Assembly: GCA_964647665.1 (NCBI GenBank) | Contig: CAZYIX010000001.1 | Span: 115,606-179,605, forward strand | DNA length: 64,000 nt | Direction of reading: 5' to 3' | Source: an uncultured Candidatus Poseidoniales archaeon | GTDB taxonomy: Archaea > Thermoplasmatota > Poseidoniia > Poseidoniales > Thalassarchaeaceae | Shown here: piece after piece, positions 1 to 64,000 of the stretch | Position numbering within the stretch: the stretch's first letter is position 1 | Layout: each line of letters opens with the position of its first letter | The notes under the pieces: model-generated | What the model saw: only the letters and a program-made list of their open reading frames with translations | Told to the model about the DNA's origin: nothing | The model's database searches: none | Made by a program: the position numbers and the translations under genes

Positions 1-33
1 GACCAGTGAGCGAAAGTGAGGTGGTGATTTCAG

Positions 34-375
34 TTGAGTGATACTGCGAGTTCTCCGCCCCGACTTACCGAGTTGGAGAGACGAGATACTGACCTCATCG
101 TGCGTTGGAACGATGATTCGGACCACATCATCACCTACGAGACTCTACGATATTGGTGTCCGTGTGCAAATTGCAAGCCGCGCCGAGAAACCGATGCGAG
201 GTGTGAGGCATTGCGTACCGAGGTTGGCAGCAGGCGCAATGAGAAGCCAAAGGCCGAACTTGTTGGTGACTATGGAATCAGATTCACTTTTGCCACCGGT
301 TGCAATTCTGGAATATACAGTACAGACCGTTTGCACGCGATTGCTACCGGAGACCCCGCTCCTGACTCGCTTTGA
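34..375 (+). CDS. DUF971-family small protein (gamma-butyrobetaine hydroxylase-like N-terminal domain), Cys-rich
   Basis: 113-aa ORF with WCPCANC motif and a size typical of DUF971/COG3536. Family assigned from memory of the motif; no search run. Confidence 0.5.
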   Translation: MSDTASSPPRLTELERRDTDLIVRWNDDSDHIITYETLRYWCPCANCKPRRETDARCEALRTEVGSRRNEKPKAELVGDYGIRFTFATGCNSGIYSTDRLHAIATGDPAPDSL

Positions 376-466
376 GCAAGCGAAGGGGTCATAGCGGGCA
401 GGCAGGTGTCGACAGCCGGCGAAGTTGCGGATAGGTACCGCTCCCGCGCCCGTCTGAGGTGACGAG

Positions 467-1903
467 ATGAGTGCAAATGATGCATCCAAGAAGAAACAGC
501 CGAAGGCTGACGACGAGGATGATTGGACCAAGTACGCTGATGCGAACTATGCGTCTGAGTACGACCCTTGGGCAGATATGGTCGAAGCCGACCCAGTTGA
601 TGATGAGGAGTTCGATGAGGATGATTTCGAGGAGTTCGATGAAGGTGAATCTCCCACTCATGACATTCCGCGCGCACCCGCCCCAAATGGGATAGCACAC
701 CTGGTGCAGATTGGAATCTGCAACCACTGCCTTGCGCGGGTCAGCGGAATGCGGCAGACCGAGTCTTCAATGGGAGAGAATGGTGCCTTATTCCGCACGA
801 ATGCTGAAACTCGCGACCCGGACCTCAGTGTCGATGAATCGGTGGATTGTTGTCCATTTTGTGAGGACCTTTTCGCTGATGTACCAATTATCGCTGACCG
901 GATTTGTGCTGCTCTCGCTGACGTCGAGTTCACCCGGGCGCAACTTGGCGCTCATTTTGCAAAGGACCATGTTCAAGCCGAGGAGGAACTCCGTACCCGC
1001 TTTGCTGCAACCGGTAGCCGACCACTGAAGGCCTCACTAGTTGGGGAGGTTCAGAAGGCAGTGCTCGAGAGAATGCCCGGAGTCAATTGGGTGAAGGAGA
1101 AGCCTGAGGTGATGGTGTTATTCGACACTCTGACACTTGGAGTCCGCGTCGATATTCGTGGCCTTTTCCTGTATGGACGCTATCTCAAACTATCCCGCGA
1201 GATTCCACAGACCCGTTGGCCTTGCCGTTCCTGCAGGGGCAGAGATGGTGGATGTGATGCCTGCGAGGGTACTGGAAGGCAGTATCAGCATACCATTCAG
1301 GACTTGGTCGGCGACCTGCTTACCGTGGAGTTTCAAGCGCTCGACAATTCCGTCCACGGCATGGGGCGCGAGGATATCGACGTGCGCTGTCTTGGCTCAG
1401 GTCGTCCTTTCGTTGTCGAGTTGAAATCTCCACGTCGTCGTTCTGCTGACCTCGATGCATTGGTTGAGAAGGTGAATGCTGCTGCTGATGGAATGATTGA
1501 GGTCACTGGACTTCGCCCTTCCAATAAGCCGGAGGTTGCCCGAATCAAGGAGACCAAGGCAGAGAAGTCCTACACCATCTGCTTCCAGACTGATGCAGAG
1601 TGTGGAGATGATGAGATTCGCTCCCGTATCGAGAGTTTGTCCGGCAAAGTTCTGGAGCAGCGCACACCGCAGCGTGTATCACATCGTAGAGCGGACAAGG
1701 TTCGCAGGCGCAAGGTAATCAGTATCGACGATATCGAAATTGATGGAGATGAAATTCGATTCCGTGTTCGCTGTGAATCTGGAACTTATGTCAAGGAACT
1801 CGTCCATTCTGACGAGGGCCGAACCACCCCGAGCGTAGCCGGATTATTGGAGGCTGAATGCGAAGTGATTCGGCTCGACGTCGAGGATATCCACGCTGAT
1901 TGA
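467..1903 (+). CDS. pus10: tRNA pseudouridine(54/55) synthase Pus10
   Basis: ATG start. Two Cys clusters (CNHC...CCPFC) of the Pus10 Zn-binding/THUMP region. RPxxKxS-REI...CRSCRGRDGGCDACEGTG segment and GREDIDVRCLGSGRPF catalytic-Asp motif typical of archaeal Pus10. An unusually acidic ~60-aa N-terminal extension is present. Confidence 0.8.
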   Translation: MSANDASKKKQPKADDEDDWTKYADANYASEYDPWADMVEADPVDDEEFDEDDFEEFDEGESPTHDIPRAPAPNGIAHLVQIGICNHCLARVSGMRQTESSMGENGALFRTNAETRDPDLSVDESVDCCPFCEDLFADVPIIADRICAALADVEFTRAQLGAHFAKDHVQAEEELRTRFAATGSRPLKASLVGEVQKAVLERMPGVNWVKEKPEVMVLFDTLTLGVRVDIRGLFLYGRYLKLSREIPQTRWPCRSCRGRDGGCDACEGTGRQYQHTIQDLVGDLLTVEFQALDNSVHGMGREDIDVRCLGSGRPFVVELKSPRRRSADLDALVEKVNAAADGMIEVTGLRPSNKPEVARIKETKAEKSYTICFQTDAECGDDEIRSRIESLSGKVLEQRTPQRVSHRRADKVRRRKVISIDDIEIDGDEIRFRVRCESGTYVKELVHSDEGRTTPSVAGLLEAECEVIRLDVEDIHAD

Positions 1904-2002
1904 GTGCAGTCCTCCGATTGTGCTTCTGCTTGAAGAAGGCGGTGCGCTTAATTAGGGGCGGCAGGTCGCCGCATTCCCCCATAGGGGGAAGTGAGGGATT
2001 CT

Positions 2003-2293
2003 ATGCGTCGAAGTCATGGCACACGTCAAGGTACACGCAAGATTCTCCGCCGTGCCAAGTCAGACCGGGGACGGCTGAACATCCGCCGCATCATGCATCC
2101 CTATGCAGAGGGTGACCGTGTTGGCATCGTCCTCGATGGCGGCCAGCAGAGGGGTATGCCCCACCGCCGATTCCATGGCCGCTCTGGTGTTGTGCAAGAA
2201 AAGCAGGGCAATGCCTACGTCATAGCTGTCAAGGATGGTAATATGAAGAAGACAGTCATTGCACGACCAGAACATCTGCGTCCACTAGAATGA
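2003..2293 (+). CDS. rpl21e: 50S ribosomal protein L21e
   Basis: MRRSHGTRQGTRKILRRAKSDRG...HPYAEGDRVGIVLDG matches the L21e signature. The track start is GTG at 1991; the in-frame ATG at 2003 is preferred. Confidence 0.85.
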   Translation: MRRSHGTRQGTRKILRRAKSDRGRLNIRRIMHPYAEGDRVGIVLDGGQQRGMPHRRFHGRSGVVQEKQGNAYVIAVKDGNMKKTVIARPEHLRPLE

Positions 2294-2302
2294 GGTGAAA
2301 AA

Positions 2303-2656
2303 ATGAGCGATAAAGAATACATTGACTATGCTGCTGTTCGTGATGCTCTAATGGATGCGCAGAAGCGCCGTGGATTCCTTTCCTACGAGCAGAAGATGGC
2401 TCTACAGCACGCTGAGTGGGCTGCTAGCGACCAACGTGGTGGCATCAAGACGGATTCCAAAGTTTACAAGAAACTATACAACAATTTGATGGAGATTGAC
2501 AAACTCGAGCCCCATCCAGATATTTGTTCAAAGATTGCTGAGGTAATGCCGATGGCGATGGAGGACCTCAGGGCGATTTTGGCCACAAAGCGCGTTGCGA
2601 TTGATGGAGATGAGTCCCAACTCATTCTCGACACTGTTCGCAAGCAGGTTTTGTGA
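2303..2656 (+). CDS. rpoF: DNA-directed RNA polymerase subunit F (Rpo4/RpoF-like)
   Basis: 117-aa protein immediately after L21e with GAGGTGA RBS and ATG. The L21e-RpoF-DUF655-KsgA order is a conserved archaeal gene string, and size and helical character fit RpoF. Assigned mainly on context. Confidence 0.55.
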   Translation: MSDKEYIDYAAVRDALMDAQKRRGFLSYEQKMALQHAEWAASDQRGGIKTDSKVYKKLYNNLMEIDKLEPHPDICSKIAEVMPMAMEDLRAILATKRVAIDGDESQLILDTVRKQVL

Positions 2657-2720
2657 AATCTAGATATTTTCTACAACCGTTCATCTCTTGAGGTACGACC
2701 TTTCTCGGTGGTTCGATAGC

Positions 2721-3284
2721 ATGCACTCAAGTCGTTCAGAAGACAGTGGGCCGAGCCGCCCTGACCCTATGGAAGGGGAGACCCACGCGTGGGTGCTCGA
2801 CCGTTCTTCTAGCGGCTCTGTTCTTGGCATCACAGAAACCGGCTTGTTTCTGGTTCGCCTACGCATTCCATCGGAGGGCATTTCACTTTCACCTGGTGAT
2901 AGAGTGAGTATTTCTGGTGATGATGCCGAGGTAATGGTACTCGGAATGACTCGGCATCGAGACCTTTCTGGCGGAGCGCAGGGAGAACTGACCGAGGTAA
3001 TCAGCAAGATTATCGTCGAAAATCCTGAGAAGACGCTGTCATTTTACAATAAAGCAAGTAATCTGACATTGAAGAAACATGCATTCACTCTGATGCCCCG
3101 AATTGGTGATTCTAAGGCGATGTCAATGGTGGAATTGCGTGGCCGTCAAGGATGGGAGACCCTCACGGAAATCGACGAATCCTGTGGCATCGAAGCTGTT
3201 AACCTAATGGCTGAACGACTCACATTAGAACTTGCAGACCGTCATATGACTCCACGTTTACTCGACCTGCTGTTCCGAGTCTGA
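2721..3284 (+). CDS. Conserved archaeal protein DUF655 (predicted OB-fold/HhH RNA-binding)
   Basis: ~187-aa ORF between rpoF and ksgA, the position occupied by DUF655/COG1491 in archaea. Track start is TTG 2688; I prefer ATG 2721. Assignment is contextual. Confidence 0.45.
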   Translation: MHSSRSEDSGPSRPDPMEGETHAWVLDRSSSGSVLGITETGLFLVRLRIPSEGISLSPGDRVSISGDDAEVMVLGMTRHRDLSGGAQGELTEVISKIIVENPEKTLSFYNKASNLTLKKHAFTLMPRIGDSKAMSMVELRGRQGWETLTEIDESCGIEAVNLMAERLTLELADRHMTPRLLDLLFRV

Positions 3285-3293
3285 GGTGAGGTG

Positions 3294-4181
3294 ATGAGCG
3301 AGCGCAATGCGCGCCTGCTTGTTGATTTAATGCTCGACCGCGCGCAGGCGGACAAAGGATTGGGCCAGCATTACCTGCTCGATGAGGAGGTGTTGGCTAC
3401 AGCGGTTAGCCTTGCACAAGTCGATGAGGATTCAACCGTTCTTGAGATTGGCTGTGGACCTGGGACTCTGACCAATCACCTTCTTCACGCGGGTGCGAAG
3501 GTTTGCGCGATTGAAATCGATGAGGTAGCACTGAAGCATATGGTATTGCAATTCTCAGATGAGTTGGATAGTGGCGCGCTGGCCCTTATCGAAGGAGATG
3601 CACTGCAAGTTGAATGGCCTGATGATGTGACTCACATCGTGGCAAACATCCCTTACCAGATTTCTTCTCCATTGTTGGAAAGGATTGCTCGTGAGATGCA
3701 GAGTGGCTGGCCGGCTGCTGACCTCTGTGAAATCGTATTGTTGGTGCAAGAGGAATTCGCCCAGCGCATGGCGATGGTTGGCGGTCCCGCAGACCGCGGC
3801 TCGCTCGGTCTCTCATTGTGGTTAGATTTTGAAATCGAGATGAGCAGCCGTGTCTCACCTTCATCATTCAGTCCGCAGCCGCGGGTGAATTCACGACTGG
3901 TACGGCTTACTCCGACTCCTAACGAGGCGGTTGCTGGTTTTGACCGCCGGTTATTCCGGCAAGTGGTTGCTCATTGTTTCCTTGAGCGACGCAAGAAGAT
4001 GCGCAACCGATTGAAGCAGCCGCCAAAGCGGCTGACTCGCATCAAGGGATGGCACCGAGAACGATGGACTCAGGCTACGGCTGCCGCCATTTCCGAGCAC
4101 GAGAATCTGGCTGAGAAGCGGCCTGAAGAATTGACCACTGCTGACTGGGTTACTCTTTGTAAGGCTCTAGAAGCAGTTTGA
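3294..4181 (+). CDS. rsmA: 16S rRNA (adenine1518/1519-N6)-dimethyltransferase KsgA/Dim1
   Basis: GQHYLLDEEVL...VLEIGCGPGTLT (SAM motif I) and NIPYQISSPLL motif IV typical of KsgA. GAGGTGAGGTG RBS precedes ATG 3294 (track GTG 3291). Confidence 0.85.
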   Translation: MSERNARLLVDLMLDRAQADKGLGQHYLLDEEVLATAVSLAQVDEDSTVLEIGCGPGTLTNHLLHAGAKVCAIEIDEVALKHMVLQFSDELDSGALALIEGDALQVEWPDDVTHIVANIPYQISSPLLERIAREMQSGWPAADLCEIVLLVQEEFAQRMAMVGGPADRGSLGLSLWLDFEIEMSSRVSPSSFSPQPRVNSRLVRLTPTPNEAVAGFDRRLFRQVVAHCFLERRKKMRNRLKQPPKRLTRIKGWHRERWTQATAAAISEHENLAEKRPEELTTADWVTLCKALEAV

Positions 4182-4352
4182 AGGCGTTTTTGACTTTCGA
4201 AGCGGATTTGAAGGCCCTTTCGACAACGAGTTGATAGGGAACCCCCCTTTCGGGTGGCTCGAGGGGAGAGCCGTCGCGGGTGCGTCGGCAGTATAGTTCC
4301 ATTAGTTGAAAAGGGTCAGCGTTTACTCTGTACTACAAATAGGTGAATTTTC

Positions 4353-5441
4353 ATGGCAAAGAAGGACACATATCTCGCACTACTTCGTCGTGGTGTCGAT
4401 GAGACTACCGCAATGACTCTGGCTGATGCCGGGCTGAAGATCGGTGAGATAAAGAAAATCAGCAAAGAACAGTTGGTCGCAAATTACGGACTCAAGGATG
4501 AGATTGCTCGTTCGGTTCTCGAAGTATTCACCACTGGTGCGACGACGACTGCCAAGGAGCGTTACCTGTCCAACGTGCTTTCGGGCACGAAGAAGATGGA
4601 CAAGATTGAGGAGCAGCGTTTCAAGCGCCAGCAGAAGGATATCCTCGCTGACCTCATCGAGCAGAAGGAACGCCTCAAGTTGGCGAAGGTCGAGCAGTTC
4701 CGCAGCCAGAAGGTTGTGATGAATCGGCTTGGCAAGACCATTGAATTGATTGTTAAACTTGAGAATAATTTCGATGATGAATCAAAAGAAGAGCAGCGAG
4801 CGAAGATTCGCGACCAGTTGGAGACCCGTGGTTTGGAGGCTGCTCGCGACCACGAATTGCTCGAGTTGGAAGGTACCCCGCAGGACATTGTGGACTTCCG
4901 TCGTAAACTGGTACCCGCGCTTTGCTTCCATTGCTGCCCCCAGTGCGGCGAGGAAATGGACCCACGCTCAGCCGTCAATCCCTCTGATGTCGAATCATTC
5001 TCCTATATTTGCTGGGATTGCGAAAACGATTTTGGTTCAGAGATGGCCAATGTTGTCGATACTCGAATGGGCGTCAAGAATAAGTGGATCAAGATTGACC
5101 CCAATCGCAAGCCGCGAGAGAAGGTCTTCCACCCGCCAAAGCGTGTGGAAGCAGCCTCGGTGTCTGACCTCATCAAGGCTGACTTGCAAGCCACAGGTGC
5201 CAACGCAGACACCATCGCAGCTGCAGTCGAGGAAAGCAACTTGACTAGCGGTTTGATGAGCATCAATGAGTGGATTGACCAGACGTTGGCTGCCAAAGGC
5301 TACATCCAAGCACAGGAGGACCGTGAGGACTTCATCATCGCAACCGGTGCCGGTGCTACCAAGTTCAATAAGTGGATGAAGAAGGCTGGACTGCACTTCA
5401 ACAAGCAGTCAGGACGCTGGACTCGTTGGGAAGATCGCTGA
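4353..5441 (+). CDS. Hypothetical protein: N-terminal helix-hairpin-helix-like segment, central coiled coil, C4 zinc ribbon
   Basis: 362-aa ORF with ATG. LADAGLKIGEIKKISKEQL HhH-like motif. Charged heptad-rich middle region. CFHCCPQCG...CWDCEN Cys4 cluster. Confidence 0.5.
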   Translation: MAKKDTYLALLRRGVDETTAMTLADAGLKIGEIKKISKEQLVANYGLKDEIARSVLEVFTTGATTTAKERYLSNVLSGTKKMDKIEEQRFKRQQKDILADLIEQKERLKLAKVEQFRSQKVVMNRLGKTIELIVKLENNFDDESKEEQRAKIRDQLETRGLEAARDHELLELEGTPQDIVDFRRKLVPALCFHCCPQCGEEMDPRSAVNPSDVESFSYICWDCENDFGSEMANVVDTRMGVKNKWIKIDPNRKPREKVFHPPKRVEAASVSDLIKADLQATGANADTIAAAVEESNLTSGLMSINEWIDQTLAAKGYIQAQEDREDFIIATGAGATKFNKWMKKAGLHFNKQSGRWTRWEDR

Positions 5442-5532
5442 TTCATCCTCGGCGATCGCCTGTGCATCGCCAACGCGGCGCTCAGAATCGAGTAGACCAT
5501 GAACAACCTCCTGTTCGCAACCTCCGGTACGC

Positions 5533-6585
5533 ATGAGCAATCGCGAATCTCACATAGATATGCTGAGGAGCATCGCTATACTGTTCATGGTCGAAGTTCA
5601 CGCTGCCGACATTATCACTCCAGCGAATGTAACTGCAACCGACCCGCTTGGCCTCATGGCAGCAGCCATCGGAGGTCTTGCTGCTCCGCTATTCATCACC
5701 ATCAGTGGTTGGGGTTCTCGTCGCGCGATGAGCAGACGAGCTGGGGCAGAGCGGCGGGAATTGATGAAATGGGTCGGTGTTCGCTTTGGTTTTCTAATGG
5801 TTGGCCAGTTGGTGGTCAATCTAATCGCCTCGTACGCATTCAATTGGTATACCCCCGGAATTCTGAGCCTACTCGCCATTTGTGCAGTACTGGCATTGCC
5901 GATGGCTCAGCTCAGTTTGCGAACCCTCACCGGGCTATTTGCAGTGCTGCTTCTAACCCCGTTTGCTTTGGCCTCCATGTCAGTGATTGATGGCAGTTGG
6001 GAGGCGGTAACTTCGGCTCAGACTGTGGCACAATGGTTTGGTTTGCTGTTTATTGATGGGACTTTTCCGTTGTTGCCTTGGCTGGCGTTCTTTGTACTGG
6101 GTGCTATCGTCCATGATGCGAAAAGTCAGGCTGTCAGGATGCTTTTGGTAGTTAGCGCGAGCATAACTGCTGGAGTTCTATTTGCTGCCTTGACGATGAA
6201 TCGGGTATGGGCACTGCCTAGTGGCGATGCGTTGCTGACATTTTTCCCGGCCAATTCGGCATTCCTGGTTGCTGCCACATGTGGAGTTTTGGCGGGCGTG
6301 CTGATACTGAAGAAGTGCGGAGAGCAGTTTTTTGCGCGACCGGCGGCTCAGAGTTTTCTGCTGATCGGTCGCATCTCGCTGACCATCTATTTGTTGCACT
6401 TCATCCCGCTGCGCATCGTTGCTGGGATGGAGATGGAGCCAGTGAGCGTCGGGGTTGCGATGGTTGCTGTGGTTGGCTATACCTTGCTGTGGTGGCCGCT
6501 GGCCATTGTTCACCATCGCTATGCTGCTGGGTTAAGTTTCGAGGAGTTGCTGAGTAGGCTTAGCAAGCCTGCCGATACAGAATGA
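5533..6585 (+). CDS. Polytopic membrane protein, DUF1624/HGSNAT-like (acyltransferase_3-related)
   Basis: 350 aa with ~9 hydrophobic helices. The N-terminus IDMLRSIAILFMVEVH resembles the DUF1624/heparan-alpha-glucosaminide N-acetyltransferase-like start. Confidence 0.5.
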   Translation: MSNRESHIDMLRSIAILFMVEVHAADIITPANVTATDPLGLMAAAIGGLAAPLFITISGWGSRRAMSRRAGAERRELMKWVGVRFGFLMVGQLVVNLIASYAFNWYTPGILSLLAICAVLALPMAQLSLRTLTGLFAVLLLTPFALASMSVIDGSWEAVTSAQTVAQWFGLLFIDGTFPLLPWLAFFVLGAIVHDAKSQAVRMLLVVSASITAGVLFAALTMNRVWALPSGDALLTFFPANSAFLVAATCGVLAGVLILKKCGEQFFARPAAQSFLLIGRISLTIYLLHFIPLRIVAGMEMEPVSVGVAMVAVVGYTLLWWPLAIVHHRYAAGLSFEELLSRLSKPADTE

Positions 6586-6696
6586 GGGCCTCAGTACAAC
6601 ACACTGGAAGACCGTAGACTCCTCCCCAACGCAGAGGGTACCGTCTGCTCTATTGACGCTGGATGGATTGAAGGACAATCGCCCTGTGGCAGGCTC

Positions 6697-6984
6697 ATGG
6701 CGGTGGTACGAATCTATCGCGGCTCCATGCTGCTCGGTGTAGTGGAAATCGAAGAAGGCGTACCAATACTCGAACTCGCAGAGGATGCCGACATCGAAAT
6801 TCCTCGCAGTTGTACATCAGGCAACTGCGGCACCTGCATGGCGCGACTTGTCAGTGGTTCAGTACCAATGCCCGACCCGCTGCCACCCGGCCTTGACGAC
6901 TATCTGGTCGAGCAAGGAGCCATCCTCACCTGCATCGGTGTGCCAGACGGAGATTGTGAAATCGACTTGATTGCTCCTTTGTGA
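6697..6984 (+). CDS. 2Fe-2S ferredoxin (plant-type)
   Basis: C-x4-C-x2-C...C pattern (SCTSGNCGTC ... LTC) in a 95-aa acidic protein. Confidence 0.7.
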   Translation: MAVVRIYRGSMLLGVVEIEEGVPILELAEDADIEIPRSCTSGNCGTCMARLVSGSVPMPDPLPPGLDDYLVEQGAILTCIGVPDGDCEIDLIAPL

Positions 6985-7172
6985 GTGTGCACTAGAATTG
7001 TCGGAGAGAGGTGGAAAAATGGATCCTGATTTGCTCAAGATAACCGCGTTCAATCTGGTCATCGTCGCCTTTGTCGCTTGGTGGCTAATCCGCCGAGTTC
7101 GCAGCAAGATTGCCGAGGTAGAGAAGCGTCAAGCAGCACAATGGAAGAAGGCGTTCTCAGAGGATGAGTAAC

Positions 7173-8177
7173 TCACAGTGAGCCGCCGCCAATCCATCCC
7201 TTGTATCGGAAGAATCCGATGATTCCAATCGAAGTCAATCCCATGATGAGAACGACCTCACCAAGATTGACCGGGCCGGTTCCAGAGCCGAACGCCTCGA
7301 TATTCATCCCGAAGATACTGGCGATAGCTGTGATTGGCAGCATCAGGGTGGCGATGATGGTTAGAGTACGCATGACGTCGTTGGTCTGCTTCTGACTTTC
7401 AGCAAGCCTCATCGTGCTTTGCGATAGGTAGGTGTCACGGGTGCTTGTAGCGCCCGAGTTGTAGTTGGCGATATTCTCTTTGAGATTGCCAATGACGTCT
7501 TGAACATCGTGCCAGTAAACCATGCAACCTTCGCTGGTGAATTCCGTATCAGGCCGCAGAATGTTGTTCACCACATCAGTGAGTGGAGTGACCGATTTGG
7601 ATATTTCACGCATATCCTGTTTGAGTTCGTGCAAATCCTGTAGCAGGTTGGGGTACTGTTTGTTCGGGTCAAACACTCTGTCCTCAAGCAGGTCAAGTCG
7701 CTGAGAGTAGCCAGAAAGAATACGATACCAATCATCAGCAATTGAGTCCAGCATCTCATACAGCAGGTACTCTGGGCCTAACTCAGTACGTTTTTGCACC
7801 TTCCTTGAGCCGAATCGCTTGGCGAAGTTGCGCATGGCTGGCATCTCAGCGTGACGTACCGTTATGAGGCGATTTTCGGTAACAAATGCACACATGAACT
7901 CGGTGTCCAAGTCTGAATCGGCATCACGTGCTCTCACCACCACAAATCGGTGACTCTCGTAGACGTATGCCTTGGTGACCGGTTCCTTGAAACAGTCCTC
8001 AACGGCCAGATGATGCAAGTCTTGTTGCATCAGCCAAGTGCGCTCTTCATCCCCCGGTCGCAGAATGTCAATCCAGGCTAATTGCTGATTGCCGACCAAC
8101 GTACCCAGTTCATCGAGTGAAACTGAGGAACCTACCTTGGCATTGTCGCCAGATAGACGCAGGGTGATGTTCGCCAT
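7173..8177 (-). CDS. corA: Magnesium/cobalt transporter CorA
   Basis: 334 aa with a C-terminal two-TM region containing the GMN signature (FGMNIE) and a cytoplasmic N-domain. ATG start. Confidence 0.85.
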   Translation of the reverse strand: MANITLRLSGDNAKVGSSVSLDELGTLVGNQQLAWIDILRPGDEERTWLMQQDLHHLAVEDCFKEPVTKAYVYESHRFVVVRARDADSDLDTEFMCAFVTENRLITVRHAEMPAMRNFAKRFGSRKVQKRTELGPEYLLYEMLDSIADDWYRILSGYSQRLDLLEDRVFDPNKQYPNLLQDLHELKQDMREISKSVTPLTDVVNNILRPDTEFTSEGCMVYWHDVQDVIGNLKENIANYNSGATSTRDTYLSQSTMRLAESQKQTNDVMRTLTIIATLMLPITAIASIFGMNIEAFGSGTGPVNLGEVVLIMGLTSIGIIGFFRYKGWIGGGSL

Positions 8178-8248
8178 GAATCGCCGGACTCAACGGGCCA
8201 TTCAAGCATTCCGCCGAGGAAAAGGCCCATAGGGCCTTCTATTTGCTT

Positions 8249-8545
8249 TCATTCGTTAATCACGTTGGTCCAGCGATGGGCATCGGGTACGTTGACTACC
8301 TCGATGTGAGCACCCTTGACAGCACGCTTGGCTAGCAGAGATGTGCGCAAGTCGGACAGGTCAATCAGGCAACACGGGCAGTGTGGCCTTGACGGGGTGA
8401 GGGTAAGCCGGATGTTTCCATTCACATCAGCCTCCATTCCTTGCATCCATCGTGAGTCCATGATGTGGCCTGCTCCATGCGGTTCATTCCAGTCTCGCAG
8501 AACCGAAACCGCCGCCTTCTGTGCCGCCTTCTGTGCTCTGCTCAT
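8249..8545 (-). CDS. DUF59/MIP18-family Fe-S cluster assembly protein (SufT-like)
   Basis: 98 aa. IMDSRWMQGMEADVNGNIRLTLTPSRPHCP resembles the DUF59 core (DLGLV...V.V.MTLT.PGCP). ATG start. Confidence 0.45.
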   Translation of the reverse strand: MSRAQKAAQKAAVSVLRDWNEPHGAGHIMDSRWMQGMEADVNGNIRLTLTPSRPHCPCCLIDLSDLRTSLLAKRAVKGAHIEVVNVPDAHRWTNVINE

Positions 8546-8604
8546 ACCTTAGACGAGGCGCAGGTCGTGGATTTCCCTTCCGGTCGCTCGACCGCCTAGC
8601 AAGG

Positions 8605-9426
8605 TCAAGCCCAAGGGTCGAGATTGACGATATGGTCAACCAGAATGATGCGACTACCGGCATCATCAGCCGCCTGACTGGCTCGCTTGAGCATGCGTCG
8701 CATCCAACTGAGCATGAACAGGTTCTGCATCTGCCCCATCTTCTCGATGAATGTCGCCGGGTCCCCTCCGAGAATGCCTTTCTTCATCTCGTGATGGACC
8801 TCGTCAGCGTGGTCATAGTAGAGTAGAATCAACTCTTCCAGCGCATCTTCGTGGACTCGCTTGCCTCCTGCGAATGAGCGTGCCATCTGCCGCAGTGTCT
8901 GTGGTGTGAGAATCCCGCCGCCGCCCTCGTTGAGTGCACCAGCGACAGCGTCGTCCTCGGCTTCGGGTAGGCCAGACCCGGTGCCGGCTGATTCACCTGA
9001 ATTGTCAGTGCCACTCGCTCTACCAAGAGCCTCCAGAGCCTTGTCGAGATGTCGCGGTTTGATTGTGCCCACTCTTTCGACTGCGGCAATCTCTGAGGCG
9101 GAACGAAGCAGGTGAACAAGGAATGATTCGAGTTGCTCGTTGGCAGCGACTACTGCAGCCGCACCGACCGAATCCACATTGCGAATATTCTCGACCATCA
9201 TCCCTCGAGTACGGCTGAATCCGAGTCGAGTCCGTATCGGGTCGTCAAGCGTCTTGCGCCCGGGGTCATCGGCCAAGGTGGCATCCTCCATTTCACTGGT
9301 GACTTCTTCCAATCGTTCCTCAAGCAATTTGACGAGGGTTTCCTTCACTTCTCCGGAGATGCGGGACTCGATGCCCAACCCTGCCGCTACAGAAGCGAGA
9401 TGAGAAGTGGCCCACGGCTTCGCCAT
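8605..9426 (-). CDS. Histone-fold protein: tandem (doublet, possibly triplet) histone folds with Gly/acidic linker and C-terminal extension
   Basis: Residues ~10-70 and ~78-140 each align to the archaeal histone HMfB pattern (alpha1-L1-alpha2-L2 RKT/GTIK-alpha3), e.g. DDPGRKTLDDPIR and VGTIKPRHLDKALE. A third, weaker HF-like segment (~180-235) follows. Confidence 0.5.
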   Translation of the reverse strand: MAKPWATSHLASVAAGLGIESRISGEVKETLVKLLEERLEEVTSEMEDATLADDPGRKTLDDPIRTRLGFSRTRGMMVENIRNVDSVGAAAVVAANEQLESFLVHLLRSASEIAAVERVGTIKPRHLDKALEALGRASGTDNSGESAGTGSGLPEAEDDAVAGALNEGGGGILTPQTLRQMARSFAGGKRVHEDALEELILLYYDHADEVHHEMKKGILGGDPATFIEKMGQMQNLFMLSWMRRMLKRASQAADDAGSRIILVDHIVNLDPWA

Positions 9427-9491
9427 GGTCGGTCTTGAACATCGACGGGCTTTGAATCATTGCAGCATAACGCTTGGCGCCGCGAGTCAAC

Positions 9492-10790
9492 TCACCACTC
9501 GGTCCAGAGCGGGAAATCTTCACCGCTCGACAAGCAAGACATTCCGTCTTCTGTCCTGACCCAGCAGTCCTCGACTCCAATTGCTCCGTCAGGATGGATG
9601 ACTTTGGGCTCTATCGCCATGGTCCCGCCCACCTCAAGCGGCCGATTGAATGGTGCTGCGACCACCGGTGTCTCATCAAGTTCCAGCCCGATGCTATGGC
9701 CGAGGAAGGCCGCTTGGTCAACACCCATGCCCATCAGGTGTTCTCCGTGCCCCATCTGGGTGGCCAACTCGCTGCCTTCACCCCATGCAGTGCTGCAATC
9801 ATCACCTCGTCCGAGTGATTCGCGAACTGTCAGAGCGATCTCAACCATGTCAGCCAATCGCTCCTCCCAGACGGTGTCAAGCGGTCCTACACTGAACATT
9901 CTGGTCATGTCTGCCACATATCCTCGGTGAACATGCACGATGTCGACCAACACAGGCTCACCCGCTGCAATCCGCTTGAATCCGGCCCCAAGAGCCGCTA
10001 GAGGATGTGGGCCAGTCGCGCCGACTGCTGAATCGAAGAAAGTCGGAACCGCGCCGGCGCGACCGCTGGCAATCACCACGCGCTCACAATCCATCGGCCA
10101 CTTTCGCATCCGAATATGACCGGCGAATCCGGCAGCTCGGCTCACCTCGTCGGCCGCCGCTGCCAACTCCAGTTCTGAAACGCCCTCGCAGCCCATCGCA
10201 TCGATGGCCTCGAACATCCAGCGCTGAACCTCTCCGGATTCGCGCATCCGTTCAATTTCCCAATCCGATTTGACTTCACGCAAATCCCACAGCAGGCTTG
10301 TGCAGTCTTCACCGCCTCCGCCCAACTCAGCGAGCATCGAGGCGACAAATGTAGCATCACTCGCCGGCATTCTGCCTAATTGCAAGGCCGGCGCACCACT
10401 AGCCCCAAGCGCACGCAGTTCCCCTGCTAGAGCCTTCATTTTTGGATGAGCAACCAACTGGTGAGGTGCATCATCGCCGCCCGCCTCAAACCTCGCCCTT
10501 TCCAGCGAAGCCCGCACGAATTGCGTCACTTCACCACCAGCATCCTCGGCAGGAACCCACAATCCTCCATTCTGACGATTGCCAGCGAGCCAGTACATGT
10601 CGACAGGGTCGTTTACCCACGCTCCAGCTAATCCAGCCGAACGCAGAGCGGCACGGAAGGAATGCTGTCGCGCCTGCAACTCGCTGACCGGCACCCGCCA
10701 GTCATCCCCATCCGGACCAGCCAGAGGCCCTGTGTCCCACTGCATGTGACTCGCACTCCGGTTGATATGGTGGACTTTGCGGCCGCTCAA
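9492..10790 (-). CDS. M24-family metallopeptidase (Xaa-Pro aminopeptidase/prolidase-like)
   Basis: Creatinase/prolidase N-domain followed by a pita-bread domain, with HSIGLELDE and GGTMAIEPKV...GVEDCWVRTEDG metal-ligand motifs. TTG start per track. Confidence 0.8.
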   Translation of the reverse strand: MSGRKVHHINRSASHMQWDTGPLAGPDGDDWRVPVSELQARQHSFRAALRSAGLAGAWVNDPVDMYWLAGNRQNGGLWVPAEDAGGEVTQFVRASLERARFEAGGDDAPHQLVAHPKMKALAGELRALGASGAPALQLGRMPASDATFVASMLAELGGGGEDCTSLLWDLREVKSDWEIERMRESGEVQRWMFEAIDAMGCEGVSELELAAAADEVSRAAGFAGHIRMRKWPMDCERVVIASGRAGAVPTFFDSAVGATGPHPLAALGAGFKRIAAGEPVLVDIVHVHRGYVADMTRMFSVGPLDTVWEERLADMVEIALTVRESLGRGDDCSTAWGEGSELATQMGHGEHLMGMGVDQAAFLGHSIGLELDETPVVAAPFNRPLEVGGTMAIEPKVIHPDGAIGVEDCWVRTEDGMSCLSSGEDFPLWTEW

Positions 10791-11779
10791 GAATCGTTTG
10801 ATAACCGCTCATTTGCCATCTCAACGTATTCAGGATTGATGTCGTAACCGATGTACTGACGGCCATTTCTTTTCGCTGCAAGTGCGGTGGTCCCACTACC
10901 CATGAACGGGTCGAGAACGATGTCGCCGGTGAATGAATACATCTCGATGCACCGGCGCGGCAATTCCACTGGGAACGGCGCGGGATGACCAACCCGATTT
11001 GCACTCGCGGTGGGGAACGACCAGATCGACTTGGTCCACTCCATGAAATCCTGTTTTTCCATGGTATCGCTTCGCTCGACTCTCTCTGCTTTTTCGCGTG
11101 GTTTACGATACTGACCTTTGCTCGCGATGAGGATGTACTCATGCACGTCACGCAAGTGTGGATTAGATGCGGAATTGAATGAACCCCAGGCGCAGGATAT
11201 ACCGGCAGTTGTCGACTTGTTCCAGATGACTTCACCCCGTGGGAGGAACCCCATCTCAAAGACCAGAGTGTTGACGTATGATGCCATAGGAATGTACGGT
11301 TTTCGACCTAGATTAGCCACGTTGATGCATATTCTTCCGCCCGGAGCAAGCACCCGGTAACATTCGCTTAATACATCGTTTATCAGGCCAAGATACTCAG
11401 CAAGATTCATGTCATCATCATACAACTTGTTTGCGTTGTACGGCGGGCTAGTCACCACCAAATCCACTGAGTTATCTGGAATCGCATCCATCGCCCGCGC
11501 ATCGCCTTGAATGAAGGTGTCCAGCAATTCTTCCGGGAATGGTTGTCTTTCTCCCACGTCACTTTCAGAGGGCAGGCCATCGTAGAGCCTTGAGCCGTGG
11601 AATATTGTCGAGTCGTGGCAGGTGCGTCTGCTCGCTCCAAAAGCCCGAGTTTGGGTGGCATCGCGGATGTATGTGCGTTGTTCGGAGGAACCATTTGAGC
11701 CGCCACTTGGGATAGCTTCGACGTCACCATCACTCATCGAATCTGCTGTAGAGAAATCGTCCGGTTCCTGTCCAGTCAT
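10787..11779 (-). CDS. DNA methyltransferase, beta-class N4-cytosine/N6-adenine (SPPY motif)
   Basis: VDLVVTSPPYN (motif IV) precedes FMGSGTTALAAKRNGRQYIGYDINPEYVEMANERL (motif I and ParB-less C-terminus), the permuted order typical of beta-class amino-MTases. A ~95-aa N-terminal extension may not be translated. Confidence 0.8.
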   Translation of the reverse strand: MTGQEPDDFSTADSMSDGDVEAIPSGGSNGSSEQRTYIRDATQTRAFGASRRTCHDSTIFHGSRLYDGLPSESDVGERQPFPEELLDTFIQGDARAMDAIPDNSVDLVVTSPPYNANKLYDDDMNLAEYLGLINDVLSECYRVLAPGGRICINVANLGRKPYIPMASYVNTLVFEMGFLPRGEVIWNKSTTAGISCAWGSFNSASNPHLRDVHEYILIASKGQYRKPREKAERVERSDTMEKQDFMEWTKSIWSFPTASANRVGHPAPFPVELPRRCIEMYSFTGDIVLDPFMGSGTTALAAKRNGRQYIGYDINPEYVEMANERLSNDS

Positions 11780-11924
11780 GAGCGCGCAGCGCTCAGCATC
11801 TCGTAATGAGACCTTCCCCCTTTGCCTACCTCAATACGCGCGTTGAGACAGCAGCAGAATGTGGCCGTCTGCATCTACAAAGTAAGCCGACAGGCCAATA
11901 ACCGGCCCTCAAGTCGGAGAACCG

Positions 11925-13187
11925 ATGGGGTCCATTCTGACCCTGAACGACGTGCGGCTCACCGGTCGCCGTGTGTTGCTTCGTCTCGATGTCAATTCGC
12001 CATTGGACCCGGCGACCAAAGAATTCCTTGATGATACAAGATTCCGGGCAGCATTGCCAACTCTGCGCCGTCTCGCCGATGCACAGGTGATTATCCTCGC
12101 TCATCAGAGTAGGCCGAACCGGGTTGACTTTACCACAATGGAGAGACATGCTGACCGATTGTCAAGGCTGCTCGGACGTGAGATTACCTACATTCCAGAT
12201 GTCTGTGGAGAGGTGGCGCAGAATGCCATTCGCAATATGCAGCAGGGAGATATGTTATTCTTCGATAATGTGCGAAGACACCCCGATGAAATGGCTATGA
12301 AAAAGGCCGGTCCAGAGGAGTTGAGTGCGAGCGAGATAGTTAGCAACCTTGCGCCACTAGTGGACGCTTACGTGACAGACGCGTTTGCCGCCGCTCACCG
12401 CAAGAGTCCGACCCTTTGCGGATTTGGCCCTGTTCTTCCTTGCATCGCTGGCGAGTTGATGGCCACCGAGGTGCTTGCTCTGAAGAAGGCGGTTGAGAAT
12501 CCACCTAAACCCTACACAGTGGTGCTCGGCGGTGTGAAGTGTGACGATTCTCTAGAGATTGCTACTCACCTAGCCAGTCTTGACCTCGCTGACCACATCG
12601 TGCCTGTTGGTGCTGTTGGCAATCTGATGCTTTGGGCATCGGGAATCGATATCGGCCCCTTAAACAAGGATTTCCTCCGCAATGAACTCGGAAACGACTT
12701 CGAAGACACTTGGGTGATGGCGAATGCTCTCATCGAACACCATTCCGAGCGATTGCTGCTTCCAATAGACGTCGCCGCTGAGATTGATGGCTCCCGAGTC
12801 GACGTTGATGTGGGAGAATTGCCGGTTGACGGCCCACTTCTCGACATTGGACTTGGGACATTGATGCACATGCAATCGGCAATCATGGACGTTGGCTGCG
12901 TAGTGTGGAACGGTCCAGCAGGTTACTTCGAAAACCCAGATTTCGCCTTCGGCACCATTGAGATTCTCAACCAGTGTTGTGAGAGCGATGCTTTCGTCAT
13001 CATTGGCGGTGGCCACACCAGCAGTCTGGTATCGGAGCGCAAAGTGGAGCATTTGGTTAGCCATTCATCGACCGGTGGTGGTGCTTGCCTCACAATGCTA
13101 GCAGGCAAACCGATGCCTGGCATTTCCGCGTTGGAAGTCAGTGCAAGGTTATTCAGCGATTCTCTGGGAGACCTCGCGTCACGCTGA
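11925..13187 (+). CDS. pgk: Phosphoglycerate kinase (archaeal type)
   Basis: 420 aa; NSPLD near the N-terminus, a hinge-region Gly-rich segment and the C-terminal IIGGGHTSSLV nucleotide-binding motif. Confidence 0.85.
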   Translation: MGSILTLNDVRLTGRRVLLRLDVNSPLDPATKEFLDDTRFRAALPTLRRLADAQVIILAHQSRPNRVDFTTMERHADRLSRLLGREITYIPDVCGEVAQNAIRNMQQGDMLFFDNVRRHPDEMAMKKAGPEELSASEIVSNLAPLVDAYVTDAFAAAHRKSPTLCGFGPVLPCIAGELMATEVLALKKAVENPPKPYTVVLGGVKCDDSLEIATHLASLDLADHIVPVGAVGNLMLWASGIDIGPLNKDFLRNELGNDFEDTWVMANALIEHHSERLLLPIDVAAEIDGSRVDVDVGELPVDGPLLDIGLGTLMHMQSAIMDVGCVVWNGPAGYFENPDFAFGTIEILNQCCESDAFVIIGGGHTSSLVSERKVEHLVSHSSTGGGACLTMLAGKPMPGISALEVSARLFSDSLGDLASR

Positions 13188-13245
13188 GACAGGCCCTGAG
13201 TGCTCCGATTCCCTTATGCGGAAGCGATTGGTGGTAGCGTTCACT

Positions 13246-13321
13246 GCCACTGTGGCTTAGTTGGTAGAGCACCTGATTCGTAATCAGGCGGTCGGGAGTT
13301 CGAATCTCCCCAGTGGCTCCA
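13246..13321 (+). tRNA. tRNA-Thr (anticodon CGU), CCA encoded
   Basis: Cloverleaf read directly: acceptor GCCACTG/CAGTGGC (7 bp). D-arm GGCT-TAGTTGGTAG-AGCA. Anticodon stem CCTGA/TCAGG with loop TTCGTAA. T-arm GGGAG-TTCGAAT-CTCCC. Discriminator U plus CCA. Confidence 0.85.
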
Positions 13322-13355
13322 ACTCATTGAAGTCGAGAATACGTGTGGGCGAGGC

Positions 13356-14129
13356 ATGGACCTGTCAGGCCTACGTGGCAATCCAATGGTTCGACAAGCC
13401 TTGGGGGACTCCTTCCCCGCTTCTCCTTCAGTCACAATCCGCCTTGCTCGCGAGGCGGGTGTGGATGAGAATAGCCACGTATTGCACCTGATGGGTGGAG
13501 TTGGCACAGTTTGTCTGATGTTGGCCGAGGAGTTGGGTTGCAAGGCGACTGGATTGCTGATGCATGACATGGCGCTTGAACACGCACAAGAGCACCTTGA
13601 ACGACCAGTCGGCGAGCGACTGACATTCGTGGTCGCGCCGCCTCACGCTCCACCATTCGAGCCCGGCTCATTCAGCCATGTTCTCATCGAGTCGCGCACC
13701 CCGTTGATGCGGGACCTTGTCGGCTTGCTGAGCGTGGCGAAATTGATGCTTGCACCCGGCGGCAGCTTGATTCTCAATGACGCGGTCATCGCGCCGGACG
13801 CACAACTTCCTGAAACCATGCAAATGATGATTGGAGAGATTGGCTCACAGAATTTCGCACTGCGTGAGGCATCAGAAATCACTGCGGCATTAGGGGCAGT
13901 TGGATTTTCATTCATTGAAGAAAACCACGAACCGGATGTCACCGACCGCATCCTCGCAAAACTGAATCAGGTCGGTGGCCTACTCGGTCTTGCCCTCAAG
14001 ATGGCGAGGTTCAATCCACAGGATCACGGCTTGAATTTCACTACCCAAGACATCGTGACTTCGTTCAAGGAGACTCAGCAGGCACTCTCGGATGGAACAT
14101 TTCTCTGGTATTCTTGGCGTTGTTCTTGA
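13356..14129 (+). CDS. Class I SAM-dependent methyltransferase (small-molecule/unknown substrate)
   Basis: VLHLMGGVGTV Gly-rich motif I and downstream acidic residue, consistent with the Rossmann MTase fold. No DNA-MTase motifs. Confidence 0.45.
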   Translation: MDLSGLRGNPMVRQALGDSFPASPSVTIRLAREAGVDENSHVLHLMGGVGTVCLMLAEELGCKATGLLMHDMALEHAQEHLERPVGERLTFVVAPPHAPPFEPGSFSHVLIESRTPLMRDLVGLLSVAKLMLAPGGSLILNDAVIAPDAQLPETMQMMIGEIGSQNFALREASEITAALGAVGFSFIEENHEPDVTDRILAKLNQVGGLLGLALKMARFNPQDHGLNFTTQDIVTSFKETQQALSDGTFLWYSWRCS

Positions 14130-14174
14130 AAATAGAGCGGAACATTGTATGGCTGTCTAGTTCACTGACCCCCC

Positions 14175-14531
14175 GTGGACTGGTACAGTTTGGTCGTCAA
14201 GGTACTCATCACTGCGGTGCTGATTGCTGCAATTGTCGAGTTGGCTGAAAGGAGCACAATGGCGGCTGCAATTCTCGCTTCCATACCTACGGTTTCTGTT
14301 ATCGCTCTTATCTGGATGAATCACGACGGCGCTGAATCAACTGAAATCGCTGGCTTCGCAAGAGGTGTGTTGTGGATGATTCTTCCCTCGCTGACCCTGT
14401 TCCTGCTATTCCCATTCCTAATCGAAAAGGGATTCTCGTTCTACCCGAGTTTGATGGTAGGAACTGCCGCTACCATCGTTGCTTACTTCGTGATGCTGAG
14501 GGTGATGGAGCATTTCGACGTTACAATCTAA
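14175..14531 (+). CDS. Small integral membrane protein (3-4 TM), hypothetical
   Basis: 118-aa ORF dominated by hydrophobic helices with good codon structure; no known motif recognised. Confidence 0.4.
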   Translation: MDWYSLVVKVLITAVLIAAIVELAERSTMAAAILASIPTVSVIALIWMNHDGAESTEIAGFARGVLWMILPSLTLFLLFPFLIEKGFSFYPSLMVGTAATIVAYFVMLRVMEHFDVTI

Positions 14532-14532
14532 C

Positions 14533-16071
14533 TCAAGCCAACTGAAATTGCATCAGGTCGATGATATCGCCGATTCGCGCCTCAACGTCGGTTTTGATGG
14601 CGATGAGCGCCCGTTCATGAATCGCCTCAGCACGCATCACTAGAATCGGCTCAGTATTGGAAGGTCGGCACAGGAACCAGCCCTCTGGATAGGAGACTCG
14701 AATCCCGTCAACTGTGATGCTATCCATGTCCGAATAGGCTGCGAGTACCGCATCCATGGTCGCCTCGCGCTCACCGGTTAGCGGAACTTTCGCTTCACCT
14801 GTCGAGGAGTAGGTGGGAATGCCATCGAATAGAGCGGAGAAGGCGGGACCACCATCGGTTGGGCTGGGATTTCTACTGACCAACTCAAGCAAGCGGGCGA
14901 TAGCGTACAGAGCATCGTCAAAGCCGTTCCAATCATCGTTGAAGAAGAAATGACCACTCATCTCGCCCGCCAGCGGAACTTGCGGCTTTTCTCGCAGTGC
15001 CTGTTTGAGGAATGAATGTCCGGTTCGCATCATGTGAGGGATTCCCCCGGCATCACGGATGGTATTTTCAAGAGCCATACTGCATTTGACATCGTGAATG
15101 ACGGTGCGCTGCTCATCGGTTAATTCGACTCCAGCCGCAGCCGCTTTGGCGTGGCTTTTGTTGAGCACATCGCGAGCGAATACAGCGAGCAGTCTGTCTG
15201 GATGAATGAAAACACCATTTTCATCGACCACAGCTATGCGGTCACCATCACCATCGATACCAATTCCGAACTCAGCACCATTTTCGGTGACCGCTGCAGC
15301 CAAATGCTGCATATTTTCTGGTCGAGTCGGGTCAGGAGGATGGTTTGGGAAGGAAGCATCCCACTCACAAAATAGTGGAATAGCATCGACTCCCATGCGC
15401 TCGCACATTTGTACAACAAATGGTCCGGGGACTGCGTTTGCCGCATCGATTACCACGCGCACCTGACGCGCACAACCCCCACTTTTCTCAATAACAAAAT
15501 CAATGTGCGAATCGGTGAACCCTGCTTCCTCAATCACCTTGCCGTCGGCATCTGAAACATCATCCGAGTCGTCGTCACTAGGACCCGGATACGAAAATCG
15601 GAACCGCCCTTCTTCAAACACATCTCGTAATTGCTGAATCTCATCACCAGCCATCGCTGCAGTTCCTCGACACATCTTGAAGCCGTTATACTCGGGAGGA
15701 TTGTGACTGGCGGTAATCATCACACCACCATCCACCTCTAGAGAAGCAGTAGCATGGTATAGCGCCCCAGTGGTGCAGATACCGAGATCCACCACATCAC
15801 ATCCAGCCGCACAAAGTCCAGCGAGGAAGGCTGGATGCAACTCATCACCAGAGGTGCGAATGTCACGACCGACCGCGAGCCGAGAAGCATCGAGGAAAGA
15901 GGCGAGAGCCCAACCGAGCCGTTCAGCGAATGCGACGTCTAACTCACTGCCCGCAATGCCCCGAATATCGTAGGCCTTGAAACAGTGGAGAGCCCACTCT
16001 TTGCCCTCTCCCATGCCACTGCGGGAACGACGATTGCTCAAAGCCCCTGCGGAGCCCGGTCGGGTATTCAC
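14533..16071 (-). CDS. Phosphoglucomutase/phosphomannomutase (alpha-D-phosphohexomutase)
   Basis: Active-site TASHNPPEYNGFK (phosphoserine loop) and GIGIDGDGDRIAVVD Mg-binding motif. The true start may be the internal M at MGEGKEWALHCFKAYDIRG. Confidence 0.85.
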   Translation of the reverse strand: MNTRPGSAGALSNRRSRSGMGEGKEWALHCFKAYDIRGIAGSELDVAFAERLGWALASFLDASRLAVGRDIRTSGDELHPAFLAGLCAAGCDVVDLGICTTGALYHATASLEVDGGVMITASHNPPEYNGFKMCRGTAAMAGDEIQQLRDVFEEGRFRFSYPGPSDDDSDDVSDADGKVIEEAGFTDSHIDFVIEKSGGCARQVRVVIDAANAVPGPFVVQMCERMGVDAIPLFCEWDASFPNHPPDPTRPENMQHLAAAVTENGAEFGIGIDGDGDRIAVVDENGVFIHPDRLLAVFARDVLNKSHAKAAAAGVELTDEQRTVIHDVKCSMALENTIRDAGGIPHMMRTGHSFLKQALREKPQVPLAGEMSGHFFFNDDWNGFDDALYAIARLLELVSRNPSPTDGGPAFSALFDGIPTYSSTGEAKVPLTGEREATMDAVLAAYSDMDSITVDGIRVSYPEGWFLCRPSNTEPILVMRAEAIHERALIAIKTDVEARIGDIIDLMQFQLA

Positions 16072-16286
16072 TCCACTCGCTGTTCATCTGCAAAAAGTGA
16101 GAAGTTGGTTTGACCTAGGCCCAAACCACCAAGTGGAAGTAGGCAACAGAGCATCCCGAATTTGTATCCCAGCGACCATAGCGCAGCGGAAATTCCTGCG
16201 GTAGCCAGTAGCACTACTACAAGCACCACCCAACGATTCGCATTCATTCGACATCGCCCTCTCCTTCGGCAACTCGTGTAGTCCAC
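16068..16286 (-). CDS. Small membrane protein, hypothetical
   Basis: 72-aa ORF with one to two TM helices, overlapping the phosphohexomutase start by 4 nt; weak support. Confidence 0.3.
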   Translation of the reverse strand: MDYTSCRRRGRCRMNANRWVVLVVVLLATAGISAALWSLGYKFGMLCCLLPLGGLGLGQTNFSLFADEQRVE

Positions 16287-16480
16287 ACGTAGAAGCCAAT
16301 CAAGGCTACAAAATCAATCCCCAGAATCAGGTAGATCAACCAGCGCCAATCGGGGAACTGAGTCCATACCCAAGTGCCAACAAAAACCTCGAAAATGAAG
16401 ATGAAAAGCAGAATCCGCATTAGTTGTGGCCAAGTCATCAACCCCGGGGGTTCCTCATCGAGATAGGGTGAACCCGGCAC
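16244..16480 (-). CDS. Small membrane protein (2 TM), hypothetical
   Basis: 78-aa ORF with two clear hydrophobic helices (ILLFIFIFEVFVGTWVW / LIYLILGIDFVALIGFYVW), directly downstream of ridA on the same strand. Confidence 0.35.
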   Translation of the reverse strand: MPGSPYLDEEPPGLMTWPQLMRILLFIFIFEVFVGTWVWTQFPDWRWLIYLILGIDFVALIGFYVWTTRVAEGEGDVE

Positions 16481-16495
16481 AAACTCACCTCATCA

Positions 16496-16870
16496 TCAGC
16501 AGTTCTCATCGATTGCTTGCACAACGATCTCAACCTTTGCTGCTCGTGGCAATGCCGCTACTTCAAACGCCGCGCGTGCGGGAGGAATCGGAGTATCACC
16601 CAACCATTCAGCGTAAACTTCGTTCATGTCAGCGAAGTCGTTGATATCGTCCAGCAACACCTGCGCGAAGCAGACTTCGTGTTTGGAGACGCCAGCCGCA
16701 GCGAGTAGAGCGTCTATTTTTGCAAGGCACTCTCTGGTCTGAGATTGAATGTCATCACCTGCTTCCGGGGCGATTTGTCCAGCCAACCAAATGATTCCAT
16801 ACGCCTTCACTCCGGGGGAGTATGGCCCGTAGGTCTCGCTGCCTTCGACTTCAATGCGTTCCTTCGCCAT
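16496..16870 (-). CDS. ridA: RidA/YjgF/TdcF-family reactive enamine/imine deaminase
   Basis: 124 aa; GPYSPGVKA...IWLAGQIA N-terminal signature and conserved C-terminal region of the YjgF family. Confidence 0.8.
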   Translation of the reverse strand: MAKERIEVEGSETYGPYSPGVKAYGIIWLAGQIAPEAGDDIQSQTRECLAKIDALLAAAGVSKHEVCFAQVLLDDINDFADMNEVYAEWLGDTPIPPARAAFEVAALPRAAKVEIVVQAIDENC

Positions 16871-16937
16871 GAGACTCCGATGATGAGCGAGGGTAATCAG
16901 CCGTTCGCTTGATGCGTTCGTCCGTTATCGCCGGACC

Positions 16938-17879
16938 ATGCGCACCTGCTGGGTCATCGACCATCCGGCGCATTTCCAGTTGTTTGCTCCATGGATTCGG
17001 GCCGGTGATGAGGAGGATGTTCTCATCGTTGCTGAGCGCGATGAACTTGATTTGATGCTAGAAAATGCGCCGTTGCCAGAGCGTGAGGTGATTCGGGTAC
17101 CGCGCCCGGTCGGTCGAGCAGCTTTCATCCGGGCGCATGAGAGAATGGACACAGTTCGCAGTGGGCTTCGCAAAAAGGGCATTGAGAGGATTATCGTCAA
17201 AGGTGCATCGCTTGAGTTGCGAGTGGCAAAACGTCTCGGAATTGCTGAGCGGTGGTATCTGTCTGATACAGAATCCAACTCGTTGGCACATCGCCTCGCC
17301 AAAGGCTCAGCCACCGATGTCGTGCTGCCGCTGAATTGGCTTGGCGGCCCGGTCGCTGCTGCAGCACGTCAGCACAGATATCCCGGCATTCTGCCGCACG
17401 CTTACCTGCAACCTCGAGAGCGATTCGAGAAATCGTCGGTTAAGCGAGAGAATCGCCGCCTGCCGTTGGTATTCCGTCGAGATTTGCTCGGCGGCGGCAT
17501 TCACGACCGCAACGAGGTGGTGGACTACTCGGACCTAGCCGACCGCCTGCTCGTTGATTTCCACTCGGTCGGCGAGGGTGAGGCCGGAGATTGGGATTTG
17601 CCAGCGCGACTAGTCCAGTACGATGGAGTCCTCACCGGCTCGACCACGCTAGCAGCCGAGGCCGCCTGCCAAGGAGTACCGACTTTGCTCATCAGCCGCG
17701 CCCAGCGAGGCTTCCTGACCGGATTACCAGCGTTATACCTCGATAATCAGGCCAAACAGTGGTTTGCATCCCTCGATTCAGAACACATGATTCCCGAGCG
17801 ATGGCCGGATACTCTCACAACTCTGGAGGCTCTGTGGGGCCCGACTCAACTCAGCCAATCGCGAAGGATGTCGGTGTGA
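16938..17879 (+). CDS. DUF354-family protein (GT-B glycosyltransferase/epimerase-like fold)
   Basis: 313 aa. The N-terminus IDHPAHFQLFAPWI resembles the DUF354 start (I.ITNSPHVHFF). Weak; from memory. Confidence 0.4.
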   Translation: MRTCWVIDHPAHFQLFAPWIRAGDEEDVLIVAERDELDLMLENAPLPEREVIRVPRPVGRAAFIRAHERMDTVRSGLRKKGIERIIVKGASLELRVAKRLGIAERWYLSDTESNSLAHRLAKGSATDVVLPLNWLGGPVAAAARQHRYPGILPHAYLQPRERFEKSSVKRENRRLPLVFRRDLLGGGIHDRNEVVDYSDLADRLLVDFHSVGEGEAGDWDLPARLVQYDGVLTGSTTLAAEAACQGVPTLLISRAQRGFLTGLPALYLDNQAKQWFASLDSEHMIPERWPDTLTTLEALWGPTQLSQSRRMSV

Positions 17880-18307
17880 TCACCAGCAACCCAAACTCCG
17901 CCGGACAACACCAAATCGATTGGCCAAAATCTCGCATCATCAGCATCGTCGCCTCCAACCGGCTCATCATCACCGTCAACTTGAACTTCGTATACAATCG
18001 ACACGACGTGCTTGCGAGGATCCCTCAACGGGTTGCCTTTGACGGTGACAAGCCCGACCATCTGACCAGATAGACCAGTCTCCTCAGCCAACTCTCGAAT
18101 TGCAGCATCCTTTGGGTCTTCTCCATGGTCAACAAAGCCACCGGGTAGAGCCCAACTGCCTTTCCACGGGTCCCCTCCACGCTGGATTAGCAGTATGGTT
18201 TCCCCGCGTTTTACCAGTGCGTCGACGGCTAAGGACGGATTGTGGAATCCATCGTGCCCGCATTCAGGACACTCCTTGCCATTTTCATGCGAATGTTCAG
18301 CCATCAT
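17846..18307 (-). CDS. Nudix hydrolase with N-terminal zinc-ribbon
   Basis: Nudix box GGFVDHGEDPKDAAIRELAEETGL (GX5EX7REUXEEXGU) preceded by a CPECGH...H Zn-ribbon-like motif. Confidence 0.75.
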   Translation of the reverse strand: MMAEHSHENGKECPECGHDGFHNPSLAVDALVKRGETILLIQRGGDPWKGSWALPGGFVDHGEDPKDAAIRELAEETGLSGQMVGLVTVKGNPLRDPRKHVVSIVYEVQVDGDDEPVGGDDADDARFWPIDLVLSGGVWVAGDHTDILRDWLS

Positions 18308-18313
18308 AACACC

Positions 18314-19240
18314 TCACGAGCCGAACCGGCGTTTTCTCATCTGATAGGAGTAAATCGCTTCAAACAGGTCTTGCCGAGAGAAAGAAGGCCAGTGAACATC
18401 GGTGAAGTGCAACTCAGAATAAGCGATTTGCCACAATAGGAAATTGGAGATTCGCTCCTCTCCGCTGGTGCGAATCACCAGGTCTGGGTCAGGAAGGTCG
18501 GCGGTGTACAATCTCTCAGAAATTGTCTCAGGGGTGATGGAATCGAGAGCCATTTCTCCACTGGCGTGCTCAGAAGCGACTTGACGAACAGCATCGACGA
18601 TTTCCTCACGGCCACCATAGGCTAGGCAGACGGTAAACAGAAATCCCTCGTTTTTGGCGGTAAGTTCCTGCACCTCAGTGATGGCTTCGCGTACGCGCTC
18701 GGGTAGCATCTCAAGACGACCTACAGCCTGCACCCTGACCTTGTTTTTGTGGATTCGTTCATCCTCACCCAATTCCTTGAATCCAGCCACATATAGGTCG
18801 TATAGTGAATCCAATTCCCCAGGGTCTCTTTCATGGATATTCTCAGTGGACAGAGCATAGACGGTGAAATAGGGTATTTCGAGTTCAAGAACCCAATCCA
18901 TCACATCCTTCAATTTCTCTTTGCCATGTTGGTGGCCAATTTCGGTTTCCACCCCTTGGCCGAAGGCGAATCTGCGATTACCATCCATGATTATCGATAC
19001 GTGTTGTGGCAACTTGCCTGCTTTGATGCGGTCCCGCAGTCGATTGACTCGCACTCGGTCTGTGCGAGAAATGACGCTCCATGCGGGGCGTGAGTTTGCA
19101 ATCCAGCGCGCGGGAGCAGAAAAAATTCGGAATTTCAGCAGCCAGTGAGCCATCCTGTCGATAGTGCGGCCCAGCCATCCCATTCTCTCACCACCGAGCG
19201 CACCCTTGCGTGTGCGCTGTACACTCGAATGGTGGTGCAC
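18314..19240 (-). CDS. uppS: Undecaprenyl/polyprenyl diphosphate synthase (cis-prenyltransferase, UppS family)
   Basis: HVSIIMDGNRRFA signature and downstream conserved RxG / LLWQ...E motifs; ~50-aa N-terminal extension. Confidence 0.85.
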   Translation of the reverse strand: MHHHSSVQRTRKGALGGERMGWLGRTIDRMAHWLLKFRIFSAPARWIANSRPAWSVISRTDRVRVNRLRDRIKAGKLPQHVSIIMDGNRRFAFGQGVETEIGHQHGKEKLKDVMDWVLELEIPYFTVYALSTENIHERDPGELDSLYDLYVAGFKELGEDERIHKNKVRVQAVGRLEMLPERVREAITEVQELTAKNEGFLFTVCLAYGGREEIVDAVRQVASEHASGEMALDSITPETISERLYTADLPDPDLVIRTSGEERISNFLLWQIAYSELHFTDVHWPSFSRQDLFEAIYSYQMRKRRFGS

Positions 19241-19267
19241 ACTTGATGGGTTCGGGTGCGCGGCTGC

Positions 19268-19804
19268 CTAGTCGAATACCATGCTGGAGCGAGCAGCCAT
19301 GTTCTGGCGAACAGATGCTGGTGCATTGACCACAATGACTTCTCCAGCCACTTTCCATACTGGGAAATCATGGCTTGAATTGCCTGCATATGCAAATCCA
19401 CCTTCGCCAAATCGGGCTACAAGTGCGTCGGCCTTTGCCTGCTTGCGCAGGTTCACTTCTCCGTCGCTTGCCATCACATCAGAGAATAGTCCAACGTGTT
19501 CTGCGATACGTTCTGCGACCGCCCTCTCGGAAGCGGTACACAAGATGACCTCACGACCCGATTCTTTCTGTTCGGCGAGCCAAGAGCGAAATTCCTCGTG
19601 ATATTCGAGTTCAGCAGGGTCGAAATCGAGGCGTCGGCCGAGGTCGCGCTTCCATCGCGCCCGCTTACCAATGATTTCCAGGCAAACGACCTTCAGCAGC
19701 AACCATGGGCGTGGCAATACCACTCTACGAATGGTCACCCGCGACATATCGGTCTTGATTAGCGTACCATCGAGGTCGACGGCCAGCGGCAGAGCATCAG
19801 CCAT
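19268..19804 (-). CDS. HAD-superfamily phosphatase (subfamily IB-like)
   Basis: N-terminal DLDGTL motif I (LAVDLDGTLIKTDM) and downstream motifs of the HAD fold. Confidence 0.55.
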   Translation of the reverse strand: MADALPLAVDLDGTLIKTDMSRVTIRRVVLPRPWLLLKVVCLEIIGKRARWKRDLGRRLDFDPAELEYHEEFRSWLAEQKESGREVILCTASERAVAERIAEHVGLFSDVMASDGEVNLRKQAKADALVARFGEGGFAYAGNSSHDFPVWKVAGEVIVVNAPASVRQNMAARSSMVFD

Positions 19805-19868
19805 GTTTTCAGTCTCGCTGCTCCGCTAGCCGCCATGAACCCTCCCAAGCCTCAAGTCCGGCAGGGCT

Positions 19869-21215
19869 TTGTTACAGACACAGTCACGCGTGTGCGTGGA
19901 GGAAGCGGTGAAAGACCACTTGGGCGACGACCCACACGACGGGCTCTCCGACGAGATGTGGTTTCCTACGGTTGCGGTTACCAAGGTAGACGCTTCCGAT
20001 GCAGATTCACCTTCTGGATTCACTGCCAAAACCATGCATGTACGCTGGGACAGTCTACCGCTTCAGCTTCCCGATGGTGACCTCGCTGACCCTGAATGGT
20101 GGGCGAAAGTCAGCGAAAACGAAGGTTGCTGGGGCCAATGGCCAGAATTGACAGACATCCCTGCAGTTCTTCCTTCGCCAGTAGGTTGGTCAGTCGAATT
20201 CGCTGATTGGCTCATCGATGTGTTGCCTTTGGATGAGAAAGGCCACGGCAAAAGGCTGGGAGAATTGACATGTGACGTGCTTGATAGTGCGGTTGCAGGC
20301 TTGCAGTGGCAAGGTTGTGACCTCATTCTCATTCGGCCGGTTCGAGGACCCAGTGGAGGAGGTCAGTCCGGATTGAATTGCTCAGAATTACTGACTGATG
20401 CTATCGAGGCCGGTGAGAAAGAAACCGCTTTTGGCATTTGCAAGGCGGTCGGCAAGGCTCTCGGCAGATTCCACGCTTCGGCCAGCGAGGTTCGAGCCAC
20501 CCCTCCCGATGAGCGCCGTTGGAACAACCGCACGCAGGTATTGGAGAAGCGCACACGTTCAGCGACGGTTTGGCGAGCCTCCCACAGCGATGATACTCAA
20601 GGAACAATCACCCATGGAAACTTTGGTTTTCAAGTCGTTTGGTTCGAGGGTGATGAAGCGTATATCGAAGCCTGTGTAGGTGGAGTCTATCACACGCTAG
20701 CCCCTTCCTCCGCCAACTTCCCCGCAGTGCGTGACGTGGCAGCCGGATACGCTTCACTGACAGGCATTTGTGCGAATTCCAACAATTCTGATGCTGCTTC
20801 CTTGTTGTCTGAATTGCGCCGCTGTTTCTTCGAAGGATGGTGCAGCACCGCTCCCAAGCGATGGCATTCTGCGCAGGCTCTCGACACCAATAGAGGTGGC
20901 GTGGCATACTGGGAGTACGAGCAGATGATTGAGCATCGGTTATTCCATCAGGCATTCGGTTCCGACGAACCATCCTTTGTCACCCGATACCTCGCCAGCG
21001 TTTCAGGTATGCAAAATCGGATGTATCAGGCGAGAACCTTGGCTGTTGCCGGCTTGATTTGCTTCGCAATTCCACCCGCTGCTGCGTTCTACTGGCTGTT
21101 CTACCCGGGCTCGCCCTCACCAACGCTCTCGGATATTGGCGCAATGGGTGTGCTAGTGTTGTGTGGCTTTGCGTTGCGCCGACTTTACAATTCAAGCGGC
21201 GCACCACCTCACTGA
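19869..21215 (+). CDS. Hypothetical protein, possibly kinase-like (APH/phosphotransferase fold) with C-terminal TM helices
   Basis: 448 aa. HGNFGFQVVW...GDEAYIEACVGG loosely resembles the APH catalytic and DxE regions. Two C-terminal hydrophobic helices. Weak. Confidence 0.35.
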   Translation: MLQTQSRVCVEEAVKDHLGDDPHDGLSDEMWFPTVAVTKVDASDADSPSGFTAKTMHVRWDSLPLQLPDGDLADPEWWAKVSENEGCWGQWPELTDIPAVLPSPVGWSVEFADWLIDVLPLDEKGHGKRLGELTCDVLDSAVAGLQWQGCDLILIRPVRGPSGGGQSGLNCSELLTDAIEAGEKETAFGICKAVGKALGRFHASASEVRATPPDERRWNNRTQVLEKRTRSATVWRASHSDDTQGTITHGNFGFQVVWFEGDEAYIEACVGGVYHTLAPSSANFPAVRDVAAGYASLTGICANSNNSDAASLLSELRRCFFEGWCSTAPKRWHSAQALDTNRGGVAYWEYEQMIEHRLFHQAFGSDEPSFVTRYLASVSGMQNRMYQARTLAVAGLICFAIPPAAAFYWLFYPGSPSPTLSDIGAMGVLVLCGFALRRLYNSSGAPPH

Positions 21216-21226
21216 TTTTCGTTCGA

Positions 21227-21838
21227 TTAGTCAATGCGGGTGAAGGTTCCATTGTCGTATGAATAGGTGCGCGGTACACCGGTCGGCAACTCAAGAGAGA
21301 GAACTTCCTCTGACGAGAGCCCGTCCAATTTCATCACGATTGAGCGTAGCGAGTTTCCGTGTGCTGCCACCAACACATTTCGTCCAGCCTCAAGGTCGGG
21401 AATAATCTCCTCGTCAAGATAGGGCAAAGTGCGCTCAGCACAGGTGGCAAGCGACTCGCCTTCGGGAGGAGGTACATCGTAGGAGCGACGCCAGATGTGG
21501 ACCTGTTCGGCCCCGTACTTGGCGCGAGTCTCATCCTTGTCAAGTCCTTGTAGCGCACCATAATGCCGCTCATTCAACCGCCAGTCCTGTTTGGTCGGCA
21601 CCTCCGCATCGGATGCGGTGTTATGCTGCATGACAATCTCTGCAGTCGCTTGCGCACGCACGAGGTCACTGGTGTGGACAACATCGAAGCAGATCTCGGC
21701 CAACTGTCGCCCAGCTTCAGCCGCTTCCTCACGTCCGACCTCAGAGAGAGGGACATCGGTCCAACCGGTGAAACGGTTGGCTGCATTCCATTCTGATTGC
21801 CCGTGCCTTAGCAGCACTAGCATTTGCATGGGTCTCAC
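21227..21838 (-). CDS. gpmA: Histidine-phosphatase family phosphoglycerate mutase (GpmA-like)
   Basis: LLRHGQSEWN catalytic motif (RHGxSxWN) at the N-terminus and GpmA-like length (203 aa). Confidence 0.8.
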   Translation of the reverse strand: MRPMQMLVLLRHGQSEWNAANRFTGWTDVPLSEVGREEAAEAGRQLAEICFDVVHTSDLVRAQATAEIVMQHNTASDAEVPTKQDWRLNERHYGALQGLDKDETRAKYGAEQVHIWRRSYDVPPPEGESLATCAERTLPYLDEEIIPDLEAGRNVLVAAHGNSLRSIVMKLDGLSSEEVLSLELPTGVPRTYSYDNGTFTRID

Positions 21839-22947
21839 TCCGCCTTTTGACGGCGCTCGCGTGGCTCATAGAATTGTAGTCCAAGATCCTTGGCCAACTT
21901 CATCACATCGAGTAGGAAATCCTCGCGAGCAATACGCTCCTGCTTGCCTGAATCAATGTCCCAATACATGTTGACGGTGACATCGATGCTTTCTGGACCC
22001 AGAGCCGCAACCCGTGCCCAAGAGGAATCTTTCTTCATGGTCTGGGTATTTTCTACAACCATGCTGGTAATGCCGTCACAGAAGCCTCTGACCGCATCCG
22101 GGTCACTATCCAAGTCGAGGTGGAATTTTGGTTGGTAACGGCGCCAGCGACGCTTTCCGAAGTTTTCCACAGCCTGGCTCACCAGATTAGCGTTAGGCAG
22201 TGTGATGACTGTATCCGTACCCGTACGAAGCAATGTGGTTCGCAGGCCAATCTCGATGACCTCGCCTTCTGCGTTCTTGGTCACAATCCAATCACCGACC
22301 TTGAATGGCCGGTCGAGCAGCACAGTTACGGCTCCAAAGATGTTGGAGATGGTATCCTTTGCTGCCAATGCAAGCGCAAGACCAGAGATACCCAGTCCAG
22401 CGATGAGGGTAGCGAGGTTGAAGTCGAGCGCGTTAGCGATGAGAACAGCACCGAAGACGACGATTAGGAATCGCAACACGCTCTCAAGCGCACTGATTAG
22501 TGTCCTCTCCGAGCCATCCAACTCGTCATCATCATCCCACCAGTCAACGACTGATTCGACCATTCCGACCTTCTTCAAGGCCCAGGAGATTACTGCGAAC
22601 AACATCATCAGATGAGCGATTGCAGGCAGCCAAAAGGCAGCCGCGCTCGGCATTATTACGTTGGAATCAGCCAAATCCATGCCAGCGACGAGGCGCTCGC
22701 TGAGTTGCCAGAATAGGCCGGCAGCGGTTGCAGTGCCTAGAGTGCCTCGGCTCTCTTTGATTGTCTTCGCTGCGATTTCTGAGCGTTCAGCCAAATTACT
22801 GAACACGCGCGTGACCAATTCCATGGTCAGTGCCCGTGCAACTACGCCCAATACCATGAGCGCGATAAGCACCCCTAGTGTACCTTGATTGAATCCTAGA
22901 TACTCGGTTTCCCAGCCGGGAATCAACTCAACATACTGTTCCATCAA
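21835..22947 (-). CDS. Small-conductance mechanosensitive channel (MscS family)
   Basis: N-terminal TM helices followed by the MscS beta-domain signature DRPFKVGDWIVTKNAEGEVIEIGLRTTLLRTGTDTVITLPN. Confidence 0.8.
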   Translation of the reverse strand: MMEQYVELIPGWETEYLGFNQGTLGVLIALMVLGVVARALTMELVTRVFSNLAERSEIAAKTIKESRGTLGTATAAGLFWQLSERLVAGMDLADSNVIMPSAAAFWLPAIAHLMMLFAVISWALKKVGMVESVVDWWDDDDELDGSERTLISALESVLRFLIVVFGAVLIANALDFNLATLIAGLGISGLALALAAKDTISNIFGAVTVLLDRPFKVGDWIVTKNAEGEVIEIGLRTTLLRTGTDTVITLPNANLVSQAVENFGKRRWRRYQPKFHLDLDSDPDAVRGFCDGITSMVVENTQTMKKDSSWARVAALGPESIDVTVNMYWDIDSGKQERIAREDFLLDVMKLAKDLGLQFYEPRERRQKAE

Positions 22948-23018
22948 ACTCGGCGACCTACCTTTCCTCTTTCTTCCTTTCGCTTTGTCTAACAGTCAAT
23001 CTAATTCCAAATGGATAC

Positions 23019-23044
23019 GGAACACGTCCCTTTGGGACTGTTCC
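23019..23044. promoter_or_regulatory. 26-bp nested palindrome GGAACACGTCCC-ttt-GGGACTGTTCC in the divergent mscS / M14-carboxypeptidase intergenic region
   Basis: Inverted repeat read directly, ~55-80 nt upstream of both divergent start codons; candidate operator. Confidence 0.35.
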
Positions 23045-23102
23045 GAGAAGGCGAGCATACATTTGATTCAAGTAATGGAGCAGAATCGAAAGGTCGGTGC
23101 GC

Positions 23103-25238
23103 ATGAGTCGGAGTCGTCGCTACAAGGCAATGTTCGGCCTAATGCTGTTCATCACTCCTCTGCTTACCGGCAGTTTGGCTACCATCCAAGATGACGACCC
23201 TGTCGGTCTTTCTCCTGAAGATATCTGGGATGACGAATATGTCGACAACATATTTCCTTGGGATGATGATGACCGCAACCAGTTCAACTCCTACCATGAT
23301 TACTTCACCATGAAGAATCGAATGCTGGAACTTGCAGAGCAGAATCCCGACATCATGTCGTTCCATGAAGGTCTCATCGGCGGCGAGAATGCTCGCGGTG
23401 ACGTGATGACCTCTAACGACTACGAAGGTTGGTTTTACGGCCATTCCAGTCCGTGGATGAAGATTACTGGCGGAGAGGAAGGCCCGCACGGTGGTGATTG
23501 CAATGCCTATGTTGGTGACTGCGGCAACTATGATGACCGTCCTGACGTTATGTTGGTCGGCAACCATCACGCGCGCGAATGGATGTCGTATGAAGTGCCG
23601 CTGCTATTCCTTGAAACCGTCGCCTACTACTACGGCCGCATCGGTGTTGACAACGATGGTGACGGCCAAATCAGCGAAGACCCGTGGGGCGACGCTAACA
23701 ACGATGGCCAACTTGACGACGATGGCGACTGCCTTTCACTCAACAGTTCATACCAAGACAGCAATGGAGACGGAATATTGTGTGGTCCCGGCGATATGGG
23801 TGTGGATGAGGATTTCTCGGAACAGTGGCTCACCGACTTGATTGACAGCCGTGAGATCTACCTGATTCCAATGCTCAACGTCGATGGCAATCGATACGAC
23901 CGTGAGGTATTCTGCGGCGAAGACGCTTGGAATTGTGCTTCGGCCGGTTGGAGGAAGAACCTCCGAGACAACACCCACACTGGAGTCACCCCTATCCCCG
24001 ATGTTGACGAGGAGATTGACGAGGGCTGCGACGGGGTCGACCTCAATCGCAATTACCAGTTTGAGTGGGGAGCACCTTTGGGTGCAACCGGTCCTCTTTT
24101 CCCGGGATTTTGCTATGCTGACGGCCCTAACAACGACGTCTACAACGGACCGGTGAACTACGAGGACAACGACGATGACGGCCTCGTCAACGAGGACCAC
24201 GTCGATGGGAAGGATGACGATGCCGATGGTAAGATCGATGAGGATTGGATGGGAGGAAATACCGAACCTGAGACCAAATTCATTCAGGATATCACAGAGA
24301 TGAATGATGACGATGGTGACGGGGCATCCGATTTCGCAGCAACCCTCACTTGGCACTCTTACTCTGAACTTGTGTTGTATCCGTGGGGTCACTGTCAAGG
24401 CTGCTCTGCGCCTGATGAAGCTGAATTGATTTATCACGGTGCAATGATGGCCGAGATGACTCTCTATGAGAACATGCAATCCAGCGACCTGTATCCGACT
24501 ACCGGAGACTTCTGCGACTGGCATTATGGTGTACACGGTTCGTTCTGCTACACCATCGAAATTGGCACTGCCTTCCATCAGCAGCCCGAGGATATTCGAC
24601 ACATCGCTGTGCGCAACCTCGGTGTTGCCTTCTACATGGCCGAGGTTGCCGATAACCCGGTCGAGCGGGCTCGTATTGGAATCGAGGCTGCAGATGCAAA
24701 CCAGTGGCTTATCCACCCCGACAATCTCACCCTTCCCGACGAAGGCCCTGTTCCAATCACCATGTGCATTGACCCGGTATTCCCGTGGTCACAAGACATC
24801 AATGCCTCGCACGTGAAGTGGCGTGTAGTCACCCCATCTCGCCAACAGTCGGATTACGGCCCTCGTGAATGGCAATTTGAGGATTGGAAGCGTAGTGGAT
24901 TCATGGACAGCGGTCTCAATTGTACTCTGAATGACGGTGATAATGGGACTCTCATCGTGTCTCAGGTACCGGTTCCCGATGACACGGCTGGCAAATTACA
25001 CTACAAGGCGACAATTGGAACATTGTCTGGCACCTTCCCATTCCAATATCCGGCGCAGGGAGTCTACCATGAGAAGGCGGTGCCTTGGCGAGCACCATTC
25101 GGCAACACGATGTGTGCACTATTCCTATTCCTCATGGTTGCAGGAGCCGTATGGGGTAGCCTTGGCACTGCGATAGTGAAAATGAATTCCTCAGCAGATT
25201 CAGCAGATTCTCCTCCTACGGAGGAGGAAGTCGCTTGA
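23103..25238 (+). CDS. Secreted zinc carboxypeptidase (M14 family) with Asp-rich Ca-binding-like repeats and C-terminal TM anchor
   Basis: Signal peptide (AMFGLMLFITPLLTGSLA). M14 zinc-ligand motif HHAREWMSYE (HxxE). DxDxDG-type repeats (DNDGDGQISEDPWGDANNDGQLDDDGD; NDDDGLVNEDHVDGKDDDADGKIDED). Hydrophobic C-terminal helix followed by a short acidic tail. Track GTG 23097. Confidence 0.8.
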   Translation: MSRSRRYKAMFGLMLFITPLLTGSLATIQDDDPVGLSPEDIWDDEYVDNIFPWDDDDRNQFNSYHDYFTMKNRMLELAEQNPDIMSFHEGLIGGENARGDVMTSNDYEGWFYGHSSPWMKITGGEEGPHGGDCNAYVGDCGNYDDRPDVMLVGNHHAREWMSYEVPLLFLETVAYYYGRIGVDNDGDGQISEDPWGDANNDGQLDDDGDCLSLNSSYQDSNGDGILCGPGDMGVDEDFSEQWLTDLIDSREIYLIPMLNVDGNRYDREVFCGEDAWNCASAGWRKNLRDNTHTGVTPIPDVDEEIDEGCDGVDLNRNYQFEWGAPLGATGPLFPGFCYADGPNNDVYNGPVNYEDNDDDGLVNEDHVDGKDDDADGKIDEDWMGGNTEPETKFIQDITEMNDDDGDGASDFAATLTWHSYSELVLYPWGHCQGCSAPDEAELIYHGAMMAEMTLYENMQSSDLYPTTGDFCDWHYGVHGSFCYTIEIGTAFHQQPEDIRHIAVRNLGVAFYMAEVADNPVERARIGIEAADANQWLIHPDNLTLPDEGPVPITMCIDPVFPWSQDINASHVKWRVVTPSRQQSDYGPREWQFEDWKRSGFMDSGLNCTLNDGDNGTLIVSQVPVPDDTAGKLHYKATIGTLSGTFPFQYPAQGVYHEKAVPWRAPFGNTMCALFLFLMVAGAVWGSLGTAIVKMNSSADSADSPPTEEEVA

Positions 25239-25241
25239 TAG

Positions 25242-26969
25242 GTGGTGAAACTAATGGGTGGCAGTGACCAGTTCAGCAGCCGGTGGGGTTTGATTTTCGC
25301 AACCATTGGCGCTGCTATTGGCACCGGTAACATCTGGCGATTTCCACGCATGGTAGGTGCTAACGGCGGCGGAACTTTCCTGATTCCATGGTTGATTTTC
25401 CTATTCGCTTGGTCTATTCCGTTGGTCATCGCTGAGTTTGCTCTGGGCAAGCGCTCGCGAACTGGAACCATCGGCACATTCCGCATCTTCGCTGGCAAGC
25501 GATACGCTTGGATGGGGATGTGGACAGCATGGATTTCAACAGCGATTGGATTCTACTACGCTGTTGTCGCCGGCTGGTGCATGAATTACTTCCGGCTCGG
25601 ATTCACCAACGGCCTATCAGGAGGGATTGATACAGTCGAGGTTTGGAACTCCTTCCTGCACAATACTTGGCTGGTCATTCTGTTCCAATTCCTAGTCATC
25701 CTCATCACGCTTGGTGCAATATGGGGTGGTGCAAAAATGATTGAGAAGGCGAATACCTACATGATGCTCAGTCTGTTTGCGCTGCTATTCCTTGCGTTAT
25801 TCCTCGCGCTGTGGATGGACTTCTCTGATGGAACGTTGGATGGAGCCCTGTTCATGTTCAGTGTCGATTTTGAGATTCTCGCCCAACCAGAAACTTGGAT
25901 TAACGGTTTATCCCAATCTGCCTGGTCTTGTTCTGCCGGAATGGGCATGGCCATCACCTATGCTGTTTACATGCGAAAAGACGAGGATATCACCCTCAAT
26001 GCATTCACTATGGGTTTGGCTAACAACAGTATCTCCATCATCGCAGGTCTAGCAGTTCTCTCAGCAATCTTCGCGGTTCAAGACGACCCTCTTGGTACGG
26101 TAACCGGCGGCTCAAGTGCCATCACCTTCCTAGCCTTGCCAGAGGTTTTCGCTCAAGCCCCGGGAGGGCCTTGGGTCGCTTGGCTGATGATGTGGTCATT
26201 CTTCCTCGCTCTCACTTTCGCTGCACTCACTTCAATGATTAGCACAGTTGAATTGTGCGTGCGCAACTTCGTTGACCATGGATTCAGCCGCAATTCATCA
26301 GTTTTCATCGTCGGAGGCGCAATCTGGGCCTTTGGTTTACCGAGCACATTTGTGTGGATTCACATGGACAGCGAAGGCGTTGCCTTCCCAGAGTTCCTTG
26401 AAGTGCAAGACCACATCTGGGGATATGGACTGATGTTCAGCGGCCTATTCATTGCATATACCATCTGGAAATACGGCTGGAAGGTGTGGAGAGAACGTGT
26501 GGATAGTGGAGAGGCTCACGATGACATTCAGGGCTATCTTGAGCACGGAGTATCCGCGTTCCGTGATGAATTCATCAATACTGGTGACAATGATTTGTGG
26601 ATTGGTCGCTGGTGGGATGTGGTCATGTACATTTTCTTCCCGGTGCTATTTACCGTTCTAATCGGCTCATACTTCGCCGACCTGATTTTCTCTTTCGACC
26701 CGTGGTACGCTGCCTTTGCTCCGTTCGACCCGCATGGCGCGGGCATCATTTTCCTGTTCTGGGGAGTGGTCGGTAGCACGTTCTACTTCGGTAATCGCTT
26801 GCTAGTTTCTCGCCCGTTATTCCGCAATGTGCCTGAAGGTGCTGATGCTGACATTTCGATGCTACCGGGGGGCGTTGACCCGCTTGTCGGCGTCGCCGGA
26901 GAGGCCATCGAAGGATGGGAGCACCTGTATAATCCGGACGAAGATGTATTGGACGCGGAACTCACGTGA
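25242..26969 (+). CDS. Sodium:neurotransmitter/amino-acid symporter (SNF/SLC6 family)
   Basis: GNIWRFP signature (GTGNIWRFPRMVGANGGGTFLIPW) and ~12 TM helices. Confidence 0.85.
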   Translation: MVKLMGGSDQFSSRWGLIFATIGAAIGTGNIWRFPRMVGANGGGTFLIPWLIFLFAWSIPLVIAEFALGKRSRTGTIGTFRIFAGKRYAWMGMWTAWISTAIGFYYAVVAGWCMNYFRLGFTNGLSGGIDTVEVWNSFLHNTWLVILFQFLVILITLGAIWGGAKMIEKANTYMMLSLFALLFLALFLALWMDFSDGTLDGALFMFSVDFEILAQPETWINGLSQSAWSCSAGMGMAITYAVYMRKDEDITLNAFTMGLANNSISIIAGLAVLSAIFAVQDDPLGTVTGGSSAITFLALPEVFAQAPGGPWVAWLMMWSFFLALTFAALTSMISTVELCVRNFVDHGFSRNSSVFIVGGAIWAFGLPSTFVWIHMDSEGVAFPEFLEVQDHIWGYGLMFSGLFIAYTIWKYGWKVWRERVDSGEAHDDIQGYLEHGVSAFRDEFINTGDNDLWIGRWWDVVMYIFFPVLFTVLIGSYFADLIFSFDPWYAAFAPFDPHGAGIIFLFWGVVGSTFYFGNRLLVSRPLFRNVPEGADADISMLPGGVDPLVGVAGEAIEGWEHLYNPDEDVLDAELT

Positions 26970-26975
26970 TGCAGC

Positions 26976-28550
26976 GTGGGCGACGCGGAAGCAGCACGCG
27001 CTGGCGAGTCGGGTGACGGTGATGCGCCGATTTGGTGCATGCATTGGGCGGAGGCAGGTGCCTTTGATGCCAATGCGATTGACCTCGGCTTCAACATCGC
27101 TGATCTGATGGAGGCCGCTGGTCAGGCTGTCTCCGGTAGAGCGATGGGAATGCTGCGCGAGATGGAGCGCCCCGCCGGTCCTGTATGGATACTGTGTGGA
27201 GGCGGAAATAACGGCGGAGACGGTTTTGCTGCAGCACTAGGGCTAGCAGAAGATGGAGTCGATGTGCGGCTGCTGGTTAGTGATTTCATTCAGAATAGCG
27301 ATGAGGCACAATTGTTTCGTGACCAATGCGTTGACTCATCACTACCGATATCGATTTGGCCTGATGTTTCGGTGATGAAGGGTACTGGAACACCGGCGCT
27401 GGTAATCGATTGTCTGCTCGGCGCCGGCATGCGTGGCCCAGTCAAGCGGCTGCGCGGCGATATCGAAGCCATTCGCCACTGGCTGGCTGAAAGCCGCGGT
27501 AAGCAGTCGCCGGTATTGGCCTGTGACATTCCGACTGCTCTTGGCTCCACGGATGTCATTGTGGCTACCGAGACAGTCACCTTTGATGCTGAGAAGTGGC
27601 ATATGCGCGATTCCGATGGTGAATTTGTTCCTGAAGTTGGTTCAGTTCGCATCGCTCCGCTGCCGTGGCCAACAACTGTTTCTGACTGCGGCAGAGGAGA
27701 TATTCTGCGCTACCCACCACTCGATGAGAATGCTCGCAAAGGTGACCGCGGCCGTCTACTCGTCATCGGTGGTGGGCCATACCATGGTGCGCCATTACTC
27801 TCCGGTTCCGCTGCTGAACGCAGCGGCTGCGACCTAGTTCACGTCGCGATGCCACGCCAAGCCTCAGAGCGCGCAGAGTGGCCGCTTTCACTGATTCCAG
27901 AGAAGATGTCTGATGCAGCAATCCTCACCGAACAATCCCATGAATCAATCATCAATCGGGTACTGGCCGGTCGGGGCTGTCAAGCGGTGCTGATTGGCCC
28001 CGGTCTAGGTCGTGAATCTGAGACGATGGATGCCGTCCGCCGTCTGCTTGTAGCACTCGCAGACGCCAAAGTGCCGGTGGTCATCGACGCCGATGCAATC
28101 AGAGCCCTTCCCTCTAGGCAATGGCCCAGTGGCATCATTGGAGTTGCCACCCCGCATGAGAAGGAGATGGAGAATTGGATAGGTGGAGAAGACCCAACCG
28201 TAATCTTCGCCATGCGCGCTGAGAGAGAAGGAATAGAACACGACCGAGAGGATGAGTCGATTTGTATCGTGCGAACCGGTGCAGTCGATACGCTATGGGC
28301 TCCAGGAGGGCGTTATTGTCAAGCGCGGGGAGGATACGCACGAATGTCTGTAGGAGGAACCGGCGACCTATTGTCGGGACTGATTGCCGGTTTGATTGCA
28401 CAGGGAATGAGTCCGTGGGCGGCCTCCCGTCTTGGCTGTGCAGTGATGAGGGAGGCTGGCAAGCGAGCAGGAGCTGAATTTGGCCCCGGCCTTGCCGCAG
28501 TTGATGTGCCTCCATTTATTGCTCGAACGTTGGCTGATTGGGTAAGTTGA
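26976..28550 (+). CDS. nnr: Bifunctional NAD(P)H-hydrate repair enzyme Nnr (epimerase + ADP-dependent dehydratase)
   Basis: YjeF-N motif GGGNNGGDG and a C-terminal carbohydrate-kinase-like domain with GGGP...GTGD-type motifs (GTGDLLSGLIAG). Confidence 0.8.
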   Translation: MGDAEAARAGESGDGDAPIWCMHWAEAGAFDANAIDLGFNIADLMEAAGQAVSGRAMGMLREMERPAGPVWILCGGGNNGGDGFAAALGLAEDGVDVRLLVSDFIQNSDEAQLFRDQCVDSSLPISIWPDVSVMKGTGTPALVIDCLLGAGMRGPVKRLRGDIEAIRHWLAESRGKQSPVLACDIPTALGSTDVIVATETVTFDAEKWHMRDSDGEFVPEVGSVRIAPLPWPTTVSDCGRGDILRYPPLDENARKGDRGRLLVIGGGPYHGAPLLSGSAAERSGCDLVHVAMPRQASERAEWPLSLIPEKMSDAAILTEQSHESIINRVLAGRGCQAVLIGPGLGRESETMDAVRRLLVALADAKVPVVIDADAIRALPSRQWPSGIIGVATPHEKEMENWIGGEDPTVIFAMRAEREGIEHDREDESICIVRTGAVDTLWAPGGRYCQARGGYARMSVGGTGDLLSGLIAGLIAQGMSPWAASRLGCAVMREAGKRAGAEFGPGLAAVDVPPFIARTLADWVS

Positions 28551-28599
28551 GTCACACCCCTAAAGTGAGGATTGAAGACTAGAATCTCGTGGGCGGCTC

Positions 28600-29202
28600 A
28601 TGCCGTCAGTACGTGAGTGGGTCGCCATCAGCGGTGTCATCGCTCTAGTGCTGATTCCCATCTGTTGGTATTTCTGGAAGAAGTTTGACCTTCCATCTCC
28701 TCTTGCTCGGTTGGAAATGTCTCGAAGGAGGCGCGAAAGGGATGTCCGGGAGGCATTCCAGCGTGAGGAAGCCAAACTGCTTGAAATACAGCGTGTTGAG
28801 GCTCAAATGGAACTCTCCCGCAAGAAAGCACAGGCCCCGGCTCCTGTGGAGAAGGGTGAGTTGTATTCCGCATTTGGCAATCTTTCTGGCGAGGAGCAAG
28901 CCCCCTCCACTATTCAAGCGACGGGACCTGAAACCGATTCCACTGGTACTGAAGTGATGGATGGCAGTACAGATGTCAGGCGAGATGACAGCATCGAGTT
29001 CGAAGCATCTGAGGTGTCTGCTCTAGTTGATTCTCTCGATGATTCCGCCATCTCGGATGGCGGAGAGGCGCAGTCAGACGCCCCTAAAATTATGCAATTT
29101 CAGAGTTCTTCTAATGATGAGAGCGATACGAAAGCAGCCGATTCGGTAGATTGGTCTGACCCCTCAGATGAACCAGATGATTGGAAAGAAGTGAATTGGT
29201 GA
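28600..29202 (+). CDS. Membrane-anchored coiled-coil protein with acidic Ser/Asp-rich C-terminus, hypothetical
   Basis: N-terminal TM (VAISGVIALVLIPICWYFW), a basic coiled-coil stretch, then a low-complexity acidic tail. Confidence 0.4.
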   Translation: MPSVREWVAISGVIALVLIPICWYFWKKFDLPSPLARLEMSRRRRERDVREAFQREEAKLLEIQRVEAQMELSRKKAQAPAPVEKGELYSAFGNLSGEEQAPSTIQATGPETDSTGTEVMDGSTDVRRDDSIEFEASEVSALVDSLDDSAISDGGEAQSDAPKIMQFQSSSNDESDTKAADSVDWSDPSDEPDDWKEVNW

Positions 29203-29206
29203 TGTT

Positions 29207-29794
29207 TTGGCTGAAGACAAGAAGCGTCGTTTTACCCGCAACAATGCAAAAAATCTCGCCGCCAGAACCGGTTCTGGCGCTAAGAGAATGGCCAGTTCCT
29301 CTGGACGTAGGATGAAACAGAGTGTTGACAATCTAAACGAGCGAATGGTAGCAATAGAGTGGACTCCAAAGAAGATGATAATTGAGTTCATGAAGTTCAA
29401 TGTCACTGGCACTTTCAACGCTGCCTTTGCTTTCGTGCTCTACGAGATATTCTACTGGCTCAATCTATGGGATTCTCATCGAGCAGTTGCTGCTTGGGTG
29501 GTTTCGGCATTTATCGGGCAAATCGAGGCGCACTTCATGCATTATCGCTATACTTTCAAGTCTGGAGCAGTATATCTGACCAGTTTGAAATGGGCGGTCA
29601 TCTGCTACAGCAGTCTGCTGGTAGTCTCGACGATTTCAGAGTATATTCTGGTCGAACAGATGTTCATCCACCATCGCTTCGCTTGGGCCATCAACACCTG
29701 TATGTTCGGTTTCATCAATTTCGCTCTAATTCGTTGGCTTTCATTCCCGCCAGAACAGGATTTGGAGCATTTGCTACGAATCGAAGAAGAATGA
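29207..29794 (+). CDS. GtrA-like polysaccharide-synthesis membrane protein (4 TM)
   Basis: 195 aa. The FMKFNVTGTFNAAFAFVLYEIFYW start resembles GtrA-family helix 1. A basic N-terminal extension is present. Confidence 0.4.
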   Translation: MAEDKKRRFTRNNAKNLAARTGSGAKRMASSSGRRMKQSVDNLNERMVAIEWTPKKMIIEFMKFNVTGTFNAAFAFVLYEIFYWLNLWDSHRAVAAWVVSAFIGQIEAHFMHYRYTFKSGAVYLTSLKWAVICYSSLLVVSTISEYILVEQMFIHHRFAWAINTCMFGFINFALIRWLSFPPEQDLEHLLRIEEE

Positions 29795-29866
29795 CGCTTG
29801 AATCGCTGTTAAGCCGGTCCGCAGCGTCTGTTAGTTTGAAGAAGCCTGCTCGCTCGGGTTCTCTCC

Positions 29867-31180
29867 ATGGTACAACGCCCGCGAGGTACCCGGGACTTCG
29901 GTCCAGACGAGATGGGTCGACGCGTGGCGTTCGAGAGATTATGTGACGAAGTTGGCACTAAATTCGGATTCACTCGAGTGGCAACGCCGACATTTGAGAG
30001 GCTTGAGTTGTTCACTGCCAAGTCCGGTCAGGGCATTATCGACCAGTTGTATGCATTCAAAGATCGCAGCGAACGAGACCTCACTCTACGTCCTGAATTG
30101 ACAGCTCCTGTGATGAGGATGGTCGCTGAGAAAGGCGGACAGATTTCCAAGCCGGCTCGCTGGTCCTACTTCGGCCCTTGCTTCCGCTATGAGGAATCAA
30201 AGGCAGGCAGATACCGTGAATTCTGGCAATATGGCTGTGAGATCATTGGAGCGAGTGGAACTCTTGTCGAGGCCGAAGTCATCGCATTCGCCTGTTCGCT
30301 GCTCGATGCTTGTGGCCTGAACGGGTGGGTCTTGCGAATCGGACATGTGGGTATTCTGCGAGATGCACTTGCAGCCCTCGGTATGTCCGAAGATGCGACC
30401 AGCGATGTGATGCGGCTTCTCGACAAGGGAGAGATTGCAGCGCTTGCTGGCAAGGGAGTTCCTGAAGAAGCCTGTGAGAAATTGGCAGCATTGGCGGCAC
30501 TCGACGGGGGGGTCGAAACGATACCTGCCGCACGCGATATCCTTGCATCGATGGGTGCACAAACCGATTCACTTGCTCAATTGGAGTCGATGCTTTCCTC
30601 GTTGGCAGCGATGACTCCGGGAATTGCTGGAGCAGCCTCGCCACAGATTGACCTGACAGTGGCACGTGGCCTCGACTACTACACCGGTGTGGTCTTTGAG
30701 GTCGAAGTGGATGAACTAGGAGGCGAGGGACAGGTGCTTGGCGGAGGCTCCTACAATCTGCTACACCTATTTGGCTTGGAAGACCTAGACCCATGCTGCG
30801 GCTTTGGTCTTGGATTTGACAGAGTGTTGTCTGCACTTGAGAAGCAGGCAGAGCGTGAGAATCGCGACGAGGTGGTTCCCGGCCAGTCTGCGGGCGGCAG
30901 CCTTGCGGTAATTCCGTTCAACATTGATGCCGATGCTGTATTGCCTCTTGTTGCCGCGCTACGCGCGGCGGGCGTAGCGGTTGTTGTCGAATTGCGCACC
31001 CGCAATCTAGGCCGCTCAATGAGTTGGGCTAACAATGCTGGAGCAGCCTTTGCTCTGGTAATTGGACCCCGTGACATCGAGTCCGGCCAAACCATGGTGA
31101 AGCGGCTTTCAGATGGAGAGCAGGCTGCGTGCTCTCTCGATGCAGAAGCGATTGCAGGTGCAGTTGCAAGCCTACGCTAA
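29867..31180 (+). CDS. hisS: Histidine--tRNA ligase
   Basis: MVQRPRGTRDFGPDEM class II motif at the N-terminus, FRYE...GRYREF motif 2, GGGSYNLL / FGLGFDR motif 3, and a C-terminal anticodon-binding domain. Confidence 0.9.
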   Translation: MVQRPRGTRDFGPDEMGRRVAFERLCDEVGTKFGFTRVATPTFERLELFTAKSGQGIIDQLYAFKDRSERDLTLRPELTAPVMRMVAEKGGQISKPARWSYFGPCFRYEESKAGRYREFWQYGCEIIGASGTLVEAEVIAFACSLLDACGLNGWVLRIGHVGILRDALAALGMSEDATSDVMRLLDKGEIAALAGKGVPEEACEKLAALAALDGGVETIPAARDILASMGAQTDSLAQLESMLSSLAAMTPGIAGAASPQIDLTVARGLDYYTGVVFEVEVDELGGEGQVLGGGSYNLLHLFGLEDLDPCCGFGLGFDRVLSALEKQAERENRDEVVPGQSAGGSLAVIPFNIDADAVLPLVAALRAAGVAVVVELRTRNLGRSMSWANNAGAAFALVIGPRDIESGQTMVKRLSDGEQAACSLDAEAIAGAVASLR

Positions 31181-32020
31181 TCACTTGTCTTCGGTTTTCT
31201 TAGAAGGTCGAATCAGCGCTGCAGCGGCAAGCCCACCAACTCCGATAAGTGCTGTGAAGCCAGGTGTATCTTCGCTGTCATCATCGTTGCCTTCATCGAG
31301 AATATCATCGGCAGCGGTATCGTTGAGAACCGGGAACATCACCGTCGCGTTGTAGGAAGAATCAGGGTGCTGCTCATCGTTGTAGTATAGCCTGAACTCG
31401 GCATCGCTGCCGAAAAAGCCTAAGAAACCCGACGTCGGCTTGAGTACCATGGTGAATTTGATTGCTGGTTCATCCTGACTCTTGTTCCACTCGACCAAAT
31501 CCGGGTACACCGGCAACTGCCAGTGGACGTCATTCTCACCACTTTCCAGATTTGCGAACTCTTGCGTGTAGGCATCGACGCCGCCTCGCATCAAAGTAAC
31601 ATTCAGGTTCTCACAATCACCGGCACATTCACCTTGTCCGTTGCGCCATTCCCCACCGATTTCAATCTTGAATCGCATATGGATATCCTCACCCTCTGCA
31701 AGCAGTATCTTGTTCTTGACGAAAGTCTCCATTCTGCAGGTCACCTCGATGTTGAGGGTGCCGCTGCCCGAAGTTTCCTCGCCGTATCCGTCGTTGGCGT
31801 TATCCTCATCAGAGGCATTGAAGTGGCCCCAGCAAGGCTGCATGGTATCCCTGCCATACAGGAACATCGTGTTGTTGACATGGTCGGGCTGACCATCGCT
31901 GGAACCACCTTGCATCACACCCAACTCAGCATTCGTAACCGGTTGAGCTACGCTCGGGGTTGCCAACAGCACCGCCATCAACAAGGCGAATACGCAGAGT
32001 CCCCAACCACGGCTCTCCAT
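31181..32020 (-). CDS. Secreted glycoprotein with PGF-CTERM archaeosortase sorting signal
   Basis: Signal peptide, several N-x-S/T sequons, an acidic linker (DEGNDDDSEDT), then PGF-TALIGVGGLAAAALI-RPSKK, the PGF motif plus TM helix plus basic tail characteristic of PGF-CTERM. Confidence 0.6.
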   Translation of the reverse strand: MESRGWGLCVFALLMAVLLATPSVAQPVTNAELGVMQGGSSDGQPDHVNNTMFLYGRDTMQPCWGHFNASDEDNANDGYGEETSGSGTLNIEVTCRMETFVKNKILLAEGEDIHMRFKIEIGGEWRNGQGECAGDCENLNVTLMRGGVDAYTQEFANLESGENDVHWQLPVYPDLVEWNKSQDEPAIKFTMVLKPTSGFLGFFGSDAEFRLYYNDEQHPDSSYNATVMFPVLNDTAADDILDEGNDDDSEDTPGFTALIGVGGLAAAALIRPSKKTEDK

Positions 32021-32097
32021 AGAGAGACGTGTATCAACAGTATGTATGAGGCTTTGGGGGATGTAAGTCGCTGTCGCTAATCAGCAGGTAAACCGGC

Positions 32098-33270
32098 TCA
32101 ATCGAAGCGTTGAACACCGAATCGACCGCCGCGCTGTTCTCTAGCGATATTGAGGGCTTGGCCGAGAATATCTGGCTCCATTTCCCCTTCGACTATTCGG
32201 TCGCCCGCAACTCCAGTGATGATTGCCATCACCTTGATTGTATCACCAAATCCGGGGTCTTGCCTTGCACCGAAAATGACGTTTGCATCTGGAGACAGTC
32301 GCGCAGTCATCAGTTCGACGACCTGACTTGCCTGTTCGAGAGTCATGTATGGCCCTCCGGTAACATGGATGAGAGCACCGGTTGCTCCGTCGATATCTAT
32401 GTCGAGAAGTGGATGATTGAGTGACTCATGAACGACTTCTTCTGGTCCCCGGTCGCTCTCACCGTACAGCATCATGGTGATGCCTCCTCCACTCATGATG
32501 GTGCGAACGTCAGCGAAGTCGAGATTGATGAGACTGGGCAGAGTGATAGTTTCGACAATTCCCTTGACGATTTCCGCGATGAGTTGGTCCATGATGCTGA
32601 ATGCCTCGTCAAGAGGCAAGTTTGGCACATAATGCAGCAGGCGATTGTTGTCAAGAACCAATACAGCGTCAACCGCTTGGCGAAGCAATTCGAGCCCTTC
32701 TAGAGCGCGTCGCATACGTTGGCGCCGTTCAACATGGAATGGAGTAGTGACTACAGCGACGACCAATGCTCCTCCTCGCTTGGCTTCCTCAGCGACTACC
32801 GGCGCGATGCCAGTGCCGGTTCCACCGCCAAGTCCAGCGGTGATGAAGACCAAATCAGCACCATTGACAATCTTCGAAATGACATCTCGACCGGCTTCCG
32901 CACAACGTCGTCCGGTCGAAGGGTCGCCACCCGCACCGAGTCCTCTGGTGATGTGGCGGCCGACCAGCAACTTCTGCATCGCTCGAGTGTGGTCAAGATG
33001 CTGTTTGTCGGTATTGATTGCTACAGTGATTGCACCCTCGACACCAAGATGGGTAATCCGATTCATCGTGTTGTTACCAGAACCGCCGCATCCGCAAATC
33101 AAAATTCTCGGATTTGGAACCCCAAAATTGCCCATTTCATCGTCGAGAAGTGCGGTGGGCTGTTTCTCATCCATGTCTCGCTTCAACTCCGCAACAAGGT
33201 CACCATACGCCCCTCCCGACGTGGCATCTGTATCCTGCTCCCCATCCATGGTCATACCTGCAAGGTCCAA
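32098..33270 (-). CDS. ftsZ: Cell division GTPase FtsZ
   Basis: Tubulin signature GLGGGTGTG (GGGTGTG) and ICGCGGSGNNTMNRI N-terminal nucleotide-binding segment; acidic N-terminal extension. Confidence 0.9.
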   Translation of the reverse strand: MDLAGMTMDGEQDTDATSGGAYGDLVAELKRDMDEKQPTALLDDEMGNFGVPNPRILICGCGGSGNNTMNRITHLGVEGAITVAINTDKQHLDHTRAMQKLLVGRHITRGLGAGGDPSTGRRCAEAGRDVISKIVNGADLVFITAGLGGGTGTGIAPVVAEEAKRGGALVVAVVTTPFHVERRQRMRRALEGLELLRQAVDAVLVLDNNRLLHYVPNLPLDEAFSIMDQLIAEIVKGIVETITLPSLINLDFADVRTIMSGGGITMMLYGESDRGPEEVVHESLNHPLLDIDIDGATGALIHVTGGPYMTLEQASQVVELMTARLSPDANVIFGARQDPGFGDTIKVMAIITGVAGDRIVEGEMEPDILGQALNIAREQRGGRFGVQRFD

Positions 33271-33426
33271 GTCGTTGTTCAGCCTCTATTAACCGTTGTT
33301 GGAGGGGGCCACATCGTAAGAGCGATTTTGGCCCCCTTCAACCAAGCCCGAATCCTCCTCGTGGAGCAAGATTGTCGTGGTCTCCGAGAAATCAAGAAAT
33401 ACAGCGTGGCGGTGGGCGGTTCACTC

Positions 33427-33531
33427 CCGAGCGTAGCATAGCCTGGCTAATGCACCTGACTGTAGACTGTGAAAACACGGTTGTGGAAGGCAGCCATCAG
33501 GGGATCGCTGGTTCAAATCCGGCCGCTCGGA
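33427..33531 (+). tRNA. tRNA-Tyr (anticodon GUA) with ~30-nt intron at the canonical 37/38 position
   Basis: Read directly. Acceptor CCGAGCG/CGCTCGG. D-arm GCAT-AGCCTGGCTA-ATGC. Anticodon stem CCTGA...TCAGG enclosing CTGTAG + 30 nt + A. T-arm GCTGG-TTCAAAT-CCGGC with discriminator A. The 3' half overlaps the end of the opposite-strand CDS 33497..34003. Confidence 0.55.
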
Positions 33532-34003
33532 CCTTCTTACCTTCAGCGCGCGAACGCAGCGCTGCGAGCCGAGTTTTCAAATCTGGAATCTCTAGTGGCT
33601 CATGTAAGCAGGTGCGACAACTATCGATGAGATAGCCGTTTGAGAGTGCCCTTCTGCCGATGATTAGTCGATGTTTCATTCGGCTTCTGTCGGCTAGAGT
33701 AAACTCGACGGACATTTTGCGGCCTCCTAGCCACAAGTCGGTCTGGATTGTCGGCCGCAACGTAACGTGACCTCCTGAGTCCTTGACCCGCCTCCATCCG
33801 GTGAGTGGAGCAAGGATTGGAGTACCCCCAACATCGAGGCGGAATCTAACCCACATTCCTTCGCAGGTTTCCAGTGGTTCCACATTGAGTGCGTGTAGGG
33901 AACAGGTATTGGCTCCTGAGTCCAACTTTGCATATAGCCGGTGGATGCCAAGGTCTGGTACTGCTATCCATTCGCGCCAGCCAACTATCGTCTGCATGTC
34001 CAT
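33497..34003 (-). CDS. Retropepsin-like aspartic protease (PF05618 'putative ATP-dependent zinc protease'/RimB-like)
   Basis: GWREWIAVPDLGIHRLYAKLDSGANTCSLHA matches the PF05618 core, including the DSGA catalytic motif. The last ~11 codons overlap the tRNA-Tyr gene. Confidence 0.6.
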   Translation of the reverse strand: MDMQTIVGWREWIAVPDLGIHRLYAKLDSGANTCSLHALNVEPLETCEGMWVRFRLDVGGTPILAPLTGWRRVKDSGGHVTLRPTIQTDLWLGGRKMSVEFTLADRSRMKHRLIIGRRALSNGYLIDSCRTCLHEPLEIPDLKTRLAALRSRAEGKKVRAAGFEPAIP

Positions 34004-34213
34004 TCATCACCTTGTAAGCCGGCCTGCGCGGTCACGCGCCCTTTCTGAACGTATCGCCTCCAACTGTACATTAACAGCAGCAGTTGGGAGATGGTTGAAT
34101 TCACATTAACTGGTGCGGGAATTATCCCCACTCCTCCTACGGAGGACTTTGGCTCACATCGTCACGGTCATATAGACGGAGCAGGTCGGCGGCTTGCTCC
34201 GAAGGTGGATATC

Positions 34214-34804
34214 ATGACTCGTTCAGTGAATAAGGCAGTCGCGGATATTTGGAAGCGACCCAAAGATGCGCTCCCTTACGACTACCGCCGTGACCGCATG
34301 GCAAAGTGGCGCAGGGAGTCGGTTGTGCACCGAATCGACAAGCCAACTCGCATCGACGCGGCTCGCCGTGTTGGCTACAAGGCCAAGCAAGGTGTTGTGG
34401 TCGTGCGTACACGAGTCCGTCGAGGTGGATTGCGCAAAGGCAAGGTCCACATGAAGCGAAAGCCGTCAAAGGCTGGTATCCTCAAAATCACTATGGCGAA
34501 GTCCATTCAGCGCATCGCTGAGGAGCGTTCCGCCAATAAATACCCGAACCTCGAGGTTCTCAACTCCTACTGGGTTGGCGAGGACGGTCGACACAAATTC
34601 TACGAGGTCATCATGATTGACCCAAGTCACCCCGCAATCAAGGCTGACAAGCAGTTGGGCTGGATTACTGGCAGTCGTCACACCGGCCGAGCCGCACGCG
34701 GCAAGACCAGCGCTGGCAAGCGTGGCCGTGGCCTGCGAAGAAAGGGTAAGGGCGCAGAGAAGATTCGCCCTAGTTTGAAGGCCAACCTGAACCGCGGCAA
34801 GTAA
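34214..34804 (+). CDS. rpl15e: 50S ribosomal protein L15e
   Basis: MTRSVNKAVADIWKRPK start and a basic, R/K-rich body matching L15e. The track start at 34091 adds 41 residues that are not L15e-like; ATG 34214 is preferred. Confidence 0.85.
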   Translation: MTRSVNKAVADIWKRPKDALPYDYRRDRMAKWRRESVVHRIDKPTRIDAARRVGYKAKQGVVVVRTRVRRGGLRKGKVHMKRKPSKAGILKITMAKSIQRIAEERSANKYPNLEVLNSYWVGEDGRHKFYEVIMIDPSHPAIKADKQLGWITGSRHTGRAARGKTSAGKRGRGLRRKGKGAEKIRPSLKANLNRGK

Positions 34805-34866
34805 GCCGCCTTCATCTACGCCCTCGCATCTCTCGTGCCTGCGAAGTTTGATGAGTTGCGCCATTC

Positions 34867-35142
34867 TTGCACCGGCCAATGGGAGAGGCTGAGGTCAGTT
34901 CGCTGCGCGGGATGGCGGTCATCTTGCCTGACGGAAGATTTCTTGGTAATGTCCACGATACTGTTGTAGACACAGAAACCTGGTGTTGTTCGCATTTATT
35001 TGTCGCAGACCCGCCAGAGGAAATGGCCGAGGAGCGCATTCATCTTGCAATTCCATGGCGTTGGGTAAAAGGGGTCAGCGATGTCATTCTTTTGCGTTGG
35101 TTTCCGCCCACACCGATTCCCCGTCACCCTCTGAACCCTTGA
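34867..35142 (+). CDS. Small PRC-barrel-like protein, hypothetical
   Basis: 91 aa. LRGMAVILPDGRFLGNVHDTVVDTET resembles PRC-barrel strands. Weak. Confidence 0.3.
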   Translation: MHRPMGEAEVSSLRGMAVILPDGRFLGNVHDTVVDTETWCCSHLFVADPPEEMAEERIHLAIPWRWVKGVSDVILLRWFPPTPIPRHPLNP

Positions 35143-35151
35143 TATGGGACG

Positions 35152-36333
35152 ATGTTCCCCGATAGTTTGGGTGGTGGCTGCTCACGCGGGCTCCTTCCAA
35201 TTGACGCGAGAGGTGAACCAGTGCTTGAACTCCATGTGCTCGGCACGTCTTCGGCACGTTTCGCTCACGGCCGTGCAGTCTCTGGCTCAGTGTTGTCAAC
35301 TCCGGGCGGCCTCGCTCTAATCGACTGCGGCGAGGGCATGCAGCAGCGCGTTATCGATCATAATCGTGCACTGAAGGCTGCTGGAATTCAAACTCGTACT
35401 CGCCTCTCTCGCGTACGCGCAATACTACTGACGCACGGTCATCTCGACCATTGTTGGGGTGTGCTTCCATTATTGCAAACTCTGGCGTTGGACCGCAGAA
35501 AAGACCCGCTCACCATCATCGGGCCGACCAGCAAAGCAGCACTAAAGTGGGTAGCAGAACATCCTGGTGAATCGCCACCAGAAGGTAGTGGGGTGTATTC
35601 CACTGACCTGGCAATTCAGTGCGCGATGTGGCAGAGCCTTGGCAGCAAGGACGAGGACTTCGGGTATCCGATTGACTGGGTTTTGGTTCCAATCGATGGA
35701 GACGAGCCCTTTGAAGCCCCAGTGCAGCCTCTGGAAGGAGTCACACTGACGATGATTCCTACTCTGCATGGCATACCGTCGTGTGGTTGGCTGGTCGTCG
35801 GTCAAGGCAAATCTGGTCAGTTTGACCGCGACAAAGCGGATTCAGCAAATTTGACCCGAACTGAGAGGAGTCGGCTGGCTGCCGGTGAGGACGTCGAAAA
35901 GGCCGGTGAACTGCTGTTAGCAGCGGAATTTCGTGGACCTCCCCGTTTGGGACGCAGTTTGTTGGTTACAGGTGATACTGCTGCTAGCGTTGCCGGCTTG
36001 CAGCCAGATGCATTGCCAACAACGCCTGATTTGCTAATCCACGAGGCGACTTTCACCGCTGAGAATCAGGAGAAAGCGACGCTGTACAATCATTCGACTG
36101 CAGCTGATGCAGCGCTAGCTGCCACCTCTTGTGGCGCTCGCGCGCTCGGAATGACTCATTTTTCCAGCCGTATAGATAGGCTCAGTCCATCGGTAAGTGA
36201 GGCTCGTGAGCACTTTCGCGGACCAATCTGCGCCTGTTGTGAAGGAGATTGGTTTCACATTGATTCTGAAGGGACCATCACCCACAATGTGCGCTGTGAT
36301 GATGATTGGAACTCCCAGCGATTAGAGACTTGA
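35152..36333 (+). CDS. rnz: Ribonuclease Z / MBL-fold metallo-hydrolase (tRNA 3' processing)
   Basis: LHVLGTSSA...LIDCGEGMQQRV and LLTHGHLDHCWGVLPLL (HxHxDH) match RNase Z motifs I/II. Longer than typical RNase Z (insertions). Confidence 0.7.
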   Translation: MFPDSLGGGCSRGLLPIDARGEPVLELHVLGTSSARFAHGRAVSGSVLSTPGGLALIDCGEGMQQRVIDHNRALKAAGIQTRTRLSRVRAILLTHGHLDHCWGVLPLLQTLALDRRKDPLTIIGPTSKAALKWVAEHPGESPPEGSGVYSTDLAIQCAMWQSLGSKDEDFGYPIDWVLVPIDGDEPFEAPVQPLEGVTLTMIPTLHGIPSCGWLVVGQGKSGQFDRDKADSANLTRTERSRLAAGEDVEKAGELLLAAEFRGPPRLGRSLLVTGDTAASVAGLQPDALPTTPDLLIHEATFTAENQEKATLYNHSTAADAALAATSCGARALGMTHFSSRIDRLSPSVSEAREHFRGPICACCEGDWFHIDSEGTITHNVRCDDDWNSQRLET

Positions 36334-36349
36334 GTCTCTACACACCCGT

Positions 36350-38935
36350 ATGGGCGACCTTCAAAGGTGGATTGAGCAAGCCGCGTCCATGCCTCGCGCT
36401 GCGCGTGCCTCAGCACTCGCCGTTGTTCTGTTGTTGTCAATGCTCACAGCATCTGCTATTACGGTGGCTGACACTTCTGCAAGAGCCACCGCTTGTGCAG
36501 AGACAGATGTGGACGAGTTGCCGGGTTTGTTCAACGTTCTCGACCAAGGTTGCCATCAGATTGACCTTGGATATCTGACCCCCGGACAGATTGTGGAATT
36601 CGACATTTCTGCCGATGATTCATTCGATTTTCTAGTTTTCAATTCAAATGCTCTTACAGTCTACACCAACGACCAATCATACCGAGATAATGCATACTGG
36701 GAAGAGGATACTGTATTCGAGTCCTTGAGCGGCAATGCTCGTTGGCATTGGGCAGTCCCCGAAACCTCTGAGATGAGATGGTATGTCATCCTAGACAACC
36801 TCGATCACCCAGGTGATGATGACCAAGGCGACCTCGGAGGCCTCACAGTAGCAATCGATGTCAACATCAGTTTTCCATCGCAAGGAATTTGGGCGGTTCA
36901 CGACAATTTGGTCCGTCTTGGCATTAACGACCACCAACAGTTGCTTGGACCGAGTGTGCTGACTCTCGATGGTGGAACTCAAGTCTCTATTGAGGCCATT
37001 GCCTTGCAAGGCGAGCCTGACCTATTCATACTGACAGCTGCTCAGCGAGACACCTACCTTGCTGGTAATGGTGCACAGTTTCGGGTCAGTGGCGCGGACC
37101 TATTCTCAATCACGGCAGACGGTTCTGTAGCATGGACTGTGCCGTCGGAACACTCCGGTGAAGGTGTGTATCTATTTGCAGACAATGAGGATGGGCCTAC
37201 TGGCGGCGGTGATGGGGATAGCGATGCTGCAGTTACCGTCATGGTGACTTTGTTACCAGTGATTTCAGCGACCATCGATGACGACTTGCAAGGTGACTTG
37301 GATGTTGGAGATGTTGCGACGGTCACCGCGAATAACACCCCCAATTTGTCGCAACAGGTAGACGAGGATGCATACGAATGGGATTTGGACGCTGATGGAG
37401 AGATTGATGCAACCGGCGCATGGGCCGACGTATCTTTCGACACCCCCGGAGACCATGTTGTCACACTGAAGGTCGCTGGGGTGGACGGGCGTACCGACTC
37501 TACCGACCATACGATTTCAGTCAAGGACCAGACCGGACCCACCGCAATCATCAGTGGTAGCGATGACCTTATTCGGGGCTTTGGTGAGACGTTTAGCCTG
37601 TCCAGCAATTCACAGGATAATTGGATGATTGACCGTGAGGAATGGTGGGTGGATGGCTCACTATTCCAGCAGGACAACGGCACCCAGAATACCTTCACTC
37701 ACTCTTTCAGCGTGGGCGGTGCTCATCACATTGAGTTGAAGGTCTACGATGGAGAATCACTGTTTGACAATGACACTGCCATGGTTACTATTCAGGACAC
37801 TACCAGACCAATCGTAGGTTCAATCGAAGGCCCAAGTGAATTGACCGCAGGTGATAGTGGAACATGGAGCCTGCAGGCTAACGATGGAGAATCAGCCACC
37901 CTCTCATGGTCATGGGACTTCGACAAGGATGACGGTGCTAACGATATGGATGCTACTGGCTCTCAGGCAACTTGGACCTTTAGCAAGGCTGGCAATTATT
38001 GGATAACCTGTACGGTGACAAATGAGGAAAACATCTCCACTCCTACTGAAATGTTGGTTGTCGTCAAGGCGGCCCCATCTTCTGGACTTGGAGCCGGCAT
38101 AGATTTCGCCGGGCCAGCTTTCGCATTATTGTTGGTAATCGGCCTCGCTGTCGGCGGATTCTTCGGATGGCGGCGTTGGCGCGATGCACAGGCTCTCAAA
38201 GTATTGGCAAATGAGGAAATAGCTCGGATTACTGCCGAGCAGGAATCCACTCAAGAACCGACGCAGGAGGAGCAGTTGTCTATGTTCGCGCCCGCTGGTT
38301 CCCGTGTCGTTTCCAGTCGTTCGGGTGCAGAGACTGAGATGGCAGAAATCGCCGGTGCTGGCTATGGCGCATCAGAAGCAGTAGAGAGTGCAGCAATGCT
38401 TGGTGTTCAGACTCAGGTGAGTGATGGCGATTCAGAACTTCTCGCCGCCTTCGATGAGCCTGAAATCAAGCCGGAACCCGCAGTAACACCGGTACAGAAG
38501 GCAGCGGCGCAAGAGCCTGCGCCGGTCGCCGAAAAGCCGGCTGCTGGAGGGGCGACCGTTATCTCCAGTGGAATCGAACTCCCATCAGTGATGAAGCAGG
38601 CAGTTGAGACACCCGCTGAAGTTGCAGCGGCGGCACCTGCACCGGCACCAGAACCTGCCGTAGAGCCTGCGCCAGCACCCGCACCGGCACCAGCCGTTGA
38701 GTCCACACAGCCTACTCCCGCACCTGCCCCCACACCAACCGCAGAACCAACACCCGCACCTACTCCCGTTGCAGAACCAACACCCGCACCCGCAGCAGTG
38801 GCAGAGGGTACTATCGAGGTGATTGGCGCATGTGCCTCATGCGGACAGCGATACGCTGTGGATATGCCAAGTTCAATCAATGAGGCCAGAATAGATTGTC
38901 CGAAGTGTGGTTCTCGCAACAATATCCACAGATGA
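36350..38935 (+). CDS. Large surface protein: signal peptide, PKD domains, single TM, cytoplasmic Pro/Ala-rich linker and C-terminal C4 zinc ribbon
   Basis: Signal peptide (ARASALAVVLLLSMLTASA). PKD motifs (YEWDLDADGEID...HVVTLKV; WSWDFDKDDGANDMDATG...YWITCTVTNEEN). TM FALLLVIGLAVGGFFGW + RRWR. PAPAPEPAVEPAPAPAPAP linker. C-terminal CASCGQRY-x17-CPKCGSRN. Confidence 0.7.
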   Translation: MGDLQRWIEQAASMPRAARASALAVVLLLSMLTASAITVADTSARATACAETDVDELPGLFNVLDQGCHQIDLGYLTPGQIVEFDISADDSFDFLVFNSNALTVYTNDQSYRDNAYWEEDTVFESLSGNARWHWAVPETSEMRWYVILDNLDHPGDDDQGDLGGLTVAIDVNISFPSQGIWAVHDNLVRLGINDHQQLLGPSVLTLDGGTQVSIEAIALQGEPDLFILTAAQRDTYLAGNGAQFRVSGADLFSITADGSVAWTVPSEHSGEGVYLFADNEDGPTGGGDGDSDAAVTVMVTLLPVISATIDDDLQGDLDVGDVATVTANNTPNLSQQVDEDAYEWDLDADGEIDATGAWADVSFDTPGDHVVTLKVAGVDGRTDSTDHTISVKDQTGPTAIISGSDDLIRGFGETFSLSSNSQDNWMIDREEWWVDGSLFQQDNGTQNTFTHSFSVGGAHHIELKVYDGESLFDNDTAMVTIQDTTRPIVGSIEGPSELTAGDSGTWSLQANDGESATLSWSWDFDKDDGANDMDATGSQATWTFSKAGNYWITCTVTNEENISTPTEMLVVVKAAPSSGLGAGIDFAGPAFALLLVIGLAVGGFFGWRRWRDAQALKVLANEEIARITAEQESTQEPTQEEQLSMFAPAGSRVVSSRSGAETEMAEIAGAGYGASEAVESAAMLGVQTQVSDGDSELLAAFDEPEIKPEPAVTPVQKAAAQEPAPVAEKPAAGGATVISSGIELPSVMKQAVETPAEVAAAAPAPAPEPAVEPAPAPAPAPAVESTQPTPAPAPTPTAEPTPAPTPVAEPTPAPAAVAEGTIEVIGACASCGQRYAVDMPSSINEARIDCPKCGSRNNIHR
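38741..38800 (+). repeat. 30-nt tandem direct repeat (2 copies) inside the Pro/Ala-rich linker coding region
   Basis: gcagaaccaacacccgcacc occurs at 38741 and 38771 with a 30-nt period (encodes AEPTPAPxxV twice). Confidence 0.5.
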
Positions 38936-38943
38936 TGGCTTTG

Positions 38944-38977
38944 CGAGGCACCTAGGGAACCTAGGTTGCCTCGTGCG
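38944..38977 (+). terminator. Strong stem-loop immediately after the PKD-protein stop (putative transcript 3' end)
   Basis: GCGAGGCACCTAGG-gaa-CCTAGGT(T)GCCTCGTGC near-perfect 14-bp inverted repeat, 9 nt after the stop codon. Confidence 0.4.
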
Positions 38978-39025
38978 CAGGAGTCGAACACCCTTTAGGC
39001 ACATTAGGGGCCATCAAGGGTTGAG

Positions 39026-42000
39026 ATGGGCGAAGCCGCTGCACGAATGGTCCTCGCTGCACCCGAAAGGCGCAGCGTAAACGGGTTGTGGATTGCAGTA
39101 TTGCTCGTCTTGCCATTAATTGCTCCTTTTTCTGCCGCAGAAGCGGCAGATTCGGTCCGAGCCGACGATTTCGGCATCATCGAGGAATTGCATACCGTGC
39201 TGAATCAGCGGGGACAGTTGCTAGACAGTGAACAGGTGCGGCTGATTGCAGAAGGGCAACTCGCTCCAGTAAAGAACGGAGTTCGTCCTGCTGGTTCGTC
39301 CGATGCGCTTGCTAACGTCGACGAAATTTTCACTGGGATTTCGATGAGAGAATCAGTACAGGCAGACCCGATTCATCCTGCTCCGTTCCAGATACTGCTT
39401 GGAGATGAAGACGTTGCACCCGGATGGGTTGACAACGTTTGGGAGACACTCATCAACATCACTGACTACGTGATCTGGGTCCAGTTCCAAACTGAAGATG
39501 ATGGCCCTCGCCACGATTCTTTCACTACTGTGACCTTCTCTGCCTCTTTGTTCAGCCTATTCAGCGGAGACCCAATGATTCATGACGTGGATGTCGATGG
39601 TGATGGTGATGACGATGTTCGTATTGGCATCAGCATCTCTTGGGATCAAAATAATGGGTGGGGGCTATCAGGAGATGAGATTCTTCCGACTCAGTTGTGG
39701 ATAGAGCCAACCATCCAATATCAGGTCGACGTAATCGATGATTCGGACCCGATGTGGGGTGTTATGGAATTCCTGCATGTTTCATTGCTCAAATCATTTG
39801 CATATTCTTCTAACCCCTTTGAACCCGGTGAGTCCTATGTTTGGGTCATCGATTCAAATTTTACAATTCCTCCAACTGATTGGTCGCTAGACATTGGCTT
39901 CGACAGATTCTGGTTTGACCTCGGTGATTCAGCCCAATCGTTCATTCTCGCATTAACGGGAGGCATCTTTGGCGGAATTCCTGATGAGGGCGACATAACC
40001 GTCGCTGCCCTTGCAGCGCCATATACAGTACAGATTGAGAATTGGGGACAGACAAACTGTCCTGATGACTACGATCCAATGGCCGACCACGGCGCCGGGT
40101 CATTGGACCACCGCTGCCGTATTGGAGTCGGATTCGGCTACGCTCACTTTTCCCCACCAGATGGCGGCGATCGCGAATTATGGGAGCTGGCCTACATTGA
40201 GATGGCCCTGCATCCAGTGGTCAATTCAACACGCCTACCCGCTGAGGTAGACGTTACAATCCGTAACGACAACCTGCTCTCAACTGGTCCTAGCGACATT
40301 GGTGAGAAGAGTCTCACCTCCATCGAGTATTACGCAGACCGTCGCTGCGACATGTGGATTCACTTCCATGAGGACCGAAGCAACTACACGGAAAGTGCTG
40401 GTCAAGAATATGGCAATATCACCGAATCTATTGGCTGGCTGCGTGACCTTCCGTCTGGTACACTGACCAATGAAGAAATATCTCGTACTTTCCGTATGCT
40501 CGGCTCAGAAAGCAGCCCGGCGTTGCCGGGGCAGTTGCCGAGTCGACTTTCCTTTATCCTCGGAATCAAAAATTTCACCCGCGACACAACCCCCAATGTC
40601 GATGACCCTACCCTGCCGGTCAACCCCGCACATCCGCCGAATACACTGTTGTTAGTACGCTCAACCCAACCGGTTGGGAGCGTAGACTACGTTTCTTACT
40701 TCCAACGAGAGGGAGTATCTGCAGACCATCGGCTTTTGACGGTACATGTGGAGGATATTCCAACCGGACTTGTGTTATACGGTGATTTCTGGCTCGGTGG
40801 TTCAGATGATGGAGAAGTATCGACGGATACCTCTGACCTCGATTTTTTCTCTAGAATGATTGATTTCACAATTCTTGCGGTAGTCGACATTTTCCTCGAT
40901 GTGTCCAACACAATCAATGGCATTCCTAGTTCAATTGTCGATGTGATTGGTGGAAGTGCCGGTACCAGTGCAGTGGGGATGAGTGTCAATCTTGAGATGT
41001 ATACCTCATTCGAGTCTGACAGAATTCCTATGGCTTTGGGACAGGCGGACATGTCGCTTGGCTCCAGTGTGCATCCGGTGGCTACTGGAGATCACCTACT
41101 GCTCGCCAACAACACCCAATTCAATACCGTGGTGGGTAGGCATGGGCAGACTGAGCCGTTGGTTCCAATTTCAGTTAGTCTGAGCATTTCTGGCCTAAAG
41201 GCTGCTCATCTGGTCGATGATACCGATACTAATGAACAACGAGTTCAGATTACGATGAATGGCGGAGCACCGATGCGGATGCTATTCCTAGAACACGAAG
41301 GTACCGACCTTGCCAATTCTGACTTCCAAATTGTGCGGATATCGAATATGCCATCCAACCTTGCGGTGATATCTACTCCAACCACCATCACTTACAATTC
41401 GGTTGGAATCCCTGAGATTGTTTACTGTGGTAAAGAAGGCAACATCAGACAGGCGGTAGTACTGGAATCGATGCCGGGTGAATTCACCATGACTGTTTCT
41501 GATGACATTTCTTGGGCCTCAGAACAGCCAATTGGGTCCATTACGATGATGATTTCCGATTCAAGCCAGCCACGAACAATGGATGGTGATCACTTCTTAT
41601 TCGCCCGTGATTCGAATTCTGACAGCATTACACTCTCTACCCGGATGACCGGACTTCGTGAAATTGGCTACATCTCTGCTGCTCAACCGGGAATTCCCGG
41701 ACCCGACGGTCGAGGAACTGCATATCTGGTCGGACCGGGTAATCGCACCTTCTCTGCGGTTGTCATCGATGAAGTTGATCATGATTCAGTAGCAGACGGA
41801 TTGAACGCACACGTCTTGCTCGACCCGATGCCAGGCACTGTTTCACTTGAAGTTCCTGAGAGTTCAACAGGATCGAGCATAGATGTGCCTGAATTCACCA
41901 CCGAAGGTGGTTTGGCAGGTGTTGCATTCTTCCTCGGTGGATTCACCGGCTTTGGAGACAGTGTCAATAAGATGCTTGGGGACCTTGTTACCAGCGTAAC

Positions 42001-43372
42001 TGGAGGCAATGGAAGCGATGCTGCAGACCAGTTGTCATTTGGCATGCAACTAGCTGCTGATAGTGCATTTGATCTCGTCGTCGATGCATCCCAGGGCAGT
42101 ATGGGCTTGAATGAGCCAGAATGGGTACATGGCCTATCTATCACCGCAGAGGAAGCACCAGACAATCACACCGGCTTCCATCTTCGCGGTTGGCTGCCAG
42201 AAATGCCACCAGCAATTGACGTGTCCATAGGTTACCAGAACCTCTCTGTCACCGAACAATGGGATGTCAGCGTCAACATGGTAGGGTGGGAGCCAGCGAG
42301 GCCAGAATTCATCCTACAAGTTGACGGTTATCAGGGTCAAGATTTGCATATGACAATGCTTGGATTTGATACCGGAAAACCCACCGATATAAGCATTGAT
42401 ACACAGACAACAATCGACTTCCGCTCAGTCATTCCTCAACTAACTGTAGTTAGCCAATATGAGTTGAGTCAACGGCTCGGTGCTGTGCATGCAACTTACC
42501 TAGACCGTGAGGCTCAAACTCGCTACGAGATGTTGGTACAAAACATTCCCAAACACATTGACATCGCCTCCTCGCTGGGCTCTACCATCTCGATTGGAAT
42601 GTCAGTGCCAGAGGAGGACAGAGCGGCTGGGCTTGCTCTGGATTCGATGATGATCGAGATGACCTCCTTTTCCGAAGGAATGTGGTGGCCTGCTACAGTT
42701 TTCTTGCATGAATTGCCTGGTGAGATGAATCTGACAATGGAATCTTCAGATATTTTCGATATTACCAAGGAACTTTCCTTCCAAGGCATGCCCACGCTTT
42801 CTTATTCATCCAGTGGTGAGGGCATGGATATGTTCATTTCAACAGCTGGGCGAGCGATTAACTCCAAGGGCGACACTCTGCTGATGGCAGAGAATCTAGC
42901 CAGCCATATGAGTATTGAGCCAACCGAAGACTTCGGTCTGAGGGTGCGTAGCAGTGGTGATGGCATTGGCCGACTATACCTGCGCCAGACCGATATGCCG
43001 ATGCAACCGGGAATCCGGTTAGTACAGATGGAAGCTGTCGGTGAAAATCTGAAAAGCGCGACAATTCACTCCTATACACTCGGTGGCGTCTATCCCATCA
43101 TAGAAATCAGTGATGTCAAAGGTGGCCGAATGATTGCTACCGCTCGAGCCGATGTTAACCTCGGGTCGTGGACGTTAGATGGTCGCGCTGTCCTCATTGA
43201 TGCGCAAGCAACCAGTGGTATTCCAACCGGTTCCACAGTTTCGATGAATGGTGTGGCTGCTGACCTTTCCCTGCTCAATGTGCTTGGGTTTGACGGTTCG
43301 AGCACCCACTATTTGCTTCCGGAACCACTAACCAGCGGCCTTGCGACCGGAATCGCAACTTTGTTTTGGTGA
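39026..43372 (+). CDS. Giant secreted protein (1448 aa), no recognisable domain
   Basis: ATG start and N-terminal signal-like segment (GLWIAVLLVLPLIAPFSAAEAADS). Acidic Thr/Ser/Asp-rich composition, uninterrupted 4.3-kb ORF, no catalytic motif recognised. Confidence 0.7.
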   Translation: MGEAAARMVLAAPERRSVNGLWIAVLLVLPLIAPFSAAEAADSVRADDFGIIEELHTVLNQRGQLLDSEQVRLIAEGQLAPVKNGVRPAGSSDALANVDEIFTGISMRESVQADPIHPAPFQILLGDEDVAPGWVDNVWETLINITDYVIWVQFQTEDDGPRHDSFTTVTFSASLFSLFSGDPMIHDVDVDGDGDDDVRIGISISWDQNNGWGLSGDEILPTQLWIEPTIQYQVDVIDDSDPMWGVMEFLHVSLLKSFAYSSNPFEPGESYVWVIDSNFTIPPTDWSLDIGFDRFWFDLGDSAQSFILALTGGIFGGIPDEGDITVAALAAPYTVQIENWGQTNCPDDYDPMADHGAGSLDHRCRIGVGFGYAHFSPPDGGDRELWELAYIEMALHPVVNSTRLPAEVDVTIRNDNLLSTGPSDIGEKSLTSIEYYADRRCDMWIHFHEDRSNYTESAGQEYGNITESIGWLRDLPSGTLTNEEISRTFRMLGSESSPALPGQLPSRLSFILGIKNFTRDTTPNVDDPTLPVNPAHPPNTLLLVRSTQPVGSVDYVSYFQREGVSADHRLLTVHVEDIPTGLVLYGDFWLGGSDDGEVSTDTSDLDFFSRMIDFTILAVVDIFLDVSNTINGIPSSIVDVIGGSAGTSAVGMSVNLEMYTSFESDRIPMALGQADMSLGSSVHPVATGDHLLLANNTQFNTVVGRHGQTEPLVPISVSLSISGLKAAHLVDDTDTNEQRVQITMNGGAPMRMLFLEHEGTDLANSDFQIVRISNMPSNLAVISTPTTITYNSVGIPEIVYCGKEGNIRQAVVLESMPGEFTMTVSDDISWASEQPIGSITMMISDSSQPRTMDGDHFLFARDSNSDSITLSTRMTGLREIGYISAAQPGIPGPDGRGTAYLVGPGNRTFSAVVIDEVDHDSVADGLNAHVLLDPMPGTVSLEVPESSTGSSIDVPEFTTEGGLAGVAFFLGGFTGFGDSVNKMLGDLVTSVTGGNGSDAADQLSFGMQLAADSAFDLVVDASQGSMGLNEPEWVHGLSITAEEAPDNHTGFHLRGWLPEMPPAIDVSIGYQNLSVTEQWDVSVNMVGWEPARPEFILQVDGYQGQDLHMTMLGFDTGKPTDISIDTQTTIDFRSVIPQLTVVSQYELSQRLGAVHATYLDREAQTRYEMLVQNIPKHIDIASSLGSTISIGMSVPEEDRAAGLALDSMMIEMTSFSEGMWWPATVFLHELPGEMNLTMESSDIFDITKELSFQGMPTLSYSSSGEGMDMFISTAGRAINSKGDTLLMAENLASHMSIEPTEDFGLRVRSSGDGIGRLYLRQTDMPMQPGIRLVQMEAVGENLKSATIHSYTLGGVYPIIEISDVKGGRMIATARADVNLGSWTLDGRAVLIDAQATSGIPTGSTVSMNGVAADLSLLNVLGFDGSSTHYLLPEPLTSGLATGIATLFW

Positions 43373-43377
43373 AAATC

Positions 43378-44067
43378 ATGTCTGACGAGGAAGATATTGA
43401 AGGCATGTTCACTTTGGTGGGCTCACCTGATAATCCCGACCTTGAGGAGTCAGATTTGTCCGATAGTCCTACCCTGACCGACCGGGCTGAACAGATTTCT
43501 GAAGAAAAGAAACAGGAGATCACTCACGACGAGGGTTTTACCGCATCAATCGAGGAAATCGAACTCGCTGAGAAGGCTCTAGAGACCGCTAGGTTGGTTG
43601 CCCGGCAGGTCACTCCATTCCGGGTTATTCTCGCTACAGTTTTCATGGCTGCGTTGATGTTCAGCGTCTTCGCCATTGGTTTCTGGGCAGTGCCCAGAGA
43701 TGCGGTTTCAGTCGAGGTGGCTTATCTTCAGGGTGGCCCCGGTCAGGTCGTGCTGCTGCAAGTGCACAACTTGGGTAGCCGAGGTATTGGCAGCGTCAAT
43801 GTTGAGGCTGAGTTCCAAACTCTAGATGGAGAAGTACTGAATTCCACTCGTTTTACGCGTAGTTCCATTCCTGCTCACACCTCTGTTGCTGGTGATGATC
43901 TTGAGATAATGGTCTCAGGAGTTTCTGTTTGGGATGAGTACATCATTGTCGTGAGATTAGAATACGATTACTATGATGGCTCAGTTGAGGAGCAATCGTG
44001 GAGATATCAGGTCGGTGAATGGTCTAGTGAGCATTTCACTTTGAAAGCCGACCGACACTGGTTCTGA
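43378..44067 (+). CDS. Type II (N-in) single-pass membrane protein with CARDB-like ectodomain, coupled to giant gene
   Basis: Acidic cytoplasmic N-terminus, TM (VILATVFMAALMFSVFAIGFWAV), and a ~140-aa C-terminal domain with VHNLGSRGIGSV CARDB-like motif. Start is 5 nt after the upstream stop (track TTG 43366 overlaps it). Confidence 0.5.
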   Translation: MSDEEDIEGMFTLVGSPDNPDLEESDLSDSPTLTDRAEQISEEKKQEITHDEGFTASIEEIELAEKALETARLVARQVTPFRVILATVFMAALMFSVFAIGFWAVPRDAVSVEVAYLQGGPGQVVLLQVHNLGSRGIGSVNVEAEFQTLDGEVLNSTRFTRSSIPAHTSVAGDDLEIMVSGVSVWDEYIIVVRLEYDYYDGSVEEQSWRYQVGEWSSEHFTLKADRHWF

Positions 44068-44116
44068 GCAGTATCATTACGCTGACAGGATGCGATAAGA
44101 TACAAAGCGGACTCAG

Positions 44117-44144
44117 CGGCCCCCTCCCATAGGAGAGGGGGCCG
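44117..44144 (+). promoter_or_regulatory. GC-rich hairpin with CCC-ATA-GG core abutting the subtilisin start codon
   Basis: CGGCCCCCTCCC-ata-GGAGAGGGGGCCG ends 1 nt before ATG 44146. Same core as the hairpins at 1976..1988 and 8224..8236. Confidence 0.35.
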
Positions 44145-44145
44145 A

Positions 44146-47100
44146 ATGAGGAAGTCAATATTGCTGATGACGCTGTCGATTTTGTTGTTGGCTAGCCTAT
44201 CTCCGCTGCTTACTCAGCCAACTGAGTCATACGGTTCTACTGCGATTGATGATGATTCTCGCAGCGTTGAGAGAGTATCAATTCCGGCTGTCGCTGATGC
44301 AATCAGTGATATTGAGCATTCGCAGTTATTACTGGGCGTCGAGATATCTCGCCAATCCAACGCAGACACCCACCTCGGAATGTGGACGACAAGTGGCCTT
44401 TCCTCAAACATGGACATTCCAACGCAACTCCGTTTACCACGTAATGACATCGCCTTGGCCATAGTTGATGGTGACGTAGGATTGTGGGATGCTCGCAGTT
44501 CTCTGTCAGAGGTTTCTGGGCTTGAGGTGCGTGCCCACATCCCCCCATCTGGGTTCTTGCTGCAAGGGTCTGCCCAGTCGCTAGAAGCAGCAAGAGGTGC
44601 TGAAGGTGTGCTGTCAGTCCATGCCGTGCCTTTGGCATTCATGCTCGATAGTGAATTGATTGAGATGTACATCGATGCACAATCAGTTGTCAGTTCTGGC
44701 CTCGCTGAAGGCGGCGAGCCGGTGACCTCGGTCAGGATGCATGGTTGGCGCCTCGCTGAGACAGCAATGCCACTCGACCATCTTTCTCTGTCAGGATACA
44801 ATTTCGACCTCGATGCGAGAGCAGATGAACTGCTCATCGACCATCGCGATATTGACAATGGACGTCACGATGGTCTGCTTCGACTCGTTGACCTACCAGC
44901 CGCGGCAGCCTCTCCATCGCTCTCATGGCTGAGCCTTGAGCCGGTTTGGATGCCACATAACAACGAAGCCTTCGAGAATATCCACGCCGATGACGTGGAG
45001 AATTTCTTTCTCACTGGCCTGAATGGCTCTGGACAACTGGTAGCGGTTGCAGATTCAGGAATAGACCGTGACCATGGCGACTTCGGCCAGCGAATTCAGC
45101 ACGTAGAATCGGTTACTTGGGGCGACTCAAGCACTGAAGATACCCACTCAGGTCATGGAACTCACGTGGCCTGCACGGTTCTCGGTGACGGCTTCAGAGG
45201 AGCATATGCCGGAATAGCTCCACAGGCGGAACTGTGGTTCCAAGCCATGGAAGATGACTCTACTGGTGATTTCAGTGGAGCGAGCATGGACTACATGCTG
45301 CGGACTGCTTACGAAGGCGGGGCTCACATTCACACAAATTCATGGGGCGCTCACCAGAATTACGGTGAATACACCTCTAGCAGTGAGGACGTCGACAGCA
45401 GGACCAGCCAGTATGACCAATACTGGTCCTACGATGGTTTGGTAGTGTTGGCTTCGGCTGGAAATGATGGACCTGATTCTGACACAGTGTCTCCTCCTGC
45501 AACAGCAAAGAATGTCATCGCAGTTGCCAACACTCACAATCGCGGCGGCGGCGCCCCTGACACTCTATCGCAGAGCAGTAGCCGCGGCCCTACCGATGAT
45601 GGCCGCATCAAGCCAGACGTTTCTGCCCCGGGCGCTTGGGTTCGCTCATGTCGTTCACAAGATGCGACAGAAACTTCTGGAGCATCATGGTCTAGTCAGT
45701 GGTATCTGGAATACTCCGGCACTTCGATGGCCGCTCCCAACGCGGCAGGCGCAGCCACCTTGATTCGCGAATACCTGACTGAAGTTGCAGGCCGCCCATC
45801 ACCACAGGGCGCTCTAATCAAGGCGATGTTGATTCTTGGCGCTGAGGATATTGGTAGCAGAAATATCCCGAATAACGACGAAGGATGGGGTCTGATTAAT
45901 TTGGCAAATTCACTGTTGCCCGGCTCAGATACCGGAGTTTGGGTAGCAGACCGTTACTATGTGCGCTCAGGCAATACCGAGGAGTTCCTGTTCAATGTCT
46001 CTCGCAGCAACACACCGTTCAAGGTGGTGCTAGCATGGTCAGATTATCAGGGGAATTCATGGGCCAGCAAGCAGTTGCAGAACGACCTTGATTTGGTGGT
46101 AATTGCCCCCGATGGTACCGAATACTTGGGTAATGACTTCTCGAGCGGTCGTTCGACTACCGGTGGAACTAGAGATTCGACCAATAACGTCGAGGTCACG
46201 TTGGTCGACAATGCAGACATGGGCATTTGGACTGTCCGAGTGACCGATGTCAGTCACGGTGGCCAGCGTAGTGAGCAGTCGTTTGCAGTTGCAGTTCGTG
46301 GCGCAGGAGTCAACGACCTGCGCAGTGACCCCCTACCTCTTGCCGAAACCTTCACCCTCTCAACTGAGATTCCTCAAGTCAACGATGTGACCACAATCTC
46401 CATCCAAATTCAGAATCAAGGTGGTGGTCCTGCCAATGGGTTGCCGGTACAGGCAATAGCAGGCGGTCAGAACCTCGGAGAAGTCACCCTTGAACTCGGC
46501 CCCGGCATGATTCGTTGGGCAACATGGGATTGGACTCCAATTACAGAGGGAGAGCAGGCAATCACCATCCGAGTCGACCCATATGATGTAGTATCTGAAA
46601 TTGATGAAGCCAACAACCTATTCCAGACAACAGTTGCAGTCAGCGCTCCGGGTGTGCGCATTTCGACTGATGAAACCACCAAACGTCTCGTTGACCCATC
46701 GACGACCAGTACGTCTTGGGATTTTGTTCTGAAAAACACTGCTTTACTGCCGACAAACGCCAGTGTTTCAGCGACGAAACCAGTATTCCTCACTACCGGA
46801 CAGGAAATGACTTCCTGGTTCACTTCGTTTAATCTCACTACTTTCCAACTGAACGGTTCTGAGGAGTCGAGAGTCGGTTTCACGCTTGTGCACTCATCTC
46901 CTACTTCGCCCCCGTCTCCTGGATATTACCAATTCACAGTTACAGCGATGGACGTTGACAATAATGTTGCATTCCCTCTAACGTTGACTCTCGATGTACC
47001 AGTACTACCTGACGTCTCATTCCAAATGCCATTCACCACCCTTTCCGTTTCACCGGTTTACCCGACCGAATTCACTGTTGAAATCCTCAACGATGGCAAT

Positions 47101-48816
47101 GGAATGCAGGGCTACAACCTGTATCTAGATGGTCCTGTTGGATGGCGACTGGGCCTCGATGAACTTGGGACTACAGAAGGAGCTTCATCGGGCTCAACCG
47201 GCTCAATCCCGGTCTCGGGAACCAGAGCAGTGGCAATGACCCTGTATCCCCCTGCCTATCCTGCATCAGCAGGGCAATCACTGGTCTCACAGATGCGTGT
47301 AATCAGTCAGATGGACCCTGATTCTCAATGGGTGCTCGAGATTCCAATGGAGGTATCTCTACACGAGCAGATTGAGATGGAAATAGATATCGAGTATGGT
47401 GTACTACGCCCAGATTCAGTTCTTACTCTACAATACTCAATCACTAATATCGGCAACGCAGATATGACTCTGCATCCCGACTTGAATGACAGGCCGGGTG
47501 GCTGGGATGTGACTGCTGGAAGTGGCTCGTTCACAGTGCCTGTTGGAGAATCACGAGCCTACCTGATTAACCTCGAAGGCAATGGATATGCGGTTGGTGG
47601 AGAGATGAATTTCCACTTATCGACAATTAATGGCTACCGTTACACATGGCACGGGTCCATGGAAGTCACCGCACCTCCGCAACCAAGCCTCTCCTTCTGG
47701 TCAGTTAGAATTGGTGATGGAGAGGAAGCCATAGGAGACCCATATGGCGCGGGTGAGCACCCTCCTGGTGCTCCTGGTGTAACATTTTCATGGTTGATCG
47801 GAAATACTGGCAGTGAGCCTTGGACTCCTAGCGTGGATTTGGAACATCCTGTTGGCTTGGATTGGTTCAAGGCGTGCGATATCCCCGGCGAGGTCATTCC
47901 TGACGAATCGGTCATCGTCGCATGTTCGTTATTTATTCCACCTGATACCGTAGCCGGTAGTCAGCCAGAGATTACTTTCACGATGAATATCGATGGCTTG
48001 TTGCTCAGTGATACTCTTACTCTGTATGTTGCAGCAAATCCGATTGTGGTTTGGCGGCCACTTTCACTTGATGAATTCACAGAAGGTAAGCAAGGTGAAG
48101 TTATGCTTTCAATCGAGAATATCGGCAATACGCAGATTTCCGAAATGGTGGTGATTGATGCCCCTGAAGATTGGAAGGCCGAAGTTGATGGTAGCCCCGC
48201 TTTGACTCTGAACATCGGTGAGACTCGAAATGTACGGCTGCTGATTACTCCAGCAGATGTCGGTGAGCACAGCTTGTTAGTCAGCATCGGAGAGGATGGT
48301 GATATCGCAGATGCTGTCCATTCGATAACAGTCAACGTAAATCGCGACGTGAATAGTAACAGCGGTAGTGGTTCTGCCCTAACTGTCGCCGCGTTTATTT
48401 TGTTTGTACTAGTCATTGTAGGAGCGGTGCTTTCCGTGCTTTTGTTTATCCCACGAAAGCAAGAAACTAGTCCCTCGAAAAATATGGCTGCAGCGACCAT
48501 GCCGCCACCATTGAATGCACCAGCAGCACTTGCCACCTCCACCACCTCTACAACCTCCACCACCACCACATCCTCCGCAACCTCCGCAGCACCCGCTACG
48601 GTTGCTTCAGCAGCAGAGAAGAAGCAGGCAACTGCGCCCGCTGTTATTTGCTGGGGTTGCAATAAAAACATCACAGGTCCACGCCGTGCTTGCCCATCTT
48701 GTGGAGCACGGTATCACGCCGAAATCTCAGACTGTGCGGGGGATAAATTGGATGAATGCAAGAACTGTGGTGACAGTGCAGACGAGTTCGTCGATGAGGA
48801 AGGGGAGGGTGATTGA
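44146..48816 (+). CDS. Giant subtilisin-like serine protease (S8) with multiple CARDB-like domains, TM helix, Ser/Thr-rich cytoplasmic linker and C-terminal double zinc ribbon
   Basis: Signal peptide (SILLMTLSILLLASLSPLLT). Catalytic triad motifs VAVADSGIDRDHGDF (Asp), HGTHVACTV (His), GTSMAAPNAAGAATL (Ser). Repeated NxGxxxA CARDB motifs. TM (LTVAAFILFVLVIVGAVLSVLLFIP). TSTTSTTSTTTT linker. CWGCNK-x8-CPSCG...C-x6-CKNCG, then an acidic end. Confidence 0.85.
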   Translation: MRKSILLMTLSILLLASLSPLLTQPTESYGSTAIDDDSRSVERVSIPAVADAISDIEHSQLLLGVEISRQSNADTHLGMWTTSGLSSNMDIPTQLRLPRNDIALAIVDGDVGLWDARSSLSEVSGLEVRAHIPPSGFLLQGSAQSLEAARGAEGVLSVHAVPLAFMLDSELIEMYIDAQSVVSSGLAEGGEPVTSVRMHGWRLAETAMPLDHLSLSGYNFDLDARADELLIDHRDIDNGRHDGLLRLVDLPAAAASPSLSWLSLEPVWMPHNNEAFENIHADDVENFFLTGLNGSGQLVAVADSGIDRDHGDFGQRIQHVESVTWGDSSTEDTHSGHGTHVACTVLGDGFRGAYAGIAPQAELWFQAMEDDSTGDFSGASMDYMLRTAYEGGAHIHTNSWGAHQNYGEYTSSSEDVDSRTSQYDQYWSYDGLVVLASAGNDGPDSDTVSPPATAKNVIAVANTHNRGGGAPDTLSQSSSRGPTDDGRIKPDVSAPGAWVRSCRSQDATETSGASWSSQWYLEYSGTSMAAPNAAGAATLIREYLTEVAGRPSPQGALIKAMLILGAEDIGSRNIPNNDEGWGLINLANSLLPGSDTGVWVADRYYVRSGNTEEFLFNVSRSNTPFKVVLAWSDYQGNSWASKQLQNDLDLVVIAPDGTEYLGNDFSSGRSTTGGTRDSTNNVEVTLVDNADMGIWTVRVTDVSHGGQRSEQSFAVAVRGAGVNDLRSDPLPLAETFTLSTEIPQVNDVTTISIQIQNQGGGPANGLPVQAIAGGQNLGEVTLELGPGMIRWATWDWTPITEGEQAITIRVDPYDVVSEIDEANNLFQTTVAVSAPGVRISTDETTKRLVDPSTTSTSWDFVLKNTALLPTNASVSATKPVFLTTGQEMTSWFTSFNLTTFQLNGSEESRVGFTLVHSSPTSPPSPGYYQFTVTAMDVDNNVAFPLTLTLDVPVLPDVSFQMPFTTLSVSPVYPTEFTVEILNDGNGMQGYNLYLDGPVGWRLGLDELGTTEGASSGSTGSIPVSGTRAVAMTLYPPAYPASAGQSLVSQMRVISQMDPDSQWVLEIPMEVSLHEQIEMEIDIEYGVLRPDSVLTLQYSITNIGNADMTLHPDLNDRPGGWDVTAGSGSFTVPVGESRAYLINLEGNGYAVGGEMNFHLSTINGYRYTWHGSMEVTAPPQPSLSFWSVRIGDGEEAIGDPYGAGEHPPGAPGVTFSWLIGNTGSEPWTPSVDLEHPVGLDWFKACDIPGEVIPDESVIVACSLFIPPDTVAGSQPEITFTMNIDGLLLSDTLTLYVAANPIVVWRPLSLDEFTEGKQGEVMLSIENIGNTQISEMVVIDAPEDWKAEVDGSPALTLNIGETRNVRLLITPADVGEHSLLVSIGEDGDIADAVHSITVNVNRDVNSNSGSGSALTVAAFILFVLVIVGAVLSVLLFIPRKQETSPSKNMAAATMPPPLNAPAALATSTTSTTSTTTTSSATSAAPATVASAAEKKQATAPAVICWGCNKNITGPRRACPSCGARYHAEISDCAGDKLDECKNCGDSADEFVDEEGEGD

Positions 48817-51656
48817 TGGCATATTCTAGTCAACGAGCATCTGCATTCCTGCGCGCAGGCGGCCTTTTGAGTAAAGCGTGGTGTCCGTCTATTATGCGCA
48901 GGCGTACGCGAAGCCGAGCAGTATTACTCTCCGCCTTGCTTCTACTGCTTCTCGCAGCTCCTTTCAGCGCACCTACGGTGGCTGCTGATGGTCGTGATGC
49001 CAGCGTTTCTCTGTACACAGACTCGACTGGCAAGGAGGCTTCACCGGGAACTCCGGCAGAGTATACAATCACCGTGTACAACGATGGCGATGTCGATATC
49101 ACAGTGCAGTTGAGTACTCAGGAGGATGCCGGTGGCTGCCAAGGGTGGTCAAGTTCTATCGAACAGGTACAGAGTCAGCCAATTGCACCAAGTTCATCCG
49201 AGCAGGTTACCTTGACAGTCAATGTTACTGAAGGGGAGCAGACCTCCGATGAGTGCGACACCACCGTGTTAGCGACAGCCAACAACGCTGAACCCGGTTC
49301 ACCGGGACCCCCAGCACAGGCAGATGTTACTGTTACCACCACCAAAACCGAAGGTAGTGGTAATGCAGTATATGGGGTCGAGTTGTCAACTTCTACCGCT
49401 ACCAAAACCTACAACGGCGAAGATACAGTTGAGTGGACAGTCACTGTGAAAAATACCGGTCAAGCGCAGGCTCAAATTTCTATTGATATGACTGATTCAG
49501 CCTCCTGTCGTTCCGATGGGCTCACCGCCAGTGTTGACCCACAGACCATGACACTGCAGAGTGACGAGGACGAGCAAGCAACAGTCAGTGTTCCGGTTCC
49601 AAACGGAGACCAGACCGAGGCGGGCAGCCACTGTTTCATTGTACATGCCACGGTAACCAATGACCCCAATCAGCAGAATCAGGCTCAGGACAACCTCTCT
49701 ATCACACTCAACATTCCCGAATTACATGAATGCGATTCCTCACTCGCTTCAAATAGCATGAGTTTGGACCCGGGTGAATCGGCCTCAAACTCGTTCAACC
49801 TCGATAATACAGGCAATAGTGACTGGACTGTTACATTCGGGACTAACGGCCAAAAGGCATCTTGGGTCGACTCATCAACAAGTAGTAGGCTGCTTCCATA
49901 CAACAATGGTAACGGAGCAACATCATTCACATTCTCAGTAACTGCTGATGATAGTTTGCCGGCGAATGAACAGACTATCATCAAAATACAAGCCCTCGAT
50001 GGCAATAGCCTGCGTTGTGAATCGACTCTGACAGTAGTCGTAGGCCAATCTCACGGTGCTACTGCCAGCCTGTCTAGTCAGACGCTGTCAAGGGTTGACC
50101 CCGGCTCCTCTGATTCAACCTCATTGACGATTACCAATACAGGCAATGGGGCAGAGACCTACAGTGTCGGCACCTTTGGCTCACCCGCCGGATGGGGAGT
50201 CAGTGTTGAGGAGAGTTCGGTTACCTTGCAGGGTAAACATTCGCCACAGAATGAGCGACAGACATCGATGTATGTCAGCGTCTACGTTCCTGAAGACGCT
50301 TTGGCAGATGAGGAAGTAACAGTCACCATCACAATTAGTGATAGCAGCGGTGGAACCACCTATGCGACGGTTGAACTCAGCGTCACAGTGGCAGAGCGTC
50401 ATGAGATGTCAACCACGGTGCTTTCCGTCGACCAAACTGGGCGCAGCGACTCGATTATTCAGTTCCCGTTCACAGTTGATAACACAGGTAACGTACAGGA
50501 TTCGTTCCGCCTCCGTGCCTGTGACCCCAGTCAGCCCAGCGGTTGTATCTCTCCACCTTGGCCGACTCGCTTCGTCGATGGCACCGGACAAGAAATTCAG
50601 AATTTGGTGATTGGTTCTGGAGAATCTGACACCGCTTACCTTGAGGTCAGTGTTCCGAGTGAAAATGAAGCGGGTGAGGGCGACTACCTTCAGGTGAACA
50701 TCAAGGTCACAATCGTCGATGCACCTTCAGTGGATCATCAGCAGATGGTGACTGCACGTGTATCGAATTACGAATACATGATGCAACTTGTTCTCGCCAA
50801 CCCACAGGGTGCTCCTGACGCTACCAGCGCGGTATTACCTCCAGGTGGCTCGGTTACATTCTCCATGTTGGTCAGTGATGTAGGTACTTCACCTTACATC
50901 GAGAACGCGTTGTTCACTTCAAATGGCATGGAATCAACCATCTCACGTGATCTTGAGATTGAAGGAATGACATACCAATTCTCGGGTCTGCCTTTCGAAG
51001 TCTCCGATGACAGCATGGTCTACCAAGTGAATATCACTCTAGCTGTTCTTGAGGGAGTTGCAAACGGTGCCGATGGCATCGTACACATTTGTGCCTCATC
51101 GATGCGAAACACCGCGAGCCCCTCGTGTGTGAGTATCTCAATGACTGTACAAACACTGCATCAACTCAGTGTGGATGTTGAGGGTGGGCCAATACACAAT
51201 ACGACCCACCCCGCCTTCGCTGATTACATCGTAATCATCAGCAACGATGGCAATGTGGATGAGACTGTCGTAATCACTACTACCGATGGACTGCGCGGCT
51301 GGACAATCGACCTCAACGAGACCGAAGTCGACATCGCTGCAGGTGAGGAAGCCTCGGTTCGCGTTCGTGTGAAGCCACCTCACGAAATGTCTGTGGATGA
51401 CAGTTTTGAGTTCACTTTGACAGTCGCTCCTAAGGACGAACCAGTTGCATCCCAACCAATCGACTTGACGGTGAATGCCGAGATGGATAACAGTCTGTTT
51501 GGCTTGACTAATTCTGTAATTGACATCATTTCTTACGTCATTCTTGCAGTCATAGGTATTCTGATCATTATCACCCTTCTTAACAATCGTCGTCGAAGCG
51601 AGATTTGGTCCGACGAAGAGGAATTAGAAGAAGATGAGGAATTCGACGAAGACTGA
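48816..51656 (+). CDS. Large surface protein of tandem CARDB-like (NxGN) domains with C-terminal TM anchor and acidic cytoplasmic tail
   Basis: Signal peptide after a basic RRRTRSR N-region. At least 7 repeats of the VxNxGN motif (YNDGDVD, KNTGQAQA, DNTGNSDW, TNTGNGAE, DNTGNVQD, SDVGTSPY, SNDGNVDE). TM (VIDIISYVILAVIGILIIITLL) then EEELEEDEEFDED tail. Start ATG overlaps the upstream stop (TGATG); track TTG 48813. Confidence 0.7.
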   Translation: MAYSSQRASAFLRAGGLLSKAWCPSIMRRRTRSRAVLLSALLLLLLAAPFSAPTVAADGRDASVSLYTDSTGKEASPGTPAEYTITVYNDGDVDITVQLSTQEDAGGCQGWSSSIEQVQSQPIAPSSSEQVTLTVNVTEGEQTSDECDTTVLATANNAEPGSPGPPAQADVTVTTTKTEGSGNAVYGVELSTSTATKTYNGEDTVEWTVTVKNTGQAQAQISIDMTDSASCRSDGLTASVDPQTMTLQSDEDEQATVSVPVPNGDQTEAGSHCFIVHATVTNDPNQQNQAQDNLSITLNIPELHECDSSLASNSMSLDPGESASNSFNLDNTGNSDWTVTFGTNGQKASWVDSSTSSRLLPYNNGNGATSFTFSVTADDSLPANEQTIIKIQALDGNSLRCESTLTVVVGQSHGATASLSSQTLSRVDPGSSDSTSLTITNTGNGAETYSVGTFGSPAGWGVSVEESSVTLQGKHSPQNERQTSMYVSVYVPEDALADEEVTVTITISDSSGGTTYATVELSVTVAERHEMSTTVLSVDQTGRSDSIIQFPFTVDNTGNVQDSFRLRACDPSQPSGCISPPWPTRFVDGTGQEIQNLVIGSGESDTAYLEVSVPSENEAGEGDYLQVNIKVTIVDAPSVDHQQMVTARVSNYEYMMQLVLANPQGAPDATSAVLPPGGSVTFSMLVSDVGTSPYIENALFTSNGMESTISRDLEIEGMTYQFSGLPFEVSDDSMVYQVNITLAVLEGVANGADGIVHICASSMRNTASPSCVSISMTVQTLHQLSVDVEGGPIHNTTHPAFADYIVIISNDGNVDETVVITTTDGLRGWTIDLNETEVDIAAGEEASVRVRVKPPHEMSVDDSFEFTLTVAPKDEPVASQPIDLTVNAEMDNSLFGLTNSVIDIISYVILAVIGILIIITLLNNRRRSEIWSDEEELEEDEEFDED

Positions 51657-51758
51657 TTTCTCTCATCCAGTTCCCGATTCACCCTAATGTTAGTTTGTGG
51701 TGGGGCTCGTCGCTCTCCGGATATGCTTATGTTGGGCCTTCATCCCGATTCGACTCAA

Positions 51759-51777
51759 GGAACCCTGTAAGGGTTCC
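51759..51777 (+). promoter_or_regulatory. Perfect-arm palindrome GGAACCCT-gta-AGGGTTCC in the nuoA leader
   Basis: Inverted repeat read directly, 14 nt upstream of the nuoA ATG. Related GGAAC...GTTCC palindrome at 23019..23044. Confidence 0.35.
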
Positions 51778-51790
51778 ATGAGGGGTCCAA

Positions 51791-52276
51791 ATGGCGACTG
51801 TTCCTGAGGAGTATTTGTCATTGGCTTTGATGACTTTGATTGGCATTGGTTTCCCGCTTGGCGGTTTCGTAATGTCGAGGTTTGTTCGACCGATGCCGGA
51901 CCCGAATGACCCAACTCGTTTGCGCTCTTTCTTGCTGCGAGGATACGAGACTGACCAGTCGCTCTATGTCAGACGCCTCAGCACCTACGAATGTGGTGCT
52001 GACCCGGTCGGAGATGCGATGATTGACTTCCACTTCCAGTACTATTGGTATGCCATTATTTTCCTTGTGTTTGACATTGCTTTCATGTTCCTTGCTTTCG
52101 GAGGCATAGTCGCAGCGAATGCTGACCATGCACTACCAGACTACGTACAGGGACAATTGCAGGCAGGCAGCGTGGCAGAAGCACAGGGCGCGTTGGTGAG
52201 TATGTCGGTGTTCCTCGCTCTAATGTCTCTTGGCGTCTGGTACGCGTTCCGTAAGCGAGGTAGAATCTACATCTGA
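51791..52276 (+). CDS. nuoA: NADH-quinone oxidoreductase subunit A
   Basis: First gene of the nuo string; 3 TM helices; conserved YECG motif (LSTYECGADPVGDA). Longer than typical NuoA. Confidence 0.75.
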   Translation: MATVPEEYLSLALMTLIGIGFPLGGFVMSRFVRPMPDPNDPTRLRSFLLRGYETDQSLYVRRLSTYECGADPVGDAMIDFHFQYYWYAIIFLVFDIAFMFLAFGGIVAANADHALPDYVQGQLQAGSVAEAQGALVSMSVFLALMSLGVWYAFRKRGRIYI

Positions 52277-52285
52277 GGTGCTTGA

Positions 52286-52879
52286 ATGAGTGATGGACAG
52301 AATTACACCGCTTTCAGCAGCCGAGCGCTGCTCGATGTAGTCGGGGACCTCAACGACGAGGTGTTGGAAGCGAGTCGCATGAAGGACTTCATCGCTGTTC
52401 TTGGCGGCAGGTTCCTCAACTGGAGCCAGCGTAAATCGCTATTCCCTCTGCATCTGGGAATCAAGTGCTGTGCTTTGGAGATGGCAGCAGCTGGCGCAAG
52501 CCGCTTCGACGCCGAGCGTTTTGGCGTCGTATTCCGTTCTAGCCCACGTCAGTGCGATGTGATGCTGGTCAACGGTCCGATATCAAAGAAATTCGCTGAC
52601 CCAATCGTTCGACTTTGGGAGCAGATGCCTGAACCGAAGTGGTGTATCGCAATGGGCGAGTGTGCTATCTCAGGTGGACCATATTTCCAATCCTACAACA
52701 TTCTCGAAGGTGTTGACACGGTTATCCCGGTTGATGTGTACATTCCGGGCTGCCCTCCGCGGCCTGAGGCATTGATTGATGGATTTGGCAAACTGCGTGA
52801 GAAGATCATTCGAATCGGCGCAGTACCAAGTGGAGATTCTGAGAGTAGAGGTGCTCCAATCATCGTATCGGACGATTGA
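52286..52879 (+). CDS. nuoB: NADH-quinone oxidoreductase subunit B
   Basis: N2 cluster ligands CCALEM...GECAISGGPY...IPGCPPRPEAL. Confidence 0.9.
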   Translation: MSDGQNYTAFSSRALLDVVGDLNDEVLEASRMKDFIAVLGGRFLNWSQRKSLFPLHLGIKCCALEMAAAGASRFDAERFGVVFRSSPRQCDVMLVNGPISKKFADPIVRLWEQMPEPKWCIAMGECAISGGPYFQSYNILEGVDTVIPVDVYIPGCPPRPEALIDGFGKLREKIIRIGAVPSGDSESRGAPIIVSDD

Positions 52880-52888
52880 GGTGTTACT

Positions 52889-53551
52889 ATGGGAATGGCA
52901 GTCAGTAATAAGCAGTCAACAAAAGCAGTAGAAGCTGTTGTTGAAGCTGCGAACGCTGAATTCAGCGACGTACTGAGTGCTGAAGTCCGCAATCAAACCG
53001 GTGGTTCCCGCAAGTGTGCATATGTTTTCTTGCAAGTTGAGGCAGATTCATGGAGAAAGGTTGCCAAGTGGCTGAAGCGGTCGCAAGGCATTGATTTCTG
53101 TGCGATGATTACCGGTATCCATTGGCCAGATGCCTCAGACATGAGTTGGCAACTAGTCATTCACCTGATGCGATTTGCTGTTTCAAATCCACCGGTGGAT
53201 AATGGCCAAGTCAATCCGGTACCCAGTGTTGCTTCAAACCTATCTGGCGCGGATATTCCAATCCAGGTTGAGGTCAGCATCAAGTTGCCCGATGGTCGTA
53301 ATCCAAGCGTTCCGAGTGTCGCTGATATTTGGGTTGGTGCGGATTGGAATGAGAAGGAGACTTGGGATTTGGTTGGCATCGAGTTTGAAGGACATGAGGG
53401 AATGCGCAGGGTACTGCTTCCGCACGACTCACCCACAGGCTACCATCCTCTACAAAAGCAGCACAAGTTGCGCTATCACGATTTCAACGAGATGTACGAT
53501 GACCCGCAGGGCTTCATGCGCAAGCCTGTGGACATAGGGAAGGTCAAGTGA
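52889..53551 (+). CDS. nuoC: NADH-quinone oxidoreductase subunit C
   Basis: EKETWDLVGIEFEGHEGMRRVLL matches the NuoC ER.xxDxxGxxFxGHP signature. Confidence 0.8.
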   Translation: MGMAVSNKQSTKAVEAVVEAANAEFSDVLSAEVRNQTGGSRKCAYVFLQVEADSWRKVAKWLKRSQGIDFCAMITGIHWPDASDMSWQLVIHLMRFAVSNPPVDNGQVNPVPSVASNLSGADIPIQVEVSIKLPDGRNPSVPSVADIWVGADWNEKETWDLVGIEFEGHEGMRRVLLPHDSPTGYHPLQKQHKLRYHDFNEMYDDPQGFMRKPVDIGKVK

Positions 53552-53563
53552 GGAGGTAATCAA

Positions 53564-54700
53564 ATGGCAGAAATGTGGATTTCAATGGGGCCTCAGCACC
53601 CAATGACCCACGGTCTGTGGACACTCAAAGTCAAGGTCGACGGTGAGACGGTCGTAGATACAGAACCTGATCTAGGATACATTCATCGCGGTGTGGAGAA
53701 AATTTGCGAGGCTCGCGATTTCACTCAAATCACCACTTACTGCGACCGTCTATGCTATGCTAGCGCCAACACTTGGTCACACGCTTACATCTACGCGGCG
53801 GAAGACCTGCTTGAGGTCGAGGTTCCTGAAAGAGCCGAATATATCCGACTTGTCGCTGTTGAACTGCAGCGTATCGCATCCCACCTGATGTGGTTGGGTG
53901 CTTACTGTCCAGATGTCGGCAACTTGTCTGGCATGGTCTGGTGTTTGCGCGAGCGAGAGATGATGATGGATTTGCTGCAAGAACTCGGCGGCTCGCGATT
54001 GCATTACAACTTCCCCCGTGTCGGTGGTGTGAAGCGAGACCTCCCGATTGGTTTCGCACAGCGTGCTCGGGCCAAACTCAAGTTGTTTCAAGATAGAATT
54101 CAGGAATATGAGGCAATTCTCGATGAGAGTACCATTTTCCTCATTCGCACTCAAGGTGTGGGATATGCCAAGGCTGCTGAGATGACCAATCACGGTGTCT
54201 CCGGTCCTAACATTCGTGCGGCTGGCGTCAATTACGACGTGCGCTGGGCACATCCCTATTCGGTGTATGATGAGATTGATTGGCAGCCAGCCATCGAGCG
54301 CCCGTCCATCAAGGGAAGCGATTGCTATGACCGCTATCGTGTCCGCGTTGAAGAAATGCGACAGAGTGCGCTGATGGTACTAGATGCGCTCGACAAGATG
54401 CCGGGTGGAGCTGAAACACACTATTCACCTGGCGACGAGGCAATCATCGCCAAGGCGCCAAAGCGTGCGGCTGAGGGCCAAACCGGATTCCATCACTTTG
54501 AGGATAGCCGCGGTGCATCTACCTTCTATCTGGTGGGCGGCGGCGAGGGTAGAGGCAAGCATCCATATCGAGTATCGATTCGATCGCCGATGTTCATCAC
54601 CCTTCCATACGCATCAAAGTGCATGATTGGCTACAAGGTGGCTGACATCCCAGCCATCATGGGTTCATTTGACCCATGTATAGGAGAGACTGACAGGTGA
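53564..54700 (+). CDS. nuoD: NADH-quinone oxidoreductase subunit D
   Basis: GPQHPMTHG N-terminal signature, 49-kDa subunit length; SD GGAGG upstream. Confidence 0.9.
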   Translation: MAEMWISMGPQHPMTHGLWTLKVKVDGETVVDTEPDLGYIHRGVEKICEARDFTQITTYCDRLCYASANTWSHAYIYAAEDLLEVEVPERAEYIRLVAVELQRIASHLMWLGAYCPDVGNLSGMVWCLREREMMMDLLQELGGSRLHYNFPRVGGVKRDLPIGFAQRARAKLKLFQDRIQEYEAILDESTIFLIRTQGVGYAKAAEMTNHGVSGPNIRAAGVNYDVRWAHPYSVYDEIDWQPAIERPSIKGSDCYDRYRVRVEEMRQSALMVLDALDKMPGGAETHYSPGDEAIIAKAPKRAAEGQTGFHHFEDSRGASTFYLVGGGEGRGKHPYRVSIRSPMFITLPYASKCMIGYKVADIPAIMGSFDPCIGETDR

Positions 54701-54701
54701 G

Positions 54702-56150
54702 ATGATGACTGAGGATATTCTTGACATACGGGGGTGGGTATCTGCCTTGACACAGTGGTTATCCGAGAATACCATAGGTCAATCTCGACACTGGGGTTAT
54801 ACCGACAATGTTGCATTCTTCCTCACTGAGTTCGTGATGTGTGTGATGATTTTCGGTGGCATCATGACCACACTACTGGTTCTGTTGTGGATGGAACGCA
54901 AGTTGCTTGGAAGATTCATGGATAGGCGTGGTGCAGTCACTTCACTGCGCTCACTATGGATCGGTGAGAGTGGAGTGACTGCCGGCGAATGGTGGAATCA
55001 ACTTCCGTTTGGCACTGGTGCCCCGGTCGGTTTCATTGTTCGCATGTTGAATAGCGCCGCAGGGAGTGACCATGAGTTGGAGACGGTCAGTCGAGTCAAC
55101 AACCGTTCCTATCATGGAGTGTGGTGGATGCTTCCCGGCTTCTTCCAAAACTTGGCTGATGGTATGAAATTTCTGACCAAGGAGCATATGGTTCCCGAAA
55201 AATCCGACCGACTCATCTACGAGGTTGCTCCATTCATCATCATTGCAACTACGGTGATGCTGTTCGCGTTCATTCCACTTGGGCCAAACTTCTGGGCCAA
55301 TAACTCTGAAATGTCGATTTTATTCTTGATGGCGATTTTTGGTGTAGCCCCACTCGGAGTATTCTTCGCAGGCTGGTCTTCCAACAACAAGTACACCCTA
55401 CTCGGTGGTATTCGTAGCGCAGCCCAACTTACTGCTTACGAGATTCCACTATTGGTCACCGTACTCTCCGTAGTCGTCCTCTCTGGTTCTTTCAATTTGG
55501 TTGAGGTCATTGAATTCCAGGCCGATACCGGCGCTTGGAATCTATTCCTGCTGCCGCTCGGCGCTATCCTATTCATCGTGACAATGGTTGCTGAAGTCGA
55601 GCGAATTCCCTTCGATATGCCTGAAGCAGAGGCGGAACTCGTTGAGGGCTGGTGGACTGAATACGGTGGAATGCGCTGGGGTCTGATGTTTGCTTCAGAA
55701 TACTTGCGTGTTTACGCCGCTTGCTTGCTATTTGCACACTTTTTCCTCGGCGGTTGGGAGGCTCCCTTTGAAGACACAATTCCGTTCATTTCCTATATCC
55801 CGCATATCACGTGGGTATTCCTCAAGTCATGGACTGTCTTCATCGTCTTCGTTTGGTTCCGAGCAGCGTTGCATCGAGTTCGCACAGACCAAATTCTAGA
55901 GTTCGGCTGGCGCTGGTTGCTGCCGTTGAGCCTTGTCAATCTCGCATTCGCAGTCGTCCTTCGCCTTTGGGTCTACGATGGAATCAACGAGGAGTGGCAC
56001 ATCTTGGTACCCGTGCTGATTACCTCAATCGCTCTTGCACTGCTGACAATCCTTGCAATAGATGAGGATCCAAAGGCTCTGGAGGAGCGCAGGCGCCCAT
56101 TCAGTGTACAAACAACTGAAGTGGCGAGTCCAGGACAACACAAGGAGTAA
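54702..56150 (+). CDS. nuoH: NADH-quinone oxidoreductase subunit H (with ~80-aa insertion in first loop)
   Basis: ERKLLGRFMDRRG ... LADGMKFLTKE NuoH loop motifs and 8 TM helices; 482 aa vs ~330-350 typical. Confidence 0.85.
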   Translation: MMTEDILDIRGWVSALTQWLSENTIGQSRHWGYTDNVAFFLTEFVMCVMIFGGIMTTLLVLLWMERKLLGRFMDRRGAVTSLRSLWIGESGVTAGEWWNQLPFGTGAPVGFIVRMLNSAAGSDHELETVSRVNNRSYHGVWWMLPGFFQNLADGMKFLTKEHMVPEKSDRLIYEVAPFIIIATTVMLFAFIPLGPNFWANNSEMSILFLMAIFGVAPLGVFFAGWSSNNKYTLLGGIRSAAQLTAYEIPLLVTVLSVVVLSGSFNLVEVIEFQADTGAWNLFLLPLGAILFIVTMVAEVERIPFDMPEAEAELVEGWWTEYGGMRWGLMFASEYLRVYAACLLFAHFFLGGWEAPFEDTIPFISYIPHITWVFLKSWTVFIVFVWFRAALHRVRTDQILEFGWRWLLPLSLVNLAFAVVLRLWVYDGINEEWHILVPVLITSIALALLTILAIDEDPKALEERRRPFSVQTTEVASPGQHKE

Positions 56151-56162
56151 GGAGGGAGAGAA

Positions 56163-57143
56163 ATGGCATATCACAAGCACGCAACACCTAATTTCCGCAA
56201 TCTGTTTATTCGTCCACTATGGATGACTTTGAAGACAGCTTTGCGTACGTTCCCGATTATTGGTAGGGCACGATTCCTCAGGCAACACAACAGTGGTGAG
56301 CCGTATCATGCCGTGCCGACGGAGATGCTGTCTGACGCTGAGCGAGAGAAATTGACTAAGATAGCTCATCAGAGTACTACTCACACTTATGCTGCGGATA
56401 GGGAGAGCACAGACGTTGTCCCTTACCTTCAGCGCCCTGTTACTGTGATGTATCCTTACGAGCGACTGGAGGATATGGAGCCCTGGTTGTTTGTTCCGGG
56501 TAATTACAATGGTCGAATCGGCATCATTTGGGAGACTTGCACAGCCTGCAAGGCTTGTGTGCGCATTTGTCCAAATGACTGCCTACACATGACGACCGAG
56601 ACTCGGGTTAACGTCCTCGATTACACACCCGAAGAAGGTGATGATATGCATGGATACGGTGTGGAATTGGAGGTCGGCGGATTGACAGCGCGACGCATTG
56701 AGGGCAGTGAAGAGGTTTCAGAGGCATTCGACCTTACCACCGCACACAGCGATGCCCCACAGGAGTTTGACTTCGGTGAAATCCTAGACCTTTCAGGAGA
56801 TACAGCCACTGTACGGTGGGATGACAGCGGTGTGACCGAGGAGGTTACTACCAGCGAACTTGTCGGAGCAGAAGTTGATATTGTCAGTGGAAGGATTGAC
56901 CTAGGACGTTGCATGTTCTGTGGACTGTGTATGGAATCCTGCCCGTTCAATTCTTTCTTCATGACCAATGAGTATGATGGAATGTCTGGACATAGCCGCG
57001 AGGAATTGTGGATGGACGCCAGCAGAACTCGTGTGCTCCCTACGGTACACGCAGAGTGCGTTGACATCGAGTTGGGCAAGAGAGTTGAGCAGGAGCAGAA
57101 GAAACTCGCTCGAGCGGCAGCAAAGGCATCGAAGGGGGCTTGA
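56163..57143 (+). CDS. nuoI: NADH-quinone oxidoreductase subunit I (two 4Fe-4S motifs separated by ~100-aa acidic insert)
   Basis: CTACKACVRICP and CMFCGLCMESCP ferredoxin motifs; 326 aa vs ~160-180 typical. Confidence 0.8.
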   Translation: MAYHKHATPNFRNLFIRPLWMTLKTALRTFPIIGRARFLRQHNSGEPYHAVPTEMLSDAEREKLTKIAHQSTTHTYAADRESTDVVPYLQRPVTVMYPYERLEDMEPWLFVPGNYNGRIGIIWETCTACKACVRICPNDCLHMTTETRVNVLDYTPEEGDDMHGYGVELEVGGLTARRIEGSEEVSEAFDLTTAHSDAPQEFDFGEILDLSGDTATVRWDDSGVTEEVTTSELVGAEVDIVSGRIDLGRCMFCGLCMESCPFNSFFMTNEYDGMSGHSREELWMDASRTRVLPTVHAECVDIELGKRVEQEQKKLARAAAKASKGA

Positions 57144-57145
57144 AA

Positions 57146-57454
57146 ATGGAGTTGCCCGCCCTCATCATGGACCCTATCGGCGATATGTTAGGCTCGGTAG
57201 AAGGGATTTCATTCCTGCTCTTGTCGATATTTGCTATTGGTGGAGCGGTAGGGACCGTTCGCGCTCGCCGCGTTGCGCATTCGATGTTGTACCTGATCGG
57301 GGCTTTCTTCGCGGTCGCAGGTGTATTCCTGATGGCTGGGGCAGAGATGCTAGCAGCAATTCAGATTCTCGTCTATCTTGGTAGCGTCATGCTGGTTTAC
57401 GCATTCGGCGTCATGTTGTCACGACGGCAGATTCAGGAGGAGGACTTCGAATGA
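57146..57454 (+). CDS. nuoJ: NADH-quinone oxidoreductase subunit J, N-terminal part (split NuoJ)
   Basis: Three TM helices resembling NuoJ TM1-3; stop overlaps the next start (ATGA). Track TTG 57140. Confidence 0.65.
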   Translation: MELPALIMDPIGDMLGSVEGISFLLLSIFAIGGAVGTVRARRVAHSMLYLIGAFFAVAGVFLMAGAEMLAAIQILVYLGSVMLVYAFGVMLSRRQIQEEDFE

Positions 57455-57750
57455 GGATGGTAGGAAATCTCGCCAAGTTGGGGCTGATTGCCCTGCTCGC
57501 AGTACTCCTTTCAGTATTGATGTCGGCCGATACTTGGCAAGGCGGTGCTCCTCTAAATTGCGACAACACTCAGGCCGATGACGATATTGGTTGCTCTGGC
57601 AGATTCGCAGTTTCTATGCTCACTGATTGGGCCTTCGCGGTAGTAGCTCTAGGTGCTTTGCTCGCCATGGCGATGGCTGGTGCAGCTTACCTGGTGCGCG
57701 ACGAGCGTCTGATCAACCTGATGTGGGAGATTGGAGGTGAGGAGGAATGA
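57451..57750 (+). CDS. nuoJ: NADH-quinone oxidoreductase subunit J, C-terminal part (split NuoJ)
   Basis: Two TM helices with an acidic loop, sitting between J1 and nuoK in operon order. Confidence 0.6.
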   Translation: MRMVGNLAKLGLIALLAVLLSVLMSADTWQGGAPLNCDNTQADDDIGCSGRFAVSMLTDWAFAVVALGALLAMAMAGAAYLVRDERLINLMWEIGGEEE

Positions 57751-58049
57751 TTCCGCCTTCTTGGATTGCTGGCCTTGGTGCCATCCTATTCTGTGTAGGA
57801 CTTTCTGGCGCATTCTCTCGTAAAAACGCCATCATCGTGTTGATGGCGGTAGAGCTGATGCTTAACGCTGTCAATCTTAATTTCGTCGCCGCTGCTGCAC
57901 ATCACGGTGACCTGACCGGCTGGGTTTACACGGCCATAGCGATCGCTATTGCGGCCGCTGAGGTCGCCGTTGGACTAGCGATTTTCCTAGCGTTATACAG
58001 CCAACACGATACCATCTCGCTAGACGATGTGACTATGCTCAAACATTGA
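57747..58049 (+). CDS. nuoK: NADH-quinone oxidoreductase subunit K
   Basis: 100 aa, 3 TM, conserved Glu-containing helices (LMAVELMLNAVNLNFVA; AAAEVAVGLAIF). Confidence 0.85.
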   Translation: MIPPSWIAGLGAILFCVGLSGAFSRKNAIIVLMAVELMLNAVNLNFVAAAAHHGDLTGWVYTAIAIAIAAAEVAVGLAIFLALYSQHDTISLDDVTMLKH

Positions 58050-58061
58050 GGAGGAATAGGA

Positions 58062-60368
58062 ATGGGTGATCACAGTAAATCTGAATGGCATCTGATGATG
58101 CCTGTTGCAGCGATGCTGCTATTCCCGGTTATTTGCTACAAGATAGGCTGGGATGCCATTGATTCCTCAATGTTCATTGTAGCAATTCCACTAGTTGTAT
58201 GGCCAATTATCGCCATCGTCGGACAAGTATGGAAGAAGACAGATTGGTGGAAGAACCACCTGAAGGAGGGTGGCATCATTGCTCTCGCAGCCCTTGCAGT
58301 CTCGCTATGTCTGACGATATGGCTAATCATTCAATTCCTCGGTGAACACGGTCACTTTGGGGCACAGGATAGTGACATTGCGTCCTTCGCTTGGCTGAAT
58401 TTCGACATCCTCTCACACGATGGTGTATCATGGGAATTGATTGGCTCTGACAAACTTGGATTCACTATCGGCTTCGGCATCTACGTCGATGCACTAACCC
58501 TGATGCTGCTATTCGTCGCTGCATTCCTCTGCTTCCTCATCGGTTGGTTCGCAATTGGTTACATGACTACTGATGCAGTGAACGAGGACCGCAACCACCG
58601 CTTCTTCGCAGAATTCCTGCTGTTCTCCTGTGGCATGTTCGGTATGGTATTGGCAGACAATTTCCTGTGGCTGTTCATCTTCTGGGAGATAATGGGGCTG
58701 TGTTCATACCTGCTCATCGGATTCTATTGGGAGAAGCCCAGTGCTGCTGCTGCTGCCAAGAAGGCGTTCATGACCACACGCGTTGGTGACGTATTCCTGA
58801 TGGTTGGACTACTCATCATCTACGACTTGTACAACAGTCTCTCATTCGAGGTCATCTTTGACCCCGCCATCATCGACACGGTTGACCCAGAAAGGCTGCG
58901 TCTCGCGCTGATTATGCTGTTCATAGGAGCGGTAGGCAAGTCGGCTCAATTCCCACTACACGTGTGGCTGCCCGATGCCATGGAAGGCCCAACTCCTGTG
59001 TCCGCTCTCATCCACGCAGCGACCATGGTGAATGCAGGTCTGTATCTGGTCGCACGTATGTTCCCATTCTTCGGTGCATCTGGATTTGAGGGTGACTTTT
59101 CCGATGTGGCGCTGCTCATCACCTGGATTGGAGGTATCACTGCCATAATGGCGGCAGCAATCGCTTTGGTTGCGAATGATATCAAGAGAGTTCTCGCCTA
59201 CTCGACGATGAGTCAACTGGCTTACATCTTCGCCGGATTGGGTGCTGCTTGTTGGTTCGCTAATTCCGGTCACCCAGAATATGCTGCTCTTGCCTTTGGC
59301 GCTGCCCTATTCCACTTATTCAATCACGCCATGGCGAAAGGAATGCTGTTCATGGCTTCTGGTTCGGTCATCCATGAGATGCATCACGCGCATCACCATG
59401 CGCATGGGGAGCACGGAGACGACGACGACTTCGATGCTCAAGATATGCGCAATATGGGTGGTCTAGCATCAAAGATGCCAGTGACCAGTGTAGCCATGAT
59501 GTTAGGCTCGATGTCAATCATCGGCATCCCACTCATCGGTGGCTTCTGGTCGAAGGAAGGCATCATCGCTCAGAATTGGCACGCGGCCATCTCGCAAGAT
59601 GGTGGCGCGATGTTGGTTCCAGCGTTGTTGTTACTTGCTACCGCGGGTATGACCGGATTCTACATGTCAAGAATGTGGTTCATGACCTTCGCTGGCAAAC
59701 CGAAGACTGAGGTTGCTGAGCACGTTGGAGAAGATACTCATTGGATCAAAACCCCGTTGGTCACTCTTTCGCTGGTCACCGCTTTCACTGGAGCGATCTT
59801 TGCAGTACTGAATTTCCCAGAGTGGCTTGGCGACGGTGAGCATTTGATGCATGGAATCGAGAGTTATGGACTCGCAGAACAGGTCGTCCATGTGCTTGAG
59901 CACACTTTCCTGCCCCATGAATCCACTCTGATGACAGTTGGCTGGACTGCAATAGTAATCTCAGCCCTTCTTGGCCCATTCTTGGCTGCTCGAATCCACG
60001 GTGGGCGTCTTGCCGCAGGCGAAGAAGCCAATCCATTCGTTGGTTGGTTGGTGCAGATATCAGGCAGCGTTGGTCGCACCAATGTCGACGAGATAGCCAA
60101 GTCAGGATTCGCCGTCGCACTGCACAACCGCCTCTACATTGACGACTTGTACGAGTGGGTGATTGCTCGAACAGTCGTGCCACTCGGTCGCCTGTTAGCG
60201 TGGTTTGACAAGAGCGGTATTGATGGTGTCATCAAGGGTATAGAATCGGGTAGCCAGACCTCCTCGTCGTGGATTCGTCTGATGACCACAGGTTCCGCTC
60301 GAGATTACATCTTGATGGCTGCTGTCGGTGCTCTGTGCATCTTCGCACTTCTCTGGGGGGTGGCCTGA
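58062..60368 (+). CDS. nuoL: NADH-quinone oxidoreductase subunit L
   Basis: Antiporter-like core (WLPDAMEGPTPVSALIHAATMVNAG) plus a long C-terminal extension with the lateral helix; His-rich insert HHAHHHAHGEHGDDDD. Confidence 0.9.
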   Translation: MGDHSKSEWHLMMPVAAMLLFPVICYKIGWDAIDSSMFIVAIPLVVWPIIAIVGQVWKKTDWWKNHLKEGGIIALAALAVSLCLTIWLIIQFLGEHGHFGAQDSDIASFAWLNFDILSHDGVSWELIGSDKLGFTIGFGIYVDALTLMLLFVAAFLCFLIGWFAIGYMTTDAVNEDRNHRFFAEFLLFSCGMFGMVLADNFLWLFIFWEIMGLCSYLLIGFYWEKPSAAAAAKKAFMTTRVGDVFLMVGLLIIYDLYNSLSFEVIFDPAIIDTVDPERLRLALIMLFIGAVGKSAQFPLHVWLPDAMEGPTPVSALIHAATMVNAGLYLVARMFPFFGASGFEGDFSDVALLITWIGGITAIMAAAIALVANDIKRVLAYSTMSQLAYIFAGLGAACWFANSGHPEYAALAFGAALFHLFNHAMAKGMLFMASGSVIHEMHHAHHHAHGEHGDDDDFDAQDMRNMGGLASKMPVTSVAMMLGSMSIIGIPLIGGFWSKEGIIAQNWHAAISQDGGAMLVPALLLLATAGMTGFYMSRMWFMTFAGKPKTEVAEHVGEDTHWIKTPLVTLSLVTAFTGAIFAVLNFPEWLGDGEHLMHGIESYGLAEQVVHVLEHTFLPHESTLMTVGWTAIVISALLGPFLAARIHGGRLAAGEEANPFVGWLVQISGSVGRTNVDEIAKSGFAVALHNRLYIDDLYEWVIARTVVPLGRLLAWFDKSGIDGVIKGIESGSQTSSSWIRLMTTGSARDYILMAAVGALCIFALLWGVA

Positions 60369-62024
60369 ATGGATATGATGGAGATGATTGGTAACCCGCT
60401 CACTATTCTCGTGCTATTGCCGTTCTGCGCCTCTTTGCTGCTGATGCTTGTTCACTGGGCTGCGGCCGAGGACCGTCAGGCTGACATTAGCAGATGGATT
60501 AGACACATCAATCTCGGAATCGCACTTCTGATGTTCGCACTTGCCACCCTGATTGGACTAGAGTCATTCAGCACAGACCTAGCAGGGCTACAAGGCTGGT
60601 CGGGCCTCGGTTGGCATGATTATCTCTATGACAACTGTGACCAAGGTGTTCTGCGTACAGGCGGCTGTGCGGTAATCTCCAGCGTAGGTGTATCATGGCA
60701 CGTTGGCATCGATGCACTTTCCTATCCGATGGTGTGGCTCACTACCTTGCTGATTCCCATCTCAATGCTCGTTGATTGGGGCGCAAAGAAGGGTGCATAT
60801 TTCCACAGTTTGATTTTGATGATGGAAGGCGCCCTCATCGGTGTATTCGTCAGTCTTGATTTGTTCATGTTCTACGTATTCTGGGAACTGACATTGATTC
60901 CGATGTTCTTCCTCATCCTGTTATGGGGTGGTGAAGATCGTCGCTATGCTGCACAGAAATTCTTCATCTACACATTTGCTGCCAGCGTCTTCATGCTCGC
61001 TGGTATCCTTGTGATGTATTTCCATAACCCGGTTCCAGCATGGACTGGCAACTTGACCGGTAATTCATTCGACCTCGTGTTGATGAATGAACAGGTGGCT
61101 GAGTCCTCGTTCATCAGCGGAGGAATGCAATCTCTTGTCTTCTTGCTATTGTTGATTGGATTTGCAACCAAGATGCCCAGCGTACCTGTTCACACTTGGT
61201 TGCCTGATGCGCACGTGGAGGCACCTACCGCTGGCTCAATGCTGCTGGCTGGCGTCATGCTGAAGATGGGTGCATACGGATTCATTCGACTGTCTGTCGC
61301 CTTATTCCCTGAGTCCATCATCGAATATCAGTGGCTGTTGGTTCTGCTTGGGATGGTCAGTCTGGTCTATGCTTCGTGGGTGTGTCTGGGACAAACCAAC
61401 CTCAAACGGCTGGTCGCCTATTCTTCGGTATCGCACATGGGCGTGATTTTCCTTGGTGTGGCGACTTTACAGCCACTAGGAATTGCTGGTGCGATTTTCA
61501 TGATGTTCGCGCACGGAATCATCTCACCGCTTCTATTCGCTGTGGCTGGCGCTTTCAAGCACCACTATCACACGCTGGAGATTGGCAGTATGCGAGGGCT
61601 TGCGCATCACAGCCCGTGGATGTCCGCGCACATGATGGTCGGTTGGATGGGCAGCCTCGGCTTGCCTCTGATGGCTGGCTTCGTCGCCGAGGTGGCGATA
61701 CTCATCGCATTCTGGATGACTTTCGGTTGGCTAGTTCTGCTACCTGCTCTCACCCTAATCATCACCGCTGCCTACTACCTGTGGAGCATGCAGCGGACCA
61801 TCTTCGAAGGCGGTGGAGTAGCCCAGTTACCACCAACGATGGGAGATGATGAGCCAAGCGACATCACTTGGCATGAGAACATCGGCATGATGACTCTCGG
61901 AATATTGGCGGTGCTATTCGGCATCCTCCCGTTCATTTTCTTCGACATGATGTCGAGCTGGTCGACTGATTTGATTGCTACGACTTTTGTCGATGTGATG
62001 AATTCACTGGGGGTAGAGCCATGA
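60369..62024 (+). CDS. nuoM: NADH-quinone oxidoreductase subunit M
   Basis: TWLPDAHVEAPTAGSMLLAGVMLKMGAYGFIR antiporter-like signature; 551 aa. Confidence 0.9.
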   Translation: MDMMEMIGNPLTILVLLPFCASLLLMLVHWAAAEDRQADISRWIRHINLGIALLMFALATLIGLESFSTDLAGLQGWSGLGWHDYLYDNCDQGVLRTGGCAVISSVGVSWHVGIDALSYPMVWLTTLLIPISMLVDWGAKKGAYFHSLILMMEGALIGVFVSLDLFMFYVFWELTLIPMFFLILLWGGEDRRYAAQKFFIYTFAASVFMLAGILVMYFHNPVPAWTGNLTGNSFDLVLMNEQVAESSFISGGMQSLVFLLLLIGFATKMPSVPVHTWLPDAHVEAPTAGSMLLAGVMLKMGAYGFIRLSVALFPESIIEYQWLLVLLGMVSLVYASWVCLGQTNLKRLVAYSSVSHMGVIFLGVATLQPLGIAGAIFMMFAHGIISPLLFAVAGAFKHHYHTLEIGSMRGLAHHSPWMSAHMMVGWMGSLGLPLMAGFVAEVAILIAFWMTFGWLVLLPALTLIITAAYYLWSMQRTIFEGGGVAQLPPTMGDDEPSDITWHENIGMMTLGILAVLFGILPFIFFDMMSSWSTDLIATTFVDVMNSLGVEP

Positions 62025-63784
62025 GTTTGGGTACGCTGTTCAGTGGCCCTGAAATGGCTAGTGCGCTGATGCCAGAGTGGATTCTTCTCCTCGGTATCGT
62101 CGCGATGGCTATCGTTCCCAATCTTGGAGATGGCACGTTCCGGTTGCCTATTCCGGGTACCAGCATTCGCATCCCGCTGTTATTTGGCGGCAATCGGCTT
62201 CCCTTCACCAGCGATCCTCGCCTACCCGCCGGTATTGCTGCTGTGACTCTAATCGCCTCATTTGTCACCGCATTGATGTCACAGATGCTTGACCCGAGCG
62301 TCGGCATGAACATGGCTTGCATCGATGGTAATGGAGCAGTATTCACTTCCTGTGATGTTGACCATCAACACCTGTTCCGCGTCGATTCGTTCAGCCGACT
62401 ATTCGAGATGATTTTCTATGCAGCACTGTTGTTGGCGGTCGCTGCTGGCTTCAACCGGATGCCTGCTACCCCAGCATCTCGCCTGCCCACCAGAGTGCAG
62501 CAGGATGACATTGTCGAGGAGCGACGCCTGCAGAAGTTGCTCGACAACCGCCGACAGGTGGACTTCTACCTTCTAGTGCTGATGGTCGCTTTCGGCATGT
62601 CGATTGTCGCCCTGTCGGTCAACCTATTCGTGATGTTTGTCGGCCTTGAACTTGCCAGCCTTGCCTCATATGTGCTCGTGGCTTTCTTGAAGGAAACAAA
62701 GGAGGGCTCTGAAGCCGGTGTCAAGTACTTCATCGTCGGAAGTGTGAGCAGCGCCATAGGTCTCTACGGACTATCACTGCTCTACATCTGGAATGGCGAC
62801 CTCTCCATCACGGGACAGGTTGGTTTAGCAGAATCATGGGCTGCGATGGAATCACCAGAGCCCCTTCCGCTTATTGGCCTAGGCCTGATGCTTGCCGCCT
62901 TCGCATTCAAGGTCAGTGCAGTACCCTTCCACTTCGCTGCACCTGATGCATATTCCGGTTCTCCCGGCCCTGTTGCGGGTGTGCTCGCTACCGCCAGTAA
63001 GGCGATGGGTTTCCTGGCTCTGATGCGCGTCCTCATCGGTGTGACGCTTGGCGACGGAGAGAGCGAATGGCTCGTGCTGCTAGGAATTATTGCGGCTATC
63101 ACAATGACTTGGGGTAACGTCGCTGCTCTAGGCAGTAAGAATCCAAAGCGAATGCTCGCATACTCCAGTGTTGCTCACGCGGGTTATGTATTGGCTGGAA
63201 TAGCAGCTGTCGGGGCCATAGGAGCCGGCGATACCGCCGCCCTTCTGACAACTGCCGTCATCTTCCACCTCGCTGTGCTTGTCACCTTCAAACTCGGTGC
63301 CTTCCTTGTAATCAGCCTGCTTGAAATCGAAGGGCGTGGGCACGACCTTGCGCACTTCAACGGCCTTGCTCGACGTGACCCACTGATTGCAATCTCGATG
63401 TTCATATTCATGCTCGCGCTCGCGGGTGTTCCACCATTGTCAGGATTCCTCTCGAAACTGTTGATGGTCAACGGAATCATTTCTTCCACTATCGGTGATA
63501 TATCCAGCGCTAGCCTCGGTGACCTGACCGGTACTCTATCGTGGGTATTCTGGCTGGCCATTCTGATTTTCATCAACAGTGCTTTCAGCCTATTCTACTA
63601 CCTGAGAATAGGTGTCGTGATGTTCTTTGAAGACACGGATCGTAATGTTCGTCTTGCTCGCGCACCTTTGCTGAGAATGGCCATCATGCTGTGCACAATC
63701 GGTGCGATAGTATTCGGATTTGGCGACCTCGCTGATGGGCTGCTTACATTGGCAGGAAACGCAGCGTCAGCGCTAATGCCTTGA
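62021..63784 (+). CDS. nuoN: NADH-quinone oxidoreductase subunit N
   Basis: FHFAAPDAYSGSPGPVAGVLATASK signature; N-terminal extension (587 aa). Confidence 0.85.
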   Translation: MSLGTLFSGPEMASALMPEWILLLGIVAMAIVPNLGDGTFRLPIPGTSIRIPLLFGGNRLPFTSDPRLPAGIAAVTLIASFVTALMSQMLDPSVGMNMACIDGNGAVFTSCDVDHQHLFRVDSFSRLFEMIFYAALLLAVAAGFNRMPATPASRLPTRVQQDDIVEERRLQKLLDNRRQVDFYLLVLMVAFGMSIVALSVNLFVMFVGLELASLASYVLVAFLKETKEGSEAGVKYFIVGSVSSAIGLYGLSLLYIWNGDLSITGQVGLAESWAAMESPEPLPLIGLGLMLAAFAFKVSAVPFHFAAPDAYSGSPGPVAGVLATASKAMGFLALMRVLIGVTLGDGESEWLVLLGIIAAITMTWGNVAALGSKNPKRMLAYSSVAHAGYVLAGIAAVGAIGAGDTAALLTTAVIFHLAVLVTFKLGAFLVISLLEIEGRGHDLAHFNGLARRDPLIAISMFIFMLALAGVPPLSGFLSKLLMVNGIISSTIGDISSASLGDLTGTLSWVFWLAILIFINSAFSLFYYLRIGVVMFFEDTDRNVRLARAPLLRMAIMLCTIGAIVFGFGDLADGLLTLAGNAASALMP

Positions 63785-63832
63785 GTGGACGCTGCTTTAT
63801 GTAGGGTCGGCGGGTCGGCGAGGCTGAACACC

Positions 63833-64000
63833 ATGGGACGTCGACGTGAGGAGACTGTTGATGAGGAGCTTCTGGCTCGTCTAGAGCAGGGCAGTAGTGA
63901 CAAAATTCGAGTCCCAACACCCAACGAGCGAATCAATGAGATGTTCGCGATTGCAGACCAAATTCTAGGCGGGCGCAAGGTTCGAGTCGTCTGTGCTGAT
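63833..64000 (+). CDS. eif1a: Translation initiation factor 1A (aIF-1A/eIF1A), 5' partial at window end
   Basis: ATG then ...IRVPTPNERINEMFAIADQILGGRKVRVVCAD matches the aIF-1A S1-like N-terminus (IRVRTPMGNELxGxVxxxLGnxxxRVRcxDG). Truncated by the window edge; not in the ORF track. Confidence 0.55.
   Translation, partial: MGRRREETVDEELLARLEQGSSDKIRVPTPNERINEMFAIADQILGGRKVRVVCAD

Follow-up and report, generated by a model that had tools for sequence, protein, structure and literature searches.

In the surface ocean, Marine Group II (MGII) archaea outnumber all other planktonic archaea. What is said of their envelope, and of their attack on dissolved and particulate protein, derives solely from gene-family lists; to our knowledge, no member of the group has been cultured. 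A stretch of 64,000 nucleotides from a Thalassarchaeaceae (MGIIb) archaeon, hereafter the window, carries five consecutive same-strand genes for large proteins of apparent surface location. A sequence-only reading had taken these genes for an island, a term that implies variability or acquisition, that included an orphan protein of 1448 residues and had a degradative and adhesive character. The locus raises the question of whether the cluster is a recent acquisition or a stable part of the envelope, and of what its products might do together. All five open reading frames were recovered at the positions and with the sizes first reported for them, and Pfam and NCBIfam identified the flanking genes as a metallo-beta-lactamase/RNase-Z-like gene and nuoA, which agrees with the proposed location between RNase Z and the nuo operon.

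36350-38935, + strand: p1, 861 aa
39026-43372, + strand: p2, 1448 aa
43366-44067, + strand: p3, longest open reading frame, 233 aa
43378-44067, + strand: p3 from its likely start, ATG 43378, 229 aa
44146-48816, + strand: p4, 1556 aa
48813-51656, + strand: p5, longest open reading frame, from TTG 48813, 947 aa
48894-51656, + strand: p5 from the conserved ATG 48894, 920 aa

The start of p3 is most likely ATG 43378, which lies 5 nt past the p2 stop codon, and the tight p2/p3 junction (43372/43378) that had been noted is thus retained as a 5-nt gap. For p5, the Met encoded at ATG 48894 is conserved in all orthologs and is most likely the start, so that the TGATG overlap at 48814-48818, previously counted as another tight junction, is probably an artefact of the longest frame, with p4 and p5 separated by about 77 nt. 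Folding predictions place strong hairpins in the spacers ahead of p2 and p4.

38936-38986, + strand: stable RNA hairpin in the p1-p2 spacer
44117-44144, + strand: GC-rich hairpin GGCCCCCTC...GAGGGGGCC upstream of p4, stopping 2 nt short of its ATG

The 90-nt p1-p2 spacer has a minimum free energy of -38.7 kcal/mol (z = -3.4), and hairpins of -15 kcal/mol or lower are present in this spacer at 41 of 69 orthologous loci compared to 22 of 149 background segments. The p4 hairpin, whose 3' arm holds the Shine-Dalgarno-like GGAGAGGGGG, reaches -25.5 kcal/mol (z = -5.0), the strongest upstream hairpin among 42 window genes, and hairpins of the same type are found at loci L005, L030, and L021. The five genes may be co-transcribed; against this, intergenic gaps of 78 to 134 nt hold strong hairpins that could separate transcripts or translation units. 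The hairpins at 38936-38986 and 44117-44144 are candidate elements of processing, stability, or translation control.

Comparison with related archaeal genomes did not bear out the description of the cluster as an island. Relatives of p2 are encoded in 202 species-representative genomes, and among the best 80 of these, every locus that spans the region keeps the order p1-p2-p3-p4-p5-nuoA-nuoB on one strand. The order is thus fixed in all spanning Poseidoniales loci, from the closest relative of the window, a Thalassarchaeaceae MAG with 95% identity, to an MGIIa locus (L089, whose relatives are named Poseidonia sp. or Poseidoniaceae) that still keeps order and strand with protein identity down to 29-43%. 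A divergent high-GC lineage (L086, on a 3-Mb contig) also has the cluster and tolerates an insertion of four genes between p1 and p2, and the surrounding genes (L15e, PRC, RNase-Z-like, and nuo) are syntenic too. Across loci, the identity of p2 to the window protein is at least that of the RNase-Z-like gene, and dN/dS values against the 95% relative are 0.055 for p2, 0.116 for p1, and 0.06 for the RNase-Z-like gene. Purifying selection on p2 is as strong as that on its RNase-Z-like neighbor.

What speaks for a horizontally acquired or strain-variable island is composition. The cluster has a GC content of 0.515 compared to 0.536 elsewhere in the window (Mann-Whitney p = 5e-4), and tetranucleotide correlations over 40-52 kb are slightly lower (r of 0.77-0.85 versus 0.87-0.93). 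The earlier impression of an AT-rich segment at 39-44 kb finds weak support in a GC content of 0.503, with a dip for the cluster of only about 2 points. This shift seems to arise from the first and second codon positions, that is, from amino-acid content. The GC3 of the cluster genes (∼0.50) equals that of the RNase-Z-like neighbor; L15e and the nuo genes have a GC3 of 0.51-0.61. Neither an integrase nor a flanking repeat was noticed among the genes neighboring the cluster (L15e, RNase-Z-like gene, and nuoA), tRNAs at 13.2 and 33.4 kb lie off the cluster borders, with the nearest about 3 kb upstream, and searches of PADLOC for defense systems and of PHROGs for phage proteins matched only a generic subtilase. 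Given also a presence and position that are universal across Poseidoniales and a dN/dS as low as that of a housekeeping gene, acquisition or strain variability is highly improbable, and we conclude that the cluster is fixed and vertically inherited throughout Marine Group II.

The orphan status of p2 did not hold either, as the protein has hundreds of full-length relatives in a family conserved in length (1435-1480 aa across MGIIb). An exhaustive profile search returned 247 hits, among which full-length relatives measure 1240-1836 aa. The distant ones, at ∼20% identity, come from other Thermoplasmata MAGs with source names that include "Thermoplasmata archaeon." A profile search with these distant relatives in a word-indexed database gave just 10 hits, so the taxonomy of the distant group is resolved only to a limited degree. 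Two short regions of p2 could be delimited.

Residues 20-38, + strand: signal region of p2; no internal transmembrane helix follows
Residues 1428-1448 (43307-43369), + strand: conserved C-terminal peptide H-Y-[IL]-L-P-E-P followed by a hydrophobic tail of ∼14 aa

The protein is acidic (D+E 13.8%, K+R 4.8%) and is predicted to consist nearly entirely of long antiparallel beta strands, together with two long helices (residues ∼607-642 and ∼963-992), which are candidate coiled coils. Four N-x-S/T sequons are conserved, N464 and N516 to 100%, and the HY[IL]LPEP motif persists in relatives at about 20% overall identity. Comparison of p2 with itself by hhalign gave a single weak match, between residues 670-797 and 835-956 (E of 0.001, probability of 21%), so p2 cannot clearly be called a repeat protein. 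AlphaFold models of the family show long antiparallel beta-meanders with a pLDDT of 78-80, for which the PDB offered no convincing structural match, and a PDB sequence-profile search with the family gave nothing below an E of 0.4. Neither p2 nor p3 matched Pfam, NCBIfam, PADLOC, or PHROGs, and p2 showed no similarity in sequence or fold to characterized surface-layer proteins (SlaA, Haloferax csg, and others) or adhesins. p2 represents an uncharacterized family without a recognizable fold.

More specific assignments of p2 were considered and rejected. An outer-membrane beta-barrel was discarded given that no closed transmembrane barrel with strong structural similarity was obtained. A substrate of archaeosortase or exosortase (PGF-, PEF-, or PEP-CTERM) was likewise discarded, as such substrates carry a tripartite C-terminal signal of motif, transmembrane helix (∼20 aa), and basic cluster, and the p2 C-terminus, ...HYLLPEPLTSGLATGIATLFW, has a hydrophobic part of just ∼14 aa and no basic residues; the NCBIfam sorting-signal models gave no match to it even at an E of 10.

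Export signals had been proposed at the N-termini of all five proteins, and they were found in p1, p2, p4, and p5. p3 instead has a conserved, acidic, cytoplasmic N-terminus of ∼82 aa followed by one transmembrane helix (43624-43680), an internal signal-anchor arrangement that makes it a type II membrane protein. Its ectodomain of ∼125 aa opens with VPRDAV and holds one CARDB-like NxG module. All five products are hence predicted to be exported or membrane-anchored and none to be cytoplasmic. A gene for a small p3-like membrane protein lies immediately downstream of the p2-like gene in 6 of 6 distant loci examined; the five such proteins tested matched the p3 HMM with E values of 1e-8 to 1e-12, and p3 sizes range from 150 to 240 aa. 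p2 and p3 are an ancient gene pair across Thermoplasmata, with p3 encoded 5 nt downstream or overlapping, whereas p1, p4, and p5 do not adjoin the pair in the distant loci examined outside Poseidoniales.

FtsZ adjoins the p2-like genes at two loci (L084 and L091), and the window has an FtsZ gene about 6 kb upstream of the cluster. The FtsZ proteins of those loci are only 41% identical to that of the window, and we take this as coincidence or paralogy.

The three remaining genes encode proteins with recognizable domains, and the PKD, S8, and CARDB modules first noted by eye all scored above the Pfam gathering cut-offs. p1 is a predicted type I membrane protein.

Residues 22-40, + strand: p1 signal region
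Residues ∼45-295, + strand: N-terminal ectodomain of no recognized family, with invariant C49/C68
Residues 486-567 (37805-38050), + strand: Pfam PKD_4, within about three PKD-like Ig domains
Residues 586-604 (38105-38161), + strand: transmembrane helix
About 250 residues, + strand: Ala/Pro-rich cytoplasmic linker
Residues 828-856 (38831-38917), + strand: C-terminal CxxC...CPxCG zinc ribbon

Pfam matches for p1 were PKD_4 (51.9 bits, cut-off of 27) and PKD, and a PKD match was present in 16/16 orthologs tested. The zinc ribbon is kept in 65/66 orthologs, and the sequon at N332 is 100% conserved.

p4 is a predicted membrane-tethered subtilase.

Residues 5-23, + strand: p4 signal region
To residue ∼290, + strand: putative pro-region
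Residues 294-582 (45025-45891), + strand: S8 catalytic domain, Pfam PF00082, 150.2 bits (cut-off of 21.8)
Residues 740-827 (46363-46626), + strand: CARDB, Pfam PF07705, 63.8 bits (cut-off of 22.7)
Residues 1312-1370, + strand: NEW3 (NPCBM_assoc)
Residues 1417-1435 (48394-48450), + strand: transmembrane helix, followed by a Ser/Thr-rich linker
Residues ∼1501-1543 (48646-48774), + strand: Cys-rich cytoplasmic zinc finger

The catalytic triad and the oxyanion Asn (D303, H337, N398, and S527) are invariant, with 100% conservation among 64 orthologs. The best solved relatives of residues 279-701 are KP-43 and SubHal (E of 1e-70), and the alignment to 1wmd_A covers chain residues 17-418 of 434 (E of 8.5e-70), reaching the C-terminal beta domain of KP-43. 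The stalk consists of about five CARDB-like modules, and the zinc-ribbon tail is kept in 47/66 orthologs. Judged by its sequence, p4 is a membrane-tethered KP-43-like subtilase with an intact active site.

p5 has a signal peptide followed by seven tandem CARDB-like Ig modules, with matches to choice-of-anchor T (97.6 bits, NCBIfam cut-off of 70), FixG_C, NEW3 (NPCBM_assoc), and DUF7507.

51525-51581, + strand: p5 C-terminal transmembrane helix, followed by a short acidic cytoplasmic tail

The p4 stalk contains the motif [VIL]xNxG five times, p5 has seven copies, and p3 has one. Copies in p4 and p5 are spaced about 110-130 aa apart; a sixth regex match in p4 falls within the S8 domain. The many CARDB-like repeats seen before are confirmed at the level of this motif, while the CARDB Pfam model itself matched only once, in p4, and not in p5 or p3, which show only related Ig-like families or the NxG motif.

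Extracellular peptidases of this family have been reported in MGII. According to the passages we consulted, all MGII MAGs encode an extracellular S8 subtilisin (PMC6864105), most MGII genomes have a sedolisin-like (S8/S53) peptidase (PMC6336850), and a "subtilase" is listed with the highly transcribed genes of MGII (PMC9723583). Very probably, p4 belongs to the reported extracellular S8 peptidases, and it may also be the "subtilase" of the transcript studies. In those passages the three papers count peptidase families and make no mention of a five-gene cluster, a p2-p3 pair, or a membrane-tethered architecture, and the passages returned by a keyword search of the MGII genomics literature likewise contain no description of this cluster.

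Taken together, these results make it probable that the locus is a vertically inherited, order-wide cell-envelope cluster, in which a p2-p3 core would combine with p1, p4, and p5 into a surface layer with proteolytic and adhesive roles. Support for the character first proposed (cell-surface, degradative, and adhesive) comes from the predicted topologies, the conserved S8 triad, and the PKD and CARDB-like Ig modules. p2, which is secreted, acidic, all-beta, and probably N-glycosylated and has ∼1450 aa but no transmembrane helix, would form a large surface scaffold or coat, and we infer that p3 holds it at the cell surface, perhaps via the invariant C-terminal HY[IL]LPEP. In Poseidoniales, three type I membrane proteins would have joined this pair and may associate with it physically: p4, a predicted active subtilase held off the membrane by about five Ig-like modules; p5, a stalk of seven such modules; and p1, with a head domain of no recognized family and three PKD domains. 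The cytoplasmic zinc-ribbon tails of p1 and p4 could link the layer to an intracellular partner. Such a layer may digest high-molecular-weight protein at the cell surface, which is consistent with the proteolytic heterotrophy attributed to MGII archaea.

In Poseidoniales and other Thermoplasmata, the same pair can be read differently, as the S-layer itself or as a non-crystalline exterior protein layer, with p2 as canopy, p3 as membrane stalk, p4 mainly as a maturation or turnover protease, and p1 and p5 as accessories. We regard this, including the division of roles, as a tentative possibility. Envelope types differ among Thermoplasmata: Picrophilus and Aciduliprofundum possess an S-layer, and Thermoplasma, Ferroplasma, Cuniculiplasma, and Oxyplasma either lack one or bear the exterior protein layer. 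A large, secreted, beta-rich, acidic protein with an adjacent small membrane-anchored partner in a strictly conserved pairing fits it, as do the conserved sequons, the absence of multi-copy loci among those examined, and strong constraint over the whole length of p2, as expected for lattice or complex contacts. S-layer-less Thermoplasmatales, moreover, carry on their exterior an unassigned protein layer with a thickness of about 20 nm (PMC12448462). Against it, p2 resembles no known S-layer protein in sequence or fold, p3 is anchored by an N-terminal transmembrane helix rather than the C-terminal one of SlaB, and GC3 and codon usage are unremarkable; cluster GC3 is below that of L15e and nuo, with no sign of the codon bias that a highly abundant coat protein should show, which is weak evidence against the preferred reading of p2 as a coat as well. 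The absence of p1, p4, and p5 near p2-p3 outside Poseidoniales also means that the five-gene association could be synteny without joint function, that is, five independent surface proteins left adjacent by slow rearrangement in a streamlined lineage. The synteny of the whole surrounding region and the one lineage with four genes inserted between p1 and p2 agree with this, but order and strand have survived in both families despite the divergence of L089, p2 and p3 are tightly coupled, p3, p4, and p5 have the CARDB-like module type in common, and p1 and p4 carry the same unusual cytoplasmic zinc-ribbon tail, and we consider independence improbable.

The envelope cluster remains the preferred reading. 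A bolder and rather speculative one would have p2-p3 as the main envelope component of MGII and related Thermoplasmata, whether wall-less or S-layer-bearing, in the form of an S-layer canopy with its anchor or of the exterior protein layer. It would have a beta-meander fold that lacks a solved relative and be attached through HY[IL]LPEP as a new C-terminal signal, and in Poseidoniales p1, p4, and p5 would turn it into a zinc-ribbon-wired, protein-digesting surface organelle. Either way, the five genes constitute a surface module that is universal among Poseidoniales, does not vary in position, and is under strong purifying selection, and it offers targets for metaproteomics (peptides from processing at the PEP motif), for identifying the cell coat by antibodies or cryo-ET, and for heterologous study of a tethered subtilase. 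p2-p3 defines an uncharacterized, Thermoplasmata-wide protein family with an unmatched predicted fold and is a candidate for the unassigned exterior layer of Thermoplasmatales.

Several known systems resemble parts of this module. SlaA and SlaB of Sulfolobales are a beta-rich secreted protein of ∼1400 aa and a smaller membrane-anchored partner encoded beside it. p2-p3 would, by analogy, follow this gene-pair layout, yet neither sequence nor fold similarity could be detected, and p3 is much smaller and N-terminally anchored. In the tetrabrachion-STABLE protease complex of Staphylothermus marinus, a subtilisin-type protease sits on a giant surface scaffold; p2 and p4 would, by analogy, follow the same concept, although p2 has no homology to tetrabrachion and p4 has its own membrane anchor. 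With choice-of-anchor T/CARDB/NEW3 proteins the cluster shares p5, which scores above the cut-off, and the NxG motif common to the modules of p4, p5, and p3, but the p5 anchor is a plain C-terminal transmembrane helix with an acidic tail and not a sortase-type signal. Finally, p4 is like the high-molecular-mass subtilisins KP-43 and SubHal (MEROPS S8A; PDB 1WMD and 5FAX) in its catalytic and following beta domains. Those are secreted Bacillus enzymes, whereas p4 is archaeal, membrane-tethered, and 1556 aa long, and adds to the shared domains about five CARDB-like modules, a transmembrane anchor, and a cytoplasmic zinc finger.

Five open reading frames were recovered by ORF calling exactly where the sequence-only reading had placed them, consecutive on one strand between an RNase-Z-like gene and the nuo operon.

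Gene cluster and its immediate flanks
35152-36333, metallo-beta-lactamase/RNase-Z-like gene, upstream of p1-p5
36350-38935, + strand, p1, 861 aa
39026-43372, + strand, p2, 1448 aa
43366-44067, + strand, p3, 233 aa as longest ORF
44146-48816, + strand, p4, 1556 aa
48813-51656, + strand, p5, 947 aa as longest ORF
From 51791, nuoA, downstream of p5 and followed by the remaining nuo operon

Ortholog alignment places the p3 start most likely at ATG 43378, and the p2/p3 junction is therefore truly tight, with a 5-nt gap, whereas the TGATG overlap of p4 and p5, also claimed as a tight junction, is probably not a real start. For p5 the most likely start is ATG 48894, a Met that every ortholog shares and that precedes a classical signal peptide.

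Farther upstream lie genes for L15e, FtsZ, HisRS, a GtrA-like protein, an NAD(P)HX repair enzyme, an SNF symporter and an M14 carboxypeptidase. The last two (23097-26969, + strand) consist of a 713-aa zinc carboxypeptidase directly followed by the SNF-family sodium symporter, 10 kb upstream of the cluster and syntenic in another genome (L001); they look like an extracellular peptidase/amino-acid uptake pair. A 105-nt tRNA at 33427-33531 (+ strand), detected by Rfam (51.3 bits) and missed by ARAGORN, is probably an intron-containing archaeal tRNA. Strong hairpins sit close to the 5′ side of several start codons (44117-44144, 25205-25240, 51759-51777 and 38936-38986), and comparable ones recur at orthologous loci in other species. 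Upstream of p4 the 3′ arm is the Shine-Dalgarno-like GGAGAGGGGG, and upstream of the SNF transporter gene (start 25242) it is GGAGGAGG, each with its complement as the 5′ arm. This suggests Shine-Dalgarno-sequestering or transcript-end structures.

Pfam and NCBIfam searches found the PKD, S8 and CARDB domains that had been claimed. p1 carries PKD/PKD_4 and a weak C-terminal zinc ribbon, p4 carries Peptidase_S8 (150 bits), CARDB and NEW3, and p5 carries choice-of-anchor T (97.6 bits against a cut-off of 70), FixG_C, NEW3 and DUF7507, while p2 and p3 had no match in either library. The p4 stalk has five copies of the periodic CARDB-type motif [VIL]xNxG, p5 has seven and p3 has one. From a hydropathy scan, p1, p4 and p5 are predicted type I membrane proteins (signal region, large ectodomain, one TM helix) and for p2 only a signal region is predicted. 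For p3 the prediction is type II: its N-terminus is acidic and cytoplasmic, a single TM helix follows, and the ectodomain spans ∼125 aa. N-terminal export signals, claimed for all five proteins, therefore hold for the other four and not for p3.

In p4, the triad D303/H337/S527 and also N398 show no variation across 64 orthologs, and the closest solved structures are the Bacillus KP-43 and SubHal subtilases (E of 1e-70 over aa 279-701). A CxxC...CPxCG zinc ribbon ends the cytoplasmic tail of p1, and 65 of 66 orthologs retain it. The tail of p4 is dimorphic, with a Cys-rich finger in 47/66 orthologs (48646-48774 in the window) and a YPGWLWD...W[IV]PDP motif in the others; orthologs differing from the window's zinc-finger tail include those at L046, L067, L072 and L078. 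In one of two near-identical long-read assemblies (L002 15012-19501 versus L001 15012-19499) the subtilase is split into ORFs of 546 and 915 aa, which probably reflects a frameshift or misassembly rather than biology.

The 1448-aa p2 had been called an orphan, and yet its full-length relatives number more than 175 (1435-1480 aa, 42-95% identity), all from Marine Group II (MGII)/Thalassarchaeaceae MAGs. When one genome per GTDB species was scanned, 202 genomes had a relative, the top match being a Thalassarchaeaceae MAG at 95%. When all window proteins were compared by tblastn with the best 80 of these loci and three fetched before, the order and strand of p1-p2-p3-p4-p5-nuoA-nuoB were kept wherever the contig reached, at identities to the window protein of 30-46% (p1), 41-58% (p2), 34-60% (p3), 38-65% (p4), 35-56% (p5) and 77-91% (nuoB). 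At one locus (L089), the same cluster contains a p2 type that has diverged further (1554-1574 aa, 33% identity), and its relatives carry the names Poseidonia sp. or Poseidoniaceae, indicating that MGIIa has the cluster too. The only break among the loci compared is in a high-GC lineage (L086; GC 0.68, 3.0-Mb contig), which keeps the cluster with four small genes inserted between p1 and p2 (7353-9861), including a HAD-like gene and, on the opposite strand, one for a 411-aa protein of unassigned function.

An acquired or variable island, as first implied, would draw on base composition: the AT-rich impression at 39-44 kb is real but small (GC 0.503, with 0.515 for the cluster and 0.536 elsewhere). 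The dip resides in codon positions 1 and 2, since GC3 is ∼0.50, equal to that of the RNase-Z-like gene. Against the 95% relative, dN/dS is low (p2 0.055, p1 0.116, RNase-Z-like gene 0.06), and no families linked to mobility, defence or phages turned up other than the generic subtilase. The fixed gene order in all spanning loci and the p2 dN/dS speak strongly against an island.

p2 is acidic and hydrophilic, with weak internal repetition, four conserved N-x-S/T sequons (two invariant) and the signal region as the sole hydrophobic segment detected. In the window (39026-39140) and orthologs, R-[LV]-[IL]-x-x-A-P-R-x-R is conserved before the hydrophobic core of the signal sequence, a stretch unusual for a plain Sec signal. 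The MGIIb C-terminus reads H-x-[LIM]-x-[PA]-E-P, then ∼14 mostly small or hydrophobic residues and no basic tail, and matches no known sorting-signal model. AlphaFold2 models of two pieces, built with 56-sequence alignments (aa 40-760, pLDDT 80.1, pTM 0.79; aa 741-1448, pLDDT 78.3, pTM 0.72), consist mainly of consecutive antiparallel strands of 10-14 residues. Long helices appear twice, at aa ∼607-642 and ∼963-992. We read the structural resemblances of these predicted models as a generic beta-meander, not fold membership.

An exhaustive profile search with p2 aa 290-1448 against 1.84 billion cluster representatives gave 247 matches, including full-length proteins of 1240-1836 aa (70-250 bits). 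A distant relative, P0288, shows a collinear match to p2 (∼20-22% identity) and retains HYILPEP at its C-terminus. In all six distant contexts compared (L084, L085, L087, L088, L090 and L091), a small ORF lies directly downstream of the p2-like gene, at spacings between a 7-nt overlap and a 37-nt gap. It matches the p3 HMM in 5/5 tested (E of 1e-8 to 1e-12), with a common layout of TM helix, [IV]PR[TVA]E and one NxG module. p1, p4, p5 and nuo are absent beside the pair in all six; L091 has a shorter S8 gene ∼7 kb downstream. The p2-p3 pair is older than the five-gene cluster. Source names in the distant group include "Thermoplasmata archaeon", and one subgroup is labelled "Candidatus Poseidoniales archaeon". 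The L084 (10001-15798) and L091 (10001-15861) contigs carry the latter label; there the pair (p2-like of 1782-1806 aa) is directly divergent from an FtsZ-SecE-Spt5-L11 block whose FtsZ is 41% identical to that of the window (32098-33270), and the pair may represent either a separate lineage or a paralogue that coexists with the main cluster.

These data support p1-p5 as a core envelope module. The initial observation was largely correct and its interpretation half right: the surface character of the proposed degradative/adhesive module stands (S8, PKD, CARDB-like repeats, TM and signal regions), but the module is neither an island nor orphan-bearing. p2-p3 would be an ancestral scaffold-plus-anchor pair in which p3 holds p2; in Poseidoniales it would have been joined by p4, a tethered and active subtilase, and by p1 and p5, both Ig-repeat membrane proteins. 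The cluster proteins may also associate physically and be co-transcribed.

Most of the content is already known in kind (subtilase, PKD, CARDB-like repeats). In passages found by keyword, papers on MGII genomics enumerate peptidase families and adhesion genes, and describe neither the five-gene cluster nor the p2-p3 family. What is new is the five-gene architecture, fixed across the order, together with the zinc-ribbon tails and the ancient p2-p3 pair, whose predicted fold is unmatched and whose conserved C-terminal peptide is also new. The envelope module fits the proteolytic lifestyle proposed for MGII, as well as earlier reports from this group of universal extracellular S8 peptidases (PMC6864105, PMC6336850) and of a highly transcribed subtilase (PMC9723583). 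By analogy with SlaA/SlaB, p2-p3 is also an attractive candidate S-layer; in Thermoplasmatales without an S-layer, an unassigned exterior protein layer ∼20 nm thick has been described (PMC12448462).

Follow-up and report, generated by a model that had tools for sequence, protein, structure and literature searches.

Analysis of a 64,000-nucleotide stretch of DNA (the window) from a Thalassarchaeaceae (Marine Group II [MGII], Poseidoniales) archaeon revealed a gene encoding a PKD surface protein with a putative cytoplasmic tail that ends in a zinc ribbon (ZnR). We put at about even the chance that this tail, tethered to the membrane, serves as a protein-protein docking device for a cytoplasmic partner. 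An N-terminal domain and three PKD domains would be exported by means of a signal-like segment and anchored in the membrane by a single helix. From the membrane onward, the tail would comprise a basic juxtamembrane helix, a mostly disordered acidic linker and a terminal Cys4 ribbon.

Layout of the gene and protein

The features of the gene and the evidence for each are as follows.

36350..38935, + strand: gene of the PKD surface protein with C-terminal zinc-ribbon tail, 861 aa from the first ATG (open reading frame [ORF] list)
36389..36469, + strand: basic stretch and hydrophobic segment, aa 14-40 (MPRAAR upstream of the hydrophobic part; Kyte-Doolittle)
36482..37249, + strand: N-terminal ectodomain, ~aa 45-300 (invariant columns in alignments of orthologs)
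37250..38074, + strand: three tandem PKD/Ig-like domains, ~aa 301-575 (Pfam and family profile)
38114..38170, + strand: single transmembrane (TM) helix PAFALLLVIGLAVGGFFGW, aa 589-607 (hydropathy)
38171..38254, + strand: RRWR positive-inside cluster and juxtamembrane helix, aa 608-635 (charge statistics; AF2)
38267..38287, + strand: EEQLSMF conserved motif, aa 640-646 (ortholog alignment; AF2 short helix, aa 639-645)
38336..38356, + strand: EMAEIAG conserved motif, aa 663-669 (closer orthologs; AF2 short helix, aa 661-667)
38435..38458, + strand: ELLAAFDE acidic amphipathic motif, aa 696-703 (closer orthologs; AF2 short helix, aa 694-701)
38564..38584, + strand: SSGIELP extended motif, aa 739-745 (G and P invariant in ortholog alignments)
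38612..38803, + strand: Pro/Ala/Glu/Thr-rich spacer, aa 755-818 (most orthologs gapped; AF2 pLDDT ~50-65)
38810..38932, + strand: predicted C-terminal zinc ribbon, aa 821-861 (knuckles CASC, 38831-38842, and CPKC, 38897-38908)

The ORF, the TM helix, RRWR, the low-complexity tail and the terminal Cys4 motif were all found where an earlier reading of this DNA (the sequence-only reading) had placed them. Comparison with the 848-aa NCBI version (P0126) and most orthologs indicated that the true start is probably M14 (nucleotide 36389). The orthologs begin with MRHAR, followed by a hydrophobic stretch. Hydropathy analysis revealed only two hydrophobic segments in the PKD protein, aa 17-43 (Kyte-Doolittle above 1.6 in a 19-residue window) and aa 579-608. 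The segment at aa 14-40 is signal-like and may represent a Sec-type signal peptide or a signal anchor. The invariant motifs of the N-terminal ectodomain include DN..H..D..G..G and DN...GP.GGGDG, and Pfam and PDB sequence searches with this domain (aa ~45-300) gave no relative. The PKD region was matched above cutoff by PF18911 PKD_4 (E=8e-14, 51.9 bits versus cutoff 27) and PF00801 (E=3.7e-10, 40.1 bits versus cutoff 23.5), and the family profile matched the PKD domains of ColH/ColG and KIAA0319L at three successive positions. Public data contain an identical 861-aa protein (P0001) and 15 orthologs with 44-77% identity. The protein is named "hypothetical" in the databases, and public pipelines label its ribbon RpoP or "RNA-binding Zn-ribbon."

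Membrane topology

A cytoplasmic zinc ribbon separated from an ectodomain by one TM helix had been proposed for this protein, and the topology analysis, carried out by hydropathy and charge statistics, supports this proposal. The PKD domains precede the TM helix, which is the only hydrophobic segment after the signal-like one. The equivalent segment had a mean Kyte-Doolittle value of 2.71 across 76 orthologs. The number of K and R residues per 15 aa was 0.39 before the TM and 3.11 after it, and the value after the TM was the higher one in 76 of 76 orthologs. AF2 predicted a juxtamembrane helix at aa 604-634 (pLDDT 79-92). The acidic Cys-free linker, the invariant Cys4 motif and the confidently modelled ribbon described below lend further support. 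All of these indirect tests agree with a type I (N-out, C-in) topology, which would place the tail in the cytoplasm. The simplicity of the hydropathy and charge analysis speaks for a reading in which the C-terminus lies outside the cell, or the motif arose by chance or through an annotation or assembly artefact. However, this reading is barely credible and already largely refuted: the positive-inside charge was found in every ortholog, a reducing cytoplasm is where Cys4 sites typically occur, the motif is kept in 77 of 77 independent assemblies, and the identical protein is present in several public data sets.

The reading of the TM as a sorting signal or a cleaved segment was ruled out by the long conserved tail beyond it. 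In the orthologs, 163-324 residues, including a folded domain, follow the TM, so the segment does not qualify as an archaeosortase-type signal. The sortase/archaeosortase signature (PGF-, PEF-, PFE- or PEP-CTERM, each with motif, TM and terminal basic cluster) was absent from the PKD protein, and the PFE_CTERM model scored 11.8 bits versus a cutoff of 24.

The predicted C-terminal zinc ribbon

To assess conservation, 85 loci were fetched, of which 77 include the 3' end of the PKD gene, and these represent 76 distinct orthologs. All 77 loci encode CxxC-x18-CPxC, followed by 8 to 10 residues to the C-terminus; the four Cys that were to be checked in orthologs are therefore kept throughout. The window protein carries CASC-x18-CPKC, 8 residues from the stop, which corrects the CxxC-x17-CxxC spacing given earlier. 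Four of its seven Cys are located within the last 34 residues. Family alignments show no variation at the four ribbon Cys, P840 and P851, and the mean pairwise identity of the ribbon (40%) is on par with that of the folded ectodomains (37-40%). These results indicate that the motif is more than a chance occurrence, as the sequence-only reading had argued. AF2 modelling of the ribbon alone gave four strands (pLDDT 91.9) with the two CxxC knuckles at beta-hairpin turns, as in a zinc ribbon fold. Together, the motif and this modelled fold predict that the ribbon binds zinc.

Membership in a curated ribbon family was rejected, since Pfam, NCBIfam and PDB sequence profile matches were all under cutoff or significance. 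The window ribbon scored 25.6 bits with Pfam Zn_ribbon_8 (PF09723; cutoff 34.4) and 20.9 bits with CxxC_CxxC_SSSS/TIGR02605 FmdB (cutoff 31.3). Zn_ribbon_8/FmdB scored highest of the curated models and was the commonest sub-threshold match, found for 17 of 18 diverse family ribbons (best E=4.3e-8), and resembles the PKD ribbon in its C..CG..F.V...(10-18)...CP.CG layout. Members of the FmdB family are small and soluble, with an obscure function, and are not known as tails of exported proteins. Zn_ribbon_4 (19.1 bits versus cutoff 30.3) and MJ0042_CXXC (13.8 versus 20.9) also remained below cutoff with the window ribbon; the MJ0042-type ZnR models considered were PF13717/PF13719 and TIGR02098. 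At E<0.01, Zn_ribbon_4 matched 8 and Zn_ribbon_5, which likewise stayed below cutoff, matched 2 of the 18 family ribbons. The 18 residues between the knuckles, GQRYAVDMPSSINEARID, are polar, unlike those of a LITAF-like membrane-inserted ribbon, and LITAF-like models gave weak matches in only 3 of the 18 ribbons.

The acidic linker

The linker is acidic, with 14% Glu and 7% Asp (21% Asp+Glu). In the window protein it comprises ~210 aa. It had been described as ~230 residues of low complexity; the low complexity was confirmed, and the distance from RRWR to the first Cys is 216 residues. The linker is not uniform and contains the four conserved motifs EEQLSMF, EMAEIAG, ELLAAFDE and SSGIELP. Linkers of the orthologs range from ~160 to 320 residues, have no Cys among 13,315 residues, and show a mean pairwise identity of 26%, compared to the higher values of the ribbon and the folded ectodomains. 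The pattern [DE][DE]Q..[MIL][FYW] occurs at the EEQLSMF site in 71 of 76 orthologs, with a nearly invariant Q. Among closer orthologs, I, A and G of EMAEIAG and LL.AF.E within ELLAAFDE are invariant. The Pro/Ala/Glu/Thr-rich spacer is expanded in the lineage of the window, and its DNA contains a repeat at 38721-38805 (30-bp period, 2.8 copies).

AF2 modelling of the full tail, the structure prediction that had been suggested, gave a confident four-stranded ribbon (pLDDT ~94) on a mostly disordered tail (linker pLDDT ~50). Short helices were predicted at EEQLSM, EMAEI and SELLAAF, and SSGIELP had no predicted secondary structure. The mean net charge of the ribbon is -1 across the family. Because both the ribbon and the linker are acidic, signalling to nucleic acid, one of the roles offered by the sequence-only reading, is disfavoured relative to protein binding.

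Distribution and novelty of the tail

A relative of the PKD/Zn-ribbon protein is encoded in at least 201 species-level (species-representative) genomes. The proposed search for homologous tails, run as a tail profile against 1.84 billion representatives, yielded 61 matches, which are full-length orthologs (757-881 aa) or C-terminal fragments; the lone exception, P0067, aligned only via a repeated IAGIG motif. The search recovered orthologs with the tail and no tail beyond them, and by this profile the whole tail is confined to one ortholog family. A promiscuous or mobile tail module was rejected because the profile found the tail on no other ectodomain. The tail is family-specific, and therefore there is no domain-shuffling evidence for an independent adaptor role. 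Inspection of the 85 loci with flanks of up to 10 kb revealed no ORF beyond the PKD and S8 families with the design of a TM and a C-terminal ribbon. None of the curated Pfam and NCBIfam models covers the PKD/TM/linker/ribbon architecture, and no paper describing it was found in the literature on MGII and archaea, which agrees with the earlier view that it is not a described family.

A conserved five-gene surface cluster with two putative zinc modules

The PKD gene is the first gene of a surface cluster, followed by four genes; the cluster adjoins housekeeping genes.

39026..43372, + strand: gene 2, 1448-aa envelope protein (signal-like N-terminus; hydrophobic C-terminal end after PEP)
43366..44067, + strand: gene 3, ~230-aa type II membrane protein (translations)
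44146..48816, + strand: gene 4, S8 subtilase with CARDB and NPCBM_assoc, TM, linker and Cys-rich tail (Pfam)
48813..51656, + strand: gene 5, 947-aa Ig-like repeat protein (NF041740 and Pfam Ig-like matches)

The gene order L15e-PRC-MBL / PKD-Zn / ~1450 aa / ~190-240 aa / S8-Zn is conserved across the loci examined and persists in lineages down to ~30% identity and with a GC content from 52% to 69%. Gene 2, for which no Pfam or NCBIfam match was obtained, keeps its position in five loci (L001, L003, L004, L086 and L087). The product of gene 3 (233 aa in the window) has, judged from translations, an acidic cytoplasmic N-terminus, a TM and a small outer domain, and its gene keeps its position at every locus examined. 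The fifth gene (~900 aa, Ig-like) is present in the window, L001 and L003; it belongs to the choice-of-anchor T family (NF041740, 97.6 bits versus cutoff 70), and its product has a TM followed by a short, acidic tail that carries no Zn module. Zn modules are thus found on two of the five proteins, and no obvious soluble cytoplasmic protein is encoded among the cluster genes.

The same design as in the PKD protein had been reported for the subtilase. A TM (aa 1412-1435, 48379-48450) followed by PRKQ, an S/T/A/P linker of 62 aa (48463-48648) and a Cys-rich end (48649-48768) were indeed found, but the Cys-rich end has a C4HC3 pattern rather than that of a plain ribbon. Its seven Cys and one His follow the pattern CW.C-x9-11-C..CGARYH-x4-7-C-x6-7-C..C, which fits 31 downstream S8 genes in the fetched loci; L083 shows the first two Cys pairs, and in L087 the C4HC3 pattern was recognized by direct reading. 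Comparison with RING/PHD cross-brace modules revealed a conserved C4HC3 and an H-to-C spacing of 4-7, not 2. The tail scored E=0.48 with Prok-RING_1 and 17.1 bits with DZR (cutoff 27.3). A profile search gave 14 matches, and the 10 that were read are C-terminal fragments of S8 orthologs. The S8 tail is a distinct C4HC3 module and probably binuclear. Alignment by hhalign of the PKD ribbon with the CPSC...CKNC part of the S8 tail gave a probability of 86% with the same x18 spacing, and CG.RY is common to both tails in the window; the hhalign score derives mostly from Cys and Gly and may be inflated.

Two further readings of the zinc modules were considered. The first is self-association or biogenesis without a separate partner, in which the ribbon, possibly with the S8 module, would oligomerise or cluster the membrane proteins encoded here at the cytoplasmic face. 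In a variant, a fast-folding cytoplasmic ribbon would act as a stopper that fixes the topology and stabilises the anchor. This reading is unlikely, though the presence of Zn modules on two cluster proteins, the absence of a soluble partner gene from the cluster, and the shared spacing and CG.RY fit paired or related modules. The hhalign likeness weakens as an argument with its Cys and Gly content, and a stopper would make a linker of 160-320 aa with conserved motifs needless. In the second reading, which we consider decidedly unlikely, the PKD ribbon and the S8 C4HC3 module are cytoplasmic ends of one envelope machine with a shared partner. If true, such a machine would link surface adhesion or proteolysis, physically or by signalling, to the cell interior as an archaeal counterpart of the ZitP and GltJ coupling described below; taken to the extreme, the tail would be released by proteolysis and serve as a regulator.

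Release of the tail was also considered independently. In this case, the PKD protein would be a membrane-tethered regulator whose ectodomain is clipped and whose tail is freed by an intramembrane cut to act on transcription or translation. Clipping might be performed by the neighbouring S8 protease, and the scheme would resemble SREBP/S1P-S2P or anti-sigma cascades. The S8 protease in the same conserved cluster and the pipeline labels are consistent with release, and in sequence searches the ribbon scored best, though weakly, against RNA polymerase subunit P (4qiw_P, E=0.007) and TFIIS-type ribbons. It is nevertheless very unlikely: RpoP-type models scored 20.4 bits, far below their cutoff of 89, the ribbon and linker are acidic, a DNA-binding domain is absent, the neighbourhood contains no gene for an intramembrane protease, and the Zn tail of the subtilase would be left unexplained.

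Comparison with known systems and proposed role

Searching for characterised proteins with a similar design pointed to bacterial ZitP and GltJ as the nearest analogues, both oriented the opposite way in the membrane. In ZitP, the cytoplasmic ZnR binds PopZ (PMC5182065). ZitP, from Caulobacter and other alpha-proteobacteria, consists of a zinc_ribbon_5 ZnR, a linker, a TM and a periplasmic DUF3426. We know of no PopZ in the host archaeon. The ribbon of ZitP is N-terminal in a type II protein without signal peptide, whereas here it lies at the very C-terminus of a PKD protein with a putative signal peptide; the linker of ZitP is ~60 residues with DUF3426 outside, compared to an acidic linker of 160-320 aa with PKD domains outside. 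The MJ0042-type position (N-terminal, then linker and TM) is not seen here, as the ribbon comprises the last 41 residues, after the TM.

GltJ (AgmX) from Myxococcus xanthus is composed of ZnR, disordered linker, GYF, TM and periplasmic domain. Its ZnR binds a motif in the linker and recruits MglB; the cytoplasmic ZnR, the long disordered linker with discrete binding motifs, the single TM, and the membership in an envelope-spanning surface/adhesion machine encoded by a conserved cluster resemble the situation here (PMC11135422). GltJ differs in its opposite orientation, its GYF domain, which is missing here, and its defined partners MglA, MglB and AglZ, and the GltJ structure 7zok_A matched the PKD ribbon by sequence profile at E=1.1, which is not significant. 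The shared parts (ZnR, disordered linker with conserved motifs, TM and outer domain; PMC11135422) raise the question of a GltJ-like intramolecular switch, in which the ribbon docks on a linker motif and is freed when a cytoplasmic factor binds the motif. This is highly improbable. The AF2 model of the whole tail contained no added strand or high-confidence contact between motif and ribbon, and since no docking was predicted and SSGIELP was unstructured, the switch is unsupported. The opposite order of parts, the missing GYF domain and the sub-cutoff MJ0042-type scores also argue against it.

Comparative genomics has identified the fusion of ZnR to membrane-associated proteins as a recurrent theme; in ZnR-PspC and YdjG the ribbon is N-terminal to the TM, and in YdjL it is C-terminal on a band-7 protein (PMC11237479). 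The combination of signal peptide, PKD ectodomain, TM, long acidic linker and C-terminal ribbon occurs in none of these three. The general idea is thus already known in bacteria (ZitP, GltJ and many ZnR-TM proteins), and the novelty lies in orientation and context.

In the docking model that we favour, cytoplasmic proteins, one or several, would attach to the ribbon and the linker motifs, and a linker of this length and flexibility would allow the ribbon to extend away from the membrane. The tail would couple the surface protein to the inside for positioning, clustering, assembly or regulation of the five-gene envelope cluster, and the co-encoded S8 subtilase with its own Zn tail may share this coupling. 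ZnR-linker-TM coupling has so far been worked out for bacterial proteins alone, all of the opposite orientation, and docking, if true, would extend it to archaea. Should the tail turn out to be a mere structural anchor, the result is a clean family definition of limited wider consequence. Poseidoniales rank among the most abundant archaea of surface oceans; to our knowledge, none of them has been cultured, and their cell envelope has hardly been studied. The 41-residue ribbon and the four short motifs provide a concrete bait for the inside partner. Knowing this partner would reveal the way in which an adhesin-like surface protein and a large surface protease are positioned, assembled or regulated.

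Three minor observations concern the surroundings of the tail. An antisense ORF at 38413-38991 was dismissed as a G/A/V-rich mirror of the Pro/Ala-rich coding strand. EEQLSMF resembles EEDIEGMF at the N-terminus of the 233-aa neighbour, but the neighbour's motif occurs only in part of the order (orthologs in other lineages start with MGLLEK..), and we regard the likeness as superficial. FtsZ is encoded upstream of the cluster in four of the six places examined.

Domain organization and topology of the PKD-Zn protein

Analysis of the ORF list revealed an open reading frame at 36350-38935 (+) encoding a surface protein of 861 aa (PKD-Zn protein). Its translation likely starts at M14 (nt 36389), because the NCBI copy has 848 aa and most orthologs start at the equivalent position. 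The following parts were assigned:

aa 14-40: basic N-terminus and hydrophobic segment
36482-37249 (+), aa 45-300: N-terminal ectodomain of ~255 aa
PKD domains: Pfam PF18911 (E=8e-14) and PF00801 (E=3.7e-10)
aa 589-607: transmembrane (TM) helix PAFALLLVIGLAVGGFFGW, directly followed by RRWR
between RRWR and the C-terminal Cys region: Ala/Pro/Glu-rich linker of 216 residues
C-terminal end: ...GACASCGQRYAVDMPSSINEARIDCPKCGSRNNIHR

The N-terminal ectodomain contains the strongly conserved motifs W.W..P, DN..H..D..G..GG, and DN...GP.GGGDG; neither Pfam nor the set of PDB sequences offers a relative. With the family profile, three PKD-like units can be told apart in the PKD region; they are similar to those of ColH/ColG and KIAA0319L. 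Four of the seven Cys residues are located within the last 34 residues. The order of ectodomain, TM, RRWR, linker, and terminal Cys motif proposed in the sequence-only reading was borne out by ORF reading and hydropathy with small corrections; the Cys4 motif is present at the C-terminal end with a spacing of x18 instead of x17. An antisense ORF (38413-38991 [-], 192 aa) was rejected as almost certainly no gene; it is a Gly/Ala/Val-rich reverse-complement mirror of the Pro/Ala-rich linker.

The topology was judged from hydropathy and charge. Hydropathy revealed only two hydrophobic segments, the N-terminal one and aa 579-608. Across 76 distinct orthologs, Lys+Arg average 3.11 in the 15 residues that follow the TM versus 0.39 before it, and the excess lies after the TM in every ortholog (76/76). 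The ortholog linkers are acidic (Glu 14%, Asp 7%, with Ala 12%, Ser 12%, and Pro 10%) and free of Cys (0 among 13,315 residues). The protein fits an N-out, C-in type I topology, since the PKD domains lie N-terminal of the TM and the Cys4 site lies on the other side. A tail that lies outside, or an artefact, is considered very improbable. A sortase- or archaeosortase-type signal that includes the TM was also rejected, as 163 to 324 residues including a folded domain come after the TM; the PFE-CTERM model scored 11.8 bits versus a cutoff of 24.

Distribution and conservation of the family

Public copies and relatives of the PKD-Zn protein originate from Candidatus Poseidoniales (Marine Group II [MGII]) MAGs, and the nearest genome locus (93% identity) belongs to a Thalassarchaeaceae (MGIIb) MAG. 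When one genome per GTDB species was scanned with a pattern, 201 genomes proved to encode a relative; the best 80 of them all bear the label Poseidoniales/MGII MAG or a broader archaeal one (Euryarchaeota, Methanobacteriota, or Thermoplasmatota). The gene 3' end was present in 77 of the 85 fetched loci. Non-conservation of the Cys residues, named beforehand as counter-evidence, was looked for: CxxC-x18-CPxC followed by 8 to 10 residues was found in 77/77 of these loci, and the four Cys were invariant. Together with P840 and P851 they are the only invariant columns in a 27-sequence tail alignment reaching down to 20 to 30% identity. The linker reached a mean pairwise identity of 0.26, as compared with 0.40 for the ribbon (the terminal Cys4 domain) and 0.40 and 0.37 for the two regions of the ectodomain. 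The architecture is conserved across the order, which upholds the earlier view that it is not due to chance.

Database names of the family are "hypothetical", "PKD repeat protein", "RpoP", and "RNA-binding Zn-ribbon (DUF1610)", the last two because of the ribbon alone. Searching 1.84 billion representative proteins with a whole-tail profile gave 61 matches, of which 60 were full-length orthologs (757 to 881 aa) or C-terminal fragments of such and one was a spurious repeat match. The tail as a reusable module was rejected because this profile finds only its own ortholog family. For a family with signal peptide, PKD ectodomain, TM, long acidic linker, plus a zinc ribbon (ZnR) as C-terminal domain, be it in MGII or in other archaea, neither a curated model nor a paper was found; a cytoplasmic ZnR joined by a single TM to an outer domain is, as a principle, already known. 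The tail offers a sharply defined handle, conserved order-wide, on the envelope biology of very abundant uncultured archaea.

A divergent ortholog (public entry P0034, 30% identity) is encoded together with the same gene cluster at locus L086 (ENA ERZ26167216, contig ctg495766, 3,002,195 bp). The fetched 22-kb stretch of this 3.0-Mb contig has 69% GC. Contig size and GC exceed what is usual in Poseidoniales genomes.

Structure of the ribbon and the tail

None of the curated ribbon models reached its cutoff on the window protein: Zn_ribbon_8 scored 25.6 bits (cutoff, 34.4), Zn_ribbon_4 19.1 (30.3), FmdB CxxC_CxxC_SSSS 20.9 (31.3), and MJ0042_CXXC 13.8 (20.9). Zn_ribbon_8 was matched by 17 of 18 diverse family members, more than any other family. 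A PDB sequence profile search with the ribbon gave marginal matches only (RpoP, E=0.007; ZitP, 0.094; GltJ ZnR, 1.1). The ribbon thus counts as a genuine zinc ribbon, though a generic one; its fold gives no pointer to function.

AlphaFold2 predicted the ribbon with four strands and knuckles at the hairpin turns (mean pLDDT 91.9, 18-sequence ribbon alignment); within the whole tail (27 sequences), its pLDDT was ~94. In the whole-tail model, a helix is predicted for the end of the TM together with the juxtamembrane segment (aa 604-634), and three short predicted helices coincide with the conserved motifs EEQLSM (639-645), EMAEI (661-667), and SELLAAF (694-701). No structure was predicted for the fourth conserved linker motif, SSGIELP. 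The remaining tail is read as disordered because of a pLDDT of ~50. A repeat with a 30-bp period (2.8 copies, 38721-38805 [+]) encodes TPAPxPVAEP-like decapeptides, so that in the window lineage the Pro/Ala spacer preceding the ribbon exceeds that of most aligned orthologs in length.

The surface gene cluster

Five genes make up the surface cluster, with the PKD-Zn gene in first place (sizes with ~ are ranges across lineages):

36350-38935 (+): gene 1, PKD-Zn protein
39026-43372 (+): gene 2, ~1,450 aa (1448 aa in the window); L001 12433-16761, L003 5858-10261, L086 15285-19547, L087 7367-12145 in relative loci
43366-44067 (+): gene 3, type II membrane protein of ~190-240 aa (233 aa in the window)
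44146-48816 (+): gene 4, S8 subtilase with CARDB and NPCBM_assoc domains
48813-51656 (+): gene 5, choice-of-anchor T Ig-repeat protein of ~900-950 aa (947 aa in the window), with TM and short acidic tail

The order of the first four genes is kept down to 29 to 34% identity and at locus GC contents from 52% to 69%, with small insertions in two loci; the fifth gene was seen in L001, L003, and the window. Housekeeping genes surround the cluster. Upstream (32098-36333) lie FtsZ (opposite, - strand), the ribosomal protein L15e, a protein with a PRC barrel, and one with a metallo-beta-lactamase fold (MBL); downstream (51791-63784) lies a nuo operon of the 11-13-subunit type. The L15e-PRC-MBL flank recurs at most loci examined. 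The window, L001/L002, L003, and L086 have FtsZ upstream; L004 and L087 do not.

The 1448-aa protein has no Pfam or NCBIfam match and ends with ...YLLPEPLTSGLATGIATLFW-stop; its C-terminus looks like a sorting or anchor signal of a type not described before. The 947-aa protein matched NCBIfam choice-of-anchor T (97.6 bits; cutoff, 70), and its C-terminal TM is followed by the very acidic tail SDEEELEEDEEFDED without a Zn module. Orthologs of the 1448-aa protein end like it, with a PEP/EP/DP motif, then ~13 hydrophobic residues and no basic tail. The 233-aa protein carries the cytoplasmic N-terminal motif EEDIEGMFTLVGSPDNPDLEE, superficially like EEQLSMF of the PKD-Zn tail. This motif is kept in part of the order only, and other lineages begin with MGLLEK...; a helix with AHE.LE preceding the TM is kept more widely.

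The Cys-rich tail of the subtilase

The sequence-only reading had seen the same design in the subtilase. The TM (aa 1412-1435), followed by PRKQ, a 62-residue Ser/Thr/Ala/Pro linker, and a Cys-rich end, agrees with this; the end itself (CWGC-x10-CPSC-GARYH-x6-C-x7-CKNC) is a C4HC3 motif rather than a plain ribbon.

48649-48768 (+): C4HC3 tail of the subtilase

The pattern CW.C-x9-11-C..CGARYH-x4-7-C-x6-7-C..C matched in 31 downstream S8 genes, with CGARYH invariant. In the S8 gene of L083 the first two Cys pairs were found, and in L087 the pattern was present by direct reading. Among the matches read from a profile search with this tail, only S8 C-terminal fragments occurred. The tail probably holds two zinc sites, because C4HC3 provides eight ligands, and may represent a binuclear finger of the cross-brace (RING/PHD-like) type that an archaeal surface protease carries on its cytoplasmic side. 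Profile-profile alignment (hhalign) placed the PKD ribbon on the second and fourth pairs (CPSC...CKNC) with 86% probability. Both share the x18 spacing and, in the window, CG.RY. On these grounds the two tails may be related, with the reservation that Cys-driven alignments are easily inflated.

Possible function of the tail

The tail would form a long, acidic, disordered arm that is tethered to the membrane, carries short helical recognition motifs, and bears a small folded zinc domain at its tip. By docking a protein, it might link the surface protein with a partner or an assembly in the cytoplasm, perhaps jointly with the subtilase. Comparative genomics repeatedly finds zinc ribbons in fusion with membrane-associated proteins (PMC11237479). 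The ZnR of ZitP (ZnR, linker, TM, DUF3426) has the polar scaffold PopZ as binding partner (PMC5182065). In GltJ (ZnR, disordered linker, GYF, TM), a linker motif serves as docking site for the ZnR; MglA-GTP displaces the ZnR, which thereafter recruits MglB (PMC11135422). The PKD-Zn tail matches the logic of both bacterial proteins in reverse orientation, and because of this match a docking role is favored, at about even confidence. A GltJ-like intramolecular switch is an unlikely reading, and the AlphaFold2 model of the tail does not support it. Release of the tail as a regulator by proteolysis appears similarly unlikely. Self-association, or a role in anchoring and biogenesis without a separate partner, is somewhat more plausible than these two and is still doubtful.

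We infer Zn binding, location, and partner of the tail. The earlier interpretation is upheld in part, namely in the architecture and its non-random nature; the inside partner for anchoring, sorting, or signalling that it suggested is putative. Ribbon and linker are acidic, which speaks against direct binding of nucleic acids.

Follow-up and report, generated by a model that had tools for sequence, protein, structure and literature searches.

The membrane-anchored subtilisin-family (S8) protease encoded in the window, the 64,000-nucleotide stretch of archaeal DNA analysed here, ends in a small cysteine- and histidine-containing finger that is a real, undescribed, Poseidoniales-specific domain and is near-exclusive to one S8 protease. 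The finger probably adopts a RING/PHD/ZZ-like binuclear C4HC3 cross-brace and is predicted to bind two zinc ions. In our overall reading, to which we assign a probability of roughly 45%, a stop-transfer transmembrane (TM) helix, an RKQ flank, a tether and this cross-brace finger would together form a docking device on the cytoplasmic tail of the protease. Coordinates of the protease, its parts and the neighboring genes are collected in Table 1.

Table 1 Features of the protease gene and its cluster in the window (positions are those of the window).
Feature	Position	Strand	Basis or detail
PKD-domain type I membrane protein, 861 aa	36350..38935	+	Translation, Pfam PKD, conserved synteny
PKD protein TM helix, aa 586-607	38105-38170	+	Long Ala/Pro/Glu tether after it
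PKD protein single Cys4 zinc ribbon (putative), C828, C831, C850, C853	38831..38908	+	CASCGQRYAVDMP-x9-IDCPKCG
Secreted protein, 1448 aa, no Pfam domain	39026-43372	+	ORF list, Pfam
Type II membrane protein, 233 aa, acidic cytoplasmic N-terminus	43366-44067	+	ORF list, TM position; no Pfam match
S8 (subtilisin-family) membrane-anchored protease gene	44146..48816	+	1556 aa, stop codon included; ORF list, translation, Pfam S8/CARDB/NEW3, 120 Poseidoniales orthologs
Signal-peptide-like hydrophobic N-terminal segment, ~aa 1-28	44146..44229	+	MRKSILLMTLSILLLASLSPLLTQP...; hydropathy peak aa 5; read from sequence
S8 catalytic domain, aa 294-582	45025..45891	+	Pfam PF00082, E 1e-43; triad D303, H337, S527
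CARDB Ig-like domain, aa 740-827	46363..46626	+	Pfam PF07705, E 1.8e-17
NEW3/NPCBM-associated Ig-like domain, aa 1312-1370	48079..48255	+	PF10633, E 1.4e-6; final ectodomain module before membrane
Single TM helix LTVAAFILFVLVIVGAVLSVLLFIP, aa 1412-1436	48379..48453	+	Kyte-Doolittle mean 3.3 over 19 aa
RKQ positive-inside stop-transfer flank	48454..48462	+	K+R asymmetry across 114 orthologs
Low-complexity Pro/Ala/Ser/Thr tether, aa 1440-1501	48463..48648	+	Includes TSTTSTTSTTTT, aa 1464-1475, at 48535-48570
C4-H-C3 predicted two-zinc finger, aa 1502-1548	48649..48789	+	C1502, C1505, C1516, C1519, H1524, C1530, C1538, C1541
Acidic C-terminal end VDEEGEGD	48790..48813	+	Translation
Ig-like type I membrane protein, 947 aa	48813..51656	+	Pfam FixG_C/NEW3-type Ig domains; TM aa 905; tail NNRRRSEIWSDEEELEEDEEFDED

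The assignment of a 1556-aa S8 protease, made in a preliminary description of this DNA, was confirmed by the open reading frame, by a Pfam Peptidase_S8 score of 150 bits against a gathering score of 21.8, and by the triad motifs DSGID303, HGTHV337 and GTSMAAP525. The catalytic domain is the best-conserved region of the protease, with a mean pairwise identity of 70% among orthologs. The CARDB repeats described earlier were not recovered, as Pfam detects one CARDB and one NEW3 domain. The single TM helix followed by RKQ, the Ser/Thr linker and the acidic end were all found as described, and the TM codons begin one nucleotide before the reported start of 48380, a shift of frame. A TM helix is found in every full-length ortholog, the tether ranges from 19 to 180 aa (P 20%, A 16%, S 10%), and ortholog C-termini, frequently acidic, usually read F-[VIL]-x-[EA]... 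The N-terminal segment was judged signal-peptide-like by eye and from hydropathy. An NCBIfam GltJ match (E 0.006, aa 1410-1499) spans the TM helix and the low-complexity linker and was rejected as compositional. The anatomy and cytoplasmic topology of the tail given here are very likely correct.

A cytoplasmic C-terminus is well supported by sequence features, since a signal peptide and a single TM helix place it inside. In 114 orthologs, the 15 aa before the TM helix contain a mean of 0.73 K+R compared to 3.02 after it, and K+R is higher after the helix in 110 of them. The cytoplasmic tail proposed earlier is thus upheld by the charge asymmetry, and an extracellular C-terminus, named at that time as a possible objection, is not predicted. 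The number of cysteines is the sole point in favor of an extracellular, disulfide-bonded end, which was rejected on topology (K+R asymmetry) and which we regard as very remote; the paired CxxC motifs and the invariant histidine are also signatures of zinc sites. The ectodomain of ~1400 aa contains just four cysteines.

Seven of the eleven cysteines of the protease lie within 40 residues (aa 1502-1541; hypergeometric P ~1e-9 for a fixed window), in the pattern CWxC-x10/11-CPxCGAR[YF]H-x3-7-C-x5-7-CxxC-x6-F. Among 120 orthologs of 40-80% identity, 115 retain the cluster: 114 match the pattern, and P0024 differs in having a shorter H-x3-C spacing. Judged by sequence, the conservation of the cluster is far beyond chance. 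Loss of the cysteines in homologs, which would have spoken against the original proposal, was therefore not observed. A 38-sequence alignment shows all eight ligands (C, C, C, C, H, C, C, C) without variation, accompanied by the invariant non-ligands W, P, G-A-R-[YF] and F (W1503, P1517, G1520-A-R-Y1523 and F1548 in the window protein). The finger stands out from its surroundings in conservation, with a mean pairwise identity of 45% versus 21% for the TM helix and 26% for the linker. The "double Cys4 ribbon" of the preliminary description requires correction, as the finger contains seven cysteines rather than eight, the eighth ligand being His1524 in the invariant CGAR[YF]H, and the spacing before CKNCG is x7 rather than x6. 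Four orthologs (P0003, P0025, P0055 and P0058) carry a Gln-rich tail in place of the finger. The gene cluster is intact at the two of these four loci that were looked at (L092 and L093, the P0003 and P0025 clusters), so in some lineages the protease can do without the finger.

A search of 1.84 billion (1.84e9) protein representatives with the finger profile returned 93 matches at E<=1e-3, of which ~60 are true members. The finger of these members lies at the extreme C-terminus, after at least one TM helix, wherever this could be judged, many of the matches being short fragments that do not reveal position or TM context. Species genomes yielded 247 finger relatives, and the best 80 of these 247 were examined at their loci. 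Of these 80, 78 carry a Poseidoniales or unclassified-archaeon label (Euryarchaeota, Methanobacteriota, Thermoplasmatota), and the other two come from MAGs labelled bacterial that are probably mis-binned. The finger ends the same S8 orthologue in 68 of the best 80 loci; ten others are truncated at a contig end, and two are short ORFs. A separate small ORF encoding the finger was ruled out by the conserved in-frame fusion at those 68 loci. Among the profile matches, just two other rare architectures carry the finger. The neighborhood of one (P0172, locus L004) contains no obvious partner gene, and the contigs of the other (P0176) are too short for a neighborhood reading. No description of the tail was found in the literature searched on Poseidoniales zinc, subtilisins or peptidases. 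A general recognition module for membrane-tethered extracellular enzymes, as first suggested, does not fit a finger that ends one S8 orthologue at 68 of 80 loci, and the search with the finger profile found it near-confined to that protease, with the two rare architectures besides.

The eight ligands in four pairs expected of a RING-like binuclear treble clef are present in the 38-sequence alignment and in 115 of 120 orthologs. In the predicted fold, C1, C2, H and C6 would form the treble-clef site and C3, C4, C7 and C8 the ribbon site, an assignment of shared zincs taken from fold matches only. The best match of the finger profile among PDB sequences was the C1 domain of GEF-H1 (E 0.0027), and other top matches were the ZitP ribbon, an adenylate-kinase lid, the K3 RING-CH and the PHF23 PHD finger. 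Foldseek comparison of the finger model with the PDB gave no match at E<=1e-3, and the top entries mix rubredoxins and RINGs. Pfam and NCBIfam scans of both the protease tail and that of the PKD protein found nothing above curated thresholds. Sub-threshold matches to Prok-RING_1 came from 31 of 38 members (best E 2.9e-4); the window sequence scored 11 bits against the Prok-RING_1 gathering score of 29.1 and so falls short of the curated RING clan (Prok-RING_1, zf-RING_4, zf-C3HC4_3).

Individual families of this class also differ from the finger. The ligand order and C-x2-C-x4-H step of the PHD pattern (C-x2-C-x4-H-x2-C, with Trp two before C7) are present, but the Trp before C7 is not, and PHD is absent from the 25 most frequent Pfam matches of the members. 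The H-to-C6 spacing is x3-7 in the S8 orthologs and x2 in a few members (P0185, P0187, P0189 and P0191). C1_1 was weakly matched by 13 of 38 members, but the conserved His of the C1-domain pattern (H-x12-C-x2-C-x13/14-C-x2-C-x4-H-x2-C-x7-C), 12 residues upstream of the first ligand, was not found. Relative to RING-like binuclear treble clefs as a whole (RING, U-box, ZZ, B-box, PHD, C1), the finger lies below every Pfam/NCBIfam threshold, has an H-to-C6 spacing other than x2 save in that subset, and has a Trp directly following C1 that is invariant, together with a GAR[YF]H motif; its loops are far shorter than those of PHD and RING fingers (C6-C7 of 5-7 residues). Unlike those fingers, the protease finger is always C-terminal and membrane-tethered, with no ubiquitin-like genes nearby. 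Prokaryotic RING-like families (Pfam Prok-RING_1) were reportedly described by Burroughs, Iyer and Aravind in 2011. A passage of PMC4506424 that cites Burroughs et al. 2011 ties prokaryotic binuclear treble clefs to membrane-protein folding, stability and proteolysis. The finger is an undescribed, lineage-specific family and a probable addition to the prokaryotic RING-like binuclear fingers, in an architecture for which the Pfam and NCBIfam collections searched hold no model.

The cross-brace was weighed against two sequential, independent ribbons of the DZR type (C1, C2, C3, C4 followed by H, C6, C7, C8), the same module as in the PKD protein, a reading that we consider unlikely. CxxC-x10-CxxC is a classical ribbon spacing, rubredoxins appear in the top Foldseek list, and DZR (PF12773), which likewise has several CxxC knuckles within ~45 residues, gives the commonest sub-threshold Pfam match, seen in 37 of 38 members with a best E of 2.8e-5. 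However, the window sequence reaches 16.9 bits against the DZR gathering score of 27.3. DZR contains four CxxC knuckles, whereas the finger has three plus a His and a lone Cys, this H...C third pair being variable in spacing, and its predicted fold is a cross-brace.

The PKD protein was compared as the other supposed carrier of the same tail. Its ribbon, CASCGQRY-x14-CPKCG (aa 828-853), is a mononuclear, four-stranded putative zinc ribbon of the ZitP/bL33 type with a fold resembling the ZitP finger, although all MJ0042/ZitP-type models (PF13717, PF13719, TIGR02098) scored below their cut-offs. Scores were 18.6 bits for Zn_ribbon_4 (gathering 30.3), 25 bits for Zn_ribbon_8 (34.4) and 13.3 for TIGR02098 (20.9). 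By hhalign, its four cysteines fall on C3,C4/C7,C8 of the finger without gaps (33 columns, probability 76%), and the spacing between pairs is an identical 18 residues, as the cross-brace predicts; a shared ribbon core is possible on this alignment. Finger-less S8 orthologs (L092 and L093) still have the PKD ribbon, and in one clade (L003) the finger is present and the PKD ribbon absent, so the two tails were lost independently in different clades. The earlier view of the pair as two instances of one ectodomain-TM-zinc design holds in outline, both being type I proteins in which one TM helix and a low-complexity tether join a large ectodomain to a conserved C-terminal module predicted to bind zinc. 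The claim of an identical double-Cys4 tail is not supported, as the predicted modules differ (C4HC3 finger versus one Cys4 ribbon) and were lost independently, and the suggested alignment of the tails pairs them at C3,C4/C7,C8. When the PKD-tail profile was run against a word-indexed protein collection, three short fragments came back and known orthologs were missed, so this search is uninformative on other carriers.

Function was considered by analogy, and a tethered protein-docking module is our tentative proposal for the finger. The TM helix would halt transfer, with RKQ as its positively charged cytoplasmic flank. A disordered Pro/Ala/Ser/Thr tether, which varies in length, may then act as a flexible leash for the finger of ~47 aa, which, with its ligand order C-C / C-C / H-C / C-C, would bind two Zn and dock a cytoplasmic or membrane-proximal partner, coupling the surface protease to it. 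Such docking could control the position of the protease, its assembly with products of the envelope cluster, or its turnover. No candidate for a cytoplasmic partner was seen in the gene neighborhoods examined. The closest working precedent by analogy is ZitP of Caulobacter (PDB 2nb9), a bitopic membrane protein whose cytoplasmic zinc ribbon binds PopZ as a localization or docking signal (PMC5182065). The polarity is reversed in ZitP, where an N-terminal MJ0042/zinc_ribbon_5 finger is followed by a tether, a TM helix and a periplasmic DUF3426, compared to the C-terminal finger of the archaeal protease. ZitP is bacterial and binds one zinc where two are predicted for the archaeal finger, PopZ is alpha-proteobacterial with no homologue shown here, and the tail scores under the family thresholds.

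The finger might instead need no partner, with a fast-folding zinc domain locking the C-terminus inside or conferring zinc- or redox-dependent stability. Its constant position after a TM helix, wherever judgeable, and its dispensability in some clades agree with such a topogenic role, and the availability of zinc matters to the ecology of Poseidoniales (PMC6461757). A plug has no need of the invariant non-ligands W, P, G-A-R-Y and F or of a tether that can reach 180 aa, and a short charged tail is sufficient for the type I protein encoded downstream, which makes this role improbable; if it holds, the finger is of minor importance. Regulated proteolysis releasing the tail as a nucleic-acid regulator, or a C1/FYVE-like lipid-binding head folding back on the membrane, draws on the GEF-H1 match, on the weak C1_1 matches and on a long flexible tether that permits either mechanism. 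The finger has a mean net charge of ~0 among members and -7 in the window protein, so nucleic-acid binding is unlikely; the C1-defining N-terminal His is absent and the gene cluster contains no intramembrane protease. We give these mechanisms little credence, marginally less than a RING-like E3 or adaptor recruiting SAMP-type conjugation, the proteasome or Cdc48 machinery.

That adaptor would resemble eukaryotic PA-TM-RING (RNF13/GRAIL) and ZNRF3/RNF43 proteins, which combine a signal peptide, an ectodomain, one TM helix and a cytosolic RING-type finger, an overall design similar to that of the protease. Those proteins act as ubiquitin ligases that depend on an E2, and they combine C3H2C3 RING-H2 fingers with ectodomains that lack catalytic activity, whereas here an intact S8 protease forms the ectodomain, with no sign of a ubiquitin-type system. 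The members all score below the RING-clan gathering thresholds, none of the 20-25 kb neighborhoods examined showed a gene for E1, E2, Ubl or JAB, and we know of no E2-type system in Poseidoniales. A genuine RING-type effector tying the extracellular protease to SAMP/Ubl, the proteasome or Cdc48, or to a transmembrane signal, is very doubtful; if true, it would provide a prokaryotic counterpart of PA-TM-RING/ZNRF3 in a highly abundant archaeal lineage of the surface ocean.

Among planktonic archaea, Poseidoniales (Marine Group II) are the most abundant in surface ocean waters; they have not been cultured and are considered to live off protein degradation (PMC6461757). The PKD and S8 protease genes share one conserved five-gene envelope cluster, whose order was the same in all eight loci examined (L001-L003 and L088-L093, L001 and L002 being the same place) from both families, Thalassarchaeaceae and Poseidoniaceae. 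Because the cluster is present in every locus examined, the S8 protease is probably core to how these archaea meet their food. A conserved cytoplasmic finger implies that the protease is handled from inside, through positioning, assembly, turnover or signaling, and at ~50 aa the finger is a small, soluble, expressible handle for a partner search. The last gene of the cluster, encoding the Ig-like type I protein, probably starts at the Met at ~48894. Its short charged tail is without a zinc module, and ortholog tails likewise lack Cys, a further observation against a general tag.

The S8 protease has a signal-peptide-like N-terminus, and its catalytic motifs DSGID303, HGTHV337 and GTSMAAP525 are all intact. 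Its transmembrane (TM) helix is followed by RKQ, a Pro/Ala/Ser/Thr-rich stretch containing TSTTSTTSTTTT, and a cysteine cluster, CWGC-x10-CPSCGARYH-x5-C-x7-CKNC-x6-F, henceforth referred to as the finger; the protein ends in VDEEGEGD. Seven of its 11 cysteines fall inside 40 residues (P about 1e-9). The preliminary description had the TM helix, RKQ, linker and cluster essentially right, with three slips: its start, 48380, was one base out of frame, the spacing before CKNCG was given as 6 residues rather than 7, and eight cysteines were counted instead of seven. Coordinates are collected in the table below.

Positions of the protease, its neighbors and related loci (L numbers denote loci examined outside the window; all other nucleotide positions refer to the window)
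Feature	Position	Strand	Details
S8 protease ORF	44146..48816	+	1556 aa; ORF list and translation
Peptidase_S8	aa 294-582		Pfam, E 1e-43
CARDB, one domain	aa 740-827		Pfam
NEW3, one domain	aa 1312-1370		Pfam
TM helix LTVAAFILFVLVIVGAVLSVLLFIP	aa 1412-1436; nt 48379-48453		single strongly hydrophobic helix
PKD protein	36350..38935	+	861 aa, type I; TM aa 586-607, then long Ala/Pro/Glu tether
Envelope cluster	36350-51656		five same-strand genes, PKD to Ig-like protein, between L15e/PRC/MBL genes and nuo operon
MBL-fold gene	35152-36333; L001 1257-2384; L090 945-2039; L091 1410-2483		adjoins cluster upstream
Start region of gene downstream of protease	48813-48894		listed TTG start overlaps protease stop codon
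279-aa protein	31181-32020	-	ends ...DTPGFTALIGVGGLAAAALIRPSKKTEDK
Finger-less S8 orthologs	L092 10001-14395; L093 10001-14536
P0172/P0177 locus	L004 413-2938
PKD ortholog without ribbon	L003 2329-4572
PKD gene called as two ORFs	L088 2011-4585		623 aa + 222 aa, ribbon on second
EF-hand/nuo instances	L003 23922-24506; L091 23083-24054 and 24363+; L088 24329+

Among 5.8 billion clustered proteins, 120 protease orthologs were retrieved at 40-80% identity, the named ones labelled Poseidoniales (Thalassarchaeaceae, Poseidonia sp.), Thermoplasmatota or Euryarchaeota. The cysteine cluster is conserved among these homologs, 115 of the 120 keeping the tail C-W-x-C-x10/11-C-P-x-C-G-A-R-[YF]-H-x3-7-C-x5-7-C-x2-C-x6-F, and columns C, W, C, C, C, G, R, H, C, C, C are invariant in a 38-sequence alignment. 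From this pattern and these columns, the predicted ligand set is C4-H-C3 (C1502, C1505, C1516, C1519, H1524, C1530, C1538 and C1541, designated C1 to C4, H and C6 to C8), eight ligands that would be enough for two zinc ions, in an order common to PHD and RING-CH fingers. The earlier term "double Cys4" was a mislabel, as the domain has seven cysteines and an invariant histidine rather than two Cys4 units. The finger stands out from its surroundings by its conservation: mean pairwise identity among orthologs is 45%, whereas the TM helix reaches 21% and the linker 26%. Linker length ranges between 19 and 180 residues, and Pro and Ala make up about 20% and 16% of its composition.

Positively charged residues (K+R) were more numerous after the TM helix than before it in 110 of 114 orthologs and less numerous in none, with means of 3.02 and 0.73 per 15 residues, respectively. 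This bias, the signal peptide, the secreted-type protease ectodomain and the CxxC/His zinc signatures place the tail, by prediction, in the cytoplasm, as previously proposed. The bias and signal peptide point inside rather than to an extracellular C-terminus, and an extracellular disulfide domain is very improbable. The orthologs thus show a conserved, tethered zinc-ligand domain on the protease, predicted to be cytoplasmic.

An AlphaFold2 model built from the alignment had a mean pLDDT of 86.4. Foldseek with this model found no significant match in the PDB; rubredoxins were mixed with RINGs in the list, which fits a published account in which RING-like domains combine a treble clef with a rubredoxin-like ribbon (PMC4506424). 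Top matches in a profile search of PDB sequences were all weak and included the GEF-H1 C1 domain (E 0.0027), the ZitP zinc ribbon (E 0.0054), the KSHV K3 RING-CH finger, the PHF23 PHD finger, and adenylate-kinase lids, whose CxxCGxxYH...CxxC resembles C3,C4...C7,C8. Pfam scans per member matched DZR in 37/38 and Prok-RING_1 in 31/38, all below gathering scores, and NCBIfam held no model for the finger. It was concluded from these comparisons to be an undescribed family, a new, lineage-specific variant within the well-known class of small zinc fingers, and most probably a compact RING/PHD/ZZ-like cross-brace with two zincs in a predicted coordination scheme. Tandem ribbons, the arrangement that DZR matches would recall, are a doubtful alternative beside the C4-H-C3 order.

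The finger may act as a protein-docking module on a long flexible leash, as suggested by its invariant non-ligand residues (W, R, Y/F, F), neutral charge, flexible leash and the precedent of ZitP, whose 43-residue cytoplasmic zinc ribbon is sufficient for localization via PopZ binding (PMC5182065). Docking could serve placement of the protease, its assembly with cluster partners, or its turnover; the neighborhoods examined held no candidate cytoplasmic partner. A topogenic or stability plug is unlikely. In four orthologs (P0003, P0025, P0055 and P0058; named members in two of these clusters are Thalassarchaeaceae) a Gln-rich, Cys-free tail replaces the finger, and this loss shows that it is dispensable for the protease as such. 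Improbable, too, is a RING-type E3 or adaptor; Ub-like, E2 and JAB genes were absent from the neighborhoods examined. A released regulator or lipid-binding head is slightly less probable still. The finger is a small zinc domain of putative function; it is conserved, has an ecological setting in an important uncultured group and offers a testable handle. No description of a finger-on-protease architecture was found in literature searches.

At its C-terminus the PKD protein carries one Cys4 ribbon, CASCGQRYAVDMP-x9-IDCPKCG, which 16 close orthologs share and divergent clades (L088-L091) keep as C-x2-C-x3-[FY]-x-[VL]-[DE]-[ML]-P...A-C-P-x-C. By hhalign it matched C3,C4...C7,C8 of the protease finger over 33 gap-free columns (probability 76%), so the two tails may share a ribbon core. 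The finger would then be that core with an added C1,C2/H,C6 site, which fits a cross-brace. The two are nevertheless not the same module, as the preliminary description had it, and behave independently: L092 and L093, the loci of two of the four orthologs lacking the finger, carry a finger-less protease with a Gln/Asn/Pro-rich, Cys-free tail beside a ribbon-keeping PKD protein in a retained gene cluster, while the L003 PKD ortholog has an acidic, Cys-free tail in a clade that keeps the finger. Such finger-less loci are natural knockouts, useful for phylogenetic profiling. A third type I protein in the cluster, Ig-like and 947 aa long, has only a short charged tail at every locus. The proposed ectodomain-TM-zinc design is therefore real and recurrent within the gene cluster, but the data lend no support to a general tag by which tethered exoenzymes would be recognized, since the modules differ, vary independently and are both missing from this third protein. 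The original observation was largely correct except for "double Cys4" and the PKD identity, and its interpretation is partly supported. The split PKD gene at L088 is probably a frameshift or assembly error.

Scoring the finger HMM against 1.84 billion representative proteins gave only 93 matches at E<=1e-3, about 60 of them true members, with the finger at the extreme C-terminus wherever this could be judged (many matches are short fragments). Most members represent either the S8 protease itself or pieces of it from metagenomes; two further architectures were identified. P0172 and P0177 (820-840 aa) have a signal peptide, an ectodomain of about 400 aa without a Pfam match, a TM helix, a cytoplasmic region of about 350 aa with repeated Trp-rich motifs (e.g. 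EYPxGSGNWWxW), and the C4HC3 finger. P0176 (261 aa; L005-L007) begins with three TM helices, continues with an acidic linker and closes with a finger that strongly resembles that of the window, with a C-x-C second knuckle (SCSCGARYH); it is a real gene, as its six cluster members lie on separate contigs. Searching 185,579 species genomes for the motif [AG]CPxCGAR[YF]H yielded 247 relatives. Among the best 80, 78 were labelled Poseidoniales or unclassified archaeon, spanning Thalassarchaeaceae and Poseidoniaceae and including the MG-II chromosome assembly CM001443; the other two, in bacterial-labelled MAGs (L049, CALDQY010000007, 'Rhodobiaceae bacterium'; L077, CAXQWT010000049, 'Salipiger bermudensis'), are probably mis-binned Poseidoniales contigs. 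A complete S8 ORF ends in the finger at 68 of these 80 loci, and another 10 are truncated where the contig stops. The domain is close to exclusive to a single surface protease.

The conserved gene order is L15e, PRC-barrel protein, MBL-fold protein, PKD protein, a domain-less secreted protein (1450-1560 aa), a type II membrane protein (190-230 aa), S8 protease, Ig-like type I protein and nuo operon. It was the same in the window and at the eight loci checked (L001-L003, L088-L093; L001 and L002 are the same place), the absent MBL-fold gene of L089 being the only departure. The five genes from PKD to Ig-like protein have the look of an envelope cluster core to the order, with a surface complex or S-layer-like assembly as a possible product.

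The MBL-fold gene has weak-to-solid precomputed matches to PF23023 (Anti-Pycsar Apyc1) in some loci, and the window protein has a Cys-rich end, CACCEGDW...C. The gene downstream of the protease probably starts at the Met of MRRRTRSRAVLLSALLLL near 48894, because its orthologs begin at a signal peptide. At several loci examined, EF-hand calcium-binding domains accompany nuo subunits (Oxidored_q3 / Proton_antipo_M), either as fusions or as neighboring insertions, recalling the Poseidoniales-specific calcium-binding modules mentioned in PMC9258230. The C-terminus of the 279-aa protein is a PGF-CTERM-like sorting signal for an archaeosortase (TIGR04126 score 18 bits, cut-off 24.5), so surface proteins in this genome seem to be anchored in two or more different ways.
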